Part shown: positions 1 to 64,000 of the stretch, piece by piece
Numbering within the stretch: position 1 is the first letter of the stretch
How the letters are laid out: the number at the start of each line of letters is the position of its first letter
Virus record (IMG/VR): IMGVR_UViG_3300015063_000002
Location: 3,200-67,199 of that record
Length of the DNA stretch: 64,000 nucleotides
Reading direction: 5' to 3' (one strand)
Source: a virus
Made by a program: the position numbers and the translations under genes
The notes under the pieces: model-generated
Database searches by the model: none
What the model was told of the DNA's origin: nothing
The model's input: the letters and a program-made list of their open reading frames with translations, nothing else

Positions 1-6
1 GTCATT

Positions 7-474
7 TTAGAGGTAATACTGCCGGGAAACGATACTACTGATACCTTTGGTGACATTTTTGAAAACGTCTTGATAGTTTTCTTTAGGCATATTTGTTAGC
101 ACCAAACCGATAATAACTACAAGGATCAGTAAGCTAATGATTACAGCGAGAGGGATATTCCAGGCGGTGGGGTTAGCAGATTTCTCAAAAGGTGGGAGCG
201 GTATCACACTAGATTTTTCGTTAGCCCATTCCCCAGCCAGCCACTTTTGGGCCTGTGCCAGAGCAGGGTTGTTTGAGTCAATTGTAGCAGCCTGTCTAAT
301 AAGTTGGTCAGCTTCATTCAAATCAGGATTGGTAAAAGCCGCCCACAAAAGAAGGTTAAAGTCATTAGGGTTACTACTCAAAAGGGATTGAAGGAGTGAG
401 TAAGCTGCTTCTTTTTGATCATTTTGGGCCAGGCCAATCGCTTTATTGAATTTTGCTAGATCAGATGCGTTCAT
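7..474 (-). CDS. TPR-like helical N-terminus plus one TM helix; paralog of 39329-40201
   Basis: First ~85 aa align by eye with the 39329 protein (NP[NT]D[FV]NLLLW[AT]AFT...NPALAQA[QK][KG]WL); hydrophobic stretch IPLAVIISLLILVVIIGLVL. Confidence 0.65.
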   Translation of the reverse strand: MNASDLAKFNKAIGLAQNDQKEAAYSLLQSLLSSNPNDFNLLLWAAFTNPDLNEADQLIRQAATIDSNNPALAQAQKWLAGEWANEKSSVIPLPPFEKSANPTAWNIPLAVIISLLILVVIIGLVLTNMPKENYQDVFKNVTKGISSIVSRQYYL

Positions 475-496
475 ATAATCCTAGTTTCTTTGTATA

Positions 497-534
497 TGTG
501 AGAGTGGATAAGTTTTACATTACCCACTCTCACA
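497..534 (-). terminator. Hairpin at the 3' end of GGY-NN array B
   Basis: TGTGAGAGTGG (497-507) / CCACTCTCACA (524-534) perfect 11-bp inverted repeat, extendable with one mismatch. Confidence 0.7.
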
Positions 535-632
535 CCCACGTCTTGTCTTGCCTTGCCAAACCTCACCCGGCCTTACCTCACCTGACCATGCCGCGCCAGA
601 CCTCACCATCCCAGTCCGCACCCGGCCTTGCC
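533..632 (-). ncRNA. GGY-NN pentamer array B (putative VIPR-like guide RNA)
   Basis: Minus strand, 20 phased units: GGC-AA GGC-CG GGT-GC GGA-CT GGG-AT GGT-GA GGT-CT GGC-GC GGC-AT GGT-CA GGT-GA GGT-AA GGC-CG GGT-GA GGT-TT GGC-AA GGC-AA GAC-AA GAC-GT GGG-TG; 15/20 GGY; intergenic; ends in a hairpin. Confidence 0.8.
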
Positions 633-743
633 TGATTGTTCGCCACCCACTCCTTTAGAGAGCAAACGGCGGTGTAAAGTAACTTGTGGAAATTGCCGCG
701 AGATGACGGGATTCCGTCCAAAATGTTGGTATAATGACATTCC

Positions 744-776
744 GATACTAACCGGGGCGTAATCCCGGTTAGTATC
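744..776. terminator. Hairpin downstream of the XRE repressor gene
   Basis: GATACTAACCGGG / CCCGGTTAGTATC perfect 13-bp stem directly after the stop codon. Confidence 0.7.
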
Positions 777-1012
777 TAAACCGCCAGTGGGCTAAGAGTC
801 TTCTGGCGGTCTTCTTTTGGGTTCACCGCCTCAAACTCTGACAATTCAGAGAAATCAACGCCAAAGAACTTGGAAAGCTTAATCAGTGTGGTTGCATACG
901 CCTTACCGCCGCCCTCTAACCTAGTAATGGTAGCAGAACCAATTCCACTTTGAATTGCTAGACCACGCACCGATAAACCTCGATTCACCCTTAATTCTTT
1001 TATCTTGTTCAA
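776..1012 (-). CDS. XRE-family HTH repressor
   Basis: IKELRVNRGLSVRGLAIQSGIGSATITRLEGG is a cro/CI-type HTH; divergent from the SWIM operon. Confidence 0.9.
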   Translation of the reverse strand: MNKIKELRVNRGLSVRGLAIQSGIGSATITRLEGGGKAYATTLIKLSKFFGVDFSELSEFEAVNPKEDRQKTLSPLAV

Positions 1013-1080
1013 GCCGTAACCTCTTTCTCAAGCTGAACTTTGTAAATCCTACGATTTAACTATATCACACTTGATAACAC

Positions 1081-1108
1081 TTGACAAGATTTAATATGCT
1101 GGTATAAT
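1081..1108 (+). promoter_or_regulatory. Consensus sigma70 promoter of the SWIM/HNH/integrase operon
   Basis: TTGACA (1081-1086), 16 nt, TG-N-TATAAT (1103-1108); ACACTTGA direct repeats overlap the -35 (possible operators). Confidence 0.8.
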
Positions 1109-1224
1109 AAGATTACAGATGATTACACTTAATGACATCTGAGGCAAGGCCCGCCACTATTTGCGGTAGTGACAGGCCGGTTGATAAATCGAGTGACCAA
1201 TCTATCAAAAGGATTATACCTTAA

Positions 1225-1668
1225 ATGCTTACCTACAACGAACTAAATTTCTCCAACGCAGTCGGTGCTTCCCACAAGGCCCGCAAGGTCAAACCTAATG
1301 TTCGCATTGTTGACCTCGGTGAGTTCGATGTCAAATCGAGCCAGGGCGACTGCTATTACCGAGTAACGTTCCACGAGTCACCTGATGGCGATACCGCTTT
1401 TGAGTGCGAGTGTTTGGCCCATACGCACGGCGGTAGGAAATGCTATCACGTTGGGGCGTGCGAATCGCTTTACATTAACCAGCAAGCTCAGGCCCTCCGG
1501 GTTTCCGAGCGTGCCGCCGTCCTTATAGCTCAGGTTGAGGAAATTATCGCAACTGAGATGGCCGCCCAAGTACACAAGTGCCGGGATTGCAACGAATCAG
1601 CCGTTACGACTGAGGGCCGTTGCAATCGTTGCCAGGCCCAAAAAGACAGGGAGGACATTTTCGGATGA
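1225..1668 (+). CDS. SWIM zinc-finger protein; paralog of 30097-30528
   Basis: CECLAHTHGGRKCYHV = CxC...CxH SWIM motif; C-terminal CxxC...CxxC; ends DREDIFG like the paralog. Confidence 0.8.
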   Translation: MLTYNELNFSNAVGASHKARKVKPNVRIVDLGEFDVKSSQGDCYYRVTFHESPDGDTAFECECLAHTHGGRKCYHVGACESLYINQQAQALRVSERAAVLIAQVEEIIATEMAAQVHKCRDCNESAVTTEGRCNRCQAQKDREDIFG

Positions 1669-1850
1669 CCATCACTCGAACCAACCTCAACCGGCGACTG
1701 ATTAGCCGCCGGTTACACCCCTCAAATAGCCAGTTGAGGGAATGTGCGAAATGTTACCAAGTCGCTACAGTCGGTCGGCTTTGTTTCGACCACTGGCGGC
1801 AAAGGGTATTTACAGCAGTATGGGTCGGTTTTGAGGAGGTGGCCTCATGA
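1665..1850 (+). CDS. Small Cys/His protein; paralog of 29951-30100
   Basis: ATGA-coupled to the SWIM gene; MTITRTNLNRRL...ECAKCYQVA...RLCFDHWRQ. Confidence 0.65.
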   Translation: MTITRTNLNRRLISRRLHPSNSQLRECAKCYQVATVGRLCFDHWRQRVFTAVWVGFEEVAS

Positions 1851-2257
1851 CGATGCAAAATTACTACCAAACCCGAAGGGCTTTTTTGAGACAATCGCCA
1901 CATTACAACGTGATTTGTCGGCACAACCACCGAGCGCATAAGTGTGGGGCTAAAGGCCGACTTCACCATCGGGCGTTGGTGCGATTCTACCAGATTTACC
2001 ATCCTGTTTGCCTACGCTGTGGTGCTACCGAGTGCTTGAGCCTTGACCACATTGTGCCGCTTTGCCGGGGCGGGCGAGGTGACATTTCTAATTTGCAGCT
2101 TTTGTGCGTAGGTTGCAATAGCTCTAAACGTGAAGCTATCGCTGATTACCGTCGTCCCTGGCAAAAGGTTCAAGCCCAGTTCTTTAATGATTACTATCGG
2201 CTAAAAAAGGTTTATCGCCGGGCGTTAGGGCGGTTCAAGGAGGCAGCATCATGGTAG
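1847..2257 (+). CDS. HNH endonuclease
   Basis: CLRCG...LDHIVPLCRGG...NLQLLCVGCNSSK. Confidence 0.9.
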   Translation: MTMQNYYQTRRAFLRQSPHYNVICRHNHRAHKCGAKGRLHHRALVRFYQIYHPVCLRCGATECLSLDHIVPLCRGGRGDISNLQLLCVGCNSSKREAIADYRRPWQKVQAQFFNDYYRLKKVYRRALGRFKEAASW

Positions 2258-2814
2258 ACATCGAGATTTCCATCCCCTTCCACAAAGGCGACTACCCGGT
2301 TAACGATAACTACCAAGCCGAAGTTCTGGAAAGCATGGTCAAGTTTGCGGCTGAGTGCTACAACAGTGACTTCCTCTGGAAACCGACACTAGCGGCTATG
2401 AAGAGTGATTTTCCTGGCCTGGAAGTGATACGCGAGTCTCCTTTAGACGAGCTGCTTTTTCTCTTATTCAACGAAGGTCATTATTTTGACGACGACTTCG
2501 AGCAGGGCCTTCGTATGTACTCGAAGAAAGCAAATGCTAATTTGAGTGAACTGGAGTTGAAGGCGGCAAGGTATCTTTACGAAGTTGGCCTCAAACTTTC
2601 CAGGGAGTTTGCCGAGAAGTACAAGAACTACTTTGAGCAAGCTCTGGATGAAGACCTTCATGCCCCTAATTACGCCTTTATAAAAGCTTGTGAGAAGGCT
2701 GGTTTACCCATTACCAATTGGGCTAAATGGTGGCCTGAAGAGTTCGCCTACCTGTATTACTATGTCTACGACGATAAAGATGAGAAACCGGGTGATAGCC
2801 ATGAGAAGGTTTAA
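2251..2814 (+). CDS. Hypothetical protein
   Basis: 187-aa ORF overlapping both neighbours in the operon. Confidence 0.6.
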   Translation: MVDIEISIPFHKGDYPVNDNYQAEVLESMVKFAAECYNSDFLWKPTLAAMKSDFPGLEVIRESPLDELLFLLFNEGHYFDDDFEQGLRMYSKKANANLSELELKAARYLYEVGLKLSREFAEKYKNYFEQALDEDLHAPNYAFIKACEKAGLPITNWAKWWPEEFAYLYYYVYDDKDEKPGDSHEKV

Positions 2815-4201
2815 TACTTTGCGCTCGGATTTAGTAGAGGAGGGTCGATCCCGGCCCTCACGCCCGGCACACACCCGGCAAGACCCCATGACAGTAGGAA
2901 ATTTGGTAAGTGCTTACCATCGTTACGGTTGGTCGGTCGGTAAGCGGGATGCAACTCAACAAATCCACAAATACGCGCTGGCTCATTTTGAAGAGTTCGC
3001 CGGTGCTGATAGGTTGGTTAACGAAATTGACGCACAGCTTTTGGATGATTATAGGTATAGTCTCGTCCAAAAAGGTTTGAAAACCGTGTCAGTCAATAGC
3101 TATCTTCGGAGCTTACGCGCCCTTTTTCGTTGGGCCAACCGTTCCGGGCGGGCTACGGTAGATTATCAATTCCCTACTATTGAGTTTATGCGGCGCGGCC
3201 CTATCACTCCGAAAGAGGTGGTTAATCAAGAAGAGTTTGGGATGCTGCTTGAGGCTACTAACCGCGAGTCTACTACGCTTTTACAGGTCAGGGCTAGAGC
3301 AATCCTTATGATACTTTATGACACTGGTTTACGAGCAAGTGAGCTTTGCGGAGCGCAGTGGGGTGATTTAGAACATTCCATTATTGATGGTCAGGCAAGT
3401 CACACTCTAAGAATCCAAAGTGCAAAAGGTGGCGATCCTCGTATTTTGCCTTTACATCCAAACACCTGGGCGACTATTAGAGAGTATCGTGCGGAACTAT
3501 TGAGGCCGCATGGCAGGGGCTATCGTAAACGTGGTAACGATCCAACGTGGTTATTTGTGTCTAATCGAGATATGAGTGAGCCACTAACTGTATCCGGCCT
3601 ACGCCGCCTTTGCGAACGTTTGGGGCGGCATTGCCAGATACACGCTAACCCTCACAAGTTTCGTCATAGTTTTGCTTCCTCCTGGATCAATCAAACAGAG
3701 GGGCAAGAGATAGAAACATTGATCGAAATTGCCGGATGGAAAGACCGCAAAATGTTGGAGGTCTATGGTCATTACCAAACCCCAAGTCTAGTTAGGGCTG
3801 CTCGGCGTAACAGCCCCATCAACAATCTTACAGGTTTTAAGAAGTCATCCAACACTCTGCCCGATCTGTTGGCTGAGGATGGTATACAAGACCCTAAAGA
3901 ACGCAAGGCTCAAGAGGTATTGCGACGTTTTAAGTATAAATATCATGCTGACGTGGAGTCGGGGTGCTGGGTTTGGATTGGTGGCGTCTCGCTTAAATAT
4001 AAACAACCACTTTTTATGGTGGAACGACACATGATCCGGGCAGCTAGATGGATATACGAGCATGATATAGGCCCAATCCCACCATCTTATGTTGTGTGGC
4101 AAACTTGCCAGAATCGTCTTTGTGTCAACCCGGCTCACTTGGTAGCGGGTTCAGTAGCCGAACTGCAAGCCCTTCGGCGTACAGCACTTTCCGTAGAATG
4201 A
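2801..4201 (+). CDS. Tyrosine recombinase with C-terminal HNH-like domain
   Basis: GLRASE, HKFRH, GW...Y catalytic set; C-terminal GCWVWIG...TCQNRLCVNPAHL; start taken at MRRFN (2801) rather than the upstream GTG. Confidence 0.85.
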   Translation: MRRFNTLRSDLVEEGRSRPSRPAHTRQDPMTVGNLVSAYHRYGWSVGKRDATQQIHKYALAHFEEFAGADRLVNEIDAQLLDDYRYSLVQKGLKTVSVNSYLRSLRALFRWANRSGRATVDYQFPTIEFMRRGPITPKEVVNQEEFGMLLEATNRESTTLLQVRARAILMILYDTGLRASELCGAQWGDLEHSIIDGQASHTLRIQSAKGGDPRILPLHPNTWATIREYRAELLRPHGRGYRKRGNDPTWLFVSNRDMSEPLTVSGLRRLCERLGRHCQIHANPHKFRHSFASSWINQTEGQEIETLIEIAGWKDRKMLEVYGHYQTPSLVRAARRNSPINNLTGFKKSSNTLPDLLAEDGIQDPKERKAQEVLRRFKYKYHADVESGCWVWIGGVSLKYKQPLFMVERHMIRAARWIYEHDIGPIPPSYVVWQTCQNRLCVNPAHLVAGSVAELQALRRTALSVE

Positions 4202-4306
4202 ACACAAACGACTCTTTACCCTTTTCCCGACTAGCACCCAGTGTGCAAGCCAGTAACCGGCTTAGTCGGTTACTGGCCTCATGAACCTAAAAGAGGAGAA
4301 ATTTTG

Positions 4307-4579
4307 ATGACAACCAACAAGATCGAAGGAGATGTGCCAGTAACTACAGAAATTGAACATATTAGGGTAGTTTTTATAGAAGCCTGGGCCTGCTTGAACT
4401 ATTTCGACATCAAAGCGTTAGCGACGGCCCGTAACAATGGCCGTCATAACCCACCTGATGAAAAAGACCTGATTGCACTATATTTGTGCGGTCGGGTAGC
4501 ACACTTGCCGGTAACTGACCCGTTTGAGGCTTGGGGAGCGGCTAGGGCTTTACTGATTAACAACGATACACAAATTTAA
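4307..4579 (+). CDS. Small hypothetical protein upstream of the RAMP gene
   Basis: RBS AGAGGAG then ATG at 4307; 90 aa. Confidence 0.6.
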   Translation: MTTNKIEGDVPVTTEIEHIRVVFIEAWACLNYFDIKALATARNNGRHNPPDEKDLIALYLCGRVAHLPVTDPFEAWGAARALLINNDTQI

Positions 4580-4606
4580 TACATACTAGGTAAGGAGACG
4601 ATTCTA

Positions 4607-5200
4607 ATGGCAACTAACAACATCTTACAGGCGAAAGTGACAATCAAGGGTACTCGCGGTCTACTCTGGCATCACTTCGGCCCTGATGCTATCCCTTTAG
4701 AGAAGCAGGAACGAACGGGGGTAGCTGGTAACGATCCCGAAGAGTGGCGTAAAACTGTTCTCATGTTACCCGATACCCGTCAGCTTTACCTCAAACCCAC
4801 CTACGTTTTCGGCACTCTTCGGGATGGAGCTAAGTACACTGCCCGCAAGCGCGGTACACTACAACCCTTCCTGGCTGCCACGTTACAGGTGATGGATGAG
4901 TTGATTTTGATCGATGACAGGTTTGTCCCGGTTGAGCCACTACCGACCGAACCAACTAAGCTTGTTTATCTGGACATTCAATCGGTTAGAAATCCGGCTA
5001 CTAAGGCCCGTAACGTCCGTTATCGGATCGCCGCCGCACCCGGCTGGACTTGTAGTTTTAACCTTATGTGGGATAAAACCATCGTCAGCCGGGGCGAGAT
5101 GGAGGCCGCAACGATTGATGCGGGCCGGTTTTGCGGCCTGGGGGACGGTCGTTCGGTCGGCTATGGTCGCTTCGGGATTGAAGCTTTCGAGGTTGAGTAA
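4607..5200 (+). CDS. Stand-alone RAMP / Cas7-like protein (putative Vipr-like)
   Basis: N-terminal strand KVTIKGTRGLLWH, LYLKPTYVFGTLRDGAK, and C-terminal glycine-rich loop AGRFCGLGDGRSVGYGRF typical of RAMPs; RBS AAGGAG; no other cas gene in the window. Confidence 0.8.
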   Translation: MATNNILQAKVTIKGTRGLLWHHFGPDAIPLEKQERTGVAGNDPEEWRKTVLMLPDTRQLYLKPTYVFGTLRDGAKYTARKRGTLQPFLAATLQVMDELILIDDRFVPVEPLPTEPTKLVYLDIQSVRNPATKARNVRYRIAAAPGWTCSFNLMWDKTIVSRGEMEAATIDAGRFCGLGDGRSVGYGRFGIEAFEVE

Positions 5201-5244
5201 TACGGGGCTATTGATTTGTTAAAGTGCCTGGGGAAGGAGGCTCA

Positions 5245-5559
5245 ATGCCAAGAAAAAGACAACCTAGAGAGATTTGGCGAGAAACCCGTAAAAAGGTTTT
5301 AGCCAGAGATGATTACAAATGTGTGAGGTGTAGGTCGCCGGTAGCTGTTGGGACTGCTCACATTGACCACATCCGTAGCGGCAAACTCGGTACTAACGAA
5401 ATGTCCAACCTTAGAACCCTTTGCCGCTTATGTCACGCTACCAGAGCCGATCACCGACATCAAGGACTGAGTGCAAAGCTAGTCCGTGAAGGTTTGCTTC
5501 CTCCTAACTGGCGAGAGCTAGTTTGGGAGGATAGCGAACTATCTAACATGGGTAGTTAG
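5245..5559 (+). CDS. Small HNH endonuclease between the RAMP gene and array A
   Basis: CVRC...AHIDHIRSGKLGTNEMSNLRTLCRLCHATR; RBS AAGGAGG before ATG 5245. Confidence 0.85.
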   Translation: MPRKRQPREIWRETRKKVLARDDYKCVRCRSPVAVGTAHIDHIRSGKLGTNEMSNLRTLCRLCHATRADHRHQGLSAKLVREGLLPPNWRELVWEDSELSNMGS

Positions 5560-5571
5560 CTACCCAACAAT
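5543..5571 (+). promoter_or_regulatory. Possible promoter for array A
   Basis: CTAACA, 17 nt, AACAAT; would place +1 at about the first GG (5577); weak match to consensus; overlaps hairpin GGGTAG-TTAG-CTACCC. Confidence 0.35.
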
Positions 5572-5576
5572 AACCC

Positions 5577-5666
5577 GGTTTGTTTTGGTCAGGCGTGTCA
5601 TGGTGGGGCGAGGTGCGGTGCGTTCAGGTCAGGCGTGGTACGGCTAGATAAGATAAGATATGGTAA
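5577..5666 (+). ncRNA. GGY-NN pentamer array A (putative VIPR-like guide RNA)
   Basis: 18 phased units: GGT-TT GTT-TT GGT-CA GGC-GT GTC-AT GGT-GG GGC-GA GGT-GC GGT-GC GTT-CA GGT-CA GGC-GT GGT-AC GGC-TA GAT-AA GAT-AA GAT-AT GGT-AA; all triplets fit GNY, 12/18 GGY. Confidence 0.85.
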
Positions 5667-5694
5667 CGCTACTACTAACAAGTGGTAGCGTTTT
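5665..5694 (+). terminator. Intrinsic terminator closing array A
   Basis: AACGCTACTAC-taacaa-GTGGTAGCGTT followed by TT. Confidence 0.75.
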
Positions 5695-5757
5695 AAATTG
5701 CTTAGAAAAATGTGGCATTTAAACACAGACCGAACCAGTTTACTTTAGCAAAAGTAA

Positions 5758-6261
5758 TTAGTTCCCAAACATATCTTTATCAAAAGAAGTAGCCCCGGCC
5801 TTAACCACTGCGTCAGTTGCTTGCCCCAAGACTTGAAAGAAGGGCCGGGCTGGGTCAGTGGGGGTGCCAAACTCCTGGAAAGAAGCGACGTTTGTGGGGT
5901 CAATCACACTCATGACGGCTTGCCAGGCAACCGTTTCTTTACCCCCGTCACCACCACTGTCACCCTGTGGCTGGCCATACTCGATCTTGGGGCTGAGGGC
6001 GGCTTTCTTCAAATCGCCCTTTCGCTCCAGGATTTTCTTACCGCCAAAAGCTCTGGACTTGAATTTCTGGTAGTCGGGTGAGAGAGCTTCCCAGTTCTCG
6101 CCGCCGGGCGTGCGTTCGGAGTTGAAGCCCTCTTCGACCTCTTTAAGAAACTGTTTGGCCGCGACACTCAAACTGGATTTGAGCGACTTCTTAACTTTGG
6201 TCGCACTCAGTTCGGCCAGTGGGTTACTTACGAGCTTGACTTTGGTTTTGAGTGTCGGCAT
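5758..6261 (-). CDS. Phage virion morphogenesis / tail completion-like protein
   Basis: FNSERTPGGENWEALSPDY...ILERKGDL...FQEFGT...PARPFF pattern; last gene of the structural operon. Confidence 0.7.
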   Translation of the reverse strand: MPTLKTKVKLVSNPLAELSATKVKKSLKSSLSVAAKQFLKEVEEGFNSERTPGGENWEALSPDYQKFKSRAFGGKKILERKGDLKKAALSPKIEYGQPQGDSGGDGGKETVAWQAVMSVIDPTNVASFQEFGTPTDPARPFFQVLGQATDAVVKAGATSFDKDMFGN

Positions 6262-6272
6262 AGCCTTTTTCC

Positions 6273-6626
6273 TTAGCCCTGCCCGATGGCACCGGCGTTT
6301 TGCATTTTCAAATCTTGCTCTTTAATTTTTAGCTCGATAGAGATGATCTTCTGACAGAGCTTGGTCTTTAGGTCGATCAGTTGGATAGCTTGCATTAGAC
6401 CGGCGGGTTGTTCGAGGAAACCACCGGCACGGGGTAGTATCCTTTTGTCCGACGCCAACCACACGTCAAATACTTCTTGTTCGAGCGGGGTGTGAGCGGG
6501 TAGTCGGGCTAGTTCGATATGCAGGAGGGCAAGCTGGGCCGGTGGATCGAGGGCTTCCAGACCCTGCCACCACGACGATCCTTTACTGTTCCCCTTTTCG
6601 CGTGCGTGGAAAGGTGGCCGGGCCAA
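6273..6626 (-). CDS. Probable tail assembly chaperone extension (T-like ORF)
   Basis: Overlaps the 3' end of 6583-7281 in another frame; LPRAGGFLEQPAGLM resembles chaperone-associated motifs. Confidence 0.45.
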   Translation of the reverse strand: MARPPFHAREKGNSKGSSWWQGLEALDPPAQLALLHIELARLPAHTPLEQEVFDVWLASDKRILPRAGGFLEQPAGLMQAIQLIDLKTKLCQKIISIELKIKEQDLKMQNAGAIGQG

Positions 6627-7281
6627 TCTTGCCCGCCTCTTTCGCCCGCTTCTCGGCCTTATTTACGGTTTTAGTTGCGGCCAGCATAAGGGTCTCGCTA
6701 TCCGGGTGATCGGCTCCGGTTGGGTTATCCAGGTCAATTGCAGCGTAAGCCTGCTCGACCTCGGCTTTCTCAGCGTCGTTCAGGCGGTTAGGGTCTTCTT
6801 CGCTGTTCGGTTGGCCTTCAACTTTGCTTTCGGTTTCGGCCTCGGCTTCGGCTTCGACCACTGGATACCAGTGAGGGTTGCAATCCTTTGCGGCCCGCCA
6901 CAAAGCTTCGACTTCAGCCGCTCGGTTAGCTAGACAGACCTGACCGACGAGTTTTACCCATACGCCCGGATCGCTCATGAGATCGGCGATGAAGCCCTGG
7001 CTATCCCACTTGACGCCGTGAATGTCCTTGTCTTCGGCTTTCACCGGCTCCACCCGCTCTAAGGAAGAGACGACATCGGTGTAGTAGTCTAGTAGCTCGT
7101 AAGCTCCCAACCGGGCGGCGGGCCGCTTGATACCAGCCACGTAACGCTGGGCGTTACTGGCAAGCGGGTGGCGGGCGTAATCTGCTTCTACGTCGTTTTC
7201 GACAAGCGTCCACAGCAGTTCACCCATTTCAACAGTTTTAGTTTTGCCTTTTAACATCTCTTCTCTTCTCTCTTTTCTCAC
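6583..7281 (-). CDS. Probable tail assembly chaperone (G-like)
   Basis: Position directly after the tail tube gene; acidic and helical. Confidence 0.45.
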   Translation of the reverse strand: MRKERREEMLKGKTKTVEMGELLWTLVENDVEADYARHPLASNAQRYVAGIKRPAARLGAYELLDYYTDVVSSLERVEPVKAEDKDIHGVKWDSQGFIADLMSDPGVWVKLVGQVCLANRAAEVEALWRAAKDCNPHWYPVVEAEAEAETESKVEGQPNSEEDPNRLNDAEKAEVEQAYAAIDLDNPTGADHPDSETLMLAATKTVNKAEKRAKEAGKIGPATFPRTRKGEQ

Positions 7282-7295
7282 TTTAATTCAGGGGT

Positions 7296-7326
7296 AGTCG
7301 CGTTAACCCAAAAGGTTAACGCGACT
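7296..7326. terminator. Hairpin after the tail tube gene
   Basis: AGTCGCGTTAACC / GGTTAACGCGACT perfect 13-bp stem. Confidence 0.7.
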
Positions 7327-7377
7327 TAGAAACACAACGAGGGTAAGCAGGTAAGGGGCAAACAGGAGAGGGCTGGG

Positions 7378-8715
7378 CTAGGCCGCAGCGCATACGCCGG
7401 TCGTACAAAGGTTATCAATCGCCCAAATCCAGCGTTCGGTGTCGTCCGCCGGACTGGGTATGATCCGCACCTTCTCGATTCCGGCTTCGACCATGCCACC
7501 GCCCTGAGCTTTCGCCTCGTAGCCAGAGAACTGGGCGTCCGGGGCCGTTAGGCCGAAGGCGTAGGGGTCGCCCGCATTGCCGCCGATGAGGGTCGCCGAC
7601 TGTGCGGTGTAGTTGAAAGCTCCTTCAGGGATAGCGTCCGAAACATCGTAGTTACCAGCCCCGCCAAAGATCACCTGGTCGAAGAAAGCTTTGATGAACT
7701 TGCCGCTGGAAGAGGCTTCGAGGGAGTGCGACAACTGGACTATCGAGTCGCGGTAGTAGGAGTTCAGCACCAGGTCGTCCGTAATCGGGGTGGAAAGCTT
7801 CAGGTCGATCTGACGCGGGTGGTTCTGGTCGTCGCCCAAAATGAGGGACGAGCCGCGTGTGTTTTGGAGTAAGACCGAGGACGGATCGGCCATGAAGGTC
7901 GCCGTTGACAGTACCGAGGGGTCGCGGGTGACACGTCGGAACTTCATGCTGGCCTGGTAGCCCGGCAGTTGGCCGGTCTGGAAGGAAGTGTTGAAGCTCT
8001 CGACCTTGCCGTCGTAGAACACCAGTGACACGGTTGACGTGCCGTTGGTGAAGGTGACGTAAGCTGTCCAGAGGTCAGACGCGCCTGCCGAGGTCAGGGC
8101 CAGGGGCATATGGAGGAAGCGGTGGGACACTTTGCGGTCGTTACGCACTTTCTTGACGGGCGTCGTACTGGCGTAGGTGTACAGGAGGCGAGAGGCCAGA
8201 GTGATCACATTCGCGGCAATGCTCTGGATTTGGTGGACTTCTACCCGGTCGGCATTCGTGTAGACCGGGGTAGGCGTGGTAGTCGCCAGTTCACCGATTT
8301 GCAACCAGTCGCCGACGGCGTAACCACTGGCGTCAGCGACGGTAACGCTGTTAGCGTGCCGAGCGGTAACGGCGACGGCCAGGGTGGTAGTGACGGCACT
8401 CGTGGGGTCGGTGCCACGCGATAGGATCATGTAGCGGCTACCGCCGAAGAGGTTCATCGGTAACGCTCCGACCCGCAGATGCCCGCTCAGGTCAAGGCCC
8501 GGCATGAAGGCTTCTTTGACCTCCGGCTGGGCAGTGTCACTGCCGGTGCCGATTTCGATACCGGGGTCACTCATATTCGAGGGGGTGTGAGGGTCTACCG
8601 AACTGGCTTTAACCTTGACCATGTTCGTGAGGTTAGGCGTGCCAGCGACAGTCTGCCGACGCAGCGCGACTATCATGGTCGAGGCCGGGTACATCGGCTC
8701 AACAGTTCCAGACAT
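7378..8715 (-). CDS. Probable major tail (tube) protein with inserted beta domain
   Basis: Position in operon; beta-rich Thr/Ser/Gly composition; inserted VADASGYAVGDWLQIG...EVHQIQSI segment. Confidence 0.55.
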   Translation of the reverse strand: MSGTVEPMYPASTMIVALRRQTVAGTPNLTNMVKVKASSVDPHTPSNMSDPGIEIGTGSDTAQPEVKEAFMPGLDLSGHLRVGALPMNLFGGSRYMILSRGTDPTSAVTTTLAVAVTARHANSVTVADASGYAVGDWLQIGELATTTPTPVYTNADRVEVHQIQSIAANVITLASRLLYTYASTTPVKKVRNDRKVSHRFLHMPLALTSAGASDLWTAYVTFTNGTSTVSLVFYDGKVESFNTSFQTGQLPGYQASMKFRRVTRDPSVLSTATFMADPSSVLLQNTRGSSLILGDDQNHPRQIDLKLSTPITDDLVLNSYYRDSIVQLSHSLEASSSGKFIKAFFDQVIFGGAGNYDVSDAIPEGAFNYTAQSATLIGGNAGDPYAFGLTAPDAQFSGYEAKAQGGGMVEAGIEKVRIIPSPADDTERWIWAIDNLCTTGVCAAA

Positions 8716-8844
8716 AGTTTGTTTGCTCCTTTGATTTGGGGTAGGGGTAGGGGTAAGGTGGGGTTAGCTGAGGGGTTTTAAGAAGAGGGGGAGGGATCGT
8801 TTCGTTATCTACGGGTAAATAATCCAAAGCGGTAGGGTGGTGGG

Positions 8845-9426
8845 CTAGGACAGATTCAAAGTCTCGCACTTCAAAGTCCAACTTTGGTCGAACCAGGCGG
8901 CGTACTTGATGCTGTTAGTTGTGCCGGTGCGGTCAATGCCCCACCGAGTCTTAGTTCCCGGTGTCACCATCACCACCGACTGACGGGTGTGCTTCCCGCC
9001 ACGTCCTACGAGGGTGGTTTGCAGGGTCGAAAGGTCAAGCTCTAGCATCATGAGGCCGACGACGTTACCCAGGTCGCGGGCCGCCCCCTTCGCTTCCCTG
9101 ATCGTCGGGTAAGTGGCACTCATGCCGCCGATCCGAACGTTCAGGGAGAAAAGGCTGTCCGAAGTGTCCGGCCCGCCGCCGATCTCTTGTTCGTCGAACG
9201 AGCGGTCGGTGACGGCCAGCCGCATGAGCGGCCCGGAGTTGAGGTCGTCCTCGAAGAGGTAACTGCCTGCCGTCACCTCCCCTACCCGGTAAGCCGCATT
9301 CAACCGGGGGTCAAATTTGGCTGTGGTCGAACTCTGGCCGAGGGCCGCTAGAAACAGCGCGGCCAGAGTATCTTCGACGACGTTCTCGATAGAGCTATTG
9401 ATCGGGGTTGTGGGGAGGGCAGGCAT
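8845..9426 (-). CDS. Neck/tail terminator-like structural protein
   Basis: Position between head and tail tube genes. Confidence 0.4.
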   Translation of the reverse strand: MPALPTTPINSSIENVVEDTLAALFLAALGQSSTTAKFDPRLNAAYRVGEVTAGSYLFEDDLNSGPLMRLAVTDRSFDEQEIGGGPDTSDSLFSLNVRIGGMSATYPTIREAKGAARDLGNVVGLMMLELDLSTLQTTLVGRGGKHTRQSVVMVTPGTKTRWGIDRTGTTNSIKYAAWFDQSWTLKCETLNLS

Positions 9427-9468
9427 AATAGTTGTTAGCTCTTCCTAAGTGAGTGAGTAAGTGAGTAA

Positions 9469-9849
9469 TTAAAACTGAACTTTGTTTTGACTACGGCAAT
9501 AGATTACGAAGGTTGGCATAGAGCCGGTAGTGGGTGTTGCCCTCACCACGAGGAGAGACACACCGACCAGGTAAGGCGCGACGGTCGAAGCGGTGATCGT
9601 GAGCAGGTCGCCCGGCTCTGGTAGGGTTTGGCTGGCGTCTAGCCTGACCCGCCAGGCCGGGGTGTTATCGTCGTCAAGGGTGCTGGTCGCTGGTTGCCCT
9701 GCGGCAAACGGATCGTAGGTCTGGACGTTGGCTGGGCCGTCAGTCTTCTTACCGACCGGCCCAGCCGCCTGGTCGGGGTTAATTTGCACGCCAGCGCGTT
9801 CGACCCTGACCCGGCAGTTGGGTAGCAATACGTAAGAGATTCCGACCAT
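9469..9849 (-). CDS. Head-closure-like structural protein
   Basis: Position and size only. Confidence 0.35.
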   Translation of the reverse strand: MVGISYVLLPNCRVRVERAGVQINPDQAAGPVGKKTDGPANVQTYDPFAAGQPATSTLDDDNTPAWRVRLDASQTLPEPGDLLTITASTVAPYLVGVSLLVVRATPTTGSMPTFVIYCRSQNKVQF

Positions 9850-9851
9850 AG

Positions 9852-10784
9852 CTAACGCACGTCCGCTGTGACTACGAACTGACCAGCACCGACCGTGACC
9901 GGGTGAGTATCGGCAAAGTCAATTTCGATGTCGAATAAGTAAGTACCCGGTTCGAGGGTGTCGGTGATCGTACTGGTCAGGGCCAGGCTAACGACGAGCG
10001 TGCCGGTGATGGGGTCAGCCGTGATGATTTGGGCCTCAGTGCGCGGGAATAACAAACCGCTACCGTCCAAGCCAACGCTTACCCAGGCCCTAGCACCCGT
10101 GTAGTTCCAGGTAACGGGCAGGCCGGGAATTGTCCAGCGGAGATCGCGGCCTTCCGGGGCTTCGTAGCTATCGCCTCGCCTAATGGTCTTGGTTTCGAGC
10201 AGGACGGGTAACGGGATGGGCGTGCTGGCCGCGACCAGAGCAGGGTAAGCCAACTGCCGGAAGAGTGCCGCGCCAGCAGTGTTCGGGGCATAAGAGGCGG
10301 ATAGCACAGCGGCCAGGGGATCGCTGCCTGCGGGAGCGTTTGCCAGCACGTAAAGAAGATTGCCATAAGTCCCAACATTCTGGTAGCCGGGCGGGTTGGG
10401 TGAGGTATTCCAAACCCCGCCGCCCACGCTTGCGGGTAACTGTTGGATTTGATTCAGAATGGATTGGCTACCAGCATCCATATTCTGCACCCACTGGTAG
10501 CCGACAATGCACACATCCCGAATTTCGGGCGCGTCTACAGTCGGGTCGCTAGACTTGAAAACACAGTGAAACGCCCCACCGATATAAGTGCTGGCGTTGA
10601 GATATTGATGCCCGTAAACGCCGCCGCCTAATGCGACTGCCGCCACGTCGGATTCTAAATGCTGTATAACGCCCTGGTACGGCGGGCCGTAGACATCACA
10701 CGTCACACTAAGGCCAGTCTTCCCGACCTTGTTCTTGGTGAAGAAAGCCGAAAATTCTACTGGTTGGTTAGTTTGCTGTAGCAT
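9852..10784 (-). CDS. Virion protein with BppU-like C-terminal domain
   Basis: C-terminus IRRGDSY...TDTLEPGTYLFDIEI...TVGAGQFVVTADV. Confidence 0.5.
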   Translation of the reverse strand: MLQQTNQPVEFSAFFTKNKVGKTGLSVTCDVYGPPYQGVIQHLESDVAAVALGGGVYGHQYLNASTYIGGAFHCVFKSSDPTVDAPEIRDVCIVGYQWVQNMDAGSQSILNQIQQLPASVGGGVWNTSPNPPGYQNVGTYGNLLYVLANAPAGSDPLAAVLSASYAPNTAGAALFRQLAYPALVAASTPIPLPVLLETKTIRRGDSYEAPEGRDLRWTIPGLPVTWNYTGARAWVSVGLDGSGLLFPRTEAQIITADPITGTLVVSLALTSTITDTLEPGTYLFDIEIDFADTHPVTVGAGQFVVTADVR

Positions 10785-10870
10785 AGTAGTGTTGTGCCGT
10801 TTCCCTTTTCTTTGTGCTGATTAGACTAGACTAAATACAGTTTTGACCGACCTCACCCTGCGGCCCTGGC

Positions 10871-11599
10871 CTAACCGCCGGTGGCGAGGTAATACGTCCG
10901 GGGCAACCGGGCTAAAATGGAATCCTTGCCCGGCGTGCCACCCGTGCTACCCGCACCCGGCATGGTGAAATTTACTTCTTGTTCGTCGTCTGAGGCCGAG
11001 TACGAGCCACCAATACGGGTCAGTAGCTTCAACTGGCATAGGTCAAGGGCCACGTCCACCAGTAGATCGAGGTCTACGGCAGGCGTATAAACCACTCGGA
11101 TACAGGCTCGGTAGAGGTCTTTGTAATCGCCCTCTAGCCGCATTCCGCTCACGCCCAGTAAGCCTAGCCCACCGGCAACCGCGCTGTTAGCTCCCCAAAT
11201 ACCTTGCGTCCGTGCGCCCGCTCCGGCCAGGCGGTAGAGTTCCCGGCCCGACTCGGCGATAGAGAAGTCGCCCGTGCCACTTGTGAAGTCGGGGCGGCGG
11301 GTGAGGAGCGTCCCCAGTTCGTAAACCTGTAAGACCGCACCCGTAGAATGGGTATCTATTTCGGCCAACAGGGACACGATTGGTCGGCCACCGTCTAAGG
11401 TTTCTTCCAACGATAGGATTTTGGTAGTCTTATCGAGTTGCGGTTCAAAGCCCAGCACCCGCCGAATATCCGAGATTGCCCCTTTAGCCATTCGGTCAAG
11501 GGCGGCCTGGCTCGTAATGCCGGTGCGGTTGACCAGAGTCGGGTAGTTATCGAGGATGTCCTGGCCGGTGATTAGAGGGATGGGGAGAGTAGTAGGCAT
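10871..11599 (-). CDS. Head-tail adaptor-like protein
   Basis: First gene after the capsid; IRVVYT...ALDLCQL pattern. Confidence 0.5.
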   Translation of the reverse strand: MPTTLPIPLITGQDILDNYPTLVNRTGITSQAALDRMAKGAISDIRRVLGFEPQLDKTTKILSLEETLDGGRPIVSLLAEIDTHSTGAVLQVYELGTLLTRRPDFTSGTGDFSIAESGRELYRLAGAGARTQGIWGANSAVAGGLGLLGVSGMRLEGDYKDLYRACIRVVYTPAVDLDLLVDVALDLCQLKLLTRIGGSYSASDDEQEVNFTMPGAGSTGGTPGKDSILARLPRTYYLATGG

Positions 11600-11670
11600 T
11601 GGTTAAAACCTGTTTAAATAAGACCTGGTAGAAATAGAGTAAGTAAGTAAGCAGGTAAGCAAAAAGTTAG

Positions 11671-11727
11671 CCTGATGAGGTGGGACTACCGGCTTAGTTA
11701 GTTAGCCGGTAGTCCCACCTCATCAGG
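11671..11727. terminator. Long hairpin after the major capsid gene
   Basis: CCTGATGAGGTGGGACTACCGGCT / AGCCGGTAGTCCCACCTCATCAGG perfect 24-bp stem, 9-nt loop. Confidence 0.8.
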
Positions 11728-11733
11728 AGCTTC

Positions 11734-13713
11734 CTAGTTGAAGCCTAACACCGCGAAGGTGCCGGGCATGGTCAACTGGAAGTCTTCGCGCAAGATGGCC
11801 CGGAACCAGGTCTGGTTAGCCTGGAAAGCCGTACCAGCTTCTTTGGAAGCCATGATCTCGATCTGAGCGCGTTGGGCCAGGGCCGCGTACTCCGAGTCAC
11901 CGGCTATCAGAAGCGTACCCGTGCCACCAGTTAGACTGGTGATACCACCACTGGCGACCGTCGCAACCTTCGGGAGGTTGGTGGTGACGTAAACCGGGCG
12001 TTCCATCAAGTAACCGACCGGGCCGTACTGCTGCGGGTCAGCCCCGTGCGGAGCTTCCATAACGACTTGCGGCGCGTTCACGCCACCGGCACTGGAGAAA
12101 ATGAAGTTGCCAGTCGTGTCTTTGAGCTTGCGGATACGCATCAGGCCGGTCGGTGAGGTGATGAACGTGTCTACCTGACCGTTGTTCTCCTCGACCGCAT
12201 TCATGAGCGTGTACACGTCCTCGGCCCGCATCGCCTGGCCGGTATCACTACCAACCAGTTTGTTCCCGGCTGGGATGGACTCGTAGATGCTGGTCGGCAC
12301 ACCGGAAGCCGCTGCGCCAATCAGGAAGCTGTTGTCTTCTTTGAGGGCTACAACCTTACGCAAATCTTCGCGCACGATGTTCTCAGCGTCGTAGGTCGAG
12401 TCGGACAGCAGTTGGTTACTGGTCTTGGCAAACGCTACCAAGTTTTTGGCCGTGAACACGATCTCGTCGAAAGCCGCGTCGGTGTTCGAGAGGCTGGTGA
12501 TGTCAACGTTCTCACCGGCCCATGCCGCCGACGCCTGGCCGGTTTGCCGGGGCAAGTGGAGCGTATCGCTGGACATCGGGTAAATGCGAGCGAACTTACG
12601 CACGACGGCCTTTGTCCGCAACAAATCAATGAACTCCCTCGACCATTCGTCTGGCACGATGTAGCCGCCAGAGCCAGCGACCGAGCCACCCAGAGCCTTG
12701 AACTCTTTGAAGTAACTACCTGCCGTATGAGGGTTCACGATGGAGCGGTACAGATCGATCAGCTTGAATTCAGGCGTACCACGCCGGTACTGGCCGCTCA
12801 GTCGGTTGACCGAACCCATGCGGCTGCGGTCGAAAGTCTTCGTGCCGCGTTCGACACTGCCACCGTTACCGGCAGCGTAACCGCCGAAGCCGAAGCTGCG
12901 GCCCATCGGTCGGGTATTCACGAGCAACTCCTGCACTTCACTTTGCACCAGGTCGCGCATGGCCTGGGCGGTCTTCCGCTCGCTCTGAGCGGCCTGTTTC
13001 TGCTTGGCGGTCTGGGCCAGGGCCTTTTGACGAGCCAAACTCTTGGCCTGAGCCATTACCTCGCGCATAGCGGCCTGAGCCAACAGCTTTTTTTGCTGGG
13101 CTGGTAAGCGCACGCCCTTGTACTGCTCTTCGAGGGCTTGCAGCACCTTCGTGGCCGCTTGCCGTTTGGCTTTGACAGCCGCTGCTTTGCGCTGGGCCTG
13201 AGCTTTCGCCTGAGCCTTCACACCGGCAACCGTTCCAGCTCCGGCACTAAGGGCCGAGTAGGTTTCGTTCTCGCCGTCCTCGTCGTCTTCGTCGCCACTC
13301 ACACCGAGGGCAGCGTCGATCAGAGCGTCCAACTGATCGGGGTCAAGCTGGGCCATTGCCCCACCGCCCGCCTCGTCGTCCGTGTCGGTCTCATCTTCGT
13401 CGTCCGTGTCGGTCTCATCTTCGTCGTCCGTGTCGCCGAACATATCTTCGATGCTCATGGTGTCCTCGTCGCCAGACGAACCCTTACTACCGGCCTCGTC
13501 CTGGTCGTCGGTATCATCCTGGTCGTCTTCGTCGTCTTCGTCGTCCTGATCACCAAAGCCGTTAGGCATAGTAGCCTTGACGTTGGCGGCCAGACGGAGC
13601 AGCAAATTCTCGTTGGCCGAGCGGCTGGGCTGGCCGCTACCGTTACCGGAGCGGTTCTTGCGGCCCTGGGCCTGAGCAGCCCTGCGCTGGTGTCGGTTCT
13701 TCGTGGTAGCCAT
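11734..13713 (-). CDS. HK97-fold major capsid protein with long N-terminal scaffold-like extension
   Basis: GGYIVPDEWSREFIDLLR...L.LPRQTG..SAAWAGE...NQTWFRAILREDF; N-terminal acidic and coiled-coil region of ~330 aa. Confidence 0.9.
   Translation of the reverse strand: MATTKNRHQRRAAQAQGRKNRSGNGSGQPSRSANENLLLRLAANVKATMPNGFGDQDDEDDEDDQDDTDDQDEAGSKGSSGDEDTMSIEDMFGDTDDEDETDTDDEDETDTDDEAGGGAMAQLDPDQLDALIDAALGVSGDEDDEDGENETYSALSAGAGTVAGVKAQAKAQAQRKAAAVKAKRQAATKVLQALEEQYKGVRLPAQQKKLLAQAAMREVMAQAKSLARQKALAQTAKQKQAAQSERKTAQAMRDLVQSEVQELLVNTRPMGRSFGFGGYAAGNGGSVERGTKTFDRSRMGSVNRLSGQYRRGTPEFKLIDLYRSIVNPHTAGSYFKEFKALGGSVAGSGGYIVPDEWSREFIDLLRTKAVVRKFARIYPMSSDTLHLPRQTGQASAAWAGENVDITSLSNTDAAFDEIVFTAKNLVAFAKTSNQLLSDSTYDAENIVREDLRKVVALKEDNSFLIGAAASGVPTSIYESIPAGNKLVGSDTGQAMRAEDVYTLMNAVEENNGQVDTFITSPTGLMRIRKLKDTTGNFIFSSAGGVNAPQVVMEAPHGADPQQYGPVGYLMERPVYVTTNLPKVATVASGGITSLTGGTGTLLIAGDSEYAALAQRAQIEIMASKEAGTAFQANQTWFRAILREDFQLTMPGTFAVLGFN
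13373..13434. repeat. 24-bp tandem repeat (2.5 copies) encoding DTDDEDET in the capsid N-terminus
   Basis: TCGTCGTCCGTGTCGGTCTCATCT repeated at 13373, 13397 and partially at 13421. Confidence 0.9.
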
Positions 13714-13947
13714 AATTCGGGGGTATTCCTTTCTGGGGGAATGTAAAAGGGGTTGTTGGTAAGTAAGTAGGTAAATAGGTAAGGGGATAGGATAGGGCAG
13801 GGCAGGGCCGCAACATGGTGGCTGGCTGGCTACCCGAACAGGGGGTCTGAGGGTCGGGCTGGGTCAAAGGGACGGGTAAGTTGCTTACTCAGTAATGCGT
13901 TAGGATGGGGCAGGTTAGTGGGTAGATTGGTAAGTAGGTCAGATAAT

Positions 13948-14241
13948 TCAGGCTTTCTTACCGATCCTTACTGGCGTCTCGTTCGTCACCAGATCGGGGT
14001 CGTTTTCCTCTTGAAGTTCGGTTGTTTCCTTTTCGGCTGGGGTCAGCTTCACAGGGGTAAAGTGTACCTGGCCCACATTGTCTAGCTCTACCAGAAAGCT
14101 GGACTCGCTACCGTATTTGGCAACTATTTCGGCCATGAGAGCGTGCAAGTGATAGATATGGTGGCCCGCTAAGGCCGGGGTGTCCTGACCAAGCACTACT
14201 ATCTCATCGGTGCTGGTGGGCTGGTTGTTAGAAACTGGCAT
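13948..14241 (-). CDS. Hypothetical protein
   Basis: 97-aa ORF with RBS between protease and capsid. Confidence 0.55.
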   Translation of the reverse strand: MPVSNNQPTSTDEIVVLGQDTPALAGHHIYHLHALMAEIVAKYGSESSFLVELDNVGQVHFTPVKLTPAEKETTELQEENDPDLVTNETPVRIGKKA

Positions 14242-14272
14242 GGTGGAAAGCCTCCTTCTTGTTGAAACTAAA

Positions 14273-15807
14273 CTAAGATTTAACCGAATCGAGGTATTGC
14301 AGTGATTTCGCTAGTCGGTCGTGAGCGTGCTTGAACGCTTTTTCCCATACGGGTGAGTTTTTACGGTGACTGGCACTCTTGAGATTAAGCAAGCTTAATC
14401 CTATCTCCTCCCAGTAACCGACTCCGGCCAGAGCCAGGGCGGTTGCATCGCGCATTTGGATTTGCCGCCCCTTTACCGAACCGACCGCCAACTTCGCACC
14501 GGAGGCAAGATAGCTCTTGCTGGCCCGGTTGAAGACGGCGTAAGGTTGGGCCGGGGTTGCTACTACCGAGAGTTCAAACAGGTCTGCCGAGATGATTTCC
14601 TGGCCCTGGCGCGACCAAATACCACCGATTGAGAAGGTGCGGAGGATATTGGCCTTGATGGATTCGTAGATTTCGACCATCGGCTGCCAGGTCGGTTTAC
14701 GCACGAAGGCTTTAACCCACAGTCCGTACTCGTCGTCGAAACGGTACGAGATGACCTGGCCGAGCGGTTTGTTACCGATGATCGGGTCAAGGCCGTGTTC
14801 GTAGAGCAGGATCGGATTGAGATTGAAGTAAGTCTCGACCGACTGGCGGAAGGTCTCACTGGTCGGCCCTAGCACGTCCCCGTAGCGGTCTTCGGGATAA
14901 CGCACGGACGCCCAACCTTCGATATAGATACCGGCAATGCCGTTGTATAGCACCTCACCGCCACCGCGTAGAGCCTTGAACTCGGAATGTTCGGCCAGAC
15001 GGCGTGGGCCTCTGGGCTGCTTTGGTCCGGCGATAAGAGGGGTAAGAGCCGAGACGGGCTTGATAAGGATGGGTTTGGTGTTGGCGGGTTTTCGTGGTTG
15101 CTGCACAGATTTACCTTTGCTGCTATCGGTGGTGGTAGGGATAATGGGGGTAAAAATAAGCTGGTTAGCAAGCTCTGTCAGGGTAAAGCCCTGATGACTC
15201 TTGCTCTTGAAGGCCGAAGCTGACCCCTCTAGCTTGAAGGGAATGCGCTTCGTTCCCCAGGCCAGTTGCACCTGGTCGAACTTCATCTCAGTTTTAGCCA
15301 GGTCAATGGTCGGAGTTGGGCAGTCTTTCGGGAGATAGGCCAGCGTGATGTGAGCCGTGAACGAATGGTTGGAGGCTGGCTTAACCCCGCTTCGGTTGAG
15401 GCAGGTTAGAAGCTCTTGCCGCCACTCGTCTAGCCCTGGTGCGTCTACACTGGCCCACAGTGCGTTCGTGCCATCCCGTCTTCGTCATTATTGAACCGGC
15501 CAACCCCGCCGATGGTGGCGGTGAGCGCGGGGACAGAGTGGGCAAAGGTTTTCAGATTACGAGCCAGACGTTTTGCTACCCGTGCGTCAAGGCCACCCTG
15601 ACCGGCCTGGCCGAGATAGGCCAGCGTTACGTGCATCTCGCTGGTCGGGACGGGCGTCGCACCTGGTGGTAGGGCCTTTTCGACCGCAGCCGCGAGTTCG
15701 GTTGCTACGCCTGTCGGCAGGAAAAAGGCGACCATGACGCCGGTCTGGTTGGCGGTTAACTTGTCTTGGGTTTGGGTTTGGGTTTGGATAGTCAAGGTGT
15801 TAATCAC
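14273..15807 (-). CDS. 2H-phosphoesterase / HK97 prohead protease fusion, split by one frameshift at ~15477
   Basis: HVTLAY in 15445-15807; a second HITLAY in the open frame from 15478 that runs without a stop into the 14273-15286 ORF; protease motifs IEGWAS, EDRYGDVL, LYEHG, FSIGG, ELSVVATPAQP. Confidence 0.75.
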
Positions 15808-16187
15808 TTAGCTTTGAGGAAGGTAAGAATAAACTCTGGGCTTACACGAAGCGAGGTATAGAAAGTATAGAAAGTTGGGTAGTGAAGTAGTTCTTGAGTT
15901 TTACACCGTGAGAAAAGGTTGATTCGCAAATTGCCTGGGCAATCTTGATCGCCTATTACGAGGCGATTTGCTTTGATACAGTCTGGTTTACACCCTTGCT
16001 CTTGAAGCTCGTAATCACGGTACCGGGTCATACCACTCAATATTGAATCAAAAACTGCTTGGCTGTCTGTCGGTAGTTCATTCCAAGCTGGAAGCACTTC
16101 TTCAAAATCCTGTTGGAACCACCCCACAAAACCTGCGTGCAGTTGAGCCGGTGCTACTTCTTGCCCTTCGATAGTTTGTGCAATCAA
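15804..16187 (-). CDS. Hypothetical cargo protein
   Basis: AT-richer ORF inside the head operon. Confidence 0.5.
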   Translation of the reverse strand: MIAQTIEGQEVAPAQLHAGFVGWFQQDFEEVLPAWNELPTDSQAVFDSILSGMTRYRDYELQEQGCKPDCIKANRLVIGDQDCPGNLRINLFSRCKTQELLHYPTFYTFYTSLRVSPEFILTFLKAK

Positions 16188-16203
16188 AATTTCTTTTCCC
16201 TTG

Positions 16204-16863
16204 TTACCAGCCTAGCTCGTAGAGTTCGAGTTCTGAAACTGGCGTTGGGCCAGGCTTGAGAGCAGTAACAACGGATTGAGGCTGTGGTTGCCGTCTGGCG
16301 GCCTCCCACTCGCTACACAGCATACCCATCGAAATGTGGTCGTAGTAATGGCCGTCGTGGTAGACGCTTTGACGTTTACGGCCCTCGACCACGAAACCTA
16401 ACCGTTCATAGAGAGCCTGAGCTTTCGAGTTGTACTCGTAAACCGTAAGACCAACCCGGTGAAGGTTCTGTTCCTGGAAGGCGTACTTCAAAACGAGTTG
16501 AATAGCTTCCGAACCGTAGCCTTTACCCTGGTCTTTGGGGTCGCCTATACCGATACCCAGCGTGGCCGAACGGTTCACCCGGTCAATCCCGTAGAGCTTG
16601 ATATAGCCGATCAGCCGGTCAATCTGGGGTAAGGACATCGTGCGGTTCGGCAGTGGTCGGATACGAAACTCGACTTCGCTATTCGGGTTGGAGTTAAAGT
16701 CTTTCTCCCACGTCTCCCAGCGGGATACTGGATCGTGGTAGACCGGGCCACCAGCCGCCGCTCGGTGAAAGGTCGGTTCGTTGAACCATTGGCACAAGAG
16801 TTCGGCGTCTTCGGGCCTGGGGCCGGTCAGACGGATTAGCTCGCCGGTGAAAAGGCTATTCAT
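16204..16863 (-). CDS. GNAT acetyltransferase (RimJ/RimL type)
   Basis: LIGYIKL...LGIGIGD...QGKGYGSEA...LHRVGLTVYEYN..A..LYERLGF..EG; start taken at MNSLFTGE. Confidence 0.9.
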   Translation of the reverse strand: MNSLFTGELIRLTGPRPEDAELLCQWFNEPTFHRAAAGGPVYHDPVSRWETWEKDFNSNPNSEVEFRIRPLPNRTMSLPQIDRLIGYIKLYGIDRVNRSATLGIGIGDPKDQGKGYGSEAIQLVLKYAFQEQNLHRVGLTVYEYNSKAQALYERLGFVVEGRKRQSVYHDGHYYDHISMGMLCSEWEAARRQPQPQSVVTALKPGPTPVSELELYELGW

Positions 16864-17305
16864 CACCGTCACTGCCGACCAGTTCCCTGTAGCCCGGCAA
16901 GTTTGGTTGTAGAGCTTGTAGAAACCCCAAATCAATTAAAGTCGTAGCTCGAATCAGTATGTGTGAGTCGGCGTAGTGGTCGTGATCGGGGCGGAAATAG
17001 TAGTACGCCCGTAGCACTGCGTAATGGACGTTGGTAAAGTACCCTGTGTGAAGCCCAACCTCTAGCTTAAAGTGGTCCAAATCCGTTTCGAGAGTGACAT
17101 CTTTACCAAATCCCTGACTCATAGCGTTGTTGTTTAACTTCACGGCCAGCGAACGAAAAAACTCTCGAACTATCGGGGTCACTTGGGGCTGGTCTGGGAG
17201 TTTGTCAAACATCGCCCAGTACGCCTGCTCGATATGATCCTCGCCAATCTGCAAATCATCGGAGAAAACGGTGCTTCGCTTTGCCATATACCTCACTGCT
17301 ATCAC
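16856..17305 (-). CDS. Hypothetical protein
   Basis: Coupled to both neighbours. Confidence 0.55.
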   Translation of the reverse strand: MIAVRYMAKRSTVFSDDLQIGEDHIEQAYWAMFDKLPDQPQVTPIVREFFRSLAVKLNNNAMSQGFGKDVTLETDLDHFKLEVGLHTGYFTNVHYAVLRAYYYFRPDHDHYADSHILIRATTLIDLGFLQALQPNLPGYRELVGSDGDE

Positions 17306-17826
17306 CTCGTTTCGGACTCTGGCTGCTTTACCCGAAAAGGGCTGGGTATGGAATGTTTTGGGTGAGGTTCGGGTGCATAGCCTGAGTATGCGTTAGGGGT
17401 GGTGCTAGTGAACTGGGTGTCACACGTTACAGTAATACTGTTTGGGTCAGGCTGCGTTGGTATGATCGGCGATTGCGGTCGGTAGGGCCGCACTAGCCAT
17501 TCGCCCTGGCTGCGGAGCAGGTCTTGATTGCGTCGTGCCTGCTCACGTGCGCGGTCTTCGTCACGCCACTTTCGGTCTCGTTCCTTGCGGGCTTCGAGAA
17601 AATCGTCGTAAGCCTCCGCACTGACCATAACCGGAGGTTCGATGCACTCGCGATAGGTAGCCTTGAACTGGGCGTCACCCATAACGACTACACTACCATC
17701 TGGATTCGTGATCATCCAATCGCCGGGTTTAACGTCGTACTCGAAGCCTTCTTGAGCGTAAAGCTTGGCAATACAATTGAACTGTACCGCCTCGACCTCG
17801 ACCGGCTTACTTACAAATTTAGCCAC
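17302..17826 (-). CDS. Phage hypothetical protein
   Basis: N-terminal KPVEVEAVQF...GDWMI...F.ATY pattern common in phage proteins. Confidence 0.55.
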   Translation of the reverse strand: MAKFVSKPVEVEAVQFNCIAKLYAQEGFEYDVKPGDWMITNPDGSVVVMGDAQFKATYRECIEPPVMVSAEAYDDFLEARKERDRKWRDEDRAREQARRNQDLLRSQGEWLVRPYRPQSPIIPTQPDPNSITVTCDTQFTSTTPNAYSGYAPEPHPKHSIPSPFRVKQPESETR

Positions 17827-17833
17827 TAACTAT

Positions 17834-19357
17834 TTACCCCTCTTCCTCTACCGCCTCGATTATTCGCACACCCGGCAGGTAACGGATGGTCTTACCACCG
17901 TCGCCGAGTTGGGCTATCGGCGTTACGCCGTCCGGCCCGTAGATGTAGTGCATTCCCGGCTGTTCGTCTTCATTCCCATAACTACTACCATGCCCGCCGC
18001 GCCTGCTCTGGGCCGACATCGGGGCGTCCGGGTCGTCTTCGAGTATGAGGTGCCGGTTGGCAAGCCGCTTCATGGTTTGCCGCTTCTCCCACAAAGAGAG
18101 GGACTTCAGGCTGTCCACCTTGCCCACGATGTCCAGAATGGAGGCCACGTCGTCGAATATGGGAACGTCGAACTCGAAGTCCCAGCCGAACGCTCCGGTA
18201 ATTTCACTGAGTTTCCTTTGCCACATCTCGGCCAGGGGCGTGATGCACTCCAAATAGTAGGTGCGGTTGGCCGCGTCAAGTTTGTTGTACTGAGCGTCGT
18301 CCTGGTTGCCGAGCTTCGACTGTGGCACGCGGTACAACTGGCGGATGCGCTCCTGACCGAATTTCTTCCACTCAATCATCCCCATATCGGTTTGGCTGAG
18401 GCTGACGTTTTGCCAGGTCATGCCCTCTGTGAGTAGGGCAATTTTGAAGTGATTGCGTGCGCCCTGGAACTGTTCCTTAATCTCGCTCTTTAGCTGCTTG
18501 AACACCTTCGGTTCAGGCGAGCCGGGAGCCGAGATGATGCCGGATAGGACGGCCCCGTTAGCGAAGAAACCGCGCTGGTAGTCGTCAATACCGACCTGCG
18601 CGTCCAAAATACCGGAAGCGACGGCCAGCTTGGACATTCCCCAGAAGATCGAAACCGGGTTAACCTCTTTAGCATGGCAAATGAGGTCGGGTTCGGCGGC
18701 CAGCGTCGTGTTACCGCTGAGGTAGTAGTAGCCGATTAGCCCTTCGTCCGCCTCTACTATCGGCTGTGTCCAGTTCGGATTGAGCGGCCAGAGGAATTCC
18801 GGCCAGCCCAGTTCGTTCGGGTTGTCTTTGAGGGCCAGGGCGTTGCCGGTCAGTCCAAAGTACATCTGTTGGAGAGCCATAAACTCAAACCAACTCTGGT
18901 AAGGGTTAGGATTACGGAGGAGGGCGGTCAGAGTCTGGAACTGCTTTAGCTCCCAACTGTCCTCGAAAAGCCGGGTCGTCCTGGCTATCTCCTGGGTGGA
19001 GGCGTGAGACGCTTCCTCGACCACCGTGCCAGTCTTCTTGTGACGCAACTTCCACTTCAACCGGGCGATGGTTTCGGCGATCAGGCTGACGCAGGCGTGA
19101 ACCGTGTCGTCGGCGGTAAAGGCTCCGGCCTGCTCTGCGGGCGTCCTGAAACGACTAAGGGCGATGTTAGATTGGTTGCCGCCCATCCCGCCACCGAACA
19201 TCCCGGTGCCACCGTAAGTTGACCAGCCAGCGTCACCGTCAAGCCCGCCAGTGAAGCTCTTGGCTTCGCTTTGGATAGCGGTAGTGGGTGTCGTGGCGGG
19301 CTGGCTCTGGCTCTGAGCGCGGCGGGCTTTTCGATTGTTGCGCGAGGGTTTGGACAT
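17834..19357 (-). CDS. HK97-family portal protein
   Basis: TVHACVSLIAETIARL, PNPYQSWFEF, GNALA, LWPLNP, FFANGA..SGII, YRVPQSKLG. Confidence 0.92.
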   Translation of the reverse strand: MSKPSRNNRKARRAQSQSQPATTPTTAIQSEAKSFTGGLDGDAGWSTYGGTGMFGGGMGGNQSNIALSRFRTPAEQAGAFTADDTVHACVSLIAETIARLKWKLRHKKTGTVVEEASHASTQEIARTTRLFEDSWELKQFQTLTALLRNPNPYQSWFEFMALQQMYFGLTGNALALKDNPNELGWPEFLWPLNPNWTQPIVEADEGLIGYYYLSGNTTLAAEPDLICHAKEVNPVSIFWGMSKLAVASGILDAQVGIDDYQRGFFANGAVLSGIISAPGSPEPKVFKQLKSEIKEQFQGARNHFKIALLTEGMTWQNVSLSQTDMGMIEWKKFGQERIRQLYRVPQSKLGNQDDAQYNKLDAANRTYYLECITPLAEMWQRKLSEITGAFGWDFEFDVPIFDDVASILDIVGKVDSLKSLSLWEKRQTMKRLANRHLILEDDPDAPMSAQSRRGGHGSSYGNEDEQPGMHYIYGPDGVTPIAQLGDGGKTIRYLPGVRIIEAVEEEG

Positions 19358-19365
19358 CTGGTTAG

Positions 19366-21006
19366 TTACTCGTCGTTTTCGCTGGGGTCATCATCGTCAT
19401 CGTCATCGCTCAACAGGTTCAAGACTCGGTAGCCTGGCTTGGGTTTGTGAGACTTTCTAACTTCGTAAGCAATAGCGCGGGCCATTATCCGGTCATCGTG
19501 ACACTTGTAAATGGCCCCCACCTTACCGTCAGGGTGTCGAACGAAGGTGTAACACTCCCGGAAAAACCCGGTATCGTGGAAGACCCCCGGCCAGTCTTCC
19601 ATCATCTGTTCGAGCGTGGTGAGCAGGATCGGCTTGGTCTTGCGGTTAGTCGGGTAGCCCGGTAACTTCGTGGCCCGGTCATTTCGCACATCGTAGTCCT
19701 GATGCTCGTAGATTTCGGGATAGTGTTCCTGGTAGATGAGCGTCGTCAGAACCGCGTGGCCGTGATTGTTTCGTTCGACCGCGATCACAGCCTCGTTGTA
19801 CTCGTGTCCGATGTCGGAAAGTAGTTCGGCGTAATCGTGCGGCTTCCACAGCCCATGCAGGGCGGCTACTTCCTGGCCGGTCGCCGTGTCAATAACACTT
19901 GCCGCGTCATAGTCCCCGCCCGGTAGCCCCTCGGCCACGTCTGCACCGATGATGTAGGTATGGTCAGGCTGGGGAGCTTGCCAGATTAGGACGCCACCGT
20001 TCTTACGGGTCTGGAGCGGTTCCTGTGCGCCCTCGGCTCTGGCCCGGCTGATCGTTTCTTCCTCGAAGTAGAGGTTGCCACTGGTTAGAAAACAACTCGT
20101 CTCGTCTTCGGGATACTCCTGGTGGAAGAGTTTCTTCAGGGCGGCTATTTTCCAGCGTCGCCAGTTGATTTGCTGCCGGTCGAGGCGGTGCTTCTCGACC
20201 AGGGCCGTTTCTTCTTTGTTAAAGGAGGCGTAAGGGTCAATGTTGTAGGCCAGGGCTTCGGCGTCCGTCAGCCGGTACTCGATTTGCCACCACCAGGGGA
20301 AGAAGAAAGGCTTGTAGTTGTTCTTGCCTTCGAGGGCGTCCACGTACTCGGTGTGGAAGTAGCCGCCCGCACCTTTGGCAGTTGACTCCAGGTCTACGTA
20401 AGCGTTCTTGGGAGCGGTTTCGAGCAGGCCGCTTATAAGCTCGTCCGGGTTGGGCCACAGGGCCACCTCCGAACCGTGAATGTCGTTGACGGTAACACCG
20501 CGCCCGATACCGTTCTCGTTACCTGCCGTGAAGATAACGTAGCGAGAGTTTATCTCCGGGAAGTACAACTCACGCCGGTTGTTGTATTTGGTTTTAGGCC
20601 GAAACTCCGGCGGCAAGTTGTTGTAAAAGAACTGAACTGTCTGGAAGAGTAGTTCGGTAGTCGTCGAGTCGTGGGCGACCGAGACGGCTGTCCAGTTAGG
20701 GATCGTACACACGCGAGCGAACCGGCGAGCCAGGTGGAAGGTACTCATGCCGACCTGACGCGGCTTCAAATAGATGTTGCGGCGGGCCTGTTCCAGGGCT
20801 ACCCGGCGTTGGATCGGGGTGAAACGAAATGGGACGGTCTTAGCATCTTTGGTCTTAACAACGAGCAGGGTCTCGATATATTTGAGGTCATCTAAGAGTA
20901 CCTCGGCTATGTCCTCGAAGGAGCGGCGGTTGGTACCAGTGTCCTCGGTGTCGGTGTCGGTGCTTTGCTGGTTAGTGCTGTTATCGTCGTCCGTCCCCGC
21001 TTCCAT
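19366..21006 (-). CDS. terL: Terminase large subunit
   Basis: Walker A region YLKPRQVGMST, Walker B DIHGSE, LESTAKG, RNase H-like YIIGADVAEG...DDRIMA. Confidence 0.92.
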   Translation of the reverse strand: MEAGTDDDNSTNQQSTDTDTEDTGTNRRSFEDIAEVLLDDLKYIETLLVVKTKDAKTVPFRFTPIQRRVALEQARRNIYLKPRQVGMSTFHLARRFARVCTIPNWTAVSVAHDSTTTELLFQTVQFFYNNLPPEFRPKTKYNNRRELYFPEINSRYVIFTAGNENGIGRGVTVNDIHGSEVALWPNPDELISGLLETAPKNAYVDLESTAKGAGGYFHTEYVDALEGKNNYKPFFFPWWWQIEYRLTDAEALAYNIDPYASFNKEETALVEKHRLDRQQINWRRWKIAALKKLFHQEYPEDETSCFLTSGNLYFEEETISRARAEGAQEPLQTRKNGGVLIWQAPQPDHTYIIGADVAEGLPGGDYDAASVIDTATGQEVAALHGLWKPHDYAELLSDIGHEYNEAVIAVERNNHGHAVLTTLIYQEHYPEIYEHQDYDVRNDRATKLPGYPTNRKTKPILLTTLEQMMEDWPGVFHDTGFFRECYTFVRHPDGKVGAIYKCHDDRIMARAIAYEVRKSHKPKPGYRVLNLLSDDDDDDDPSENDE

Positions 21007-21418
21007 CCGTCGTTTCGTTCCCGTCTTCGCTACCCGGCTGTGGTGCTACTTCTTCGACTTCGACCAGGCCGCGAGAGGTGCGTAGCTCGCGGATTAACTG
21101 ACCGTAAACGCTAATCTTGTCCTCAGCGTCTTCGTCTTTGGTGCGCTGGACTGGTGTGCCGATGATGTGGTTCATAAGGTAGCTACCGGCTTTGAAGTCC
21201 GGCGGTTTAGAGTAAATTTCGACCCCACCAGTGTCCTCGTCCACTTCCTTGACTGTGACACCGACGGCCAGGCGGATTTGACCCAGGACGATCTCGTCCC
21301 AGTTCTCTTTGATGAGTTCCTCGGCTCGGCCTATCGCTTCGGCGTTCTTATCTTCTTTGCGTGGCCGACCTGCTCCGGGCCTTGCGCCTCCGTTACCGCC
21401 CTTTTTCTCGTAAGCCAT
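20981..21418 (-). CDS. terS: Probable terminase small subunit
   Basis: Directly upstream of and overlapping terL; GAGRPRK N-terminus. Confidence 0.65.
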   Translation of the reverse strand: MAYEKKGGNGGARPGAGRPRKEDKNAEAIGRAEELIKENWDEIVLGQIRLAVGVTVKEVDEDTGGVEIYSKPPDFKAGSYLMNHIIGTPVQRTKDEDAEDKISVYGQLIRELRTSRGLVEVEEVAPQPGSEDGNETTDGSGDGRR

Positions 21419-21460
21419 AAAAATCTCAGTTTTTCAGTTTTTCGGTATTTCAGTTTGCAC

Positions 21461-22003
21461 TTACTTACTAGCCACGTGCGCTTTTATCTTTTCCAACAGT
21501 GGGTTAGGTAAGTCCGTATCTGACTTTCCAATATTGCAGTCAAAACACGATGTAATTAAGTTGCTTAGTTCTTCGACACCACCCGCTTCAGGTGGTTCGA
21601 TGTGATCGACCCGCAGTTGTACCTTGTCTTTCAAAGTGGTTCTACCGCAATATTGACACGTAAAACTATCCCTTACTAGAACTTGATACCTCAGTTTTGC
21701 CGGGGTGATCTTGGAACGTTTGCGTAGATTCTTGGTAAGTCTGTCAGTCAGGATGGTTGAAAGGGTAATCAAATCTTGGCTACCGAACCCCCTAGCATCT
21801 TCCCCTAGCATACCGAGCATTTTATTGAGGGTTGCCATTAAAACTTCATACTCGGCAGCAATAAGGTTTTGCTCGTAAATCTCGCCTAGCTTTTCAAGCC
21901 TGTCAGTAAATTCAGGCGAGCTTTTGCGTGGTCGGCCTGCTCCGGGCCTTGCACCGCCGTGGTTGCCAGTAGTCATATATGTTTCCTTTCCAATAAAAGA
22001 CAA
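21461..22003 (-). CDS. HNH endonuclease next to the terminase genes
   Basis: CQYCG...VDHIEP...GG...SNLITSCFDCNIGK. Confidence 0.85.
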   Translation of the reverse strand: MSFIGKETYMTTGNHGGARPGAGRPRKSSPEFTDRLEKLGEIYEQNLIAAEYEVLMATLNKMLGMLGEDARGFGSQDLITLSTILTDRLTKNLRKRSKITPAKLRYQVLVRDSFTCQYCGRTTLKDKVQLRVDHIEPPEAGGVEELSNLITSCFDCNIGKSDTDLPNPLLEKIKAHVASK

Positions 22004-22120
22004 AAAGATTACACATACTCTATCTGGAAAATTTCTAATCTTTCAAAGTTTTTGAGTTCAAAATCCGTGAATTATTAGTGCTAATTCAAAATTTCAATAA
22101 CCTGAGTCTTATTGATTGAA

Positions 22121-22201
22121 AGCGAGGGGCGGGATTTGAACCCGCATGGGGCCAGGTATCTTCCAACCCGGTCTGCCTTATACCTATCGAGCCACCCTCA
22201 C
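22121..22201 (-). tRNA. tRNA-like element with aberrant anticodon arm
   Basis: Acceptor GTGAGGG/CCCTCGC, T-arm GCGGG-TTCAAAT-CCCGC, D-arm present; anticodon arm has a 7-bp stem with one mismatch and a 10-nt loop TTGGAAGATA. Confidence 0.55.
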
Positions 22202-22214
22202 TCGTTGAACAAAG

Positions 22215-22451
22215 TTAATCTTTACTTTCAGGTCGGGTGCCTGTAACTCTAAAAGGGCTAGGTATGCCACCAGGGGGAGGCGGTTCACGTTCATAACCAC
22301 CCTGCTTTCTTGTGCCATCTACACCCGGCCAGTCCAGCGTTCCCCGTACCATCGCCACCACCAGCATGATCGTTACACCGACAAGGAAACCGCCAATGTT
22401 GATCACGTCGAAGATCAGTGCCGCTAGGAAGATTACTTCTTGCACCGACAT
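22215..22451 (-). CDS. Small membrane protein
   Basis: Hydrophobic N-terminal half. Confidence 0.5.
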   Translation of the reverse strand: MSVQEVIFLAALIFDVINIGGFLVGVTIMLVVAMVRGTLDWPGVDGTRKQGGYEREPPPPGGIPSPFRVTGTRPESKD

Positions 22452-22620
22452 TTACTTGAAAGCCTGGTAAAGATGGTGGGTGGCGTTTATGGCGCAGACC
22501 GCAGCCTCGAAGGGCTTGCGACGCGGGTAAACCCACAAAACGGACAGTATGGCCCAGCCGATTGCCAGAAACAGGTTGGTGGGTACGGAGTGTGGAAACT
22601 TGTTTGTTATCATCTTTGTC

Positions 22621-23037
22621 CTATGCCTTTTGCAAAGTAGCTATCACGGCGGCCAGCCGCTCTACCCCGGCTAAAATGTCACCGCAAGTTTCACCCGGTG
22701 TGGCACTCGACTCGATAAACGCAAGCCGCTTGTTAATCATGCGGTAGAGGGTAAGCAAGCACTCGTCATGAACCCCTGATGGGTTGGGTTCGGGTTCGGA
22801 CTCACCTGAGAACGTTTCGCCCTCATCCTCGTTTTCGCCGTCGTCTGAGGCAGAATTAACCGGGCGGATCGTGATGGTGGTATCAGTCAGGTCGTTTTCG
22901 ATTTGTCTAACCCTTACCCTGATACCGGCATAGGTGAACTCGTTAAATTTGCCCGTTAACCCGTTTTGTAAATGTTCGTCAAACCATCGGCCCGTGCCTG
23001 TCATGCCTTCGGCGTCTTCAATGTGTACTTTGATCAT
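22621..23037 (-). CDS. Hypothetical protein
   Basis: ORF with RBS in a co-oriented block. Confidence 0.55.
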   Translation of the reverse strand: MIKVHIEDAEGMTGTGRWFDEHLQNGLTGKFNEFTYAGIRVRVRQIENDLTDTTITIRPVNSASDDGENEDEGETFSGESEPEPNPSGVHDECLLTLYRMINKRLAFIESSATPGETCGDILAGVERLAAVIATLQKA

Positions 23038-23135
23038 GCTTTCTTCTTTCTCACTCTGATTAGTAGGTAGCTCGGTTTGGGCTGTTACTTACTTCCAGCC
23101 CGGTCTAAAACGGTTGCTGGTTCGGCGTGAGGTCT

Positions 23136-23690
23136 TCATGCTCGATACTCCAACTCGTAAAGATAGTCCTCAATGCGTTCGATCAGCCGGTCGGCCAGGT
23201 CAAGTGGTGAACGCGCCGGGTAAGGATTTGGTCGGGCAAAGTTGTAACGGATGATCTCCCTGGCCTGGCTCATTGAGAGCGCACTCTCGTTAATCGGGAT
23301 GTCTCGGCTCAGGGCTATTTCGGCTTCCAGGGCGACCACACCTAGCACATCCGGCATTTCAAGTCCTGATATGGGGAGTAGGTCGGTGGCGGGGGCTGGT
23401 CGGTCGCCAAAGCAACCATGCTCCGTGTGCCACAAGACAGAAGCGATATGCTGGCAGATGTAAGGCTTCTTTTGGTACCACTCACAGTTGCACCAGACCT
23501 TGCGTTCAGCCGGGATAATCCAGACTCGGAAAGAGTAGGTCGAGAACGAAAACTGGGTCAGAACCTCATAGATGTACTCGCCGGGCAGTGAAGTCGGATC
23601 GTTTGGCAAAAGCCTGGGCTTGGACGAATCATCGTCGAGAGCCTGAATGATGGTGTCCGGGCTGTTGACATAGGGGGTGTAGTCGATCAT
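23136..23690 (-). CDS. SWIM zinc-finger protein
   Basis: WCNCEW...ICQHI. Confidence 0.7.
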   Translation of the reverse strand: MIDYTPYVNSPDTIIQALDDDSSKPRLLPNDPTSLPGEYIYEVLTQFSFSTYSFRVWIIPAERKVWCNCEWYQKKPYICQHIASVLWHTEHGCFGDRPAPATDLLPISGLEMPDVLGVVALEAEIALSRDIPINESALSMSQAREIIRYNFARPNPYPARSPLDLADRLIERIEDYLYELEYRA

Positions 23691-23692
23691 AG

Positions 23693-24325
23693 TTACTGCT
23701 TGGCTACCTCCGGCACCGGCACCCCGGCGGTGGTGGTCGGCAACGGGTTCTTACGCGGTCGGCCACGTCCCCGCTTTACCGGCGTCGGTAAGTTGATCGT
23801 GGGGACGGCGGTGGACGGTTCGTGGTAGGACTCAAGGTCAATCGGTATGTCGGTATCGCGGGGTGTGGTCGGTGCTGACTTAGTACCATATACACACTCG
23901 TTGAAGAATTCGACAATCTCGCTGGTTTGAGCCTTTCCCCCGGTGTAGGTCGAGAAAAGGCTATCCCGCAACCGTTTTCCGATTACCTTTTCAGCATCCA
24001 GGGCGGTTTGGGTTTCAATAGCCGAAAGCTCGATAACAACCTCACCTGTGTGAAGGTTGATCAGAGCATCAGGATAAACGATACCGGCGTCTTGCTCGGC
24101 CTGGGCTTTAGCCTTAGCCCCGGTTTTGATGTTGCCCTCGTGGATGAACACCCGGCGACCGGATACCCGGTTCATCTCACGCACGAACTGATCGCATTCG
24201 AGCGGGGTTAGTTGGCCCGCCTCAACCCAGACGTGTAGGCTGGGCTTGAAGGAATTGAAATTGGGGCTGGTGGTGCTGGTGGTACGACGGCGATGGTTAG
24301 GACTAAAGCTACCAATCATTAACAA
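23693..24325 (-). CDS. Hypothetical protein with AT-hook-like motif
   Basis: KRGRGRPRK near the C-terminus. Confidence 0.55.
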   Translation of the reverse strand: MLMIGSFSPNHRRRTTSTTSPNFNSFKPSLHVWVEAGQLTPLECDQFVREMNRVSGRRVFIHEGNIKTGAKAKAQAEQDAGIVYPDALINLHTGEVVIELSAIETQTALDAEKVIGKRLRDSLFSTYTGGKAQTSEIVEFFNECVYGTKSAPTTPRDTDIPIDLESYHEPSTAVPTINLPTPVKRGRGRPRKNPLPTTTAGVPVPEVAKQ

Positions 24326-24623
24326 TGGCCTCCGGTGTTTCTAAATGCTCGTAGTCTTCAACTTCAAATCTCTGACAGGCGTTCGTTGCCCGGCGCAAAT
24401 CGCCTTTACTGAACTTGGGGCTTTTACGTAACCCCAGGGCGTGCTTGATCCAAATGACACGCTGGCAATACTTACAACCAGGGAGAGCAATCCCTTTGGC
24501 GTGAAGGCTACCTTCCGGGTAGACCGGGCCGTTTTGGGCTTTATCGAGTCTCGTAGCCTGGCGCAGAGCGGCTTTAAGCTGAGCGTGGGTAAGTTCACGC
24601 GGTTGAGCGGGCTTGTTGTTCAT
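24309..24623 (-). CDS. Hypothetical protein
   Basis: CKYC motif; co-oriented with neighbours. Confidence 0.5.
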   Translation of the reverse strand: MNNKPAQPRELTHAQLKAALRQATRLDKAQNGPVYPEGSLHAKGIALPGCKYCQRVIWIKHALGLRKSPKFSKGDLRRATNACQRFEVEDYEHLETPEAIVNDW

Positions 24624-24674
24624 GTGTCTCTGGTTGGTAGTGGTTGGGTAGTTAGCTGTCTGGTCGGTCGGTCA

Positions 24675-25052
24675 CTAGGCGAAACTCGGTTGGAATAGAA
24701 GCCAGGCTTGCCTAACCTGTGCATAAAGGTGGGCGGCTCGGATTACCGCATCGTGGATCGTAGTGGCGTCTAACTTGGCAATGATGTTACTAGCGTGGAA
24801 GGCGACGGCTTTGGGCGAGATACCAAGCTTTTCGGCTACGTCCTGCCGACGAAGGGCCGGGTTGCAAAAGCACATCACGACTTCGATTTCCCTACCGGAC
24901 AGGGGTCTGTTCACCAGCTTGATTTCGGCTTTGAGGATGGTTGCGTTCTTTTGCAGTTCCTTAAAAATAGCGGCGGAAGCCTCAGACGAAAGGTGAGACT
25001 GTTGGGACGGTTGCTGCTGTTGTGACGAAGACTGGGTTGAACTGTTCGACAT
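24675..25052 (-). CDS. LuxR-type HTH regulator
   Basis: LSGREIEVV...DVAEKLGISPKAVAFHASNIIAKL. Confidence 0.8.
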   Translation of the reverse strand: MSNSSTQSSSQQQQPSQQSHLSSEASAAIFKELQKNATILKAEIKLVNRPLSGREIEVVMCFCNPALRRQDVAEKLGISPKAVAFHASNIIAKLDATTIHDAVIRAAHLYAQVRQAWLLFQPSFA

Positions 25053-25428
25053 TGCCTTGTTGTTACCTTGCTAGAAAGCTACTGTGACCAAACTATTGAC
25101 CGATAAAACGCTTGTTAGATGTGCCAATAAAACCTTACACATCCATTCTATCTTGAAACCAATATCGGGTCACTGGTGTTATGACCAGTTGTTTGAAAAG
25201 TTGTTGAAAGTCGCTCAAATCCGAATTTATGATGACATGATAACAAAGCAAGGTTACTTTGTACATTACATATATACACGAAATAGGTCAAAAACATTAC
25301 AGTATTTTAATAACCGGCCAATTCTGGCACGGTTCTTGAACCAGGGCGTTAAATTTTTAGCGGTGGGGGAGGGTCTTCGGAAAATGTAAATTTGTTGCAC
25401 ACCCTCCCCGTTCCCCTTACCCGTTCAT

Positions 25429-26502
25429 TCAACTGAGTAAGTCTTCCACCTTGCGCCAACTCTTGTCTTTTTTGGCTTCGATAGCTCCCAAATAGATTTG
25501 AGTGGTGGCTATCGAAGAGTGATCGAGGAACGCGCTAACTTCCTCTATTCCGTCGCCCGCCTTGCGCTTTAGCTTGGCTGCCGTATGTCTGAGCGCGTGG
25601 ACTTTGAGATGACCCAGCCCAGCCCGCTTCGCTGCTCCGTCCACGATGTAAGCGATTTGCCGAGGCGATATAGGGGTGGGGCTGGCCGCCGCCGCTATCC
25701 TTGCCGTCGTATGCCCAGCAGTGAGGACAATGGTCGAGGTGAAAAGGGGTGAGTCAGCCTTCATGCTGGCAAGTCTACCAGATGCTTTGAGGTAGCTTTC
25801 CAGGGCAGTCCAGGCCGGGCCGGGCAGATCGCGCCACCCACCCTTACCACCCTTGCCCTGGTAGTGGTACTCGTACTGCCCTATCTCGTCGCCAGGGCGC
25901 AGATCGGCCCAGAGGAGGCGGGCCACCTCGATACAACGCCTGCCCGTGTAAAGATAAAAGGTAGTGATAGCCCGGTCGCGCAGACCCTTCGTGGTGGACG
26001 GGTCGAATGCGGCGAGTAGAGCCTTTGCGCCCTCGATAGAAAGCCCCTGCGCTTTTTCGTAAGGGTTGACGTGTTCGCGTTGGACGACCGTCGCCGGGTT
26101 GAAGTTGTGGAGGTAGCGGCCCGGCTCAACCTCAAACTTGGCACAGGCGAAGGCGTAAAAGCTGGACACGGCGGCCAGCCTCGTGTTGATGGTGTTCTTG
26201 GCAAGGCCCGACTCGTGGAGCGTGCTAATCCAACGCTGTACGTCCGAACCGGATACGCTGGCCGGTGCTTTGGCGACGTGCTGGAAAAAGGCCGTCAGTA
26301 TCTTCTGGTACTCATTGCGCGACCGAGCCGACCCACGCCTGCGTTCGACCGCTTCGAGCCACGCAGTAGCACAGTCAATCCAGGGGTCGGCCAGGTCGCC
26401 CTGTTGCTGGGGCGGGAGTGGGAGGGTTAGAAGTTCGGTTGTCATCGTAGTCACGGGTTGTTGTTGTGTCATAGTTGGTGGATTGGTGGTCAGGGGTAAC
26501 AA
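25429..26502 (-). CDS. Tyrosine recombinase (XerC-like)
   Basis: TGRRCIE, GKGGK, HALRH, LDHSSIATTQIY. Confidence 0.9.
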   Translation of the reverse strand: MLPLTTNPPTMTQQQPVTTMTTELLTLPLPPQQQGDLADPWIDCATAWLEAVERRRGSARSRNEYQKILTAFFQHVAKAPASVSGSDVQRWISTLHESGLAKNTINTRLAAVSSFYAFACAKFEVEPGRYLHNFNPATVVQREHVNPYEKAQGLSIEGAKALLAAFDPSTTKGLRDRAITTFYLYTGRRCIEVARLLWADLRPGDEIGQYEYHYQGKGGKGGWRDLPGPAWTALESYLKASGRLASMKADSPLFTSTIVLTAGHTTARIAAAASPTPISPRQIAYIVDGAAKRAGLGHLKVHALRHTAAKLKRKAGDGIEEVSAFLDHSSIATTQIYLGAIEAKKDKSWRKVEDLLS

Positions 26503-26559
26503 AATGTTGTCGTGAATGTAACAGGGAGTGGGTGGGGATGGGGGATGGGTTGGGTCAGG

Positions 26560-27534
26560 TTATGAGGCTACGCAGGAAGTTTGTAGGCTCTCTACCCGAT
26601 CTTTAATCAATTCGTGGTAAGTCGGGTTGAGTTCAATCAGAACAGCGTTGCGACCATGTCGGTTGGCTACCCTGGCCGTTGTTCCCGATCCACCGAACGG
26701 GTCGAGTACCGTGCCGCCGACTGGACATCCGGCCAGTATCATCGGTTCGACCAGCTTTTCCGGGAAAGTGGCAAAATGTGAACCGGGGTAAGGTTGGGTG
26801 GAAACCGACCAAACATCACGACAATTACGAGTCTGGGTATCGGGCCTTATACCGTCTAAATCACTTCCAACCTTTGAATGGTTGTTGAAACTATTGTTGT
26901 TCGTATAAGTACCCCCGCCTCGAAAACTCGAACGGTTTTTACCGTTTACAGCTTGCTCTCTTACTGCCTCAGCATCGTAAAAGTACCGAACCTGCTTACT
27001 GAATAGGAAAACTGTTTCATGGGCTTTGGTAGGTCGGTCGGTTACACTTTCGGGCATGGCGTTGGGCTTATGCCAGATGATCTCAGACCGAAGTATCCAA
27101 CCGTCGTCTTGGAGTGCGAAAGCTACCCGCCAGGGCATACCCAAAAGATTTTTAGGCTTTAGATTGGTGTTCTTTCTTACTCCCAAATTAACGCCGTAGG
27201 TCGCCGTTCCTCGTTGACCTGCCCGACTTGTTTTGTTGCTGGGCGCGTTAGGGCTGAAACCACCGCCGCCAGTGTAAGAATCACCGAGGTTCAACCAGAG
27301 GGTGCCAGTCGGTTTGAGTATCCGTTTAACTTCTCGAAACACATCCGCTAAGGTTTGGACAAACTCTTGTGGGGATGACTCTAGCCCGATCTGGCCGTCA
27401 ACTCCATAGTCACGCAAAGAATAGTAGGGAGGACTGGTGACGACGCAATCAATGCTATCGGCGGGTAGAGTTTTAAGGACTTCTCGGCAATCGCCTTGTA
27501 AGGCAGTGGTGGTAACGGTAGTGGGGGTATTCAA
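26560..27534 (-). CDS. DNA methyltransferase, N4/N6 family, beta class
   Basis: DCVVTSPPY followed later by VLDPFGGSGTT. Confidence 0.92.
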   Translation of the reverse strand: MNTPTTVTTTALQGDCREVLKTLPADSIDCVVTSPPYYSLRDYGVDGQIGLESSPQEFVQTLADVFREVKRILKPTGTLWLNLGDSYTGGGGFSPNAPSNKTSRAGQRGTATYGVNLGVRKNTNLKPKNLLGMPWRVAFALQDDGWILRSEIIWHKPNAMPESVTDRPTKAHETVFLFSKQVRYFYDAEAVREQAVNGKNRSSFRGGGTYTNNNSFNNHSKVGSDLDGIRPDTQTRNCRDVWSVSTQPYPGSHFATFPEKLVEPMILAGCPVGGTVLDPFGGSGTTARVANRHGRNAVLIELNPTYHELIKDRVESLQTSCVAS

Positions 27535-27861
27535 TGTCGCTTTCTCGAATGTGGTAGTAAATCGCTAATTGGTCGGAGGTCGGGGATGACCAGCACTAGC
27601 CAGCCATCCCCACCCCACAATGTTACCGTATACCACACGCGGTGTCGCTAGTATATTGTCTAGTTGTTCAAAAACTCCTAAGCCCACATCCTGTTTTCGG
27701 AATGCCCAGACCCGAACACAGCTTCCACAGCGAGTTCGGGGGCGAGTTCGGAGGAGCGGATTAACCTTCCGCAATTGATTAGGGGTTTAATTCGGGCCGT
27801 TACCACGTTTCGGCCCGGTCGCTCTCACCTTTTCTTTTGAAGTTGGTACGCAGTGATAGAC

Positions 27862-27974
27862 CCAGAACGCCCTATACCCGGCTGTGTCACAACCGCTTCG
27901 CGGCAAGGGTCTTTCAGACCTTGTAACACGCTGGGTACCAGCCTATCGAGGCGATAGGCTGACGGGCGTTCTGG
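27862..27974. other. 113-nt multi-branched secondary structure
   Basis: Closing stem CCAGAACGCCC/GGGCGTTCTGG enclosing CAGCCTATCG/CGATAGGCTG, TACCC.GC/GC.GGGTA, GGTCT/AGACC and CCGC/GCGG hairpins. Confidence 0.65.
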
Positions 27975-28068
27975 CTACGCAAAGAGTATTTCCGGGTAAA
28001 TAAAAAACCGCCTGGCGTGTGCCAAGCGGGGTTGCGGACGAGCCGCGATGTCGGTTGTGTGAGGAGGG

Positions 28069-28476
28069 CTAGTCGTCGTCGGAGACATCAACATAGATGT
28101 ACTCATCTGATAAATTTGCAAAATAGGGTTTTAGTTGTCCTGGGACTGAATTCGGTTCTAAAAACCGGATTTCCTTACCCCTGAGCCGGGCGTAATAGTA
28201 TTCACGGGCGGTACTCTCCCCAACGTAGCCTCCAACATTGAGGATTAGAACTTCGTCGGCCAGATCAATTTTGGCGTAGTGGAGTACGTCTAATCTGGCT
28301 TTAAGAAATTTCATCTGTTCAGCATCCATGTGACCGAAATGTTCGTCGTCCGTCCCGGTGGCTGCGCCCACCGACAGGACTATCTTGCCCTTCAAGGTCT
28401 CTTCTAACGAAACTTCTTGAAAGGTCTTCCAAAAGCGGGTTGAACCGCATAAACAAACCACGACGGGTTTTTCCAT
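28069..28476 (-). CDS. DUF4406 / nucleoside deoxyribosyltransferase-like small Rossmann-type protein
   Basis: VVCLCGSTRF...KIDLADEVLILNVGGYVGEST.REY. Confidence 0.5.
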   Translation of the reverse strand: MEKPVVVCLCGSTRFWKTFQEVSLEETLKGKIVLSVGAATGTDDEHFGHMDAEQMKFLKARLDVLHYAKIDLADEVLILNVGGYVGESTAREYYYARLRGKEIRFLEPNSVPGQLKPYFANLSDEYIYVDVSDDD

Positions 28477-28517
28477 TTTGATCCTCTTTCTGCCGGTTGG
28501 TTCGCACCGGCGGGCAA

Positions 28518-28841
28518 CTAATTCAATGGAAACGGGTTGGCGGGCATTATGCCTAATTTCTCCTCCAAAAACTCGCAGGCTTTCAGCCGTTGAGATTTGA
28601 CCGTCCCAGGAGTCGAATTCCGGCTAATCCAGAGATAGTGGTTAGCCGCCTGTTGGTGCCTTCGTTGGCGTCCACGTAGCCAATCGTTGAAGAACACCTG
28701 CGGCATTTGATCCCCTACCTGAGTAATATTTATGTAATAGTGATGTCCGTCTTTCGCCCGATTTTTAGATACCCAACTTGCAGAGTAGAGGAAAACTCCA
28801 GTGGGGTGGGCGTCCAAATTACCGTTAGTCTCTTCTGGCAT
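28518..28841 (-). CDS. Hypothetical protein
   Basis: RBS AGGAGG; co-oriented. Confidence 0.55.
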   Translation of the reverse strand: MPEETNGNLDAHPTGVFLYSASWVSKNRAKDGHHYYINITQVGDQMPQVFFNDWLRGRQRRHQQAANHYLWISRNSTPGTVKSQRLKACEFLEEKLGIMPANPFPLN

Positions 28842-29166
28842 AAAATCCTCCTTCCTGGCGGTGCGTGACGATCACCTTCGTGACGCCACGAAAACGATAA
28901 AATTTAGCGATTTGGGCTACAGCTAAAGCAGTAGTCCGAGCCGTTAACCACCTCATGTGACGGATTGCCACACATACAGCACTCGCTGGTTGAGGTATTC
29001 CTACCCCGGACGCTGGCGGAACGACGCTTGCAAAACTTGGCTACGATGTCTAACATGGGTAAATCCTTTCTACTCAGTTTGGATAGCTGGCCCGCCGCCA
29101 GTTTTGGAAGGCAGACGGCGGGTCTTCTATAATAAATTTAATCCTCGACTGTCGGGAAGAGGGTAG

Positions 29167-29553
29167 TTAGAACTGGGCTTCTTTCAGGGTGGCGGCGTCT
29201 TCCACCACAAGGTTAACCTCGTATCTCAGATTGATCAGCCCCATTTCGCGGGCCGCAGCGTTGTAACTGCGGGCCTGCTTACAGGCGGCACTGGCCGTCG
29301 CGTGCCGCCCGACGATCTGCGAGCCGATGTACTCTAGCTCGCCGTCCGGTTGCAAGCTCGCCGACTGGTGGCAAAGCACCTGGTACGGCCAGCGTGGGTC
29401 GTAGGTCGGCCAGGGCCGGGTCATGTCGGCGACCACCGTGCCGGTGCTGGCCGCTTCGACCGAGTGCTGGATTTCGGCCAGGTTCTGTTCGACCTGGGCA
29501 AAGTCCGGGTCACTGATAAATCTCGGTTGCTGATTGTAGTTGTTATTTTCCAT
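29167..29553 (-). CDS. Hypothetical protein
   Basis: RBS GGAGG; co-oriented. Confidence 0.55.
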   Translation of the reverse strand: MENNNYNQQPRFISDPDFAQVEQNLAEIQHSVEAASTGTVVADMTRPWPTYDPRWPYQVLCHQSASLQPDGELEYIGSQIVGRHATASAACKQARSYNAAAREMGLINLRYEVNLVVEDAATLKEAQF

Positions 29554-29600
29554 TTCGGTTTGTCTTTAACCTCCAAACTAATAAATAAAAGTTGAATAAA

Positions 29601-29942
29601 TTAAGCGTTTAGCCAGCCTCCGCACGCTTCACGGGGCTTCATGCAGGCAAAGCCACTATAGTTCGACCCGTCCTGACGTTTGCCGCTCTTGGCTGTGACC
29701 GGGCCATTGCACTTCGGGCAGGCTTTGCCGGGTGCTGGTTCGGCCTGCTTTCGGTTGCCGCCGCCGCCGCCGAAGGACTTAACGGGGCGGGGTAGGCAAC
29801 CCATCTTTTCTAGCCCGGCACTGGCCGACCCCAGGAGGGCCAGGCCGCTCTCACCTTCGCCCGGTTCAAGGCCGACGTGACCCTCGAAGCCCTGGGCCGT
29901 AACAAAGAAAATATCTATCGTAACTTTAGCCATCGTGTTCAC
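29601..29942 (-). CDS. Zinc-ribbon protein
   Basis: CPKCNGP...GFAC...CGG. Confidence 0.6.
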   Translation of the reverse strand: MNTMAKVTIDIFFVTAQGFEGHVGLEPGEGESGLALLGSASAGLEKMGCLPRPVKSFGGGGGNRKQAEPAPGKACPKCNGPVTAKSGKRQDGSNYSGFACMKPREACGGWLNA

Positions 29943-29950
29943 CTTTAGGG

Positions 29951-30100
29951 TTATAACAAATCACTTATAAGTTGCCGCCAGTGCCAATAGCAAAGACGCT
30001 CATAGCTGGCGACCTGGCGGCACTTGCAGCACTCGGCCAACCCTTTGCCCGGCTGATACCGGCGACACCATAGCCGCCGGTTGAGGTTCTTGCGGGTCAT
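29951..30100 (-). CDS. 49-aa Cys/His protein missed by the ORF track; paralog of 1665-1850
   Basis: MTRKNLNRRLWCRRYQPGKGLAECCKCRQVASYERLCYWHWRQLISDLL; ATGA-coupled to the SWIM gene. Confidence 0.7.
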   Translation of the reverse strand: MTRKNLNRRLWCRRYQPGKGLAECCKCRQVASYERLCYWHWRQLISDLL

Positions 30101-30528
30101 CCGAAGATGTCCTCACGGTCTTTAGCCGCCTGACAGTCCCGGCAACGACCCTCAGTGCTGGCAATCGGGGCGCGGCGACAATCCCGGCAGGTGGCGACCT
30201 GCGCGGCCATCTCGACCGCTATTTCCTCCTCGACCTGGGCCATTCTCACCTCGACCTCAATTGAGGCTCTTTGTTGGCCCAGGTAGAGAGGGAGGCAAGC
30301 GGCGACGTGATAGCAGGCCCGCCCGCCCTTCGTGTGAGCCGGACAATCGCAGTCGAAGCCGTGATCACCTTCGGGCGAAACGTGGAAAGTAACGATGTAC
30401 AGGTCGCCCCGCCGCCCCCTCACCTCAAACTTACCGAAGTCCAGAACCTTCACGCGGGGCTTGAGGTCACGGGCGTTGGCAGTGGCGTTGCGGGCGTTTT
30501 TATATTCCAGATCGTCGTAAGTTAGCAT
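30097..30528 (-). CDS. SWIM zinc-finger protein; paralog of 1225-1668
   Basis: CDCPAHTKGGRACYHV; MLTY start and DREDIFG end shared with the paralog. Confidence 0.8.
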   Translation of the reverse strand: MLTYDDLEYKNARNATANARDLKPRVKVLDFGKFEVRGRRGDLYIVTFHVSPEGDHGFDCDCPAHTKGGRACYHVAACLPLYLGQQRASIEVEVRMAQVEEEIAVEMAAQVATCRDCRRAPIASTEGRCRDCQAAKDREDIFG

Positions 30529-30533
30529 GGTGG

Positions 30534-30785
30534 TTATGCCCTCCCTTTTAGTTGGTTGTACTGAGTTTTGAGTTCGGCTTTCCGATTGGTGTAAGCCATC
30601 TCGGTCAAGAGGCCGTTCTGGTAGTCGGCTTTCGCCGCCCGACCCAGGGCGATGTAGAAAGCGTCCAGGCTCATGCCGGTTTGGGTGGCGGTCGCCGGAG
30701 CTTCCTGCTGGGCTTCCCGCTGGGCGGCGGTGGCAAGTAGGCTGGCGATGCGGGTGGTGTTAGCGGAAACGCTGTGCTTGGACAT
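30534..30785 (-). CDS. Hypothetical protein
   Basis: First gene of the leftward operon. Confidence 0.55.
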   Translation of the reverse strand: MSKHSVSANTTRIASLLATAAQREAQQEAPATATQTGMSLDAFYIALGRAAKADYQNGLLTEMAYTNRKAELKTQYNQLKGRA

Positions 30786-30989
30786 TTGGTATAATTCCTT
30801 CGACTAAACTTTTTACCGGGTTTTGGTCCCTCGGCTCGTTACGTGTTACAAGCGCGTAACGGGCTTTTTATTTGTTCTTACATAGGAATTATAGCAACAA
30901 ACAGCAACAAAAACAAGGGGTTTTTGTTCTATTTTGTCCGATTTGTATAAATTCGTTGCTATTTGTAAGGATTATGTGATATATTTCTA

Positions 30990-31319
30990 TTGGAGGTATT
31001 TCATATGGATGATGAGCCGAAACGGAAATATCTCGAAGAGTGGCGCAAGGGGAAACTCTGGTCGCAATCCGATCTTGCAAGGGCAGCGGACGTGAATCGC
31101 AGCATTATAAACAAGATTGAGAAGGGCGAACAGGTGGGGAGATATAACACTGCTGGCAAAATCGCGGCGGCGTTAGGCGTCCTACCTGAACAGATCATTG
31201 ACTTTGACCCGCTATTCGGGCCAGCAAAAAAAGAAACCCGCCTGACAACAGTAGTTAGTCAGCAGGCGGGGTACAACAAGCCGGTGGCGGGGTTACAGCC
31301 CGTCGCTGGCTCGATATAA
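30990..31319 (+). CDS. XRE-family HTH repressor
   Basis: LEEWRKGKLWSQSDLARAADVNRSIINKIEKG...IAAALGV; start may be ATG 31005. Confidence 0.9.
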   Translation: MEVFHMDDEPKRKYLEEWRKGKLWSQSDLARAADVNRSIINKIEKGEQVGRYNTAGKIAAALGVLPEQIIDFDPLFGPAKKETRLTTVVSQQAGYNKPVAGLQPVAGSI

Positions 31320-31398
31320 TCTTAGCACGATTCTAGTTTTAGCATGAAGTTATCCAACCCGCCGTCGTGCGAGGTTTATTAATTTTAAAGAATTTTAG

Positions 31399-32547
31399 GT
31401 GAGGTGCGCCATGTGGCTACTGCTTAAAGAGGTTTGGCACGTCGTGATCGGCGACGGGAAGGGCAAACTTAAAATAAAGGGCTTTGCGGGCGGTCTGCAA
31501 GCGGCCTACTGGCTCACGCTACTTTTCGTGCTGTACGTGAGCGTGCCTCACGCCGTCGCCGTCCTAGAGCATTACGAGCCAGGCGGGAACGAACTAAACG
31601 CCGTGTGCATGGCGTTGGCAATTGAGCTAGTCCCGGCCCTGGCCTTCCTGGTGGCTATGCACTTCGTTGGACTACGTTGGGAGGTACGGACGCTCTTAAT
31701 CGTGCTGGCTTTGCCGTTCGTCGTTCTCTCTTTTTTAATCCAGTCTGAGGCGTTCGACCGGGCCGGGAAGCACAGCCTTGACGCCTGGATACTGGCTCTG
31801 GCCCTGCCCTACGGCGTGATAGTAACGTCGCTTGGCATTGCGATTATTACGAGCTACGTCTCGCGTCACAAAGACAATATTGCCGATCAGGTAAGAACAG
31901 CGGTCGAGGCGGTCGAAGGTCGGTGGCGCGAAATGTACGAGCAGGGGTTGGCACGCGCCAATTCCCAAATCGAAGCGTACAAGCAGGATTGCGTCCGATT
32001 ACAAGAACAACTCAAGCACAAACAAGCCCTGCTTGAACAGCCTGACCCACTGCGCTCGATTGCCGAACAACAACTTGAAGAAACACGGCAGGCCCTGGCC
32101 GACGAGAAAACGGCTCACGGTGAAGCAAGGGTGGAAGCCCGCACCGAGGTCGAACGGCTATTCGAGCAATTGGAGGCAGAACGTAGGGGTAAAGCTGTTC
32201 TCGAAACGAAGCTTGGTCAGGCCGAGGGTGCGTTACAGGCGATGCAAATCTCCCAGAGCCAACAGCGTCAACCGCAAATTGCATCGGTGCAAAAGCGTTT
32301 CAACCCGCCGATGCAAACGAGCGATGCACCGAGCGACGGCGATGCAAACGATGAGGTGAAAGCGATGCACCGCGCTCTAAAAGAGCGGTTCAAATCTGAT
32401 CCAAGCGTTCAGATTTTACGTGAGGCATACAACGCCGGTGTAGGTGAACTAACACTCAAAAGCTGGGTGCGGCGGGACGGGGCCGGACTTATCTGGGGCG
32501 AAATAAGCGATCAGGTACGTGGTGCATCGCGCCTGATCGCAGGCTAA
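31399..32547 (+). CDS. Multi-TM plus coiled-coil membrane protein
   Basis: About 4 hydrophobic helices, long coiled coil, possible C-terminal HTH. Confidence 0.6.
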   Translation: MRCAMWLLLKEVWHVVIGDGKGKLKIKGFAGGLQAAYWLTLLFVLYVSVPHAVAVLEHYEPGGNELNAVCMALAIELVPALAFLVAMHFVGLRWEVRTLLIVLALPFVVLSFLIQSEAFDRAGKHSLDAWILALALPYGVIVTSLGIAIITSYVSRHKDNIADQVRTAVEAVEGRWREMYEQGLARANSQIEAYKQDCVRLQEQLKHKQALLEQPDPLRSIAEQQLEETRQALADEKTAHGEARVEARTEVERLFEQLEAERRGKAVLETKLGQAEGALQAMQISQSQQRQPQIASVQKRFNPPMQTSDAPSDGDANDEVKAMHRALKERFKSDPSVQILREAYNAGVGELTLKSWVRRDGAGLIWGEISDQVRGASRLIAG

Positions 32548-32558
32548 GGAGCGGGACA

Positions 32559-33269
32559 ATGTTAGATACATTCTTGATGTGGTACTTCATTCTATCAAAG
32601 TCGAATACCTTCAAGTGGGCTAAGTTCTGGCTCATGCTGGCAGGATTAGCCTGGCTGTGGCTTTTGTGGTGTTGGTTTTCGGGAAACTGGGGCTTCCTAT
32701 TCATCTCGTTCATTGCCTTCTCGTTGAGCCTGATGACGGCCCTGGAAGCTCTAAGCGTAGCCTACTACGAAACGAAGGCCCGGCGGATCGTACTAAATCG
32801 GTACGCGAACAGCCAACAGGCGGTGGTCGCGGTCACTGACAATGAAACCGACGAAGAAGAAGACGATGAACTGACCGATAAGAGTAAGCTCGAACTTTGC
32901 CAGTTCTACACCTTTTTGTATCTGGTGTTCGAGCTACACCGCACTGGCGAAGGCACTCTCGGACGAATGGCCGGTATTCCCGCTGGGCGATACCGTCTTT
33001 GGATGAAAACTCTGGCCGGGGCGGGACTGGCCGACACTCACCTTAGTTTTGAAGAAGTCTTAGACTACATCGCCAAGAAGAACAATCAAGATTTTATGTG
33101 GAACTTTACAAAACGTGTTTACTCCGACCCACAAAACTGGCGGGAGTACGATCCAAGACTACTCGACATGGGCCAGGGCAGGAAGCTCCGGGTGGGGGGT
33201 CGTCATGTGGCGGCAGGGGTCACTACCATTCCGATTTACCCGACCCGGTTACGTGATCTCAAATTTTGA
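32559..33269 (+). CDS. Membrane protein
   Basis: Two N-terminal hydrophobic helices. Confidence 0.6.
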   Translation: MLDTFLMWYFILSKSNTFKWAKFWLMLAGLAWLWLLWCWFSGNWGFLFISFIAFSLSLMTALEALSVAYYETKARRIVLNRYANSQQAVVAVTDNETDEEEDDELTDKSKLELCQFYTFLYLVFELHRTGEGTLGRMAGIPAGRYRLWMKTLAGAGLADTHLSFEEVLDYIAKKNNQDFMWNFTKRVYSDPQNWREYDPRLLDMGQGRKLRVGGRHVAAGVTTIPIYPTRLRDLKF

Positions 33270-33371
33270 GTTCAAATTTTGAGGTTTTTGAGATCGCTTT
33301 GAGGTTTTTGAGGTTTTTGAGGTTTGTTTTAAGAGGTTTAAGAGGGGTGGGGCTGCATCGCAACCCCCAGG

Positions 33372-34583
33372 ATGCAACCGATTAGCGGTCGGTTGCAGAC
33401 TACCCGTAGCACCTATCTAGGAGGTACTGACGTGGCTAATCCTACCAATAAGGCCGACAATCGGCAAACACAGGCGCGAACACCTTTACGAGTTGTGAAC
33501 GATCAAGAGCAGGACGATGCGCCGATGCAAGAGGAAGAAGAGGGGTACGACGACGACGACGGTGCATCGGTGCAACCCCAGCCAGTGCAAGGGCAATCCA
33601 AAAGCGCTGCAACTCGCAAAGTTGCACCGCCAATGCCAGCCGCCCAGAAGCACCGGCCTGCACCGATGCAAGAAGAGGGGGAGGAATACGGCGACGAAGA
33701 GAGCGATGCACCGGGTGCGGCGGTGCATTCAGGCGGTGCGCTACAAACAGACTACCGAGAACTGCTGAACCAGATGCAAGGCGACCGGCGCGGCTTTCGT
33801 ATCCCAGCCCCACCCCGTGAAACCCTGGACAACCTGGGTCAGTGGGGTGGCCTGGTGCTGGGCGGCGCGGGGAAACTGGCGGGTCTAGTCGTAAATCCTG
33901 TTAACCGCCTCATGGATTTTTCGGCGAACGACTCGGATGGCGAGTATATGAGCTTCACGGCTCGTATGACCTACCGCCTGGTTGGGCTTGTCGTATTAGT
34001 CTGGGACGCACTGCTTACGCAAGCTGTAACTTCCCACATTTTCCCCGAAGTAGACAAGGCGGTAGGGACGGTGGGTAGTGCCGATTTCTTTAAGAACGGT
34101 ATTACCATCGGCCTCAAGGCTTTTATCGCCTCTCTTATTTTCACGGGCATTTTGAGTATTTGTCAGAATATGCTCTTCGACAAGAATAAAAGCACATTCA
34201 AGAAACTGCTTATTGTCGGAGCGTTTACCGTAAACGTCGTATTCGACTGCATTGGGTATGCCGACTTCTGGGATCATTCGGCTCGGTTCGAGTGGATAAT
34301 GCTACGTCAGGGTCAAATCGAGTGGGGGAGCGTGGTCATTTATATAGCCTCCATCCTGACCGCCCCGCTCCCTGAACTGGCCTGGCACAAGGCTCGGCAC
34401 GCCCGGAAGATGACCAGCCCTCAATCGGCCCATCAACAGCAACCGCCTCGCCCGGCTCAACAGCAACCCCAGCAGACCCAGAACGGCGCGTATGTGAACA
34501 CGCCGAACGGCATGAAGTGGCTACCAATCAGCCAGATTAAAAAACTGGCCGAAGAACAACGCCGCCGGGAAGGAGGTCGGTAA
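33372..34583 (+). CDS. Multi-TM membrane protein with disordered N-terminus
   Basis: Four hydrophobic segments in the C-terminal half. Confidence 0.6.
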   Translation: MQPISGRLQTTRSTYLGGTDVANPTNKADNRQTQARTPLRVVNDQEQDDAPMQEEEEGYDDDDGASVQPQPVQGQSKSAATRKVAPPMPAAQKHRPAPMQEEGEEYGDEESDAPGAAVHSGGALQTDYRELLNQMQGDRRGFRIPAPPRETLDNLGQWGGLVLGGAGKLAGLVVNPVNRLMDFSANDSDGEYMSFTARMTYRLVGLVVLVWDALLTQAVTSHIFPEVDKAVGTVGSADFFKNGITIGLKAFIASLIFTGILSICQNMLFDKNKSTFKKLLIVGAFTVNVVFDCIGYADFWDHSARFEWIMLRQGQIEWGSVVIYIASILTAPLPELAWHKARHARKMTSPQSAHQQQPPRPAQQQPQQTQNGAYVNTPNGMKWLPISQIKKLAEEQRRREGGR

Positions 34584-34585
34584 TT

Positions 34586-35959
34586 ATGAGAAAAACCTAT
34601 ATCCCTCACAAACCAGCAGCTATTACCGGCCCCGATTCAAAGGTCGGCCAGGTCATTACCTACGTACCGCAGTATCAACAGCAAACCGAAGGGCCTGACC
34701 CGGATATGGGCTTTGCCCGGCGTGCGGTGTGGATGTACACGCACAAGCTGGGGCAAGAGTTCTCCCTAGTCCTAATGCTCAGTCTTGGCTATCAATTTTT
34801 GGTGGCAATCTTCCTCGGCGTCCGGGCGATCAGAGGGCTACCGCTTTTATCGTGGCTACCGGGCGACACTGCGTGGCAAGCTATCGGTTTTGCCGCCGCC
34901 CTCGTTGCCGGGTTCTTCGTCCAGGCTCTAATAGTAAGTGAAGCCGCGCAGGTGGTCTGGATACGACGCACCGACCGATTGAAGGTGCGCCTCATGAGCG
35001 GCTCGGTCTGGTGGTGGTTTCATCTTCTGGTGTTAATCGTTTCAGTTATCCTGGATTTTTTGATGCTCTTTATGGCGATCACCGGCACAACCGATCTGGG
35101 GCGCGGGTGGAAGGGGGCGCAGGCCAACCAGATGACCTTTATCGCCACCATCCTCTTTACCGTGTTGAACTTACTAACCCTGCTGCGCTGTGCGTCGGTA
35201 ATGCGTACCTCCACCTCAGAGGAAAACCGGCGTGAAGTCGAGGAACAAATGCGGGCGATTGCCGACGAGATACTACTAGACGCGGGCGAGGGGACGCGCC
35301 TGGCCGCCCAGCAAGCCTGGAAGGTTCTGGGGTCGAACCCACGTCGGTTCTTGCCGCTCCACGAGTCAGTCATGAACCTTATCCGCGATCAGCACCCGGA
35401 CTTCTTCCCCGACCAACTGGGTGGTGACACCTGGGGCTACGACCAGGACGGCAACACCTTTGCCGCCCTGCCGCCGGATGTGCATCAGGCTCTCTTGAAG
35501 GGACGGAGCCAGAGCAACCGCTTTAGCGACCCTGACCAGCGTCAGATGTGGAGCTTGCCTCCGTCCGACCAGGCCCGGATAATTGATTACAATTTGGGTT
35601 TGTATGGCAAACCCCGCTTCGTCAATCTGGCCGACCTCGATAACCCGGAGTTTGCTTACACGCCCGCCGACTTCAAAGCTTTTACAAGCGGCGAGGAAGT
35701 TGAGGCTGGGGCTGGGGTGGCGGGTCTGACGACTGCCACGCCGAACGCTGCTACTACTTTATTCGCCGACAAAGTTTCTTTTCTGACCGCTCTTAGCGAC
35801 TTAGAAAAAGTGCAGTTTGCTGGATACTTAAAAAGTTCGGTCTACCCGTCCCTGCACAAAGCTGAGTGGACAGAAGCAAATGTGCCGATCTGGAACGTCT
35901 TTGACCTTGTAGATTTGCAGTACATTTTCAAGCAATGGAAATCATCGCGGGCAGGTTAA
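34586..35959 (+). CDS. Multi-TM membrane protein with cytoplasmic C-terminal domain
   Basis: Four hydrophobic segments in the N-terminal half. Confidence 0.6.
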   Translation: MRKTYIPHKPAAITGPDSKVGQVITYVPQYQQQTEGPDPDMGFARRAVWMYTHKLGQEFSLVLMLSLGYQFLVAIFLGVRAIRGLPLLSWLPGDTAWQAIGFAAALVAGFFVQALIVSEAAQVVWIRRTDRLKVRLMSGSVWWWFHLLVLIVSVILDFLMLFMAITGTTDLGRGWKGAQANQMTFIATILFTVLNLLTLLRCASVMRTSTSEENRREVEEQMRAIADEILLDAGEGTRLAAQQAWKVLGSNPRRFLPLHESVMNLIRDQHPDFFPDQLGGDTWGYDQDGNTFAALPPDVHQALLKGRSQSNRFSDPDQRQMWSLPPSDQARIIDYNLGLYGKPRFVNLADLDNPEFAYTPADFKAFTSGEEVEAGAGVAGLTTATPNAATTLFADKVSFLTALSDLEKVQFAGYLKSSVYPSLHKAEWTEANVPIWNVFDLVDLQYIFKQWKSSRAG

Positions 35960-36060
35960 CCCCTGCTCGAAGCCTTTTCTTTAGTGGTTAATTGGGTGGG
36001 TCACGGGTCACACGGGTCACGGGGTTGGGTCACACGGGTCATCGGGTTAACGGGTCTGTG

Positions 36061-36092
36061 AATTGCCGGGAGTGGGTTAGCTCCCGGCAATT
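36061..36092 (+). terminator. Hairpin after the membrane protein operon
   Basis: AATTGCCGGGAG / CTCCCGGCAATT followed by a T-rich stretch. Confidence 0.7.
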
Positions 36093-36312
36093 CTTCGTTT
36101 AAGGTTGAAATGGTTGGATTTACAAGTGAATATTTAAAATAATACCGTTCATAGTTGTAGCCCGGCTATATACAACATAGCTGGGCTACGGGGCTGCTTA
36201 TTTTCAAATCGATTTAGACAAGCACTTTGGTTACGGACTGAGCGATTGGTACCCGCCCGGTCTGGCTTTTTATTGTCTGAAATCATAAACGCAAAAGAAT
36301 GGATTTTTTACG

Positions 36313-37353
36313 ATGGAAACGACAAAGAGATTGGGGAAGAAACCAAAAAACACGGTTGCCCTGAGCATAGGAGGGCTAATCGAGCGTTATCAGTCTTACA
36401 ACGAGTCGGTGGGTAAGGCACCGGCCACCCTTGCCCGCTACCGCTACTCACTTACCCATTTCGAGACTTTCACCGGATCGGACTTCCTGGCCGAACTTTT
36501 GGACGAAGCGGTGCTTGACGATTACCGCCTTTATCTCGTTCGGCGTGATATAAGCCTGCACACCGTCAACTCTTACCTGCGCGACTTGCGGGCCTGCTTG
36601 AACTGGGCAGCCCGACGGCGGTTAATTGCTCATCCGCCGGTAATAGAGTTCGTCCGGCACGACCCACTCGCAGCCAAGACGACTTTCCTGCCGGACGAAT
36701 TCTCGTCCCTTGTCAAGGCGTCTGAGGGTGAAAGTACCCTCTTGTTAAGACTCAGGGCCAGGGCGATACTTTACACTCTGTTTGACACGGGTCTACGGGC
36801 CAGCGAACTTTGTCGGGCCAGATTTACAGATGTGCGCTCGGAAGAGGTGGACGGGCTAGTCGGACGGGTTTTACTCGTGCAAGGGGCAAAACGGGGCGGG
36901 CCTCGTAACTTACCACTTCACGATACGACCTGGGCGGCCATAGAGGAGTATCGAGCAGAACTCCTAAAACCGCATGGTCGAGGCTTCAAAAAGCGCGGGA
37001 ATGATCCGACCTGGCTATTCGTATCGAGCCGAAGCCTTAGTGAGCCACTTAGCGTGTCGGGGCTGAGGCGAATGTGTGAGCGGCTGGTCGGTTATGCCGC
37101 CACCATACAAACCACTAGCGGGGAGGATGGTAACAGCATGAGAGGCGACAAACCACCTCTACACGCTAACCCACACAAATTCCGCCACTCTTTTGTTTCC
37201 GGCTGGGTCAACCACACTGGCGGCGAGGAAATAGAACCGTTACTCAAAATAGCGGGCTGGCGCGACCGGCGGATGCTGGAAGTCTACGCCCACTACGAGA
37301 CAACTACTATCATGCGCTCGGCCCGGCGTAACAGCCCGCTAAATCGTAAGTAG
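36313..37353 (+). CDS. Tyrosine recombinase; paralog of 2801-4201 without the HNH domain
   Basis: GLRASE, HKFRH, GW...Y; shared insertion PHGRG[FY][KR]KRGNDPTWLFVS. Confidence 0.9.
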   Translation: METTKRLGKKPKNTVALSIGGLIERYQSYNESVGKAPATLARYRYSLTHFETFTGSDFLAELLDEAVLDDYRLYLVRRDISLHTVNSYLRDLRACLNWAARRRLIAHPPVIEFVRHDPLAAKTTFLPDEFSSLVKASEGESTLLLRLRARAILYTLFDTGLRASELCRARFTDVRSEEVDGLVGRVLLVQGAKRGGPRNLPLHDTTWAAIEEYRAELLKPHGRGFKKRGNDPTWLFVSSRSLSEPLSVSGLRRMCERLVGYAATIQTTSGEDGNSMRGDKPPLHANPHKFRHSFVSGWVNHTGGEEIEPLLKIAGWRDRRMLEVYAHYETTTIMRSARRNSPLNRK

Positions 37354-37617
37354 ATAGATAGATAGTACCAACAAAGTGAAGATACCGGCCTATTAAAATC
37401 ATTAAAATTGAATGGAGTAGGCCGGTAGCTCTATGATATAATATTTTAAGCAAGCAAGTAGGGAACGAACGGGTAAGGTTACGGGAAAATCGGAGTATTT
37501 TATTCTCTTTAAGCCTAAGTCAGTCAGTCAGGGTTAAAGTATTCAAAAGTGGAAAATGAGATAGGAGGTAGTTTCAAATTTTGCGGTTAGCGGCTAACCA
37601 GATATAAGGTTTGGATT

Positions 37618-37650
37618 TTGCAATGTGCTACACTCATGGTATAATAGCAC
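37618..37650 (+). promoter_or_regulatory. sigma70 promoter with overlapping inverted repeat
   Basis: TTGCAA, 16 nt, TG-N-TATAAT; GTGCTA...TAGCAC flanks the -10. Confidence 0.65.
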
Positions 37651-37729
37651 TCAGTCAGGTAAGCACCCAACTGCTTACCCTAACCAATCTCCCCAGCCAG
37701 TTTCGGCGGTGAGGTGATTTTAGGAAATT

Positions 37730-37805
37730 CGGAGCGTAGCACAGCCCGGTAGTGCGCTTGCTTTGGGATAAAGAGTTCTAGCTGGATTCTCCCGCGCTTC
37801 GGTCA
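37730..37805 (+). pseudogene. Degenerate tRNA-Pro(TGG)
   Basis: Acceptor CGGAGCG/CGCTTCG, D-arm GCAC/GTGC, loop TTTGGGA; anticodon stem has two mismatches and the T-arm lacks TTCGA. Confidence 0.6.
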
Positions 37806-37845
37806 CATAGTTAGTAGTTTTCTTACTAGCAAAAGGCCATTTCCT

Positions 37846-38421
37846 ATGATCACTCAGCAAGCTGATTTAGCGAAGGTGAGCGGTGACAACACCTCTCAGT
37901 CTCTCGAAAGTCCTAAAGAAAAGCTCGATCCAAACTTAATACTGCCAGCCCAACTAATCGCAAAACTTGACGCTGCCTCGAATATTGAGGAAGTGAAGCG
38001 GGTAGTTATGGACTACGTAAATACGAGTTTGTCGTTTGCAAACATGGCAATCGCTGCTACTACGAGCCTGGATAAAAAAACTCAGGCTATTTTAGTTTTG
38101 CGCCAAAGCACTGTAATCACGGCGCACGGCGAGCGGTTATGTGACTTGCAAGGTCGAAAGATCGGCAGATCGGACGCAGCCGAAAAATATGGGATTGCAC
38201 CAGTCTCTATAATTCGCTGGGAACGGCAACTACTAGCGGATAAAAACCCACTCGTAAGAGTTTACGAGAAAGGATTTGGGCGTGGCAAACAAGTACAAGT
38301 TGACGAGGGCCATGTGGCGGCAGTGGTCGCCCTTAGTAATCAACTTCGTACCGATGGTCAGCAAACCGGCCCGATGCCGGGGTTGGGTAAATACCCACCA
38401 CGCAAACGTAAGGCGTCGTAA
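37846..38421 (+). CDS. Putative HTH DNA-binding protein
   Basis: GRSDAAEKYGIAPVSIIRWER. Confidence 0.5.
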   Translation: MITQQADLAKVSGDNTSQSLESPKEKLDPNLILPAQLIAKLDAASNIEEVKRVVMDYVNTSLSFANMAIAATTSLDKKTQAILVLRQSTVITAHGERLCDLQGRKIGRSDAAEKYGIAPVSIIRWERQLLADKNPLVRVYEKGFGRGKQVQVDEGHVAAVVALSNQLRTDGQQTGPMPGLGKYPPRKRKAS

Positions 38422-38422
38422 A

Positions 38423-38464
38423 TCCCAAGCAGGTTGGCGCGGGTTCGAGTCGCGTCTCCCGCTC
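38423..38464 (+). other. 3' half of tRNA-Gly(CCC); candidate att core
   Basis: TCCCAAGCAGGTTGGCGCGGGTTCGAGTCGCGTCTCCCGCTC = anticodon loop to acceptor 3' strand with U73; no 5' half upstream. Confidence 0.7.
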
Positions 38465-38476
38465 TCCTATTAAATT

Positions 38477-38908
38477 ATGTGGTTAGAAAGTAGGTCTTAC
38501 ACCATGCCTGATATAATGACACCTGTGACGCGGGGAGTTGTTAGAGATTTCAGACAGGTGCAAGGCATGGATGGTGAAGCCCTAGAGTTACGAAGATTAT
38601 TTTACACAAAAGACCAGGGCAAAAAGCCCAGAGTAGACGAGTTTTTGGAAGAGCATCCCGGTCTTATTGACTTGCTATCGCTCGTTGGCACTAAGTTACT
38701 TACTTACTTTCCTGACTTAACTGCTTACCTTGAGGTACGAGACGACCCAGAGACAAATGAAACCTATCTAAACGTGAGCATTGCAAGGAACGGGCGGTCT
38801 CTAAACAAAGCGTTCTTACTTTTACAGGAGTTTCAGGATAGCTGGTGGGTGTTCTATAACGGCCCTGATCGCCTATTACTAAATATCACTTTGGAACACG
38901 GCAGGTAA
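38477..38908 (+). CDS. Probable antitoxin partner of the HEPN protein
   Basis: Stop/start overlap with the HEPN gene; acidic. Confidence 0.45.
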   Translation: MWLESRSYTMPDIMTPVTRGVVRDFRQVQGMDGEALELRRLFYTKDQGKKPRVDEFLEEHPGLIDLLSLVGTKLLTYFPDLTAYLEVRDDPETNETYLNVSIARNGRSLNKAFLLLQEFQDSWWVFYNGPDRLLLNITLEHGR

Positions 38909-39294
38909 TGGGGTTCGATTGGATTTACTACCTGCGTATAATTCCGGCTTTAACCAACGAGATATTTGGGAGCGAGGACCAGGAGCCTCTACCACCGCTT
39001 CAAGAGGCCCGACTAAGGGCGGCTAACCATGCAGCTTACTACTCGGCATTTCATTTTGCCAAAACTTATGTTGCGGCGGCAGGCAAGACTATACCGAGGC
39101 ACAATGTTCATCAATTTGTTATAGACTTCTTTATGGGAAGTCCTCAACCTGATCGCAAAAATATTGGCTACGACTTACGCCGGTTACGCGATCTTAGAAA
39201 CCAGGCCGATTACGATGACGAGGTGGATGACCTAATTGATAAAACGCAAGAAGCTATCCGACTCGCACACAAGTTAGTTCGCAAATTTTTATAA
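38908..39294 (+). CDS. HEPN-domain protein
   Basis: RAANHAAYYSAFH...HQFVI...LRRLRDLRNQADY. Confidence 0.75.
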   Translation: MGFDWIYYLRIIPALTNEIFGSEDQEPLPPLQEARLRAANHAAYYSAFHFAKTYVAAAGKTIPRHNVHQFVIDFFMGSPQPDRKNIGYDLRRLRDLRNQADYDDEVDDLIDKTQEAIRLAHKLVRKFL

Positions 39295-39328
39295 ATACAT
39301 TTTAGCAATCGTTGGAGCATAACCACAC

Positions 39329-40201
39329 ATGAATACTACTGACTCACTAACCTTTAACCAGGCCGTCACTACCGCCAACACCGGCGATAAAAGGACGGCT
39401 AATAACCAACTTAAAACCCTGCTCAGTGCCAACCCTACCGATGTTAACCTCCTACTATGGACAGCCTTCACCTCAGACGATCTTAACCACGCTGGCGACC
39501 TGATCGACCGGGCCTCGGCTATCGAACCAGGCAATCCGGCTCTGGCTCAAGCTAAAGGGTGGCTAAATCAGGAACGGACGAGGCAAACCCCTTTGCCACA
39601 ACTATTACCCGTTAGCCCACCACCTCCAACCTTTTCAACTCCTGACAACAACTACGCCACACGCCCACAAGTGGCATCGGGTGCCATTCGTGGTGTGGGT
39701 GGTTCGGATTCACAAACGACATTGAAATCCAAATTGGGCAAAAATCGCCTCGGCCTGATTGCAGGATGTTGTGCGGTTTTATTAGTCATTCTCGTTGGGA
39801 TACTGGTCCTAACTATTTTCCATCAAAAAACAGCGAGTGAAACGTACTACTACGAGCAGTACGAAACCCTTGACGAGGCTATCAACGCCCACTCAGGCAC
39901 GAGCTTTGCTGGGGACAGAGTAGCTTTCAAGTTCGATAATCTGGCTTCAACGCAGTACAAAAATATCCCCTACAAAGGCGGCCTGGCTATAGGTGTGCCA
40001 ATTAAAAGCATTTTCAGCGCAGTTACTAAAGGGTTAGGCTCTGGCTCTCTTACTAACAACGGGCCTGAATATATAGCCGCTATTGTCTTCTCTAACAAGG
40101 ATTTTCAACCTCGCTCTGGCAAGTCAGTCTACTATGGCAAGATCACAGGCGATGTAAACAACACAGTTATGGGCGTGATCGAGATCGAGGACGTTAAGTA
40201 A
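39329..40201 (+). CDS. TPR-like plus TM plus extracellular domain protein; paralog of 7-474
   Basis: N-terminal similarity to 7-474; TM LGLIAGCCAVLLVILVGILVLTIF. Confidence 0.65.
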   Translation: MNTTDSLTFNQAVTTANTGDKRTANNQLKTLLSANPTDVNLLLWTAFTSDDLNHAGDLIDRASAIEPGNPALAQAKGWLNQERTRQTPLPQLLPVSPPPPTFSTPDNNYATRPQVASGAIRGVGGSDSQTTLKSKLGKNRLGLIAGCCAVLLVILVGILVLTIFHQKTASETYYYEQYETLDEAINAHSGTSFAGDRVAFKFDNLASTQYKNIPYKGGLAIGVPIKSIFSAVTKGLGSGSLTNNGPEYIAAIVFSNKDFQPRSGKSVYYGKITGDVNNTVMGVIEIEDVK

Positions 40202-40311
40202 GAGTAAACCAAAGGGGTTTACTAAAATTTAAATGGGTAGTTGGCGTATACTTCCTATCGCTCAAGTTTTATTGTTTCGTCTAAGCACGCATCTAACTAG
40301 GAGTAACGCCG

Positions 40312-41952
40312 TTGAACACACTTTACTATGGGGATAATTTAGGCATTCTTCGGGACTATATCAAAGATGAAAGCGTGGATTTAATATATTTAGACCCGCC
40401 TTTCGCCAGCAACCGTAATTATAACGTGCTATTCAAGGATGAGAGCGGCAAAGACTCTGACGCTCAAATCGTGGCTTTCACCGATACCTGGCATTGGGGT
40501 CACACCTCAGAAGAAATTTATACAGAATTAGTCACGGGTGGTCGTGCGCCGGAGCGGGTCGCCACAGTGATTGCTGCCTTGCGTCAGATGCTCGGCACTA
40601 ATCAGATGATGGCTTACCTGGTGATGATGACCGTTCGGTTAGTTGAATTACACCGAGTGCTAAAACCCACCGGTAGTCTTTACCTGCACTGCGATCCGAC
40701 CGCTTGCCACTACCTAAAGATTCTTCTCGATAGCATCTTTGGCCCACAACATTTTAGGAATCAGCTTATTTGGAAACGTTATGGGGCGCATAACGATGCG
40801 GGGCAAGGCTCAAAACATTACGGACGGGTACATGATATTCTGCTTTTTTATTCCAAAACTGGTAATCCATTTTGGAAACAGGTTTTTACTCCTTTAGACC
40901 CTAACTACGTTAAAGAAACGTACAATCGTTTAGACCCTGAAACCGACAAAAAGTATACAACCACTCCGCTTACTGGCCCTGGTGGAAAAGCTAAAGGGAA
41001 TCCAGTTTTTGAGTGGAACGGTCACACAAGAGCATGGCGTTATAATCGTGAAACTATGGAAAGATTAGATAAAGAAGGTCGTCTATACTACTCTAAAACA
41101 GGTTATGTCCGTCAGAAATTATACCTTGATGAGTCTAAGGGCATTCCAGTTCAAGACCTTTGGAACGACATAGCTTCATTATCGGGAGCGCACGCAGAAA
41201 AACTAGGCTACCCTACCCAAAAACCATTAGCTTTGTTAGAACGTATAATTGAGGCTTCTTGCCCTGTTGATGGGGTAATCCTTGATCCCTTCTGCGGGTG
41301 CGGTACTTCCATCGCTGCCGCCCAGAAACTAGGCCGTACCTGGATCGGGATAGACATCACCCACCTTGCTATCGCGCTCAACAAATACCGCCTTGAAGCA
41401 GCCTTTCCCGGTGTTAAAATGAAGGTGGTCGGAGAGCCAGAAGACTTAGCCGCAGCCAAACATCTAGCCCAAACCGACCGCTATCAATTCCAGTGGTGGG
41501 CTGCATCCCTTATCAAAGCTATGCCGCTCGGTGGGCAAGAAGGTTCTAAGCAGGGCAAAAAGGGCGCAGACAAAGGGGTTGACGGCGTGATAACTTTCCT
41601 GGACGAGGCCAACGGTAAGCTTAAAAGGATTTTAGTCCAAATTAAGAGCGGCCACGTTAAATCAGGGGATATTCGGGATTTATGTGGGGCTGTTGAGCGG
41701 GAGAAAGCTGCAATGGGAGTGTTCATCACACTTGAACCTCCGACCCAACCCATGCTAATTGAGGCCGCCAGTGCAGGTTTTTATCGTTCACCAGGCTTTA
41801 ACAAGAACTACCCCAGAATACAAATCTTGACCATTGAGGAACTGTTGGCACCCCACCGCTGTGAGGTTAAGATGCCCCCGCCCTGGGGGACATTCAAGCA
41901 GGCTCAACGCGAGAATTTAGTTAGTGAGTCTCAAGCCGTAATGGGTCTCTAG
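40312..41952 (+). CDS. N6-adenine DNA methyltransferase fused to an Mrr-like restriction endonuclease domain
   Basis: IYLDPPF, ILDPFCGCGT; C-terminal DKGVDG...VQIKSG. Confidence 0.85.
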   Translation: MNTLYYGDNLGILRDYIKDESVDLIYLDPPFASNRNYNVLFKDESGKDSDAQIVAFTDTWHWGHTSEEIYTELVTGGRAPERVATVIAALRQMLGTNQMMAYLVMMTVRLVELHRVLKPTGSLYLHCDPTACHYLKILLDSIFGPQHFRNQLIWKRYGAHNDAGQGSKHYGRVHDILLFYSKTGNPFWKQVFTPLDPNYVKETYNRLDPETDKKYTTTPLTGPGGKAKGNPVFEWNGHTRAWRYNRETMERLDKEGRLYYSKTGYVRQKLYLDESKGIPVQDLWNDIASLSGAHAEKLGYPTQKPLALLERIIEASCPVDGVILDPFCGCGTSIAAAQKLGRTWIGIDITHLAIALNKYRLEAAFPGVKMKVVGEPEDLAAAKHLAQTDRYQFQWWAASLIKAMPLGGQEGSKQGKKGADKGVDGVITFLDEANGKLKRILVQIKSGHVKSGDIRDLCGAVEREKAAMGVFITLEPPTQPMLIEAASAGFYRSPGFNKNYPRIQILTIEELLAPHRCEVKMPPPWGTFKQAQRENLVSESQAVMGL

Positions 41953-41984
41953 CTAGTTCCTATCCTGACACAATAAAGTAAATC

Positions 41985-42026
41985 AAAAAGCTCTGAGCGG
42001 TCAACTAATCGCTCAGGGCTTTTTGA
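41985..42026. terminator. Bidirectional terminator
   Basis: AAAAAGCTCTGAGCG...CGCTCAGGGCTTTTT. Confidence 0.75.
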
Positions 42027-42195
42027 TTTTATAATTAATCGAATCAAGGTGTACTAACCCATTGTGCATTTCGTACACTTTGTGCTATTATATCTTTTGA
42101 GGGGATGTACTCCTCACAAGTAATCAGTTCCAACGTAAAACCAGTCCAGCCGACCAATTCATAATGCTTGCTTTGGTCGGCCCTTTCTTTCATCC

Positions 42196-42534
42196 ATGTT
42201 CAAACGAGGTAGTTCTGTGGCAGTCAAACCGGAAACAACACAAGAGGAAACCATCAAAAAATTCACAGTGACGGTTTCGGGAGCGGAGCAAAGGCTTATT
42301 GCCCAAAGTGTTGACGAATACGCCTCCCTGCTACTGGCTGGAGCTTACAAAACGCTAGGGGACGGTAATGTGGAGGCCACCCAAAATATGGTGGAAATCG
42401 TCGGTTGGCTTATAACGTTGAGGATTAAGTTCGCACCGGATATGCCTGTCATAACGGAGTTTGATACGGCTGGGGCAGCAGAAGTTTACCTCAGCACACT
42501 AATTGCCAGAGGGTTCTCGCGTCCGACGGGATGA
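42196..42534 (+). CDS. Hypothetical protein
   Basis: First gene of the rightward early operon. Confidence 0.55.
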   Translation: MFKRGSSVAVKPETTQEETIKKFTVTVSGAEQRLIAQSVDEYASLLLAGAYKTLGDGNVEATQNMVEIVGWLITLRIKFAPDMPVITEFDTAGAAEVYLSTLIARGFSRPTG

Positions 42535-42713
42535 TCACACGTCGTGATTTATTACTGGGCGTCGGGCGTGGGAACTTCCTGGCAACGGGTCAGGGAGGAA
42601 AAACTGACGGTGGCAAACCAACCGTCTGGCTACCTATTTATCTATACTTTCCGCAAACCAAACAAGGCCGGGTAATCCGGCCTTCCATAAATCAATCGAA
42701 TGAGGTGGTAGTA

Positions 42714-42917
42714 ATGATTAAGCTTAACGATTTGTTCAAACGTCTGACGAACCAAATTAAAAAGCTAGAAGAGGGTCAAGGACTCGTTGAGTACGCATTA
42801 ATCCTCTTCCTGGTGGCCGTCGTGGTCATCGCAATTCTGATTCTGTTGGGGCCACAGATCGGCTCGGTGTTCAGTGCCGTCACCAAAGGATTGAGCGGGC
42901 CGCAGCCGACACCATAG
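42714..42917 (+). CDS. flp: Flp/Fap (type IVb) pilin
   Basis: EEGQGLVEYALILFLVAVVVIAILILLG prepilin motif; RBS GAGGTGG before ATG 42714; an in-frame longer start at 42531 is possible. Confidence 0.85.
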   Translation: MIKLNDLFKRLTNQIKKLEEGQGLVEYALILFLVAVVVIAILILLGPQIGSVFSAVTKGLSGPQPTP

Positions 42918-42995
42918 AATTATTGTCCAGCTATCTCCTTTCTGTAAGCCGATGGTGAAGTCCTCCCTGTCGGCTTCTATACAAGAGGGTCAGTC

Positions 42996-43391
42996 ATGAT
43001 TAGCGAAGAATTACAACAAAATACCAACGTCGAAACAACGCTGGCCCGTCTCAAAACCGTCCGCAACCTGGCCTGGTCGGACTTCAACCCATCCCTGCCA
43101 CCGTCCGGGGCTAACGACTGGGTAACTTTCGCCCTAGCGAATAGCGAGTATCAAAAGGCTTACCAGGCCGCCTACGGCCAGTACGACGAAGACGACACGG
43201 AGCGGCTGGCAACGGATTATTACGTGCGTCGCCGGGATAACCGGGTGCTGGGCAAGGCCGAACTCGGTACGAAGACCGACGACGACCGAGATAAGGGCAA
43301 TATCAGGAAAAGGGTTGGGCCAGCCGCCGACGAGCAAAGGCAAGTAATGCAAGAAAGAAAAGCCGGGGAGCATGGTCAGAACGAAGTGTAG
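42996..43391 (+). CDS. Hypothetical protein
   Basis: Co-oriented operon gene. Confidence 0.5.
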   Translation: MISEELQQNTNVETTLARLKTVRNLAWSDFNPSLPPSGANDWVTFALANSEYQKAYQAAYGQYDEDDTERLATDYYVRRRDNRVLGKAELGTKTDDDRDKGNIRKRVGPAADEQRQVMQERKAGEHGQNEV

Positions 43392-43578
43392 TTGTCAGTT
43401 CCCCTGGCCGGGCGGGGAGTTTGACTGTTACATGGAAGGGCGCACCTTCGGTGTTATAGATGACCTGGAAGTGGCGATGATCGAGGACGAGGAAGACTGG
43501 GGCGAGTGTGACTGTTCTTGCCATAAAAATGAGTTCGACGACAGCGACGAAAACGAAGGAAACGAGTTAGCCAGATGA
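43372..43578 (+). CDS. Small Cys-rich acidic protein
   Basis: CSC...CDCSCH; coupled to neighbours. Confidence 0.5.
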   Translation: MVRTKCSCQFPWPGGEFDCYMEGRTFGVIDDLEVAMIEDEEDWGECDCSCHKNEFDDSDENEGNELAR

Positions 43579-44006
43579 AAGCACTCTCACTTCAACAGCC
43601 CTGGGCCTGGCTCATGACCGCAGGGCCAAAGCGAATCGAAAATAGGAAGTGGCGGACGAACTACCGAGGCCCGGTCTTAGTACACGCCTCGAAGGGTTGG
43701 GACAAAGAAAACTTTCAGATCGGCGGCTCGTTCGGTCTTTTCTCAAAGCCGAATGGCCTACCCTTCCCGGACGCTATGCCCGACTTTGCTCACAATTATG
43801 AGCGGGGCGGGATTGTCGGTATCTTCACGATCACGGACTGCGTAACCGAAAGCGAAGACCCCTGGTTCTTTGGGCCTTATGGGTTCGTGGTCAAGGATGC
43901 CCGGCCCCTACCGTTTGTGCCGTGCCGAGGGATGCTCAATTTGTTCGATGTGCCACTGGCAGTGCTAGACCAGCTAAACCTTGAAGAAACCGAGGGACGG
44001 GTATGA
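43575..44006 (+). CDS. ASCH-domain protein
   Basis: MKALSLQQPWAWL...KRIENRKW...YRGPVLVHAS. Confidence 0.9.
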   Translation: MKALSLQQPWAWLMTAGPKRIENRKWRTNYRGPVLVHASKGWDKENFQIGGSFGLFSKPNGLPFPDAMPDFAHNYERGGIVGIFTITDCVTESEDPWFFGPYGFVVKDARPLPFVPCRGMLNLFDVPLAVLDQLNLEETEGRV

Positions 44007-44272
44007 TCTGCGTAATCAAGGTGGAACTCGATCAAGAACAGGCAACGCATTTTGGTGCAACCACCACACAAAATCTTCAAACAATTGAAAAGGGTTGGCA
44101 TAAAATTGCCTCTTGCCAACCGGACGAGGTGGCACAACCCGGCCATCGTGACGCTTATTTCGATGGTCAGATCAGGGCGTGGCCGTGCGGTAGTCTTATG
44201 TGCGTCTTGAACTGCCCCACCCCACAAAGTAGTCAGCCACCAACCTTAACCGAAAAGGCCGACACGTTATGA
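44003..44272 (+). CDS. Hypothetical protein
   Basis: ATGA-coupled on both sides. Confidence 0.55.
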   Translation: MICVIKVELDQEQATHFGATTTQNLQTIEKGWHKIASCQPDEVAQPGHRDAYFDGQIRAWPCGSLMCVLNCPTPQSSQPPTLTEKADTL

Positions 44273-46443
44273 GCGCAGCCCTAAACCTAACCACTACCAC
44301 CCCCCAACAGGCTGAAACCGCCGCCCGTAGCTTTGAAGCTATACTCCGTGGCACGCCCGCCGAACGCTGGCCGATGCACTGGACAAGCCCTCAATCCCTG
44401 ATCGGATGGGGCGAGGTCTTTGCCCAGGTCGGAAAAGACCTGCCCGGCATTATAGAGAATATTCTGGCAAATAAAAAAGAGGCCGCCCAGAGTGGGCAAC
44501 CTCATACTAACAAAGAAAAACCTACCGACGACAAACCCTCTTCCCGACAGAAGCGGTCATCCTCTCCTAGCAACTCGACTGGCCCTCAACAGCAGGTCGA
44601 GTTGCAACGGGTGGATGAAAACTATCATCAAGAGGACAATCGTAAGAATGGCTCACAAGAGCCTGTACAAGACATTTTACCCGGTGGGGGAAGCCCTGCG
44701 CCACTAGGAAAAAATAAAAGGGCTAAAAGAAAAGTAGCGGCTACCGGCTTTGACTACAAGCATAGCCCGTATCGGATGGTGGCCGACCGAGCAGTTGAAG
44801 AGGCGACGAGTGGTAGGAACGATTTGCCACAGGTTGTAAAGGACGACTGTGCTATCGGGTTGGGTCTACTCATTGCCTGGTGCCTCAGCAAGCTTTATCA
44901 GGAAGTGGCAGACGGCAAATGGATGACGCTCGGTGCGAACCGAATGCGCGAAGAACTCAAAATGCGGGCGGATAGATTCAGGGTCAATCCGAAAACCGAA
45001 GAAAACCGCCAAAAGAGTATTTTCTACATACTCCAACATTTAGGCTTGATCCAGGTCGTGACAGTCGCTACGGACGCCGAAATAAAAGACGGCACGGCCA
45101 TGCCGGGTGCAATCACTTCTAGCGAATTCGACCGGCTAAAAAGTCGGGCTGGCTATCTGCTTCCAAACGAGGGCGGCGACTACCTTACCGCCCACACATT
45201 CGAGAAAAACGGGCCTAACAAAAACCATTTCTACCGACTTACCGGCCTGACCCTTACCCATGTTTTCGAGTCAGACCTGGGCCAGGCTCTTCCCCCATTC
45301 AACCCATTCGAGTCGCACCTCGTAAACCCGCCAAAAAAGGAGGAATTGAACCGAGTCATACCTATGGTACGACCGAGGTATGACTCAAACAAACCGAGTC
45401 ATACCTCTGAGGGATATGAATCACACCAGAGTCATACCTCAGACGCTAAAACTGAGCTTGGAGAGGAAATCCAGGTGCGACCGAGGTATGACTCAAGACA
45501 CCGTATTTTAAAAGATTTAAAAAAAGAAAAAAGAAAGAGGGCCTGCCGCCCCTTGAGTCGCACATCGGTTAAGAGGATGGGGGAAGAGGCTACCCAACCG
45601 GCAAGGGTAACAACAACAACAAATCACCCTCTTACCCGTAGTGAAAAGCTTGAATTGGTTAAGAGCGATACCGGCCTGAATGAAATATACGGGATTCTTG
45701 CCAATTTCCATCTTTACGTGCCGAACACCCAGCCTATCGAGATTGATACTGCCCTTGATTTGACCCTCGAAGGTTGCACTTTTGACGAAGTAAAGATCGG
45801 GGTAGGGGAGTTTATTCGCCGCCGCTCGCTACCCCAGTGGGATAAATACGACAATCTGACTGGATTTTTCATAAAGGAACTGCGGGAAGGTAAGTTCAAA
45901 CCTGAAAATATGCGACCAGCATACGATCCTAAAGCTCGGTTGGAAGCGGCCAAACGCCAGGGCCAGAACAGGCGTAAGCGGTATCAGGAAGGGCAGACCC
46001 GACCAGCCGCCCCCAAGTTTTTCCCGCTGGCTCAGGCCCACACCAACCAAAGCGATAGTCATATCCCCCAGGCTGACCAGGGCGCAACTGATCATGTTAA
46101 TGACGGCGTTGAAGAGGTTGCGTCGCTAGTACAAGCCGATCAATCTACCGACGCCAGTAACGGCATGGGGGTCGAGTTACCGCCGGTCCAGCTTTCGACC
46201 GACGAAGCTGGCCGGGAATGGGAGCGGGTAGTGGAAGACCTGGCGGGGCGGTATCGGTTAGCACCGAGCGCGTTAGAGCATTTGGGCGGCAGCCGGTTGG
46301 TGGTCGAGTCGGGTGGCCTCGTCCGGGTGGTGCTGGCCGACGAGGTTGCCCTGCGGGGGTTAGAAACTAGCGATAAAAGCACGATCAAGCTGGCGGTCAG
46401 GCAACGCCTCGGCCCTGGCTATAGTATCGAGTTTGGAGTTTAA
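44269..46443 (+). CDS. Probable phage replication initiator
   Basis: Large ORF containing an iteron-like cluster and an AT-rich tract, as in lambda O-type initiators; no family motif recognised directly. Confidence 0.55.
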   Translation: MSAALNLTTTTPQQAETAARSFEAILRGTPAERWPMHWTSPQSLIGWGEVFAQVGKDLPGIIENILANKKEAAQSGQPHTNKEKPTDDKPSSRQKRSSSPSNSTGPQQQVELQRVDENYHQEDNRKNGSQEPVQDILPGGGSPAPLGKNKRAKRKVAATGFDYKHSPYRMVADRAVEEATSGRNDLPQVVKDDCAIGLGLLIAWCLSKLYQEVADGKWMTLGANRMREELKMRADRFRVNPKTEENRQKSIFYILQHLGLIQVVTVATDAEIKDGTAMPGAITSSEFDRLKSRAGYLLPNEGGDYLTAHTFEKNGPNKNHFYRLTGLTLTHVFESDLGQALPPFNPFESHLVNPPKKEELNRVIPMVRPRYDSNKPSHTSEGYESHQSHTSDAKTELGEEIQVRPRYDSRHRILKDLKKEKRKRACRPLSRTSVKRMGEEATQPARVTTTTNHPLTRSEKLELVKSDTGLNEIYGILANFHLYVPNTQPIEIDTALDLTLEGCTFDEVKIGVGEFIRRRSLPQWDKYDNLTGFFIKELREGKFKPENMRPAYDPKARLEAAKRQGQNRRKRYQEGQTRPAAPKFFPLAQAHTNQSDSHIPQADQGATDHVNDGVEEVASLVQADQSTDASNGMGVELPPVQLSTDEAGREWERVVEDLAGRYRLAPSALEHLGGSRLVVESGGLVRVVLADEVALRGLETSDKSTIKLAVRQRLGPGYSIEFGV
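45310..45540. repeat. Iteron-like cluster and AT-rich tract (putative origin)
   Basis: GAGTCATACCT(C) at 45353, 45396, 45429; reverse complement at 45375, 45483; degenerate copies at 45310 and 45409; then TATTTTAAAAGATTTAAAAAAAGAAAAAAG. Confidence 0.7.
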
Positions 46444-46445
46444 CA

Positions 46446-46886
46446 ATGAGTAAGTATTTCGACGGGATCGGCCTGGGCCGTGCGCCCTGGGAGCGGGCCA
46501 GAGGCGCGGCTGTGCCGCCAGTGGAAGCGGACTTTGCCGAGCCAACGACTGGCCCAGCCGCGTTGCCACCACCGCCTCGTTACGAGGAAGCTCTGGCCCT
46601 CAACCGGCAGAGCTTCGGGCTACTGCTCGAAAGGGCGGCTCGGTCTGATTTAATCGGCCTGGCTCTGGCCCTTTACGACCACTGTAAAGAGATTGAGGGG
46701 GCAAAAGCCGCTCAGTCCAGTTACGTTTACATCCTCGAACGACACTTAGCCGCCCAGCAGCGTGAGGGTGGCGAGACGTGGGCGGTGGAAGTTACCCCGT
46801 CGCAACTGGGTTCGATTACCCAGGAGCCTGACGCCGGTGGGGAAAGCAAGCTGATCGACCTGGAAAAGTATCGGGCTGGCCGGTAG
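46446..46886 (+). CDS. Hypothetical protein after the initiator
   Basis: Position only. Confidence 0.55.
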   Translation: MSKYFDGIGLGRAPWERARGAAVPPVEADFAEPTTGPAALPPPPRYEEALALNRQSFGLLLERAARSDLIGLALALYDHCKEIEGAKAAQSSYVYILERHLAAQQREGGETWAVEVTPSQLGSITQEPDAGGESKLIDLEKYRAGR

Positions 46887-46918
46887 CTGAACAAATTGAT
46901 TTTGGGAAGGGGTAACAC

Positions 46919-47191
46919 ATGGCTTACTGTATTTTGTACACTGCCGTCTCAGAAATCGAGACGGACGAAAAAACCGGCGACACCGAAACCCTTTGGGGTG
47001 AGCCGACCCTTCACGAACGCTCTGAAGCGTCCCTTGCGGCTACTCAGCAATCAGCCGATTACCTGACTTACACGGCCAATGCTGAAGCCCTTGACCCGAT
47101 GGACGAAGAGTTGGAGGAATACTTCGTGGCCGGGCCGTGTGGGATGTGCCGTGAGACTTGTCCAGGTCGCAAAGATCGGGTGGCAGCTTGA
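46919..47191 (+). CDS. Hypothetical protein
   Basis: RBS and ORF. Confidence 0.5.
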   Translation: MAYCILYTAVSEIETDEKTGDTETLWGEPTLHERSEASLAATQQSADYLTYTANAEALDPMDEELEEYFVAGPCGMCRETCPGRKDRVAA

Positions 47192-47311
47192 GCAAGTTAA
47201 AAGCCCGGTCGAGTGGGGATTCGACCGGGCTTAAAGGACGAGATAGGTAAGAAATTGAAAATAATTTACGGGTAAATAATAACACATTTACCCGAAAGGA
47301 GTAACGCAATA

Positions 47312-47569
47312 ATGACAACCCAAAGTGAATCTGCGCGGCTTCAATCAGCATCAGAGCTAAACTTCCAGCCCGGCCAGCCGGTGATCTGGCACGGCACGGT
47401 TAACAAAGCCGACTTGCCCGCTACCGTCGTTCGGGTGAGCGAGAAGGGCCGGATTACTATCTCGTACTTGGAACCCCTGGCTGGTAACAATTTCGTCGAA
47501 GTGAGCGTCCCGGCGGATAAATTATCTCTGGCGGGTGTCGTTTTATCCTCGGAAGCGAAAGTGGTGTAG
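47312..47569 (+). CDS. Hypothetical protein
   Basis: RBS AAAGGAG. Confidence 0.55.
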   Translation: MTTQSESARLQSASELNFQPGQPVIWHGTVNKADLPATVVRVSEKGRITISYLEPLAGNNFVEVSVPADKLSLAGVVLSSEAKVV

Positions 47570-47571
47570 TT

Positions 47572-48807
47572 ATGACGACCTATGTGGAAAGGGAAGTAAT
47601 AACACTTAGAACAGACTTTGCCAGTGGCGGGCTATTAGACGTTGGCTACCGTTCTGCTGGCATGACGCCAGTATTTGCGGTTGAAATGGACGCAGCAAAA
47701 TGTGAAGTGTACCGGGCTAATCTGGGCGACCACATTGTATGCGCTAAAGTCGAAGACGTACTGCCAGGTCAGACGCCGGGTGAGGTGGCCGTTTATCACG
47801 CCAGCACGTCGTGTAAGAATGTTTCGATTGCCAACACGAGCGGGATTGAAACACAAGAGGATTTGTCGGCGGCCAGGGCGGTCGTTCGCAACATTAAAGC
47901 CCTTCGCCCGAAGGTTTTTACGTTCGAGAACGTTCGACAGTATGAGAAAACCCGTTCTTTTCTTTTGGTAAAGTCGGCACTTACACAGCTTGGCTACCGG
48001 GTGGCGCACCACGTTGTTTGCGCCGCCGATTACGGTGTACCTCAAACCCGCCGTCGTCTCATACTGGTGGCAACCCGCTCGGATATGCCGCTATTCGAGT
48101 GGCCTGAGCCGACCCATCACAACGGTTTCTATCTCGAAGAAACGAACCTTTTTGGGACGAAGGTGCGCCAGCCCTGGGTCGGTTGGTACGAAGCGGTGGC
48201 CGACCTCATACCGGCTCTCGAAGACGATAGATTTGCCGACTGGCAGTTAGACCGACTACCACAAGAGTTAAAAACCCTCGCACTTTTGGTGGATTGCAAG
48301 AACAATAACAAAGAGTTTAGCGCAGTGCCGCGCCCGGCCCATAAGCCTGCTCAGACTGTAGTAGCTATTGGCAGGCCCGCGAATTTGCCCAGGGCTTTCC
48401 TCGTTGACGGGCGTAACACCGACCAAAGGTGGGGGCGCGGCTACCGAGAAGATCGGTCTCCGTGTCATACCCTCACCAGGATCGACCGGCCCTCGCATAT
48501 GCCACGCGCTTTGCTCGTTGACTGTACCCACCGTACCGATGGCACTTTAACAGTGCGGGAAAAAGAAGAGTCAGCCTTTACAATAACCGCCAGTCACCTG
48601 AGACGTGAAGCGAGTACGCCCCGCGCCTGGTTGGATCAAGGCCGGATCGTCCGAATGTCGGTCAGGGCATTGGCCCGGTTTCAGTCCATGCCGGACGAGT
48701 ACCAATTCACGGGTAACAATAGTTTGGACTGCGCCGTGATCGGGGACGGCGTACCCTGTAAGTTAGCCGAGGTCTTTGGCCGCGAGATAGTGAGGTTATT
48801 TCGATGA
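47572..48807 (+). CDS. C5-cytosine DNA methyltransferase with divergent motifs
   Basis: FASGGL (I), STSC (IV), FENV (VI), YGVPQTRRR (VIII), RFQSMPD (IX), GDGVP (X). Confidence 0.85.
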   Translation: MTTYVEREVITLRTDFASGGLLDVGYRSAGMTPVFAVEMDAAKCEVYRANLGDHIVCAKVEDVLPGQTPGEVAVYHASTSCKNVSIANTSGIETQEDLSAARAVVRNIKALRPKVFTFENVRQYEKTRSFLLVKSALTQLGYRVAHHVVCAADYGVPQTRRRLILVATRSDMPLFEWPEPTHHNGFYLEETNLFGTKVRQPWVGWYEAVADLIPALEDDRFADWQLDRLPQELKTLALLVDCKNNNKEFSAVPRPAHKPAQTVVAIGRPANLPRAFLVDGRNTDQRWGRGYREDRSPCHTLTRIDRPSHMPRALLVDCTHRTDGTLTVREKEESAFTITASHLRREASTPRAWLDQGRIVRMSVRALARFQSMPDEYQFTGNNSLDCAVIGDGVPCKLAEVFGREIVRLFR

Positions 48808-49670
48808 TGGAATTACCGCAAGTTCAGCCAAAGCAGATTTTAGAATTTGAGATCGACATCGCGCTCCGTAAACGTTATTTCGTCGAACGCAGTTTCTCCC
48901 ACCCGGCAAAACTCCACCTCGGTCTACTGCGTTGGATTGTCGAGCGTTACACCCGGCCCGGTCAAACGATACTCGATCCGATGGGTGGAATTGGCTCAAC
49001 CATGCTGGCCGCCGTGATGGAGCGCAACGTGATAGTTCGGGACGTTGAAGCCGAGTGGCTTGCCCTGGCCCACGACAACGCCGCCCACATCATCCGACAA
49101 GCCGGGACATGGCTACCGCTCGGTACAATCGAGGTCGGCCAGCATGACGCCCGACTACCCTGGAACGTTTTGGCCGACCACATCGTGTTTAGCCCGCCCT
49201 ACGGTTGTGCCTTTAGCCCTAATCCACAGGCCCGGCGGATGATACTCGACAAGAAGTTACGGACGCTGGAAAAGGCCAAATATTCCCAGCGTTGGTTGCA
49301 ACTCGCCCGGCAGGTCTCGCCCGGTGCGGAGGGCAGCTTCGTTTTTTGCTATGGCACATCTGCCGACCAGATCGGTCACTGGCGTGGTCGCCGCTACTGG
49401 CAAGCAATGCGCGAAATTTATTCCAACGCTCTGGTTGCCCTTCGGCCCGGCGGTTACATGGTGCTGGTGACGAAAGACCACATTGACAACGGCCAGCACA
49501 TCCCGACCGCCGATCAGACGGTCGCACTCTGTCAGGAATTAGGTTTCATGCTCTACGAACGCCACATTCGCAAGCTGGGCCAGTTGAGCCTGTGGCAACG
49601 CCGACGGCGCGAGAATGGTCAGCCGGTGATAGAAATGGAAGATGTGTTAGTTTTTACGAAGGCAGGGTAA
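48804..49670 (+). CDS. DNA methyltransferase, N4/N6 family
   Basis: ILDPMGGIGST then FSPPY. Confidence 0.85.
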   Translation: MMELPQVQPKQILEFEIDIALRKRYFVERSFSHPAKLHLGLLRWIVERYTRPGQTILDPMGGIGSTMLAAVMERNVIVRDVEAEWLALAHDNAAHIIRQAGTWLPLGTIEVGQHDARLPWNVLADHIVFSPPYGCAFSPNPQARRMILDKKLRTLEKAKYSQRWLQLARQVSPGAEGSFVFCYGTSADQIGHWRGRRYWQAMREIYSNALVALRPGGYMVLVTKDHIDNGQHIPTADQTVALCQELGFMLYERHIRKLGQLSLWQRRRRENGQPVIEMEDVLVFTKAG

Positions 49671-49675
49671 AATGA

Positions 49676-49966
49676 ATGTTTGAACTAATCATCTCGCTCT
49701 TCTTTTCCGCCTCAGTCGCCCTCGTCCCTACCGCTGCCGCCAGTGGTTGCCCAGCCGGTCAGCCACATACCGACTTTGGCGGTGGCAAGACGGTGGTTAA
49801 CCCCAACGCACGTATTCGCATTTGTGGCGATACGAGCGTGTTAGAGAGCGGCATTTACCGGCCCTGTTCTATTCGTCCGTCGGTGGTGATCGTACTGCCG
49901 AGCCGGGTCAACATCAAACCTGGCAGTACGGTCATAACAAACTGCAATACGAGTGAGAGGAAGTGA
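49676..49966 (+). CDS. Small secreted protein
   Basis: N-terminal signal-peptide-like segment; Cys-containing mature part. Confidence 0.5.
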   Translation: MFELIISLFFSASVALVPTAAASGCPAGQPHTDFGGGKTVVNPNARIRICGDTSVLESGIYRPCSIRPSVVIVLPSRVNIKPGSTVITNCNTSERK

Positions 49967-49972
49967 CGAAGA

Positions 49973-50200
49973 ATGCCTTACCGAACTATAGAGGTTGCCT
50001 GTACGGATTGCCCACCGCTAGGAATACCTGTCCACCAAAACGACCAGTCTGAATGTTTACGTTGCAATGGTAAACGCCGATTTTTGTGGCACTATCACTA
50101 TCGGGGACCGGCCCGGCTCCGTCCAGAGGATGTCGCCGCCCTTGACGAATTTATGACGAGCGTGGCCCAGCGGAGCGGGAAAAAGAAAGTGGTCGAGTAA
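49973..50200 (+). CDS. Small Zn-ribbon protein
   Basis: CTDC...CLRC. Confidence 0.5.
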   Translation: MPYRTIEVACTDCPPLGIPVHQNDQSECLRCNGKRRFLWHYHYRGPARLRPEDVAALDEFMTSVAQRSGKKKVVE

Positions 50201-50481
50201 TGTGGGAAATCTGGCAGATGTACCTCGACTGGCAACACCGAGCCTGGCCGGTCAAGTCCGTAGCCGAGTACGAAAATCTAGTTGAGGCTCAAACAGCCTG
50301 TTTTTACATGAACATCGGCCCGACCCAGGCCCTCCAGAGTTTCGGAGCGACGCCCGGCACGCACATGGTGGCTTATTACAATTCTGAAATTGAAACTTTG
50401 TCCTCGAAGCCGCGTCCGACGAAGGTTTTTGAAGTTTGTGACTACTCCCCAGGCGTAAACGCCAGGGCATCTACCGATTGA
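50200..50481 (+). CDS. Hypothetical protein whose 3' end is replaced by IS sequence
   Basis: Runs into the element at 50438; the empty site would end ...VFEVC-stop. Confidence 0.55.
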   Translation: MWEIWQMYLDWQHRAWPVKSVAEYENLVEAQTACFYMNIGPTQALQSFGATPGTHMVAYYNSEIETLSSKPRPTKVFEVCDYSPGVNARASTD

Positions 50482-51581
50482 TTACGGACAGTCGCTAGAC
50501 CTAGACTGAGTATTACCAGGGCGGCAGCCGTGTCACGGTGCATCTGTGCCCCACACGGGCAAGAGTGCCACCGCACGCTAAGGTCTTTCTTAGCTATCGT
50601 GCCGCAATTAGGGCAGGTCTGTGAGGTCTGCCGAGGGTCAACTTTCACCACTAGACTACCGGCACTCGCAGCCTTGTACTCTAGCATGGTTATGAAGGTT
50701 GACCATCCCGCATCATTCACCGACTTGGCAAGCATGGAAGCCGCCAGCCCTTTGATGTTTAAGTCTTCTACCGCTATGAGGCTGTACTGAGTAACCAGGG
50801 AGTGAGAAAGTTTATGAGCAAAATCGAGACGTTGGTTACGCACTTTTCTAAAGGCACGGGTAACGCTTCGTTTGGCCTTGATTTTGGTGGGGTCAGTCCT
50901 GGGTTTGGTTCTGAGACGGGCAAGCTTCCTTTGCACTTTTGCCAGATGCTTCTCGGACTTACGAAAGAAACGGGGGTTGTCCACTTGCTCACCATTCGAG
51001 AGATTAGCCAGATGTTCAAGGCCGACATCGATCCCGATAGCCGGGCCGTCGTGTTGAAGGGGAGGTTCAAATTCGTACTCTACCGAGAAGACGACGTACC
51101 AGCCCAGCCCTTCCCGCTTGATAGTGGCGGTCTTAACTTTACCCAAAACCTCCCGGTGCAACTTCATTTTGAACGTACCAAGCTTGGAAAGGGTCAGTCT
51201 ATCGTTCTTCAAGCTCCAACCGCCCTGGGGGAAAGTGAAGCTATCATAACGGTTACGCCCTTGAAACCGAGGGAAACCAGCCTTAACCCCACGATTCACC
51301 CGACTAAAGAAGCCTTTGAAGGCTTTGTCTACTCGCTTCAACACGTCTTGCAAGACCTGGCTGTGTACTGCCTCAAGGTCTGGCCTGACCTCTTTAATGG
51401 CGGGAAGCTGGTTTTGTTGGTCATAGTAGCCTATGGATTTACTGACCATCCGGTAAGCGTCCCGACGTTCTTGCAGAGCCGCATTGTACAACTCCCGACA
51501 CAAATCAAGAGTATATTTAAGACCCCTTTCCTGGCCCTTGGTTGGGTACATTCGGAATTTGTATGCTCTGTGAGTTTTCAT
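50442..51581 (-). CDS. tnpB: TnpB RNA-guided nuclease
   Basis: HTH AYKFRMYPT, RuvC IGIDVG / AVEDLN / RDTAAA, Zn CPNCG...CPCG. Confidence 0.95.
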   Translation of the reverse strand: MKTHRAYKFRMYPTKGQERGLKYTLDLCRELYNAALQERRDAYRMVSKSIGYYDQQNQLPAIKEVRPDLEAVHSQVLQDVLKRVDKAFKGFFSRVNRGVKAGFPRFQGRNRYDSFTFPQGGWSLKNDRLTLSKLGTFKMKLHREVLGKVKTATIKREGLGWYVVFSVEYEFEPPLQHDGPAIGIDVGLEHLANLSNGEQVDNPRFFRKSEKHLAKVQRKLARLRTKPRTDPTKIKAKRSVTRAFRKVRNQRLDFAHKLSHSLVTQYSLIAVEDLNIKGLAASMLAKSVNDAGWSTFITMLEYKAASAGSLVVKVDPRQTSQTCPNCGTIAKKDLSVRWHSCPCGAQMHRDTAAALVILSLGLATVRNQSVDALAFTPGE

Positions 51582-51714
51582 TCTTCTTTATTCGGTCAAG
51601 TTCTGCGGCTACCAATCTATCAAGGGTGTCAACCATCTTTTCGCCAGTCAACCCGTAGATTAGCCGCAATTGCTCCAGGGTTTGCTGGTGTATTCGTATT
51701 GTTTGATATTTCAT
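51517..51714 (-). CDS. Small ribbon-helix-helix-like protein inside IS element 1
   Basis: MKYQTIRIHQQTLEQL...; lies between the left end and tnpB. Confidence 0.5.
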   Translation of the reverse strand: MKYQTIRIHQQTLEQLRLIYGLTGEKMVDTLDRLVAAELDRIKKNENSQSIQIPNVPNQGPGKGS

Positions 51715-51860
51715 TTGTAGGTATTTTACTACAAACAGAACATAATGTCAAATGCTAAACCTATATCTCGCTAACGCGAGAAGGTGTCGCTTATATCCCC
51801 ATAACTGAAGTAAGCGGGATTACGCGACCTTTGTTAAGAAAGGCCAGATGGTGTAGAGCA

Positions 51861-52262
51861 ATGCCAACGCCCAATAGCAGTAGAATTGAAGTAGTCCAGT
51901 CCGGCCCGGCCAGTCAGATTGTCTTAGACCGAGCGACTGGTCTCTATAGTGGCGTCGTGGCCGGTGTCGCCTTCGACGGTGTGAAGAACGAACGAGACGC
52001 CCTCATGTACGTTATCGAGCGGCTCAACCGTTTCGAGCTAGAGACGCTGGCCGTACTCAACGCCCTCCAACTAGCCCAGGAAGCCCACCAGGAACTAGCT
52101 ACCGCTCAGGACGCCCTGGCCCACCTCTATGTCGTCGGTCAGCGTATCGAAGCCCCCTCGGTGATGTTCCCGGCTAAAGAAGCTCTCGACAAGACTGCTG
52201 GTGGGCCGCGCCTGTTAGAAGAAGCCGTCCGCAACGCTCCCCTTCCGACGAGGCCCATTTGA
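51861..52262 (+). CDS. Hypothetical protein
   Basis: Start taken at MPTPN, after the IS left end. Confidence 0.5.
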   Translation: MPTPNSSRIEVVQSGPASQIVLDRATGLYSGVVAGVAFDGVKNERDALMYVIERLNRFELETLAVLNALQLAQEAHQELATAQDALAHLYVVGQRIEAPSVMFPAKEALDKTAGGPRLLEEAVRNAPLPTRPI

Positions 52263-52299
52263 ACTATAGATAGCTGACGCGAAAGAAGAGAGAAGCCAG

Positions 52300-54180
52300 A
52301 TGACCGCACTAACTACCACCAGTGACAAAACCGAACACGATAGCGAAAGTAGCCCGCCCCAACCGACTGCGGCGCACCTCCACCTGGCCGAGGGTCTCGA
52401 CATACCCCTCGAAGCAGCTACCCAGACCTTCGCTATTCTCGCCAAACGCGGGGTCGGCAAAACCCACACTGCCGTCGTCCTCGTCGAAGAGATGCTCAAG
52501 GCGGCTATCCAGGTTATAGTCCTCGACCCGCTTGACGTGTGGTGGGGATTGAGGTCATCCGCCGACGGCCAGCACCAGGGCCTGCCCATAGTCGTACTCG
52601 GTGGTAGCCACGCCGACCTGCCCCTCGAAGCCACTGCCGGTAGTCTCATCGCCGATCTGGTGGTCGAGGGGGATTTGTCCGTCGTTTTGTCGCTGCGTCA
52701 TTTGTCCAAGAGCGACCAGCGTCGGTTCGTCACCGACTTTTGCGAAAGGCTCTACCACCGCAAGGGGGAAGCTGCACACCGCCAACCGCTCCACCTCGTA
52801 ATAGACGAAGCTGACTCCTACGTGCCGCAGCGGGTCTTCGCTGGTCAGGAGCGCATGGTCGGCGCGGTGGACGACCTCGTGCGGCGTGGGCGGGTGAGTG
52901 GTATCGGCGTTACTCTCATTAGCCAAAGAGCCTCGGTCGTCAATAAGGACGTACTGACCCAAATCGAGGTTTTGATCGCCCTCAGAACGGTCAGCCCGCA
53001 AGACCGCAAGGCGATGGAAAGCTGGATCGAGGCTCACGACGCCTACAACCAGCGCGTAGACTTTATGAACTCTTTGGCCTCCCTGCCTATCGGGACGGCC
53101 TGGGTCTGGTCTCCCGGCTGGCTCGAAATCTTCGTCAAGGTGCAAATCCGAAAGCGTGAGACTTTCGATAGCTCGGCCACGCCGAAGGTCGGTGGGACGC
53201 TGGTCACGCCCCGCACGCTGGCCCAGGTTGACCTGGCCCAGCTTAGGGAGAGGTTGGCCGCCACTATCGAAAAGCAAAAGGCCGACGACCCTCGCGAGCT
53301 ACGCCGCCGGATTGCCAGTCTCGAAAAAGAATTGCAGAGCCGAGTGGTGGCTACCTCAACCCCGGCCCCGCCAGAGGTCAGGATTGAGCGGGTTGAGGTG
53401 GAAGTGCCAAAGCCGGTGTTTGAACCGGGTCAATTAGAGAGCCTGAGCGAGGCGGTCGAACGTCTTGCCGAGGTCGGTAACGCCCTGGTCGCCCTGGCCG
53501 GTGGTATCGGCGCGTCGGTCGAAGCGGCCCGCCGGTTGTCAGTAGCCACACCCACACCAGCACCCACGTCCCGGCCAGCTTCCACCCCAGCCCCTGCCCA
53601 AGCTCCTGCCGCCCACCGGCAGCCCAAACCAGCACCGGCGTTACTCCAAAATAGTGCTGATGTTAGCAGTAACGACGGCATTCAACCATCGTTTCATCTC
53701 AAAGCCGGTGAGAGGAAGATACTCGAAGTGTTAGCTCGCCGCTATCCCCTCAAAATGACCAGGGCGCAGATCGGGACGCTATCGGGTTTCACAACATCGG
53801 GTGGCACGTTCCAAACCTACTTTGGTACGCTTAAACGGGTGGGTTTTGTGGTCGCGGAAGGGCCGGGAGTGGGCGAGTTCGTTATCACACAGAGCGGTCT
53901 TGATTACCTCGGCCAGTCCGTTCCGACCGGGCCGAGGACGACGGACGAGTTGCAGGCCATGTGGCGGGGTTCGCTCAGGGCCGGGGAAGCTCGGATGCTG
54001 GATGAACTGATCAGGGTTTACCCGGACGGTTTGAACCGAGTGGCTCTGGGCGACCGGGCCGGGTATACCTCGTCTGGTGGTACGTTTAGCACTTATCTGG
54101 GGACGCTCAGACGTAACGGCCTGGTTGCTGTCGCAGGTGATGGGCTGGTGACGGCCAGCCCGACTTTGTTCTTGTCGTAA
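52300..54180 (+). CDS. HerA/DUF87-like P-loop ATPase with two C-terminal winged-helix repeats
   Basis: AKRGVGKT, LVIDEAD, ISQR; repeats GERKILEVL...SGGTFQTYFGTLKRVG and GEARMLDEL...SGGTFSTYLGTLRRNG. Confidence 0.8.
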   Translation: MTALTTTSDKTEHDSESSPPQPTAAHLHLAEGLDIPLEAATQTFAILAKRGVGKTHTAVVLVEEMLKAAIQVIVLDPLDVWWGLRSSADGQHQGLPIVVLGGSHADLPLEATAGSLIADLVVEGDLSVVLSLRHLSKSDQRRFVTDFCERLYHRKGEAAHRQPLHLVIDEADSYVPQRVFAGQERMVGAVDDLVRRGRVSGIGVTLISQRASVVNKDVLTQIEVLIALRTVSPQDRKAMESWIEAHDAYNQRVDFMNSLASLPIGTAWVWSPGWLEIFVKVQIRKRETFDSSATPKVGGTLVTPRTLAQVDLAQLRERLAATIEKQKADDPRELRRRIASLEKELQSRVVATSTPAPPEVRIERVEVEVPKPVFEPGQLESLSEAVERLAEVGNALVALAGGIGASVEAARRLSVATPTPAPTSRPASTPAPAQAPAAHRQPKPAPALLQNSADVSSNDGIQPSFHLKAGERKILEVLARRYPLKMTRAQIGTLSGFTTSGGTFQTYFGTLKRVGFVVAEGPGVGEFVITQSGLDYLGQSVPTGPRTTDELQAMWRGSLRAGEARMLDELIRVYPDGLNRVALGDRAGYTSSGGTFSTYLGTLRRNGLVAVAGDGLVTASPTLFLS

Positions 54181-54224
54181 GTTGGCAAGTTGGTGAGGGT
54201 TAGGAAGGAGGCACGGCTTTATCC

Positions 54225-54908
54225 ATGAGCGAAAAGTACAGCGATTTTGATTTCTTCAAATGGCAAGGGGTAGATTTTGTTCCCGGCAAGGATGCGAACT
54301 ACGATTCTCGTATCAAAATGTTAGAAGCTTTCCAATCTGACCGGGAAGCTTACCGCATCGCCCAGTCCGGCGTGCAGATGCAAGGCGGCGTTACGACGCC
54401 GAGGGTGTGGGTACACGCAAGCGGGTCGGCTAAAGGTCGTCTCGTGGGGATTAGAAGGGCTACTTACGCTTTAGCAAAGAGAGCCGTTGCCAGAGGTCAA
54501 ACGCAAGCCTTTTTCGATTACGGTTACAACTTTGAAACAGCTAAAGCAATACGATTCGACGAATCTAGCTACTTGCGATTGAGTGTAGAGTACGCCCCGC
54601 CGATTTCACGAAAGCTTTGTGTTATTTTCCGACTACCCAGAGATTACCTCATCCTGGAGCAGTTCGAGCGGTACAAGGTGCTTGGCATTTCGCCAGGCCG
54701 CCCAGACGATAACGTTTTGCCAATTTTGATCGAGCTTGAAGACGATTTACCCCAACTAGCACGAGCAGGCGGAGCCGGTATGAGGGTCGAGAAGGAGTCG
54801 GACGGCACGACTTTCCTGCGAACTAACTCTAACGAAGTATTGACCGATTTACTTGCTTTCGAGCGGGCTAAAGAAGCTGCTCGAAAAGCATGGGAGGTTA
54901 GGAATTAA
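54225..54908 (+). CDS. Hypothetical protein
   Basis: RBS AAGGAGG. Confidence 0.6.
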   Translation: MSEKYSDFDFFKWQGVDFVPGKDANYDSRIKMLEAFQSDREAYRIAQSGVQMQGGVTTPRVWVHASGSAKGRLVGIRRATYALAKRAVARGQTQAFFDYGYNFETAKAIRFDESSYLRLSVEYAPPISRKLCVIFRLPRDYLILEQFERYKVLGISPGRPDDNVLPILIELEDDLPQLARAGGAGMRVEKESDGTTFLRTNSNEVLTDLLAFERAKEAARKAWEVRN

Positions 54909-54910
54909 CT

Positions 54911-55351
54911 ATGAGTGAAAAAAAACAAGAACAGCAACCGGCACCACCTTTTGTGTCACAACTTACCCAGCACACCACCCCGCTCATAATCCAGTACCAG
55001 CGCGGGTTGGTTGCGGTTGGCCCGGTCATAATGAAGCAGTTGGAAGAGGCGGGCCTGGCGGTAGTAGACGCCGAAGAAGCCCTGGCTCTGAGCGGCCAGT
55101 TACTGCACCTCAACACAACGTTGGCCCAAGTCTGCCTCCTCAATGCCGGATTGCAAGCCGAGGTAGAGAAATCCCGTCGTGTGTTGGGTCTCGCAGACGA
55201 TAGCGACCCGGATCACCCCTTCGGCTCACCCGGTACGGTCATGACAGTGCGGCCTGATCGCAGACGTACTGGTGGTGCGCGTCATAGTGATGATGGTCGC
55301 GGTGGCGGTAAGTGGTCTGGGGAAGGGGGTCAAGGCAGTGGAAACAAGTGA
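54911..55351 (+). CDS. Hypothetical protein
   Basis: Co-oriented operon gene. Confidence 0.5.
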   Translation: MSEKKQEQQPAPPFVSQLTQHTTPLIIQYQRGLVAVGPVIMKQLEEAGLAVVDAEEALALSGQLLHLNTTLAQVCLLNAGLQAEVEKSRRVLGLADDSDPDHPFGSPGTVMTVRPDRRRTGGARHSDDGRGGGKWSGEGGQGSGNK

Positions 55352-55643
55352 CCAAGAGAAGTTTGAACAGCGTCGAAAGCAAAACGAGCGGGGCGGGTTG
55401 GTTGAGAGGATGCTATCGCACCAAAAACCCCAAGCCGAAGAAACGGCCCAGCTTCAAAATAGTAAGCGGATTTACCTCGCTTATAATCTGGCTTATCACA
55501 CCATACATACCAGTTTCGACGACGAAGCTTTCCTCGAAACCGAACGGCAGTTTGATATTTTGCTTTTGAGCCATTTCGAGCATGGTGAGTGGCATGACCA
55601 TCAGGTCGGCCTCAGCCTCCTAAAAATGGTGATTGGTAGTTGA
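55272..55643 (+). CDS. Hypothetical protein (start uncertain)
   Basis: Co-oriented operon gene. Confidence 0.45.
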   Translation: MVRVIVMMVAVAVSGLGKGVKAVETSDQEKFEQRRKQNERGGLVERMLSHQKPQAEETAQLQNSKRIYLAYNLAYHTIHTSFDDEAFLETERQFDILLLSHFEHGEWHDHQVGLSLLKMVIGS

Positions 55644-55959
55644 GTTACGAGGGGAAGGAGTGACGAGAGTGGAAACCAGCGACGGCATTGAGACGATTGA
55701 CCCTTACAGCGTAGACCCGGCCACGCTCACTATCGGGCGGCGTTATTACGTCCCGACTAACGAGCCGGGTGGTATAAACCGAACTCACCTGACGATTTAC
55801 GACGGGTTGGACGCCAAAACTGGCTATCCGCACTTCACCTGCGATCAGGACTGCCCGATCAGGGCCAGCGTCAAGGGTCAGGCTCGGCCCGCTCGTTTTG
55901 TCTTTGTCAGTTTGCACCGGGCGGGCGATGGCAGTCATCGCCCTTCAAAGAAAGGGTAG
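55633..55959 (+). CDS. Hypothetical protein
   Basis: Co-oriented operon gene. Confidence 0.45.
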   Translation: MVVELRGEGVTRVETSDGIETIDPYSVDPATLTIGRRYYVPTNEPGGINRTHLTIYDGLDAKTGYPHFTCDQDCPIRASVKGQARPARFVFVSLHRAGDGSHRPSKKG

Positions 55960-55962
55960 CGA

Positions 55963-56199
55963 GTGGAGGGTAAGCAAGAGTTGAGAATATATTGCAAGTG
56001 CTACTGCCACGACAATTTAATGCGTTGCAAACGTTGTTTGGGTCAGCCGTGTCGGGAGTATGACACGTCCGTAGCGCGGGCTAAGATTGAACAGACCTTG
56101 AATGTTCTGAGGAAAAGAACGGAGGTCAAAACTATCCTTGATATTTTGGATGGTATTGCCAAGAAAGGGAAAAGGAAGGAATGGACGAGCAACAATTAG
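55963..56199 (+). CDS. Small Cys-rich protein
   Basis: CKCYCH...CKRC...C. Confidence 0.5.
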   Translation: MEGKQELRIYCKCYCHDNLMRCKRCLGQPCREYDTSVARAKIEQTLNVLRKRTEVKTILDILDGIAKKGKRKEWTSNN

Positions 56200-56486
56200 C
56201 TGCTATTAAAGAACGTTTTTCGAGAACGACACCCGGTGATTGGTCATTCGATGAACAACTTACGGCGTTGTCGTCAGTATTACCAAAGAAAAGGCCGGCT
56301 ACGGTTTTAGAGGCGCGTAATGATTGGGGAGCGGATGATCAGAGTTTAGAAATATCGGATGAAGACGCCGAGTTTATAGCCCATGCTCACCAGGACATCC
56401 CGGCCCTGCTTGCCTACATCGAAGAGCTTAAATCGGATTATGAGAGTTTGGAGGGGGAATATCATGACTTTAAAATGGAAGTGTAG
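56181..56486 (+). CDS. Phage hypothetical protein
   Basis: TPGDW...DAEFIAHAHQDIPALLAYIEEL pattern common in phage early genes. Confidence 0.6.
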   Translation: MDEQQLAAIKERFSRTTPGDWSFDEQLTALSSVLPKKRPATVLEARNDWGADDQSLEISDEDAEFIAHAHQDIPALLAYIEELKSDYESLEGEYHDFKMEV

Positions 56487-56494
56487 GTGAGGTA

Positions 56495-56668
56495 GTGGTA
56501 GTCCAACTGCTCTCCCTGGACGCCTTCCTGCTCGTACTGGGCGTGCTACTCAAACAAAATCTGGGGGTAGCTTTGAGTTCTAGCGGTTGGATAGTTGGTG
56601 TAGTGCTACTCGACACCGGCTATGCCATCTGGCAGATGAGGAAAACGAAACAGAGGAAAATAAGATGA
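56495..56668 (+). CDS. Holin-like 57-aa protein missed by the ORF track
   Basis: Two hydrophobic segments and basic tail MRKTKQRKIR; stop overlaps the glucosaminidase ATG. Confidence 0.55.
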   Translation: MVVQLLSLDAFLLVLGVLLKQNLGVALSSSGWIVGVVLLDTGYAIWQMRKTKQRKIR

Positions 56669-57237
56669 CAACCCCGATTGCAGGCTACTCCGTTATCCCG
56701 GCGGCCAATTTTCGTCGCCTCCTCGCCCTTAACGGCGGGCCGGGCGCGACGGCCAAAGGGCAAATAATTGAAATCTACTACTCGAAAGAAGTCCAGTGGG
56801 GTATTCGGGCCGATGTTTTGGTTGCCCAAATGCTCCACGAGACTGGCTACCTTACAAGCTGGTGGTGCGGGCCGACCCGTAACAACATGGCCGGGATCGG
56901 CGTTACAGGCGAGTCTCAACACGCTAACCCAAACCTTACCGGCTGGGTCTTCAAGTCGGAGGACGGCACCTGGCGCAAGGGTTACACGTTCGTAGACCCC
57001 TGGGCCGGGATCGAGGCTCACTACGCCCATATGTCGGGCTACCTCTGGCCGAACGAAGGGCCACGTAATCACGCCGACCTCAAAGACCCGCGTTATGCGG
57101 CGGTTAAGGCTGCCTTTACCCAGCATAAGTGGTCGCCCTGTCGGGTGTTAACCGACCTCAACGGACGCTGGGCCGTGCCGGGAACGACTTACGGGCAGAT
57201 GGTCGAGGGGGTTATGAGAGCGGCTGAGGGGAGTTAG
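56665..57237 (+). CDS. Glucosaminidase-family peptidoglycan hydrolase (putative endolysin)
   Basis: AQMLHETGY...NNMAGIG...GIEAH...LNGRWA...YG; start taken at MTTPIA. Confidence 0.8.
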   Translation: MTTPIAGYSVIPAANFRRLLALNGGPGATAKGQIIEIYYSKEVQWGIRADVLVAQMLHETGYLTSWWCGPTRNNMAGIGVTGESQHANPNLTGWVFKSEDGTWRKGYTFVDPWAGIEAHYAHMSGYLWPNEGPRNHADLKDPRYAAVKAAFTQHKWSPCRVLTDLNGRWAVPGTTYGQMVEGVMRAAEGS

Positions 57238-57239
57238 TT

Positions 57240-57509
57240 TTGAGATTGATTGAAGTATTCAAGGGCGCGGTTACTCTCGAAACGTTTTACCCTGCTTTTG
57301 ATAAAACAGTAGGCGAGATGGACGTAAACGAGTTTCACGACTTCCTGCTGTCCAATTTGAGCATGGGCGACGGTTTATTCTTAGATTTATCGAAAATGGC
57401 GGATTATGCCGGGTTTCCTGACCTCTTCTGGACTAATTTAGTTTGGGAGTTTGTCAAAGACAAGGAAGCCTGGCAAAGAAAACATCAGAGTAGAAAACCA
57501 GTTGAGTAG
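57240..57509 (+). CDS. Hypothetical protein
   Basis: Co-oriented operon gene. Confidence 0.45.
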   Translation: MRLIEVFKGAVTLETFYPAFDKTVGEMDVNEFHDFLLSNLSMGDGLFLDLSKMADYAGFPDLFWTNLVWEFVKDKEAWQRKHQSRKPVE

Positions 57510-58497
57510 TGAGCAACCTCAGCAAATAGTCGTCGTCGGTACTGTGACAACGACTCAAATCCAGTCCGAGCAACCTCAGCAGCAACCACTTGACCAGAAT
57601 CCGGCGGCGGTCTATTTGGCAAGCCTGTCCAAGAACGGGCGTGTCACCATGCGGTCAAGCCTCAATCAATTGGTGCGGCTCTACACCGGAGACGAAAACG
57701 CTGATTGTCTTAGCTTTCCCTGGCAAAACTTGCGCTATCAGCACACGACGGCCATTCGCACCTTGCTCAAAGACAAGTATTCACCTGGCTCGGCGAACAC
57801 AATCTTATGTGGTATGCGCCGGGTGTTGAAGGAAGCCTGGCGGTTGGGGCTGATTACCTCAGAAGATTTTAGCCGGGCGGTTGATCTGGCCGGTATCAGG
57901 GCTGAAACCTTGCCCAGAGGCCGCGCCCTGGCCGTCAGCGAAGTGAGTAGTCTCATTGAGTTTTGCAAGAAAGATACGACCCCGGTCGGTGTGAGGGATA
58001 GTGCCGTGATTATCATGCTCTACGGCACGGGATTACGCCGGTCGGAACTGGCAAATTTAAAGTTAGCCGACGTGGACGTAGAGACCGGCGAAGTCAAAGT
58101 GTTTGCTGGCAAGGGTCACAAAGACCGGGTTAGCTACTTGCCCCAGTGGGCTTTGCCAGCCCTGACCGGGTGGATCAAGGTGAGGGGTAGTGAAGCCGGG
58201 CCGCTTTTCTACCAGTCGGATAAAACTGGCGGCATATCGCAAAAGGTCATCTCGGACGAGGTGGTTATGCGCCTTCTCAAAAAACGGGTCGAACAGGCCG
58301 GTATCAAGCATTGCAGCCCGCATGACCTGCGCCGCACCTTCGTCTCTGAGCTACTCGATCAGGGCGTAGACATTGCGACTGTGCAGAAGCTGGCCGGACA
58401 CGCCGATATTGCCACTACTGCCCGCTATGACAGGCGTGGAGAAGTTACGAAGCGTAAGGCCGTTAATTTTCTCAAAGTACCCGCAGCGATGCAGTGA
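57451..58497 (+). CDS. Tyrosine recombinase
   Basis: TGLRRSE, GKGHK, HDLRR, AGHADIATTARY. Confidence 0.92.
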   Translation: MSKTRKPGKENIRVENQLSSEQPQQIVVVGTVTTTQIQSEQPQQQPLDQNPAAVYLASLSKNGRVTMRSSLNQLVRLYTGDENADCLSFPWQNLRYQHTTAIRTLLKDKYSPGSANTILCGMRRVLKEAWRLGLITSEDFSRAVDLAGIRAETLPRGRALAVSEVSSLIEFCKKDTTPVGVRDSAVIIMLYGTGLRRSELANLKLADVDVETGEVKVFAGKGHKDRVSYLPQWALPALTGWIKVRGSEAGPLFYQSDKTGGISQKVISDEVVMRLLKKRVEQAGIKHCSPHDLRRTFVSELLDQGVDIATVQKLAGHADIATTARYDRRGEVTKRKAVNFLKVPAAMQ

Positions 58498-58764
58498 GTG
58501 ATAGAGGGGATTATCATGAGCAAGAAAACTAGCCAACACAAAAAGCATACAAATGATATGGGTGAACTAGGTTTCGCTGGTCGGCTTATGGCCGGTCAAT
58601 CGCCGTCGGCAGCCTGGCAAGAGATTCGGGCGAGTTTGCAGGCCGACCCGATGGCACTAGAAATTGTGAGAGAGCTTCACAAGAGTGATCCTGATGTGGC
58701 GGAGTCGAGTCGGCGGGAATGGTCTGAGCAAGGTTTGAAACCACCCTGGGAAGGACTACTGTAA
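58498..58764 (+). CDS. Hypothetical protein
   Basis: Co-oriented operon gene. Confidence 0.45.
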   Translation: MIEGIIMSKKTSQHKKHTNDMGELGFAGRLMAGQSPSAAWQEIRASLQADPMALEIVRELHKSDPDVAESSRREWSEQGLKPPWEGLL

Positions 58765-58766
58765 CG

Positions 58767-59135
58767 ATGATAGCTACTCACAAAACGACTGAGTATTGCC
58801 CGATTTGCCAGGATACCAAGCCGCTTGAAGCGTTCCACCGCGATCCGACTAAATCCAGCGGTCATCGCTATCGGTGTGGTGAGTGTGAGCAGTTGGTGCG
58901 CTGGGTGAACGAAGCTTTGCGACAGCAGTACGACGACGCCCACCCGTTCCAGACTAAGAAAGAGCGGGCCGGTGTACCCAACCTGCTCGAACAAAAACTG
59001 GTGGCGCGGTTTGGCGGGCCGCTCACCAGGGCTAACTGGCAAGAACTCAGATACGAGTTGGAGGAAGATTTGTCGGTTATCAAGGCGGCGACGGCGCGGC
59101 TAAAGAAGCCCAGCATGAAAGGTCGGAAGCGGTAG
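58767..59135 (+). CDS. Zn-finger protein
   Basis: CPICQDTKPLEAF...RCGEC. Confidence 0.55.
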   Translation: MIATHKTTEYCPICQDTKPLEAFHRDPTKSSGHRYRCGECEQLVRWVNEALRQQYDDAHPFQTKKERAGVPNLLEQKLVARFGGPLTRANWQELRYELEEDLSVIKAATARLKKPSMKGRKR

Positions 59136-59145
59136 GTAGCCGGGC

Positions 59146-59481
59146 GTGAAGTTCGTTCCCGGCACGCTACTCGGTAACGCAGCAGGTATCAGGTTCGTGC
59201 CACCTGGTTGCGTCGTCGGCCAGGGGTCGGGGCTGTGCTACCGGTGCGTCGCGTTTTGGGAAGAGCCGCTCGAAGCCGTCGGCAAGCTGGCAATCCATCA
59301 CCACTTGACCGGGCTGAGGCTTGGCTACTTTTTTGAGGATGAGGGGCAGGCCCAGACGTTTATCCGCCAGGCGGCGAGGGTGGCAGATTGGAACATGGTC
59401 AGTTTGGATAACCGTCCCGGACCGGCGGTAATCGAGCGGTTAAACAAAATTGTAGGTAGGAAAGCAGTTAGAGGCGCATGA
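59146..59481 (+). CDS. Hypothetical protein
   Basis: Co-oriented operon gene. Confidence 0.45.
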   Translation: MKFVPGTLLGNAAGIRFVPPGCVVGQGSGLCYRCVAFWEEPLEAVGKLAIHHHLTGLRLGYFFEDEGQAQTFIRQAARVADWNMVSLDNRPGPAVIERLNKIVGRKAVRGA

Positions 59482-60146
59482 GTTACGAATTAAAAAACCG
59501 ACTTAAAACTTACGTTTGGTTGCAACAAGTCACCTGGCCGAAAGTTTTACAACTAGCTTTGGCTTACGACTGGCAACCACAGGGAGTGTTCGATCCGAGA
59601 AGTAACCGCCGTTATCGCCCCTCGAAGAATGACCTTGATAAAGACGGGTTTACTTTTATTGCAGATGGGCGTTTCAAAACTAACATAGCCACTGGTGAAC
59701 GCACGTCGGTCGCAGAGGGTGCAAACTCTCTACACGAAGCCGAGGTAAAACGTGAAATGGCGAGTGTGGTGAGTTTACACCTTGCTCCACTTCTTACCAA
59801 CCACAGGCTTGCCTCACCCCAGATTTTGTTCGGCTACCTTCAAAATGACCGGCTTGTTGTAACCACACCCGACGCGAAAGCCCTGGCTCAAGCTCTGGAA
59901 AAGGGGCTGAGTGATGTGCCGACGGTGGACACCATCCGCCACCTAAAATTTAAAGATGGTGAAGAACCCGCCGAAGATGATGGGGAAATTCACATAGCAA
60001 CGGGTACGTTTGAAGAGGGTTTGTTCATGGATTACAAAGTGGCAGCGGGCCTGGTTCCGAGTGATTGGTTTAGCGGTGAGGCTGGACGGGCTAAACTCAA
60101 AAAAGTCATAAGTCTGGCGGCAGTCGGTGAGTTTATCATTTTTTGA
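59478..60146 (+). CDS. Hypothetical protein
   Basis: 222-aa ORF, ATGA-coupled. Confidence 0.55.
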   Translation: MSYELKNRLKTYVWLQQVTWPKVLQLALAYDWQPQGVFDPRSNRRYRPSKNDLDKDGFTFIADGRFKTNIATGERTSVAEGANSLHEAEVKREMASVVSLHLAPLLTNHRLASPQILFGYLQNDRLVVTTPDAKALAQALEKGLSDVPTVDTIRHLKFKDGEEPAEDDGEIHIATGTFEEGLFMDYKVAAGLVPSDWFSGEAGRAKLKKVISLAAVGEFIIF

Positions 60147-60173
60147 AAATACACATACGAAGAGGTATCCATA

Positions 60174-60620
60174 ATGTTTGAAGGATTCCCGCTCCCACCT
60201 TTGGGTGTAAATAGTGATAGGTATTTCGACCGCCAGGGCAACAAAATTTCTTTCGAGCGGTTCATTGAACTTTCACGTTCTGGGGTTGATCCAAGAGTAG
60301 CCCTTACCAAAGTCAGAGGGTTCTGGGTCAGTACGCTCTGGTTTGGAGTGAACGTAGCACTGCGAGGGTTTACTCCCGCTGTATTCGAGACAATGATTTT
60401 TGACGGGCCGTTAGATGGGTTTCAGGCTCGCTACCCGACCGAGATTGAGGCTCTGGAAGGGCATGAAGTGGCGGTCAAGATGATCAAGGCTTTACCCAGG
60501 CAGACCTTGATCAAGTTCCACCAGGATTACCTGGCCGAAAACCACCAACGCTACCGACCCTCTACAGAGTTCGAGGCTGAGTGGGAATACCTTCGCAAAA
60601 GGAAAAGTGAAATTGAATGA
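60174..60620 (+). CDS. Phage hypothetical protein
   Basis: VSTLWFG...FETMIF...RY.T..EA..GH pattern seen in phage proteins. Confidence 0.55.
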   Translation: MFEGFPLPPLGVNSDRYFDRQGNKISFERFIELSRSGVDPRVALTKVRGFWVSTLWFGVNVALRGFTPAVFETMIFDGPLDGFQARYPTEIEALEGHEVAVKMIKALPRQTLIKFHQDYLAENHQRYRPSTEFEAEWEYLRKRKSEIE

Positions 60621-60643
60621 GCGAGTATTTGAGCGAAGACGAG

Positions 60644-61940
60644 GTGATTACTCCCCTCGCGTAAACGCGGGGGCTTCTACGGACTGATTACCGAGAGAGT
60701 CTAATCCAACTCTCAAAATATTTAAGGAAGCGTTGAGGTCGCGGTCTATATGCAAGAGGCAATCAGGGCAATTGAATACCCGCTGGGACAGGGGCATCTT
60801 TTGTCTGTGACCGCACCTCGAACAATCTTGCGACGTATACGCCGGATTAACTTTAACGAACAGCCGCCCAGCTTCTTCCGCTTTAGCCGCTATCATCCCG
60901 AAAAAGTTAGTCCAGGCCGCATCCGAGATAGACTTGGCAAGGCAGTGATTATGTACCATCCGGTTAACGTTAAGGTCTTCTACAAAAATATGACCGAACT
61001 GGTTGACCACCTTGCGCGAGTGCTGGTGGCTAAAGTTTGTGCGCTCGAACCCTATTCGTTCATGTACCCGCGCCACTACCTTACGGGCCTTCTTTCGTTC
61101 TTTAGAAGCCGGTTGACCCTTCTCAGGTTTAGTGGTTTTGGAGAGTTTTCTTTGAACCTTAGCCAACGCCTTTTCTTCTTTACGAAAGAAGCGGGGGTTT
61201 TCAATCTCTTGACCGTCCGAGAGGGTGGCAAAGGTCTTCAACCCGACATCAATGCCAACGCTCGTTTCCAGCTTTGGCAAGCGTACCGGCTCGGTTTCGA
61301 CTACCAAGCACACATACCATTTGCCGGTACTGGCACGGGTCAGGGTAGCCGTCTTGAGCGTGCAAGCCTGGGGCAAAGGCCGATGTAGTACCAACTTGAT
61401 ATGACCGACCTTCGAGACTACAAGCTTACCGTCCGGGCCGATAGAACAACCACCAGTGCTGATTTGAGTGAAGGTCATAGAGTCGTACCGACCGTAACCT
61501 TTGAAGCGGGGATAACCCGGCTTTTCACCAGCTTTAACCCTGCGAAAGAAGGCTTGAAAGGCCAACTCTACCCGCTCTGTAACGTTTTGAAGAACCTGAG
61601 AATGAACTTCTTTGAGGGTTAGTCTTTGTTCTTTGAGAATGGGAATGCACTTTTTGGTATCGTAATAAGAAACATGACGCCCTTCCTGTTCCCAGGCGTT
61701 CTTACGCATTGCCAACGTCTCATTATACAGCCAGCGACATTCTTCAAGCTGCTTTTCAAGCAAGCGGGTTTGCCGCCCAGTTGGATATATTCGATACTTA
61801 AAAGTTTTTCTCATGAGCTTATTATCGCAGGATTTAGATAAAAGTGCCAATCTTATCTAAATAAAAGCTCGTTGATTAGGTGGCTACCGCCACACCCGGT
61901 TCTTTATCCCCTTATCTAAAGAAAGGGGGCTTAGAACCGG
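60644..61940 (-). mobile_element. TnpB-only IS200/IS605-family element 2
   Basis: Right end ...GGGGAGTAATCAC at 60644; left-end hairpin CCGGTTCT...AGAACCGG; TAM TTATC at 61945-61941; no tnpA. Confidence 0.8.
60648..61814 (-). CDS. tnpB: TnpB RNA-guided nuclease
   Basis: TFKYRIYPT, VGIDVG, FVEDLN, CSRCG...CPDC, RDLNAS. Confidence 0.95.
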   Translation of the reverse strand: MRKTFKYRIYPTGRQTRLLEKQLEECRWLYNETLAMRKNAWEQEGRHVSYYDTKKCIPILKEQRLTLKEVHSQVLQNVTERVELAFQAFFRRVKAGEKPGYPRFKGYGRYDSMTFTQISTGGCSIGPDGKLVVSKVGHIKLVLHRPLPQACTLKTATLTRASTGKWYVCLVVETEPVRLPKLETSVGIDVGLKTFATLSDGQEIENPRFFRKEEKALAKVQRKLSKTTKPEKGQPASKERKKARKVVARVHERIGFERTNFSHQHSRKVVNQFGHIFVEDLNVNRMVHNHCLAKSISDAAWTNFFGMIAAKAEEAGRLFVKVNPAYTSQDCSRCGHRQKMPLSQRVFNCPDCLLHIDRDLNASLNILRVGLDSLGNQSVEAPAFTRGE

Positions 61941-62270
61941 GATAAGGATTCGCTAAAAGAAATGCTGGAAGGGTTTATTGATTGGATGGCCGAGGTAATG
62001 CCCTTCTCGATGCAAGCCCGCGAACTCCCGGAAGTAGACTGGGCCAGCGTGTTCAGAGAGAGCGACTACAGCAAGAGTTTTGCTCAGGGGCTAGAGGATT
62101 ACCATAAGCTCAAACCCACGCCTACCCGTAGCCAGATGTTACAGTATCTCGCCTTTGGGAAGGGTGTGATTTGTACTTTGTTTGAGATAAAGTGGGTGCC
62201 GAAGTTTGATTGAAAAAGAGGACACCGCTCCCAAACCTGGAACTGCCAGAACCGATAAGTTAACACTCAG

Positions 62271-62591
62271 TCATGCCGCGCTCCCGGCCCTTGACCCGGC
62301 CTTCATGCTCCGGCCAAAGCACGCCTTACCGCAGAACTTGACGCGGTTCAACGGCCCGACCAGGCCGCACTCGCCGCATTTCGTCCTGGCCTCGTCACCG
62401 GCGTTATGCTGGACATGGTACGCCTTATAAGACTGGACACGCGGGTCGGACAGGTCAATGAGCCAGATGCTACCGGACTGGCTGGCTGGTAGCCGTTTTT
62501 CTAAGACCGCGTTACGCAGCGTTGCTACCTTGATGTCGAGACGCTGAGCCGCCTCTTTGAGAGTCACAATATTATTTACCACTTCATTCAC
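62271..62591 (-). CDS. Excisionase-like HTH protein
   Basis: VTLKEAAQRLDIKVATLRNAVLEKRLPASQSGSIWLI; divergent from the integrase. Confidence 0.75.
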   Translation of the reverse strand: MNEVVNNIVTLKEAAQRLDIKVATLRNAVLEKRLPASQSGSIWLIDLSDPRVQSYKAYHVQHNAGDEARTKCGECGLVGPLNRVKFCGKACFGRSMKAGSRAGSAA

Positions 62592-62713
62592 CTTACCTTA
62601 CCAGACAAACTAGATTTCCCAAGATAACCCAAATATGTCCTGATTATGGCACGCTGGCCGGGCCACTTCAATTACCCGATCTTCCTAGAGTGGGTACTAT
62701 TTTTGCTCCGATA

Positions 62714-62745
62714 AATAGCCATATAATATACATTATATGGCTATT
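62714..62745. promoter_or_regulatory. Perfect palindrome, candidate recombinase core or operator site
   Basis: AATAGCCATATAAT-atac-ATTATATGGCTATT; a third half-site CATTATATGGCTA at 62808-62820. Confidence 0.65.
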
Positions 62746-62831
62746 GTGCTATACTGGCCCCCAAGACGACCACGTTCTCAGGGCCTTCTTTTTGGCCCGA
62801 AATTTAACATTATATGGCTAATAAATAATAT

Positions 62832-63749
62832 TTGGGGAGACTCGAAAGAGAAATGATTGAGCTAATTGAAAATTTCCTGACCGATCTTGAAAACGCTAAT
62901 CGGTCGCCCCTGACGGTCAAAAATTATCAGGCCGATCTGTTCGCTTTTGCCCACGCCCAGGGCGAGGACGGAAGTGGCATTATTACACTTAGCGGTATAA
63001 CGGTCGGTACGCTCCGCGATTACTTTGCCTCTCAGTCGAGCAAGAGTGCCGCGACCAGGGCAAGGCACCAGTCCAGCCTGGCGGCGTTCTTTAAGTGGGC
63101 CGTGCGGCATGGTCACGCGACCACAAACCCGATGGATTTACTCGACCGGGTGAAGTTGCCCGCTCCGGTGCCACGCGGAGTCAGTCAGGACAAAATCAAA
63201 AGGATATTAGATGCAATCCCTACAGACCGAACCCGTGACCGACTAATGTTCAAGCTGATCGCCGCAACCGGCCTGCGAGCGAGTGAAGTTTTGGCCCTCT
63301 ACGTTGAAGATATAGACCTCGTAAAAGATGATGAGCATTTCAGCGTTGTCGGCAAGGGTCAGAAACGACGTACAATCTTCCTCGACGACACGGCCCTGGT
63401 CGTCATGCTCAAAAAATATTTGCAAACGACGGGCTACCAGTACGGCCATCTCTTTCGGGCCGAGAAGAACGCGAAGGACGCCTCACTCGGTTACGACGCC
63501 CTCGAACGACTTTGGTCTAAATACTGTGAGCGGGCCGAGGTCGAAGGAGTGACGCTCCACCAGCTTCGGCACAGCCACGCGACCGAACTCGTTAACGCCG
63601 GTGCGTCGCTCTCGACCATCCGCAAACGGCTCGGCCATGCTCATATGCAAACGACACTCAGATATGCCGAACAGACCGACCGGGCCGCTGACGACGAACT
63701 AAGAGCGATTCGCCGACGGCAAAATATAGAGCGTGGCGGGAGAGGATAG
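62832..63749 (+). CDS. Tyrosine recombinase (XerC/D-like)
   Basis: TGLRASE, GKGQK, HQLRH, LGHAHMQTTLRY. Confidence 0.92.
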   Translation: MGRLEREMIELIENFLTDLENANRSPLTVKNYQADLFAFAHAQGEDGSGIITLSGITVGTLRDYFASQSSKSAATRARHQSSLAAFFKWAVRHGHATTNPMDLLDRVKLPAPVPRGVSQDKIKRILDAIPTDRTRDRLMFKLIAATGLRASEVLALYVEDIDLVKDDEHFSVVGKGQKRRTIFLDDTALVVMLKKYLQTTGYQYGHLFRAEKNAKDASLGYDALERLWSKYCERAEVEGVTLHQLRHSHATELVNAGASLSTIRKRLGHAHMQTTLRYAEQTDRAADDELRAIRRRQNIERGGRG

Positions 63750-64000
63750 CACATACTAGCTAGAATTAATACTTTTGTAATGTTGAAAAGAGTATACTAC
63801 TCCTATGTCAACTAATAGTATCATCGGTACGGCTGCGACCAGGGACAACGTAAACGAACATTTAGCCCGCCTGGGCGATTTGCAGCACGATATAGCGAGT
63901 GCTGCGGCCTCGGCTCTTTGCCTCATCCAACTGGCCCAGGCCGAGGGCGACGACTCTATCGCTGGCGGCGATTTCAAAGTTTTGGCGAACGAAGTCACCC

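Follow-up and report, generated by a model that had tools for sequence, protein, structure and literature searches.

A GGY/NN array behind a phage repressor gene as a probable second guide of a single VIPR system

Introduction

In a 64,000-nt stretch of viral DNA (the window, part of a contig of 78,404 bp), a tract of phased five-nucleotide units lies behind a repressor gene, on the strand opposite to the gene of a small RAMP protein 4 kb away. Does this tract, here called array B, encode a guide RNA, and if so, which protein would it serve?

VIPR, first reported in 2026, is a CRISPR-like system for the RNA-guided targeting of DNA, in which Vipr, a small stand-alone RAMP, binds vrRNAs composed of 9-16 GGY/NN pentamers and, at the 3' end, a constant tail; pairing with double-stranded DNA is through the NN dinucleotides, and every third target base is skipped (bioRxiv 10.64898/2026.04.26.720920). 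According to cryo-EM, one Vipr protomer is bound per repeat, and H17, R138, D177, W178 and R179 grip GGY (10.64898/2026.04.26.720927). Some vrRNAs, termed solo, are encoded away from any vipr gene, and those of satellites and VIPR-null phages hijack the Vipr of another element (10.64898/2026.10.15.759431). The discovery preprint also reports an HNH-domain Vap (fig. [quoted passage not shown] The discovery is very recent, and its gapped-code RNA-guided DNA recognition has been proposed as ancestral to CRISPR effectors.

Results

Array B and its register

Array B occupies positions 632→533 of the minus strand and consists of 20 phased 5-nt units. Read from 632, units 1-10 are GGCAA GGCCG GGTGC GGACT GGGAT GGTGA GGTCT GGCGC GGCAT GGTCA, and units 11-20, ending at 533, are GGTGA GGTAA GGCCG GGTGA GGTTT GGCAA GGCAA GACAA GACGT GGGTG. 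Fifteen units are GGY and the other five GGA, GGG, GAC, GAC and GGG, with GG in 17/20 units. The initial annotation, made from the letters alone, had described exactly these 20 minus-strand units with 15 GGY, and the sequence agrees with it in full. Sequence and phasing statistics place the variable guide part at 558..632 (minus), with 15 GGY/NN units, among them GGA as unit 4 and GGG as unit 5, and the NN series AA CG GC CT AT GA CT GC AT CA GA AA CG GA TT. Tandem 5-nt GGY+NN units, at least 4-9 of them in unbroken register, were taken as the mark of a vrRNA, and array B has them.

A period-5 scan of the entire 78,404-bp contig found phased GG in 15/15 consecutive units at array B; other dinucleotides reached at most 8/15 at this period, and GG/CC at periods of 3, 4, 6 and 7 at most 11. 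The contig-wide scan for further runs, which had been proposed earlier, returned array A (5587-5661, plus) as the sole other array, and the NN series of the two arrays differ, as had been claimed. The gene of vrRNA A extends over 5577..5695 (plus), with units from 5577/5587 to 5646, a handle at 5647-5663 (GATAA GATAA GATAT GG) and a terminator-like hairpin at 5665-5692; some of its units are degenerate (GTCAT, GTTCA). Neither Tandem Repeats Finder nor Rfam 15 detects either array, and the former found no CRISPR-type array with a 25-40-nt period in the window. A purine-rich G/A tract (…GGAAGGGGAAGAGGAGGTGAGGGAGGGAGGAGGGAGGGGA) at G000:C1:2997-3056 of the contig, 143-202 bases upstream of the window start, obtained a partial score in the period-5 GG scan and has no GGY/NN grammar.

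Three overlapping ORFs (453-635 on the plus strand, 60 aa, and 578-721 and 603-740 on the minus strand) were considered as a coding explanation of the tract; none has a family match, and with a 5-nt period codon constraint cannot be the source of the pattern.

A Vipr homologue encoded by the same contig

The presumed partner of both arrays is encoded at 4607..5200 (plus), the only vipr copy in the contig. Its product, a 197-aa stand-alone RAMP, matched no Pfam family. When a profile of this protein and 37 homologues was compared with the PDB, the only match was 36pp, "SUSP1 Vipr protein", at E 6e-8 and over almost the full length. The AlphaFold (AF2) model of the protein (pLDDT 85, pTM 0.81) matched Csm3/Cas7 subunits in a Foldseek search of the PDB (Csm3 E 2e-9, TM about 0.55), and among the AFDB clusters it matched each of the five accessions given as Vipr seeds in the discovery paper: X1U2U4 (E 6.6e-13, TM 0.70/0.77), A0A0F9A1L0, A0A661D0E2, A0A1F4YLN4 and A0A2D6XG06. 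Four of these seeds ranked above all but one CRISPR-annotated RAMP, and A0A2D6XG06 was at rank 17.

The protein was also aligned to the SUSP1-type Vipr of an Ounavirinae phage, whose locus carries three GGYNN arrays with a common tail. Four of the five GGY-contact residues are kept, H17, R138, D177 and R179 corresponding to H22, R140, D180 and R182, which are invariant or near-invariant across the clade; W178 aligns to G181. By sequence profile and predicted fold, the 4607-5200 protein is a Vipr homologue. The earlier reading of this gene as a RAMP is borne out by the 36pp match and the Csm3/Cas7 fold.

The HNH-associated clade

An accessory, vap-like gene for an HNH nuclease (5224..5559, plus; Pfam HNH E 2.3e-8) begins 24 nt after vipr. 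To place this pair, 83 related loci were surveyed in viral contigs and in genomes of Chloroflexota, Cyanobacteriota, Acidobacteriota, Armatimonadota, Bacillota, Chlamydiota and others; individual loci are denoted below by L numbers. Of the 83, 81 had an HNH homologue behind vipr, at a distance of less than 450 nt, and almost all carried same-strand GGYNN arrays between vipr and HNH or just after HNH. This co-occurrence argues that vipr, HNH and the vrRNA(s) form a module with HNH as its accessory gene. This Vipr family is large, with 1,777 matches at 90% clustering and 234 representatives at 50%.

In 101 arrays taken from the 83 vipr loci, the unit composition was G.96, G.95 and C/T.88, followed by a near-even NN. 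The last units are A-rich and are followed by GG and usually by a hairpin; AA was found at units -2 to -4 in 27 of the 101 arrays, compared with 8% in the 5' parts. No orthologous copy of array B itself was found, and the pattern of conserved GGY and hypervariable NN therefore holds at the level of the clade only. The first 6.3 kb gave no blastn match to GenBank phages; HIP1 is absent, and the nearest Vipr homologues lie in small MAG contigs of several phyla.

The 3' handle of array B

The terminal units of array B are A-rich and make up a 3' handle at 534..557 (minus; GGCAA GGCAA GACAA GACGT GGGT), the final bases of which overlap the start of a hairpin at 498..533 (minus). RNA folding gives this hairpin a 14-bp stem with one G-U pair and an 8-nt loop, and the 60-nt tail folds at -27 kcal/mol. 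The initial annotation had stated that the array ends in its own hairpin, which is what lies directly behind it. The hairpin is without a T-run; the RBS of the next gene follows about 20 nt further on, with the ATG at 474. Analogous hairpins stand behind arrays of L127, L129, L130, L131, L133, L154, L158, L163 and L287.

The same ending was found on guides located beside vipr in close relatives. Array B ends with GGTTT GGCAA GGCAA GACAA GACGT GG and then the hairpin; vrRNA2 of L287, beside vipr-HNH and with a Vipr 81% identical, ends with GGTTT GGCAA GACAA GACGT GG and a hairpin-terminator; and the first, vipr-adjacent guide of L124 (Vipr 69% identical) ends with GGCAA GACAA GACGA GG. All three share the motif GGCAA GACAA GACG(T/A) GG. 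A scan of IMG/VR with the handle pattern returned only the already known relative. The handle and hairpin of array A resemble those of the third guide of L288.

These handles bear on whose protein array B serves. A solo or decoy vrRNA, redirecting or saturating the VIPR complex of a competitor, would fit the documented hijacking of a foreign Vipr by solo vrRNAs, and array B does lie 4 kb from vipr, on the other strand and in another transcription unit, with a hairpin that differs in sequence from that of array A. The contig, however, has its own vipr, and the handle of array B is that of vipr-adjacent guides in the nearest relatives, where A-type and B-type handles co-occur in single tandem arrays, so that one protein evidently accepts both. 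Moreover, array B matches the vipr genes and vrRNAs of the 83 related loci at background level only. We consider a decoy function improbable. The label "orphan", under which array B had been introduced, is likewise overstated, since vipr lies only 4 kb off on this very contig. The remainder of that proposal, a RAMP protein served in trans by several guides, matches the published VIPR architecture and is in line with the Vipr homologue, the handle and the recurring distal guides described below.

Genomic setting and probable transcription

The gene immediately 5' of array B, likewise on the minus strand (776..1012), encodes an XRE/Cro-CI-type HTH regulator, which matches Pfam HTH_3 (E 1.4e-7) and HTH_26 (E 3.1e-7) and the PHROG "transcriptional repressor" (E 1e-8). 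The gene downstream of the array occupies 7-474 (minus). The array had been placed between the XRE hairpin and a TPR-TM gene; the position is correct, but a Pfam search of the 7-474 product gave no confirmation of TPR. The sequence between the XRE stop and the array is a leader at 633..775 (minus), in which a consensus scan called no sigma-70-like promoter or terminator; the hairpin 3' of the XRE gene, at 747-773, is without a T-run. The motif directly before the first unit is GAACAATCA in array B and CAACAATAAC in array A.

The same kind of scan identified a strong divergent promoter pair at 1059..1108, on both strands. The minus-strand promoter, TTGTCA-17-TATAGT (1087→1059), belongs to the XRE gene; the plus-strand promoter, TTGACA-16-TATAAT (1081-1108), is a 12/12 match with an extended TG and faces the side of the SWIM gene (1225-1668, divergent from the XRE gene) and vipr. 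These back-to-back sites between the XRE and SWIM genes resemble a phage lysis-lysogeny switch. Since no promoter was called between the XRE gene and array B, the hairpins are T-less and the next RBS is close, we infer that array B is co-transcribed with the repressor and processed; the array probably sits inside the repressor operon and is not a free-standing gene. Transcription of vrRNA B would start at the XRE promoter (1087-1059) and read through the T-less hairpin, after which the guide would be cut out, and vrRNA B would thus be present in the lysogen. Among public sequencing runs, the stretch was contained in one soil DNA metagenome, probably its source, and in no RNA run.

Many arrays of the clade lie within the vipr-HNH operon and reach up to the start codon of HNH, and a guide behind a small HTH gene on the strand opposite to vipr recurs in at least three related phages. 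In L130, an array of 19 units stands behind a Cro/C1 HTH gene, on the minus strand and divergent from vipr and the gene of a SWIM-finger protein, a synteny equal to that of the window with its XRE gene and its SWIM gene (the latter at 1225-1668). In L131 and L133 (the latter identical with L160), minus-strand arrays stand behind an HTH_17 gene, at 1.3-2 kb upstream of vipr. The closest XRE-bearing relatives, L288 and L290, have no array behind the XRE gene. In L133, the distal array (3631-3796, minus) and the vipr-adjacent array (6330-6394, plus) possess a common leader, TCTTAAGTTTTCGA, with the pattern (A/T)TCTTAAG(T/G)TTTT(C/T)GA just before the first GG, which may be a shared promoter or processing signal.

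That guides repeatedly sit in a repressor operon suggests lysogeny-linked expression. Tentatively, and with somewhat less than even confidence, we propose that in this HNH-type phage clade one guide has moved to the repressor operon and is made constitutively by the prophage with the repressor, the other guides remaining beside vipr-HNH, so that guides are divided between the lysogenic and the lytic state. If this division is true, the lysogen would gain a sequence-specific, nuclease-backed exclusion of one particular rival.

Two further features of the region concern its nuclease genes. A single ORF at 2690-4201 (+) joins a tyrosine integrase (Phage_integrase E 3e-21) to an HNH_3 domain at the C-terminus, and two more HNH genes, 1847-2257 and 5224-5559, lie within 4 kb.

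Search for the target of array B

[quoted passage not shown] If the skipped base is put at the wobble position, the reading is a stop-free peptide, [KN]RAL[IM][DE]LA[IM][HQ][DE][KN]R[DE][FL]. Within the 78-kb contig, the best self-target of array B reached 21/30, equal to the shuffled background (mean 19.2, maximum 21); the VIPR paper likewise reports the absence of a self-target for real guides. A natural target was defined by an NN match of at least 80% under the 1-nt-skip rule, and no convincing one was found for array B across the searches of IMG/VR, metagenomes, genomes and related loci. This negative result is weak, because targets that lack an exact 8- or 9-unit run are invisible to seeded searches.

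In IMG/VR, exact 8-unit seeds from units 1-8, 8-15, 7-14 and 4-11 gave 65, 16, 12 and 38 matches, respectively, which when extended did not exceed 23/30. In metagenome contigs, units 3-13 gave no match, and units 6-14 gave 31 matches in otherwise unrelated proteins, the best of which scored 25/30. It lies in an identical TetR-like gene (…FYQYFADKKDLYLYLVDLAMQEKRDF…) on two small contigs, Ga0105090_10139444 (L366) and Ga0105102_10062220 (L369). About 0.4 matches of this grade are expected by chance among 31 seeded matches, and the TetR-like match is probably due to chance, though it is the best candidate seen. The full 15-unit pattern with at most 3 mismatches was absent from all five Vipr-host genomes, from all 401 genomes of a phylum sample around an Oscillochloris genome (Chloroflexota) and from all 401 of a sample around a Waterburya MAG (Cyanobacteriota), 807 genomes altogether. 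In approximately 3 Mb of related loci the matches of array B were at background, and a database of this small size did not separate skips of 0, 1 and 2. The target search for array A covered its own contig and the related loci.

In keeping with the negative target search, array B might be an unused relic, a piece of a tandem vrRNA array that recombination has displaced within a mosaic prophage region. Two or three tandem guides follow the HNH gene in relatives and one does so in this contig, and the region is indeed mosaic, with extra HNH genes and an integrase-HNH fusion. Array B, however, is more regular than array A, with GG in 15/15 units, an intact handle and the 14-bp hairpin set against the degenerate units of the latter, and L130, L131 and L133 likewise have an array behind an HTH gene, which makes a displaced, unused copy very unlikely.

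It is scarcely credible that array B is not a guide at all but a G-rich structural element (a two-tetrad G2 quadruplex or an R-loop former), a sponge for a ring-shaped RNA-binding protein of the TRAP/CsrA type or a repeat within the 60-aa ORF: GGN3 repeats could in principle form G2 quadruplexes, and TRAP, too, reads triplets, with a spacing of 2-3 nt, yet the third base is constrained to a pyrimidine, the arrays are tied to vipr-HNH in 81/83 loci, and the published structures directly account for the recognition of GGY. TRAP- or CsrA-like sponges, G-quadruplexes, a Rho or R-loop element and a cos/pac signal had all been considered for such arrays, and were dropped because the arrays are tied to a Vipr gene and their grammar is the published one.

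Discussion

Taken with the Vipr homologue, the clade-typical handle and the recurring distal guides, the tract at 533-632 (-) together with the hairpin at 498-533 is very likely the gene of vrRNA B, a second guide for the one VIPR system of this phage. As a kind of system VIPR is already known; what array B adds is a second, distal vrRNA.

A mechanism can be outlined from the published structures. The transcript of array B would load in trans onto the resident Vipr, the protomers of which would polymerise along it, one per 5-nt unit, burying GGY and leaving NN exposed. The terminal units GGCAA GGCAA GACAA GACGT GG and the hairpin would serve as the constant 3' handle. The exposed NN would then pair with double-stranded DNA bearing the same dinucleotides with one skipped base between them, and vrRNA B would direct binding to a competing phage or mobile element absent from the databases searched, with the HNH partner probably cutting.

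The closest characterised system is that of the Escherichia phage SUSP1 (type II; 36pp). The RAMP of both is stand-alone, measures about 20 kDa and has H, R, D and R at four of the GGY-contact positions, both use GGY/NN pentamer guides with a structured 3' tail, several per protein and one of them away from the main array, and both are phage-borne and without a self-target. The differences are considerable. The 4607 protein is only about 30% identical to SUSP1-type Vipr, and this in the C-terminal half only; the accessory is an HNH nuclease, whereas that of SUSP1 is the DNA-binding vap1; the tail is an A-rich handle with a simple hairpin instead of a pseudoknot; and one guide lies in the repressor operon, on the opposite strand. 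The arrays are also longer, with 17-22 units (17-20 in array B) compared with 9-16 in the characterised VIPR clades.

In its combination of Vipr, an HNH-type accessory and one or few vrRNAs, the system is similar to the nuclease-associated VIPR types III-V. Unlike types III and V, which are found in defence islands, it and its near relatives reside in phage or prophage DNA beside integrase and tail genes. Array B also shares with the solo vrRNAs of F5 satellites and VIPR-null SUSP1-like phages its location away from the vipr-vap operon, the GGYNN grammar and a family-typical tail; the elements carrying solo vrRNAs are without vipr, whereas here vipr is 4 kb off and the handle is that of the resident clade. 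The RAMP fold, the one protomer per fixed length of guide and the periodic base flipping are features in common with the Cas7/Csm3 filaments of Class 1 CRISPR. In contrast to those systems, the window has no repeat-spacer array, and cas1/cas2 are absent from the neighbouring genes (HTH, SWIM, HNH, integrase); each 5-nt unit offers only 2 bases for pairing, and the guide is hard-wired, not acquired.

The locus adds a soil-phage member to a large and mostly unstudied clade of Vipr with HNH, which has about 1,800 homologues and spans Chloroflexota, Cyanobacteriota, Acidobacteriota, Bacillota and Chlamydiota. The new point is a modest one, namely that one system can have its guides distributed over the vipr operon and the repressor operon. 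Should this split reflect lysogenic versus lytic expression, it would show how temperate phages deploy VIPR.

Several loci of this kind can occur in one genome. Four separate vipr-HNH loci were found in one Chloroflexales MAG (L138, L139, L150 and L155) and four in Oscillochloris sp. ZM17-4 (L146, L154, L158 and L163), which suggests that a host may contain several VIPR-armed prophages, with scope for cross-targeting.

Arrays of the same grammar are widespread among viruses. A search of IMG/VR with the pattern (GGYNN)11GGY returned at least 120 viral contigs with at least 196 arrays (L001-L120), variable in NN. Among the matches listed, contigs with 3-8 arrays are frequent, and an RBS and ATG often follow the array directly; a few matches (L095, L099 and L118) are plain simple repeats. 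Some arrays, namely L022:5408-5520, L087:1673-1811, L103:2997-3120 (-) and minus-strand arrays of L017, are followed by a tRNA-like T-arm and acceptor (GGTTCGACCCCGG…). ARAGORN called an odd 93-nt "tRNA-Pro" overlapping the end of the L087 array and an unassignable tRNA in L103; the tRNA-like tails of these four contigs may represent a different type of vrRNA tail.

Follow-up and report, generated by a model that had tools for sequence, protein, structure and literature searches.

The locus studied here raises the question of which DNA its two guide arrays are directed against. It was found in a virus record of 78,404 bases (C1) from a soil metagenome, and the window, meaning the whole stretch of 64,000 nucleotides that was analysed, is part of that record. 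A gene for a RAMP-like protein lies in the window together with two tracts of five-base units, A and B, and an initial annotation had decoded these tracts by reading their NN pairs in order and skipping one base per unit. The NN strings obtained in this way were letter-exact on recheck. The best overall reading, which has about an even chance of being correct, is that the guides act against the flanking late genes of sister phages, in a system of exclusion and perhaps of RNA-guided homing. The features on which the argument draws are as follows (window positions unless stated).

7 to 5700, no strand: island flanked by the neck and tape-measure genes, with a TPR membrane protein, guide B, XRE, HNH, integrase, Vipr, HNH and guide A
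494 to 537, minus strand: 3' hairpin of vrRNA B (−25.9 kcal/mol, z −7.7)
538 to 632, minus strand: repeat tract of vrRNA B, 19 GGY-NN units, of which units 1 to 15 (632 to 558) are informative and the last four probably scaffold
4607 to 5200, plus strand: Vipr protein (RAMP-like), 197 amino acids, matching SUSP1 Vipr (PDB 36pp, E = 1.5e-5), with 1,777 homologues
5245 to 5559, plus strand: HNH nuclease accessory gene, found no more than about 1 kb from vipr in all 15 relatives tested
5535 to 5570, plus strand: leader hairpin before A, matching the conserved spacer between guides in the multi-guide arrays of relatives
5577 to 5666, plus strand: repeat tract of vrRNA A, 18 five-base units, of which units 1 to 13 or 14 are informative and the last four probably scaffold
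5665 to 5692, plus strand: 3' hairpin of vrRNA A (−16.8 kcal/mol, z −5.3)
5758 to 6261, minus strand: neck (tail-completion) gene (PF05069, phrog_26), the right flank of the cassette, belonging to the family that guide A fits best
5803 to 5841, minus strand: own copy of the A-like site, 18 of 26 NN bases
Record C1, 457 to 413, minus strand: own copy of the B-like site in the tape-measure gene, 18 of 30 NN bases, outside the window

The sole PDB match of the protein encoded at 4607 to 5200 was the Vipr protein of phage SUSP1, with the glycine-rich C-terminal loop aligned, and this match identifies the locus as a VIPR system, a kind of RNA-guided DNA targeting in phages that was described in 2026. 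The gene is a stand-alone RAMP homologue outside any CRISPR locus, and each vrRNA is a run of GGY-NN pentamers that leads into a structured 3' tail. An HNH nuclease gene stands beside vipr, the HNH proteins of 15 related loci being 47 to 80% identical, and the whole is carried by a phage and not by a defence island. The locus is a real VIPR-HNH locus. Elsewhere in the island, positions 2690 to 4201 encode a tyrosine integrase fused to a C-terminal HNH_3 domain.

Tracts A and B are, by a wide margin, the strongest phased GG tracts of the 78-kb record. Most related guides end in AA-rich units (AA 37% in the last two units, compared with 6% in the body), and the last three to four units of A and of B are therefore probably scaffold, to be omitted from target searches. 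This leaves an informative length of about 13 to 14 units for A and 15 for B, so that the initially decoded strings stand in their letters while their full lengths of 18 and 19 units do not stand as targets. The leader hairpin of A overlaps the end of the HNH gene, and it may be a processing signal or a remnant of lost guides. Solo guides away from the main array, as B is, recur in relatives (L129 7127 to 7221, minus strand; L132 3626 to 3796, minus strand; L130 8627 to 8676, minus strand; L121 1902 to 1976), and three of these four run in the opposite direction to vipr. Upstream of the capsid gene, at 13750 to 13829, GG recurs weakly with a period of five bases in GGATA and GGGCA units; these are not GGY, and the tract is probably not a guide.

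The skip of one base per unit had already been established in the VIPR discovery preprint, which shows it in vitro and in vivo, aligned to the wobble base, and reports targets in competing phages (10.64898/2026.04.26.720920). Assembly of the Vipr filament and gapped pairing have also been shown (10.64898/2026.04.26.720927). Statistically, the clade studied here follows the same rule: when 31 related guides were compared with their own loci at the DNA level, the mean z was 1.51 for a gap of one base, against 0.36 for no gap and 0.18 for a gap of two, with about two-thirds of the guides showing no resemblance to their own locus. The suggestion that the period falls in register with codons is likewise part of the published picture, and at both sites proposed below the reading lies on the sense strand with the skipped base at codon position 3.

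The expectation that the window holds no convincing match was borne out, as gapped self-scans at gaps of 0, 1 and 2 did not rise above shuffled background. The discovery paper takes an 80% match of the NN bases as its cut-off for recognition, and no self target of at least 80% was found at any of these gaps, the best being 18 of 26 for the 13-unit form of A (A13) and 21 of 30 for the 15-unit form of B (B15). Once decoded, guide A reads approximately FFQVIGEAAQQVT; the site most like it in the phage itself, FFQVLGQATDAVV, lies near the end of the neck gene (5841 to 5803). Guide B decodes to about KRALIDLAIQEKR, with its best self-site, ARALEDLTIQERR, in an open reading frame of 992 amino acids outside the window. 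This frame, which had no family match of its own, is called the tape-measure gene on the basis of its position and of PF10145 in two of its homologues. The two own copies match at 60 to 69%; the A-like one, being below the threshold, is presumably not recognized. Taken alone, the single-sequence self-scans were not significant (p = 0.24 for A and 0.10 for B).

The two sites emerge from a profile test, in which the decoded guides were read as codons against profiles of the phage's own open reading frames, built from homologues found without use of the guides. Among 23,150 codons, each scored in both orientations, the top site of A13 is residue 141 of the neck protein with 17.8 bits, a score reached by 6 of 2,000 shuffles, and B13 peaks at residue 841 of the tape-measure protein with 17.6 bits, reached by 7 of 2,000. 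Significance in this genome-wide test falls with guide length (31 of 2,000 shuffles for A14 and 30 of 2,000 for B15). A second test used, at these pre-chosen sites, four homologues from relatives that lack the cassette, again found without the guides and with the phage's own copy excluded. Guide A matched 62 of 104 bases at the neck site (7 of 100,000 shuffles) and guide B 76 of 120 at the tape-measure site (0 of 100,000). Three of the four homologues are closer to guide B than the own copy is (22, 19 and 19 against 18 of 30), whereas for A the own copy is closer than any of the four. On the best of these for B, L216, the match of 22 of 30 was reached by 0 of 300 shuffles, and gaps of 0 and 2 gave 17 and 19. 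No match of at least 80% to A or B was found in the neck or tape-measure genes, the best being 18 of 26 and 22 of 30, so the sampled homologues are not themselves the real target.

Guides of relatives behave similarly: with decoded guides scored against all six frames of their own loci, many resembled a gene of their own phage without matching it. Those of L005, L050, L123, L125 and L126 resemble their own tape-measure genes, and one of L133 resembles its own portal gene. In the L125 provirus, three guides (10621 to 10953) all resemble the tape-measure gene (15003 to 20513), one of them in 11 of 12 residues and yet in only 19 of 24 NN bases. The L133 guide (4050 to 4139) resembles the 3' end of the adjoining convergent portal gene (4175 to 5407), a layout like that of guide A and the neck gene.

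The position of the sites adds a second kind of evidence. The island of about 6 kb that holds the VIPR cassette is bordered by the neck gene on one side and by the tape-measure gene on the other. In the distant relatives L217 and L218 the neck gene directly precedes the tape measure, and neither vipr nor HNH was found in the DNA fetched for them. Across seven records of 32 to 80 kb, the best-fitting sites of 14 of 14 guides, a set that is not fully independent as it includes the three L125 guides on one gene, fall in the 35% of the record nearest to the cassette, with a median of 11%. This clustering has a Fisher p of 2.7e-5 (5e-4 without this phage) and was matched by 0 of 150 shuffled sets, the positional prediction being tested after the idea of homing had been framed. 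As is expected of the sites of homing endonucleases, the proposed sites lie in conserved genes near the insertion point.

Taken together, flanking genes as a target class are well supported statistically, with no exact target found, and the guides probably address these genes as carried by sister phages. Guide B is very probably aimed at the sister's tape-measure gene, and for guide A the sister's neck gene is a likely target. The initial proposal of a foreign target such as a competing phage is consistent with published VIPR members, but the target appears to be the flanking genes of a close relative and not an unrelated phage. The accompanying idea that hits might fall on promoters was not supported, as both proposed sites are inside coding genes.

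A mechanism can be outlined from homology, from the published members and from these sequence statistics. By homology with the published members, Vipr coats each guide and reads its NN pairs against DNA, with one base skipped per unit. In close relatives, guide A would recognize the 3' part of the neck gene and guide B would recognize a repeat conserved in the tape-measure gene, while the carrier would escape as its own copies differ enough. Because the skip falls on the wobble base, synonymous change would fail to free a target. The conserved HNH protein would be recruited and would cut the sister genome, during co-infection or as a resident prophage, leaving the sister handicapped; that HNH cuts the target is somewhat likely. 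Since the cuts would flank the insertion point, repair from the carrier chromosome would copy the cassette across. It is possible, though less likely than not, that the cassette is in this way an RNA-guided homing element whose reprogrammable, wobble-blind guides direct HNH to the flanks of empty sites in sisters. The island also has an integrase and a repressor module, and for this reason may move by other means.

Silencing alone is a serious rival to this mechanism, possible though of clearly lower probability. The targets would be the same, and the Vipr filament would block transcription of the sister's late tail operon, with neither cutting by HNH nor homing. No activity other than repression has been demonstrated for VIPR (10.64898/2026.04.26.720920; 10.64898/2026.10.15.759431), and type II members act by repressing genes. 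Both the neck gene and the tape-measure gene are late genes essential to the phage, and the profile and homologue evidence for the targets applies equally. What silencing leaves unexplained is the clustering of targets beside the cassette and the retention of HNH in all 15 relatives.

Direct searches bear on a different target for guide A. The initial annotation had proposed a search with the gapped patterns, and when this was done in viral, metagenome and GTDB data no exact target appeared. The best self-matches were below threshold yet non-random, as they fall in the two genes beside the cassette. Exact seeds of the guides in five scans of IMG/VR gave chance matches that failed to extend, and exact seeds in JGI metagenomes and GTDB, together with mismatch searches of 400 Chloroflexota genomes, gave no convincing target. 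No match was found for the decoded peptides in Pfam, PHROGs and NCBIfam (a comparison of low power), for B in a motif-weighted homologue search, or for B in 13 related viral records and one plasmid; in the 400 genomes B had one match, with three mismatches. Nor were close relatives of the neck and tape-measure genes found in IMG/VR, and in contigs of the source run the tape-measure region was present only from this phage. Several candidates for B were set aside. L048 (4733 to 5116) matches 11 consecutive units exactly but only 24 of 38 bases overall, at the 3' end of a 127-residue phage gene without a link to this phage, and was regarded as chance. L032 (29 of 38) and L035 (28 of 38), the best of the metagenome seed, look like housekeeping genes by their flanking residues and were also taken as chance, and a small Chloroflexota regulator, a first guess, was dropped for want of support.

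For guide A, these searches brought up the host HepT (DUF86) toxin gene of an MNT-HEPN toxin-antitoxin pair, which would make the guide a counter-defence; this target is unlikely. HepT genes of Chloroflexota were the two best of 25 GTDB seed matches, in frame and with the skip on the wobble base, the better one matching 24 of 26 bases over 13 units, above the 80% cut-off, and a profile of 11 unselected genes scored 17.4 bits where 3,000 shuffles reached at most 13.0. Set against this, 24 of 26 is by estimate about the chance expectation in 596 Gb, no other match with three or fewer mismatches was present in the 400 Chloroflexota genomes, no perfect motif occurred among 120 targeted matches, the decoded peptide has no Pfam match, and HepT fits none of 23 related guides. 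Units 2 to 12 of A had 62 matches in the 400 genomes against 6 for a reversed control, but of 30 loci that were fetched HepT accounted for only 3, so the excess is mostly compositional; 1 of the 62 was in the unpublished genome G230. In bits HepT equals the neck gene (17.6 versus 17.8) from a search space about 100 times larger, and the neck gene is therefore preferred for A.

It is quite improbable that the guides began as matches to late genes of the phage itself, whether serving self-regulation or left as remnants of a copy of adjacent DNA, and have drifted since. Such an origin would explain the closeness of the sites to the cassette and the better fit of A to the own copy than to distant homologues, but B fits the alleles of relatives better than its own, scaffolds and hairpins are intact, and a self-targeting nuclease would harm its carrier. 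The VIPR discovery paper, moreover, found no self-targeting at 80% or above in the clades it checked (10.64898/2026.04.26.720920). A last reading, and a very improbable one, is that the two guides are aimed at unrelated elements that have not been sampled and resemble the flanking genes by chance. The single-sequence self-scans alone and the failure to find an exact target anywhere would suit it, but the profile, homologue-only and clade-wide position tests reject it.

With the neck and tape-measure genes of sister phages as the preferred targets, the locus can be compared with known systems. Like the VIPR systems of Escherichia phage SUSP1 and a Pseudomonas fulva prophage (10.64898/2026.04.26.720920; 10.64898/2026.04.26.720927; 10.64898/2026.10.15.759431), it has a homologous Vipr, GGY-NN guides and a structured 3' end, and it shares with them the skip of one nucleotide, the wobble alignment, the location in a phage and, probably, competing-phage targets and self-avoidance by mismatch. 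It differs in three respects. Here an HNH accessory belongs to a phage-borne cassette, whereas nucleases have been reported only for types III and V, with enrichment in the defence islands of hosts. The tracts have 18 to 19 units with an AA-rich 3' scaffold, in contrast to 9 to 16 units in the published systems. Finally, the proposed targets are sister virion genes that flank the cassette, whereas the published ones are satellite recombinases, lysis-lysogeny regulators and vipr genes.

The free-standing phage homing endonucleases SegB (PMC2330249) and MobE, of the HNH family (PMC2790892), both of T4, offer a second comparison. They too are encoded by nuclease genes beside conserved phage genes, and they cut the homologous region of related phages that lack the gene, so that gene and flanking DNA pass non-reciprocally. 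There the protein itself reads the site, whereas here exchangeable guide RNAs and a separate RAMP filament would do so. Homing was not mentioned in the VIPR preprints searched for it.

As the decoding rule was already published, the contribution of this locus lies in the class of target and in the geometry: phage VIPR cassettes that bear a nuclease, with guides pointing to relatives' versions of the virion genes beside the cassette. If HNH does cut, this would be a compact programmable nuclease (about 200 plus 100 amino acids) with a gapped code, in a family for which so far only repression has been shown; if homing follows, ancestral RAMP guides would be linked to selfish spread and not to immunity. 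The method is reusable: when a guide is read in codons and compared with profiles of the families to which the phage's genes belong, a likely target gene can be named even where the target genome is unsequenced. The provirus L125 offers a clean case for finding a sister target.

The host of the phage is probably a member of the Chloroflexota, as judged from one mobile gene: the best plasmid match of the TnpB gene at 50442 to 51581 is from Ca. Chlorohelix, with 70% identity, the next match having 50%. It is one of two IS605 TnpB genes in the window, the other lying at 60648 to 61850. No exact terminal repeat was found in the record. Both of its ends lie inside tape-measure-like coding sequence (L188 1 to 2977 and L189 10948 to 11403) with similar glycine-rich C-terminal text, which suggests a nearly complete circular genome.
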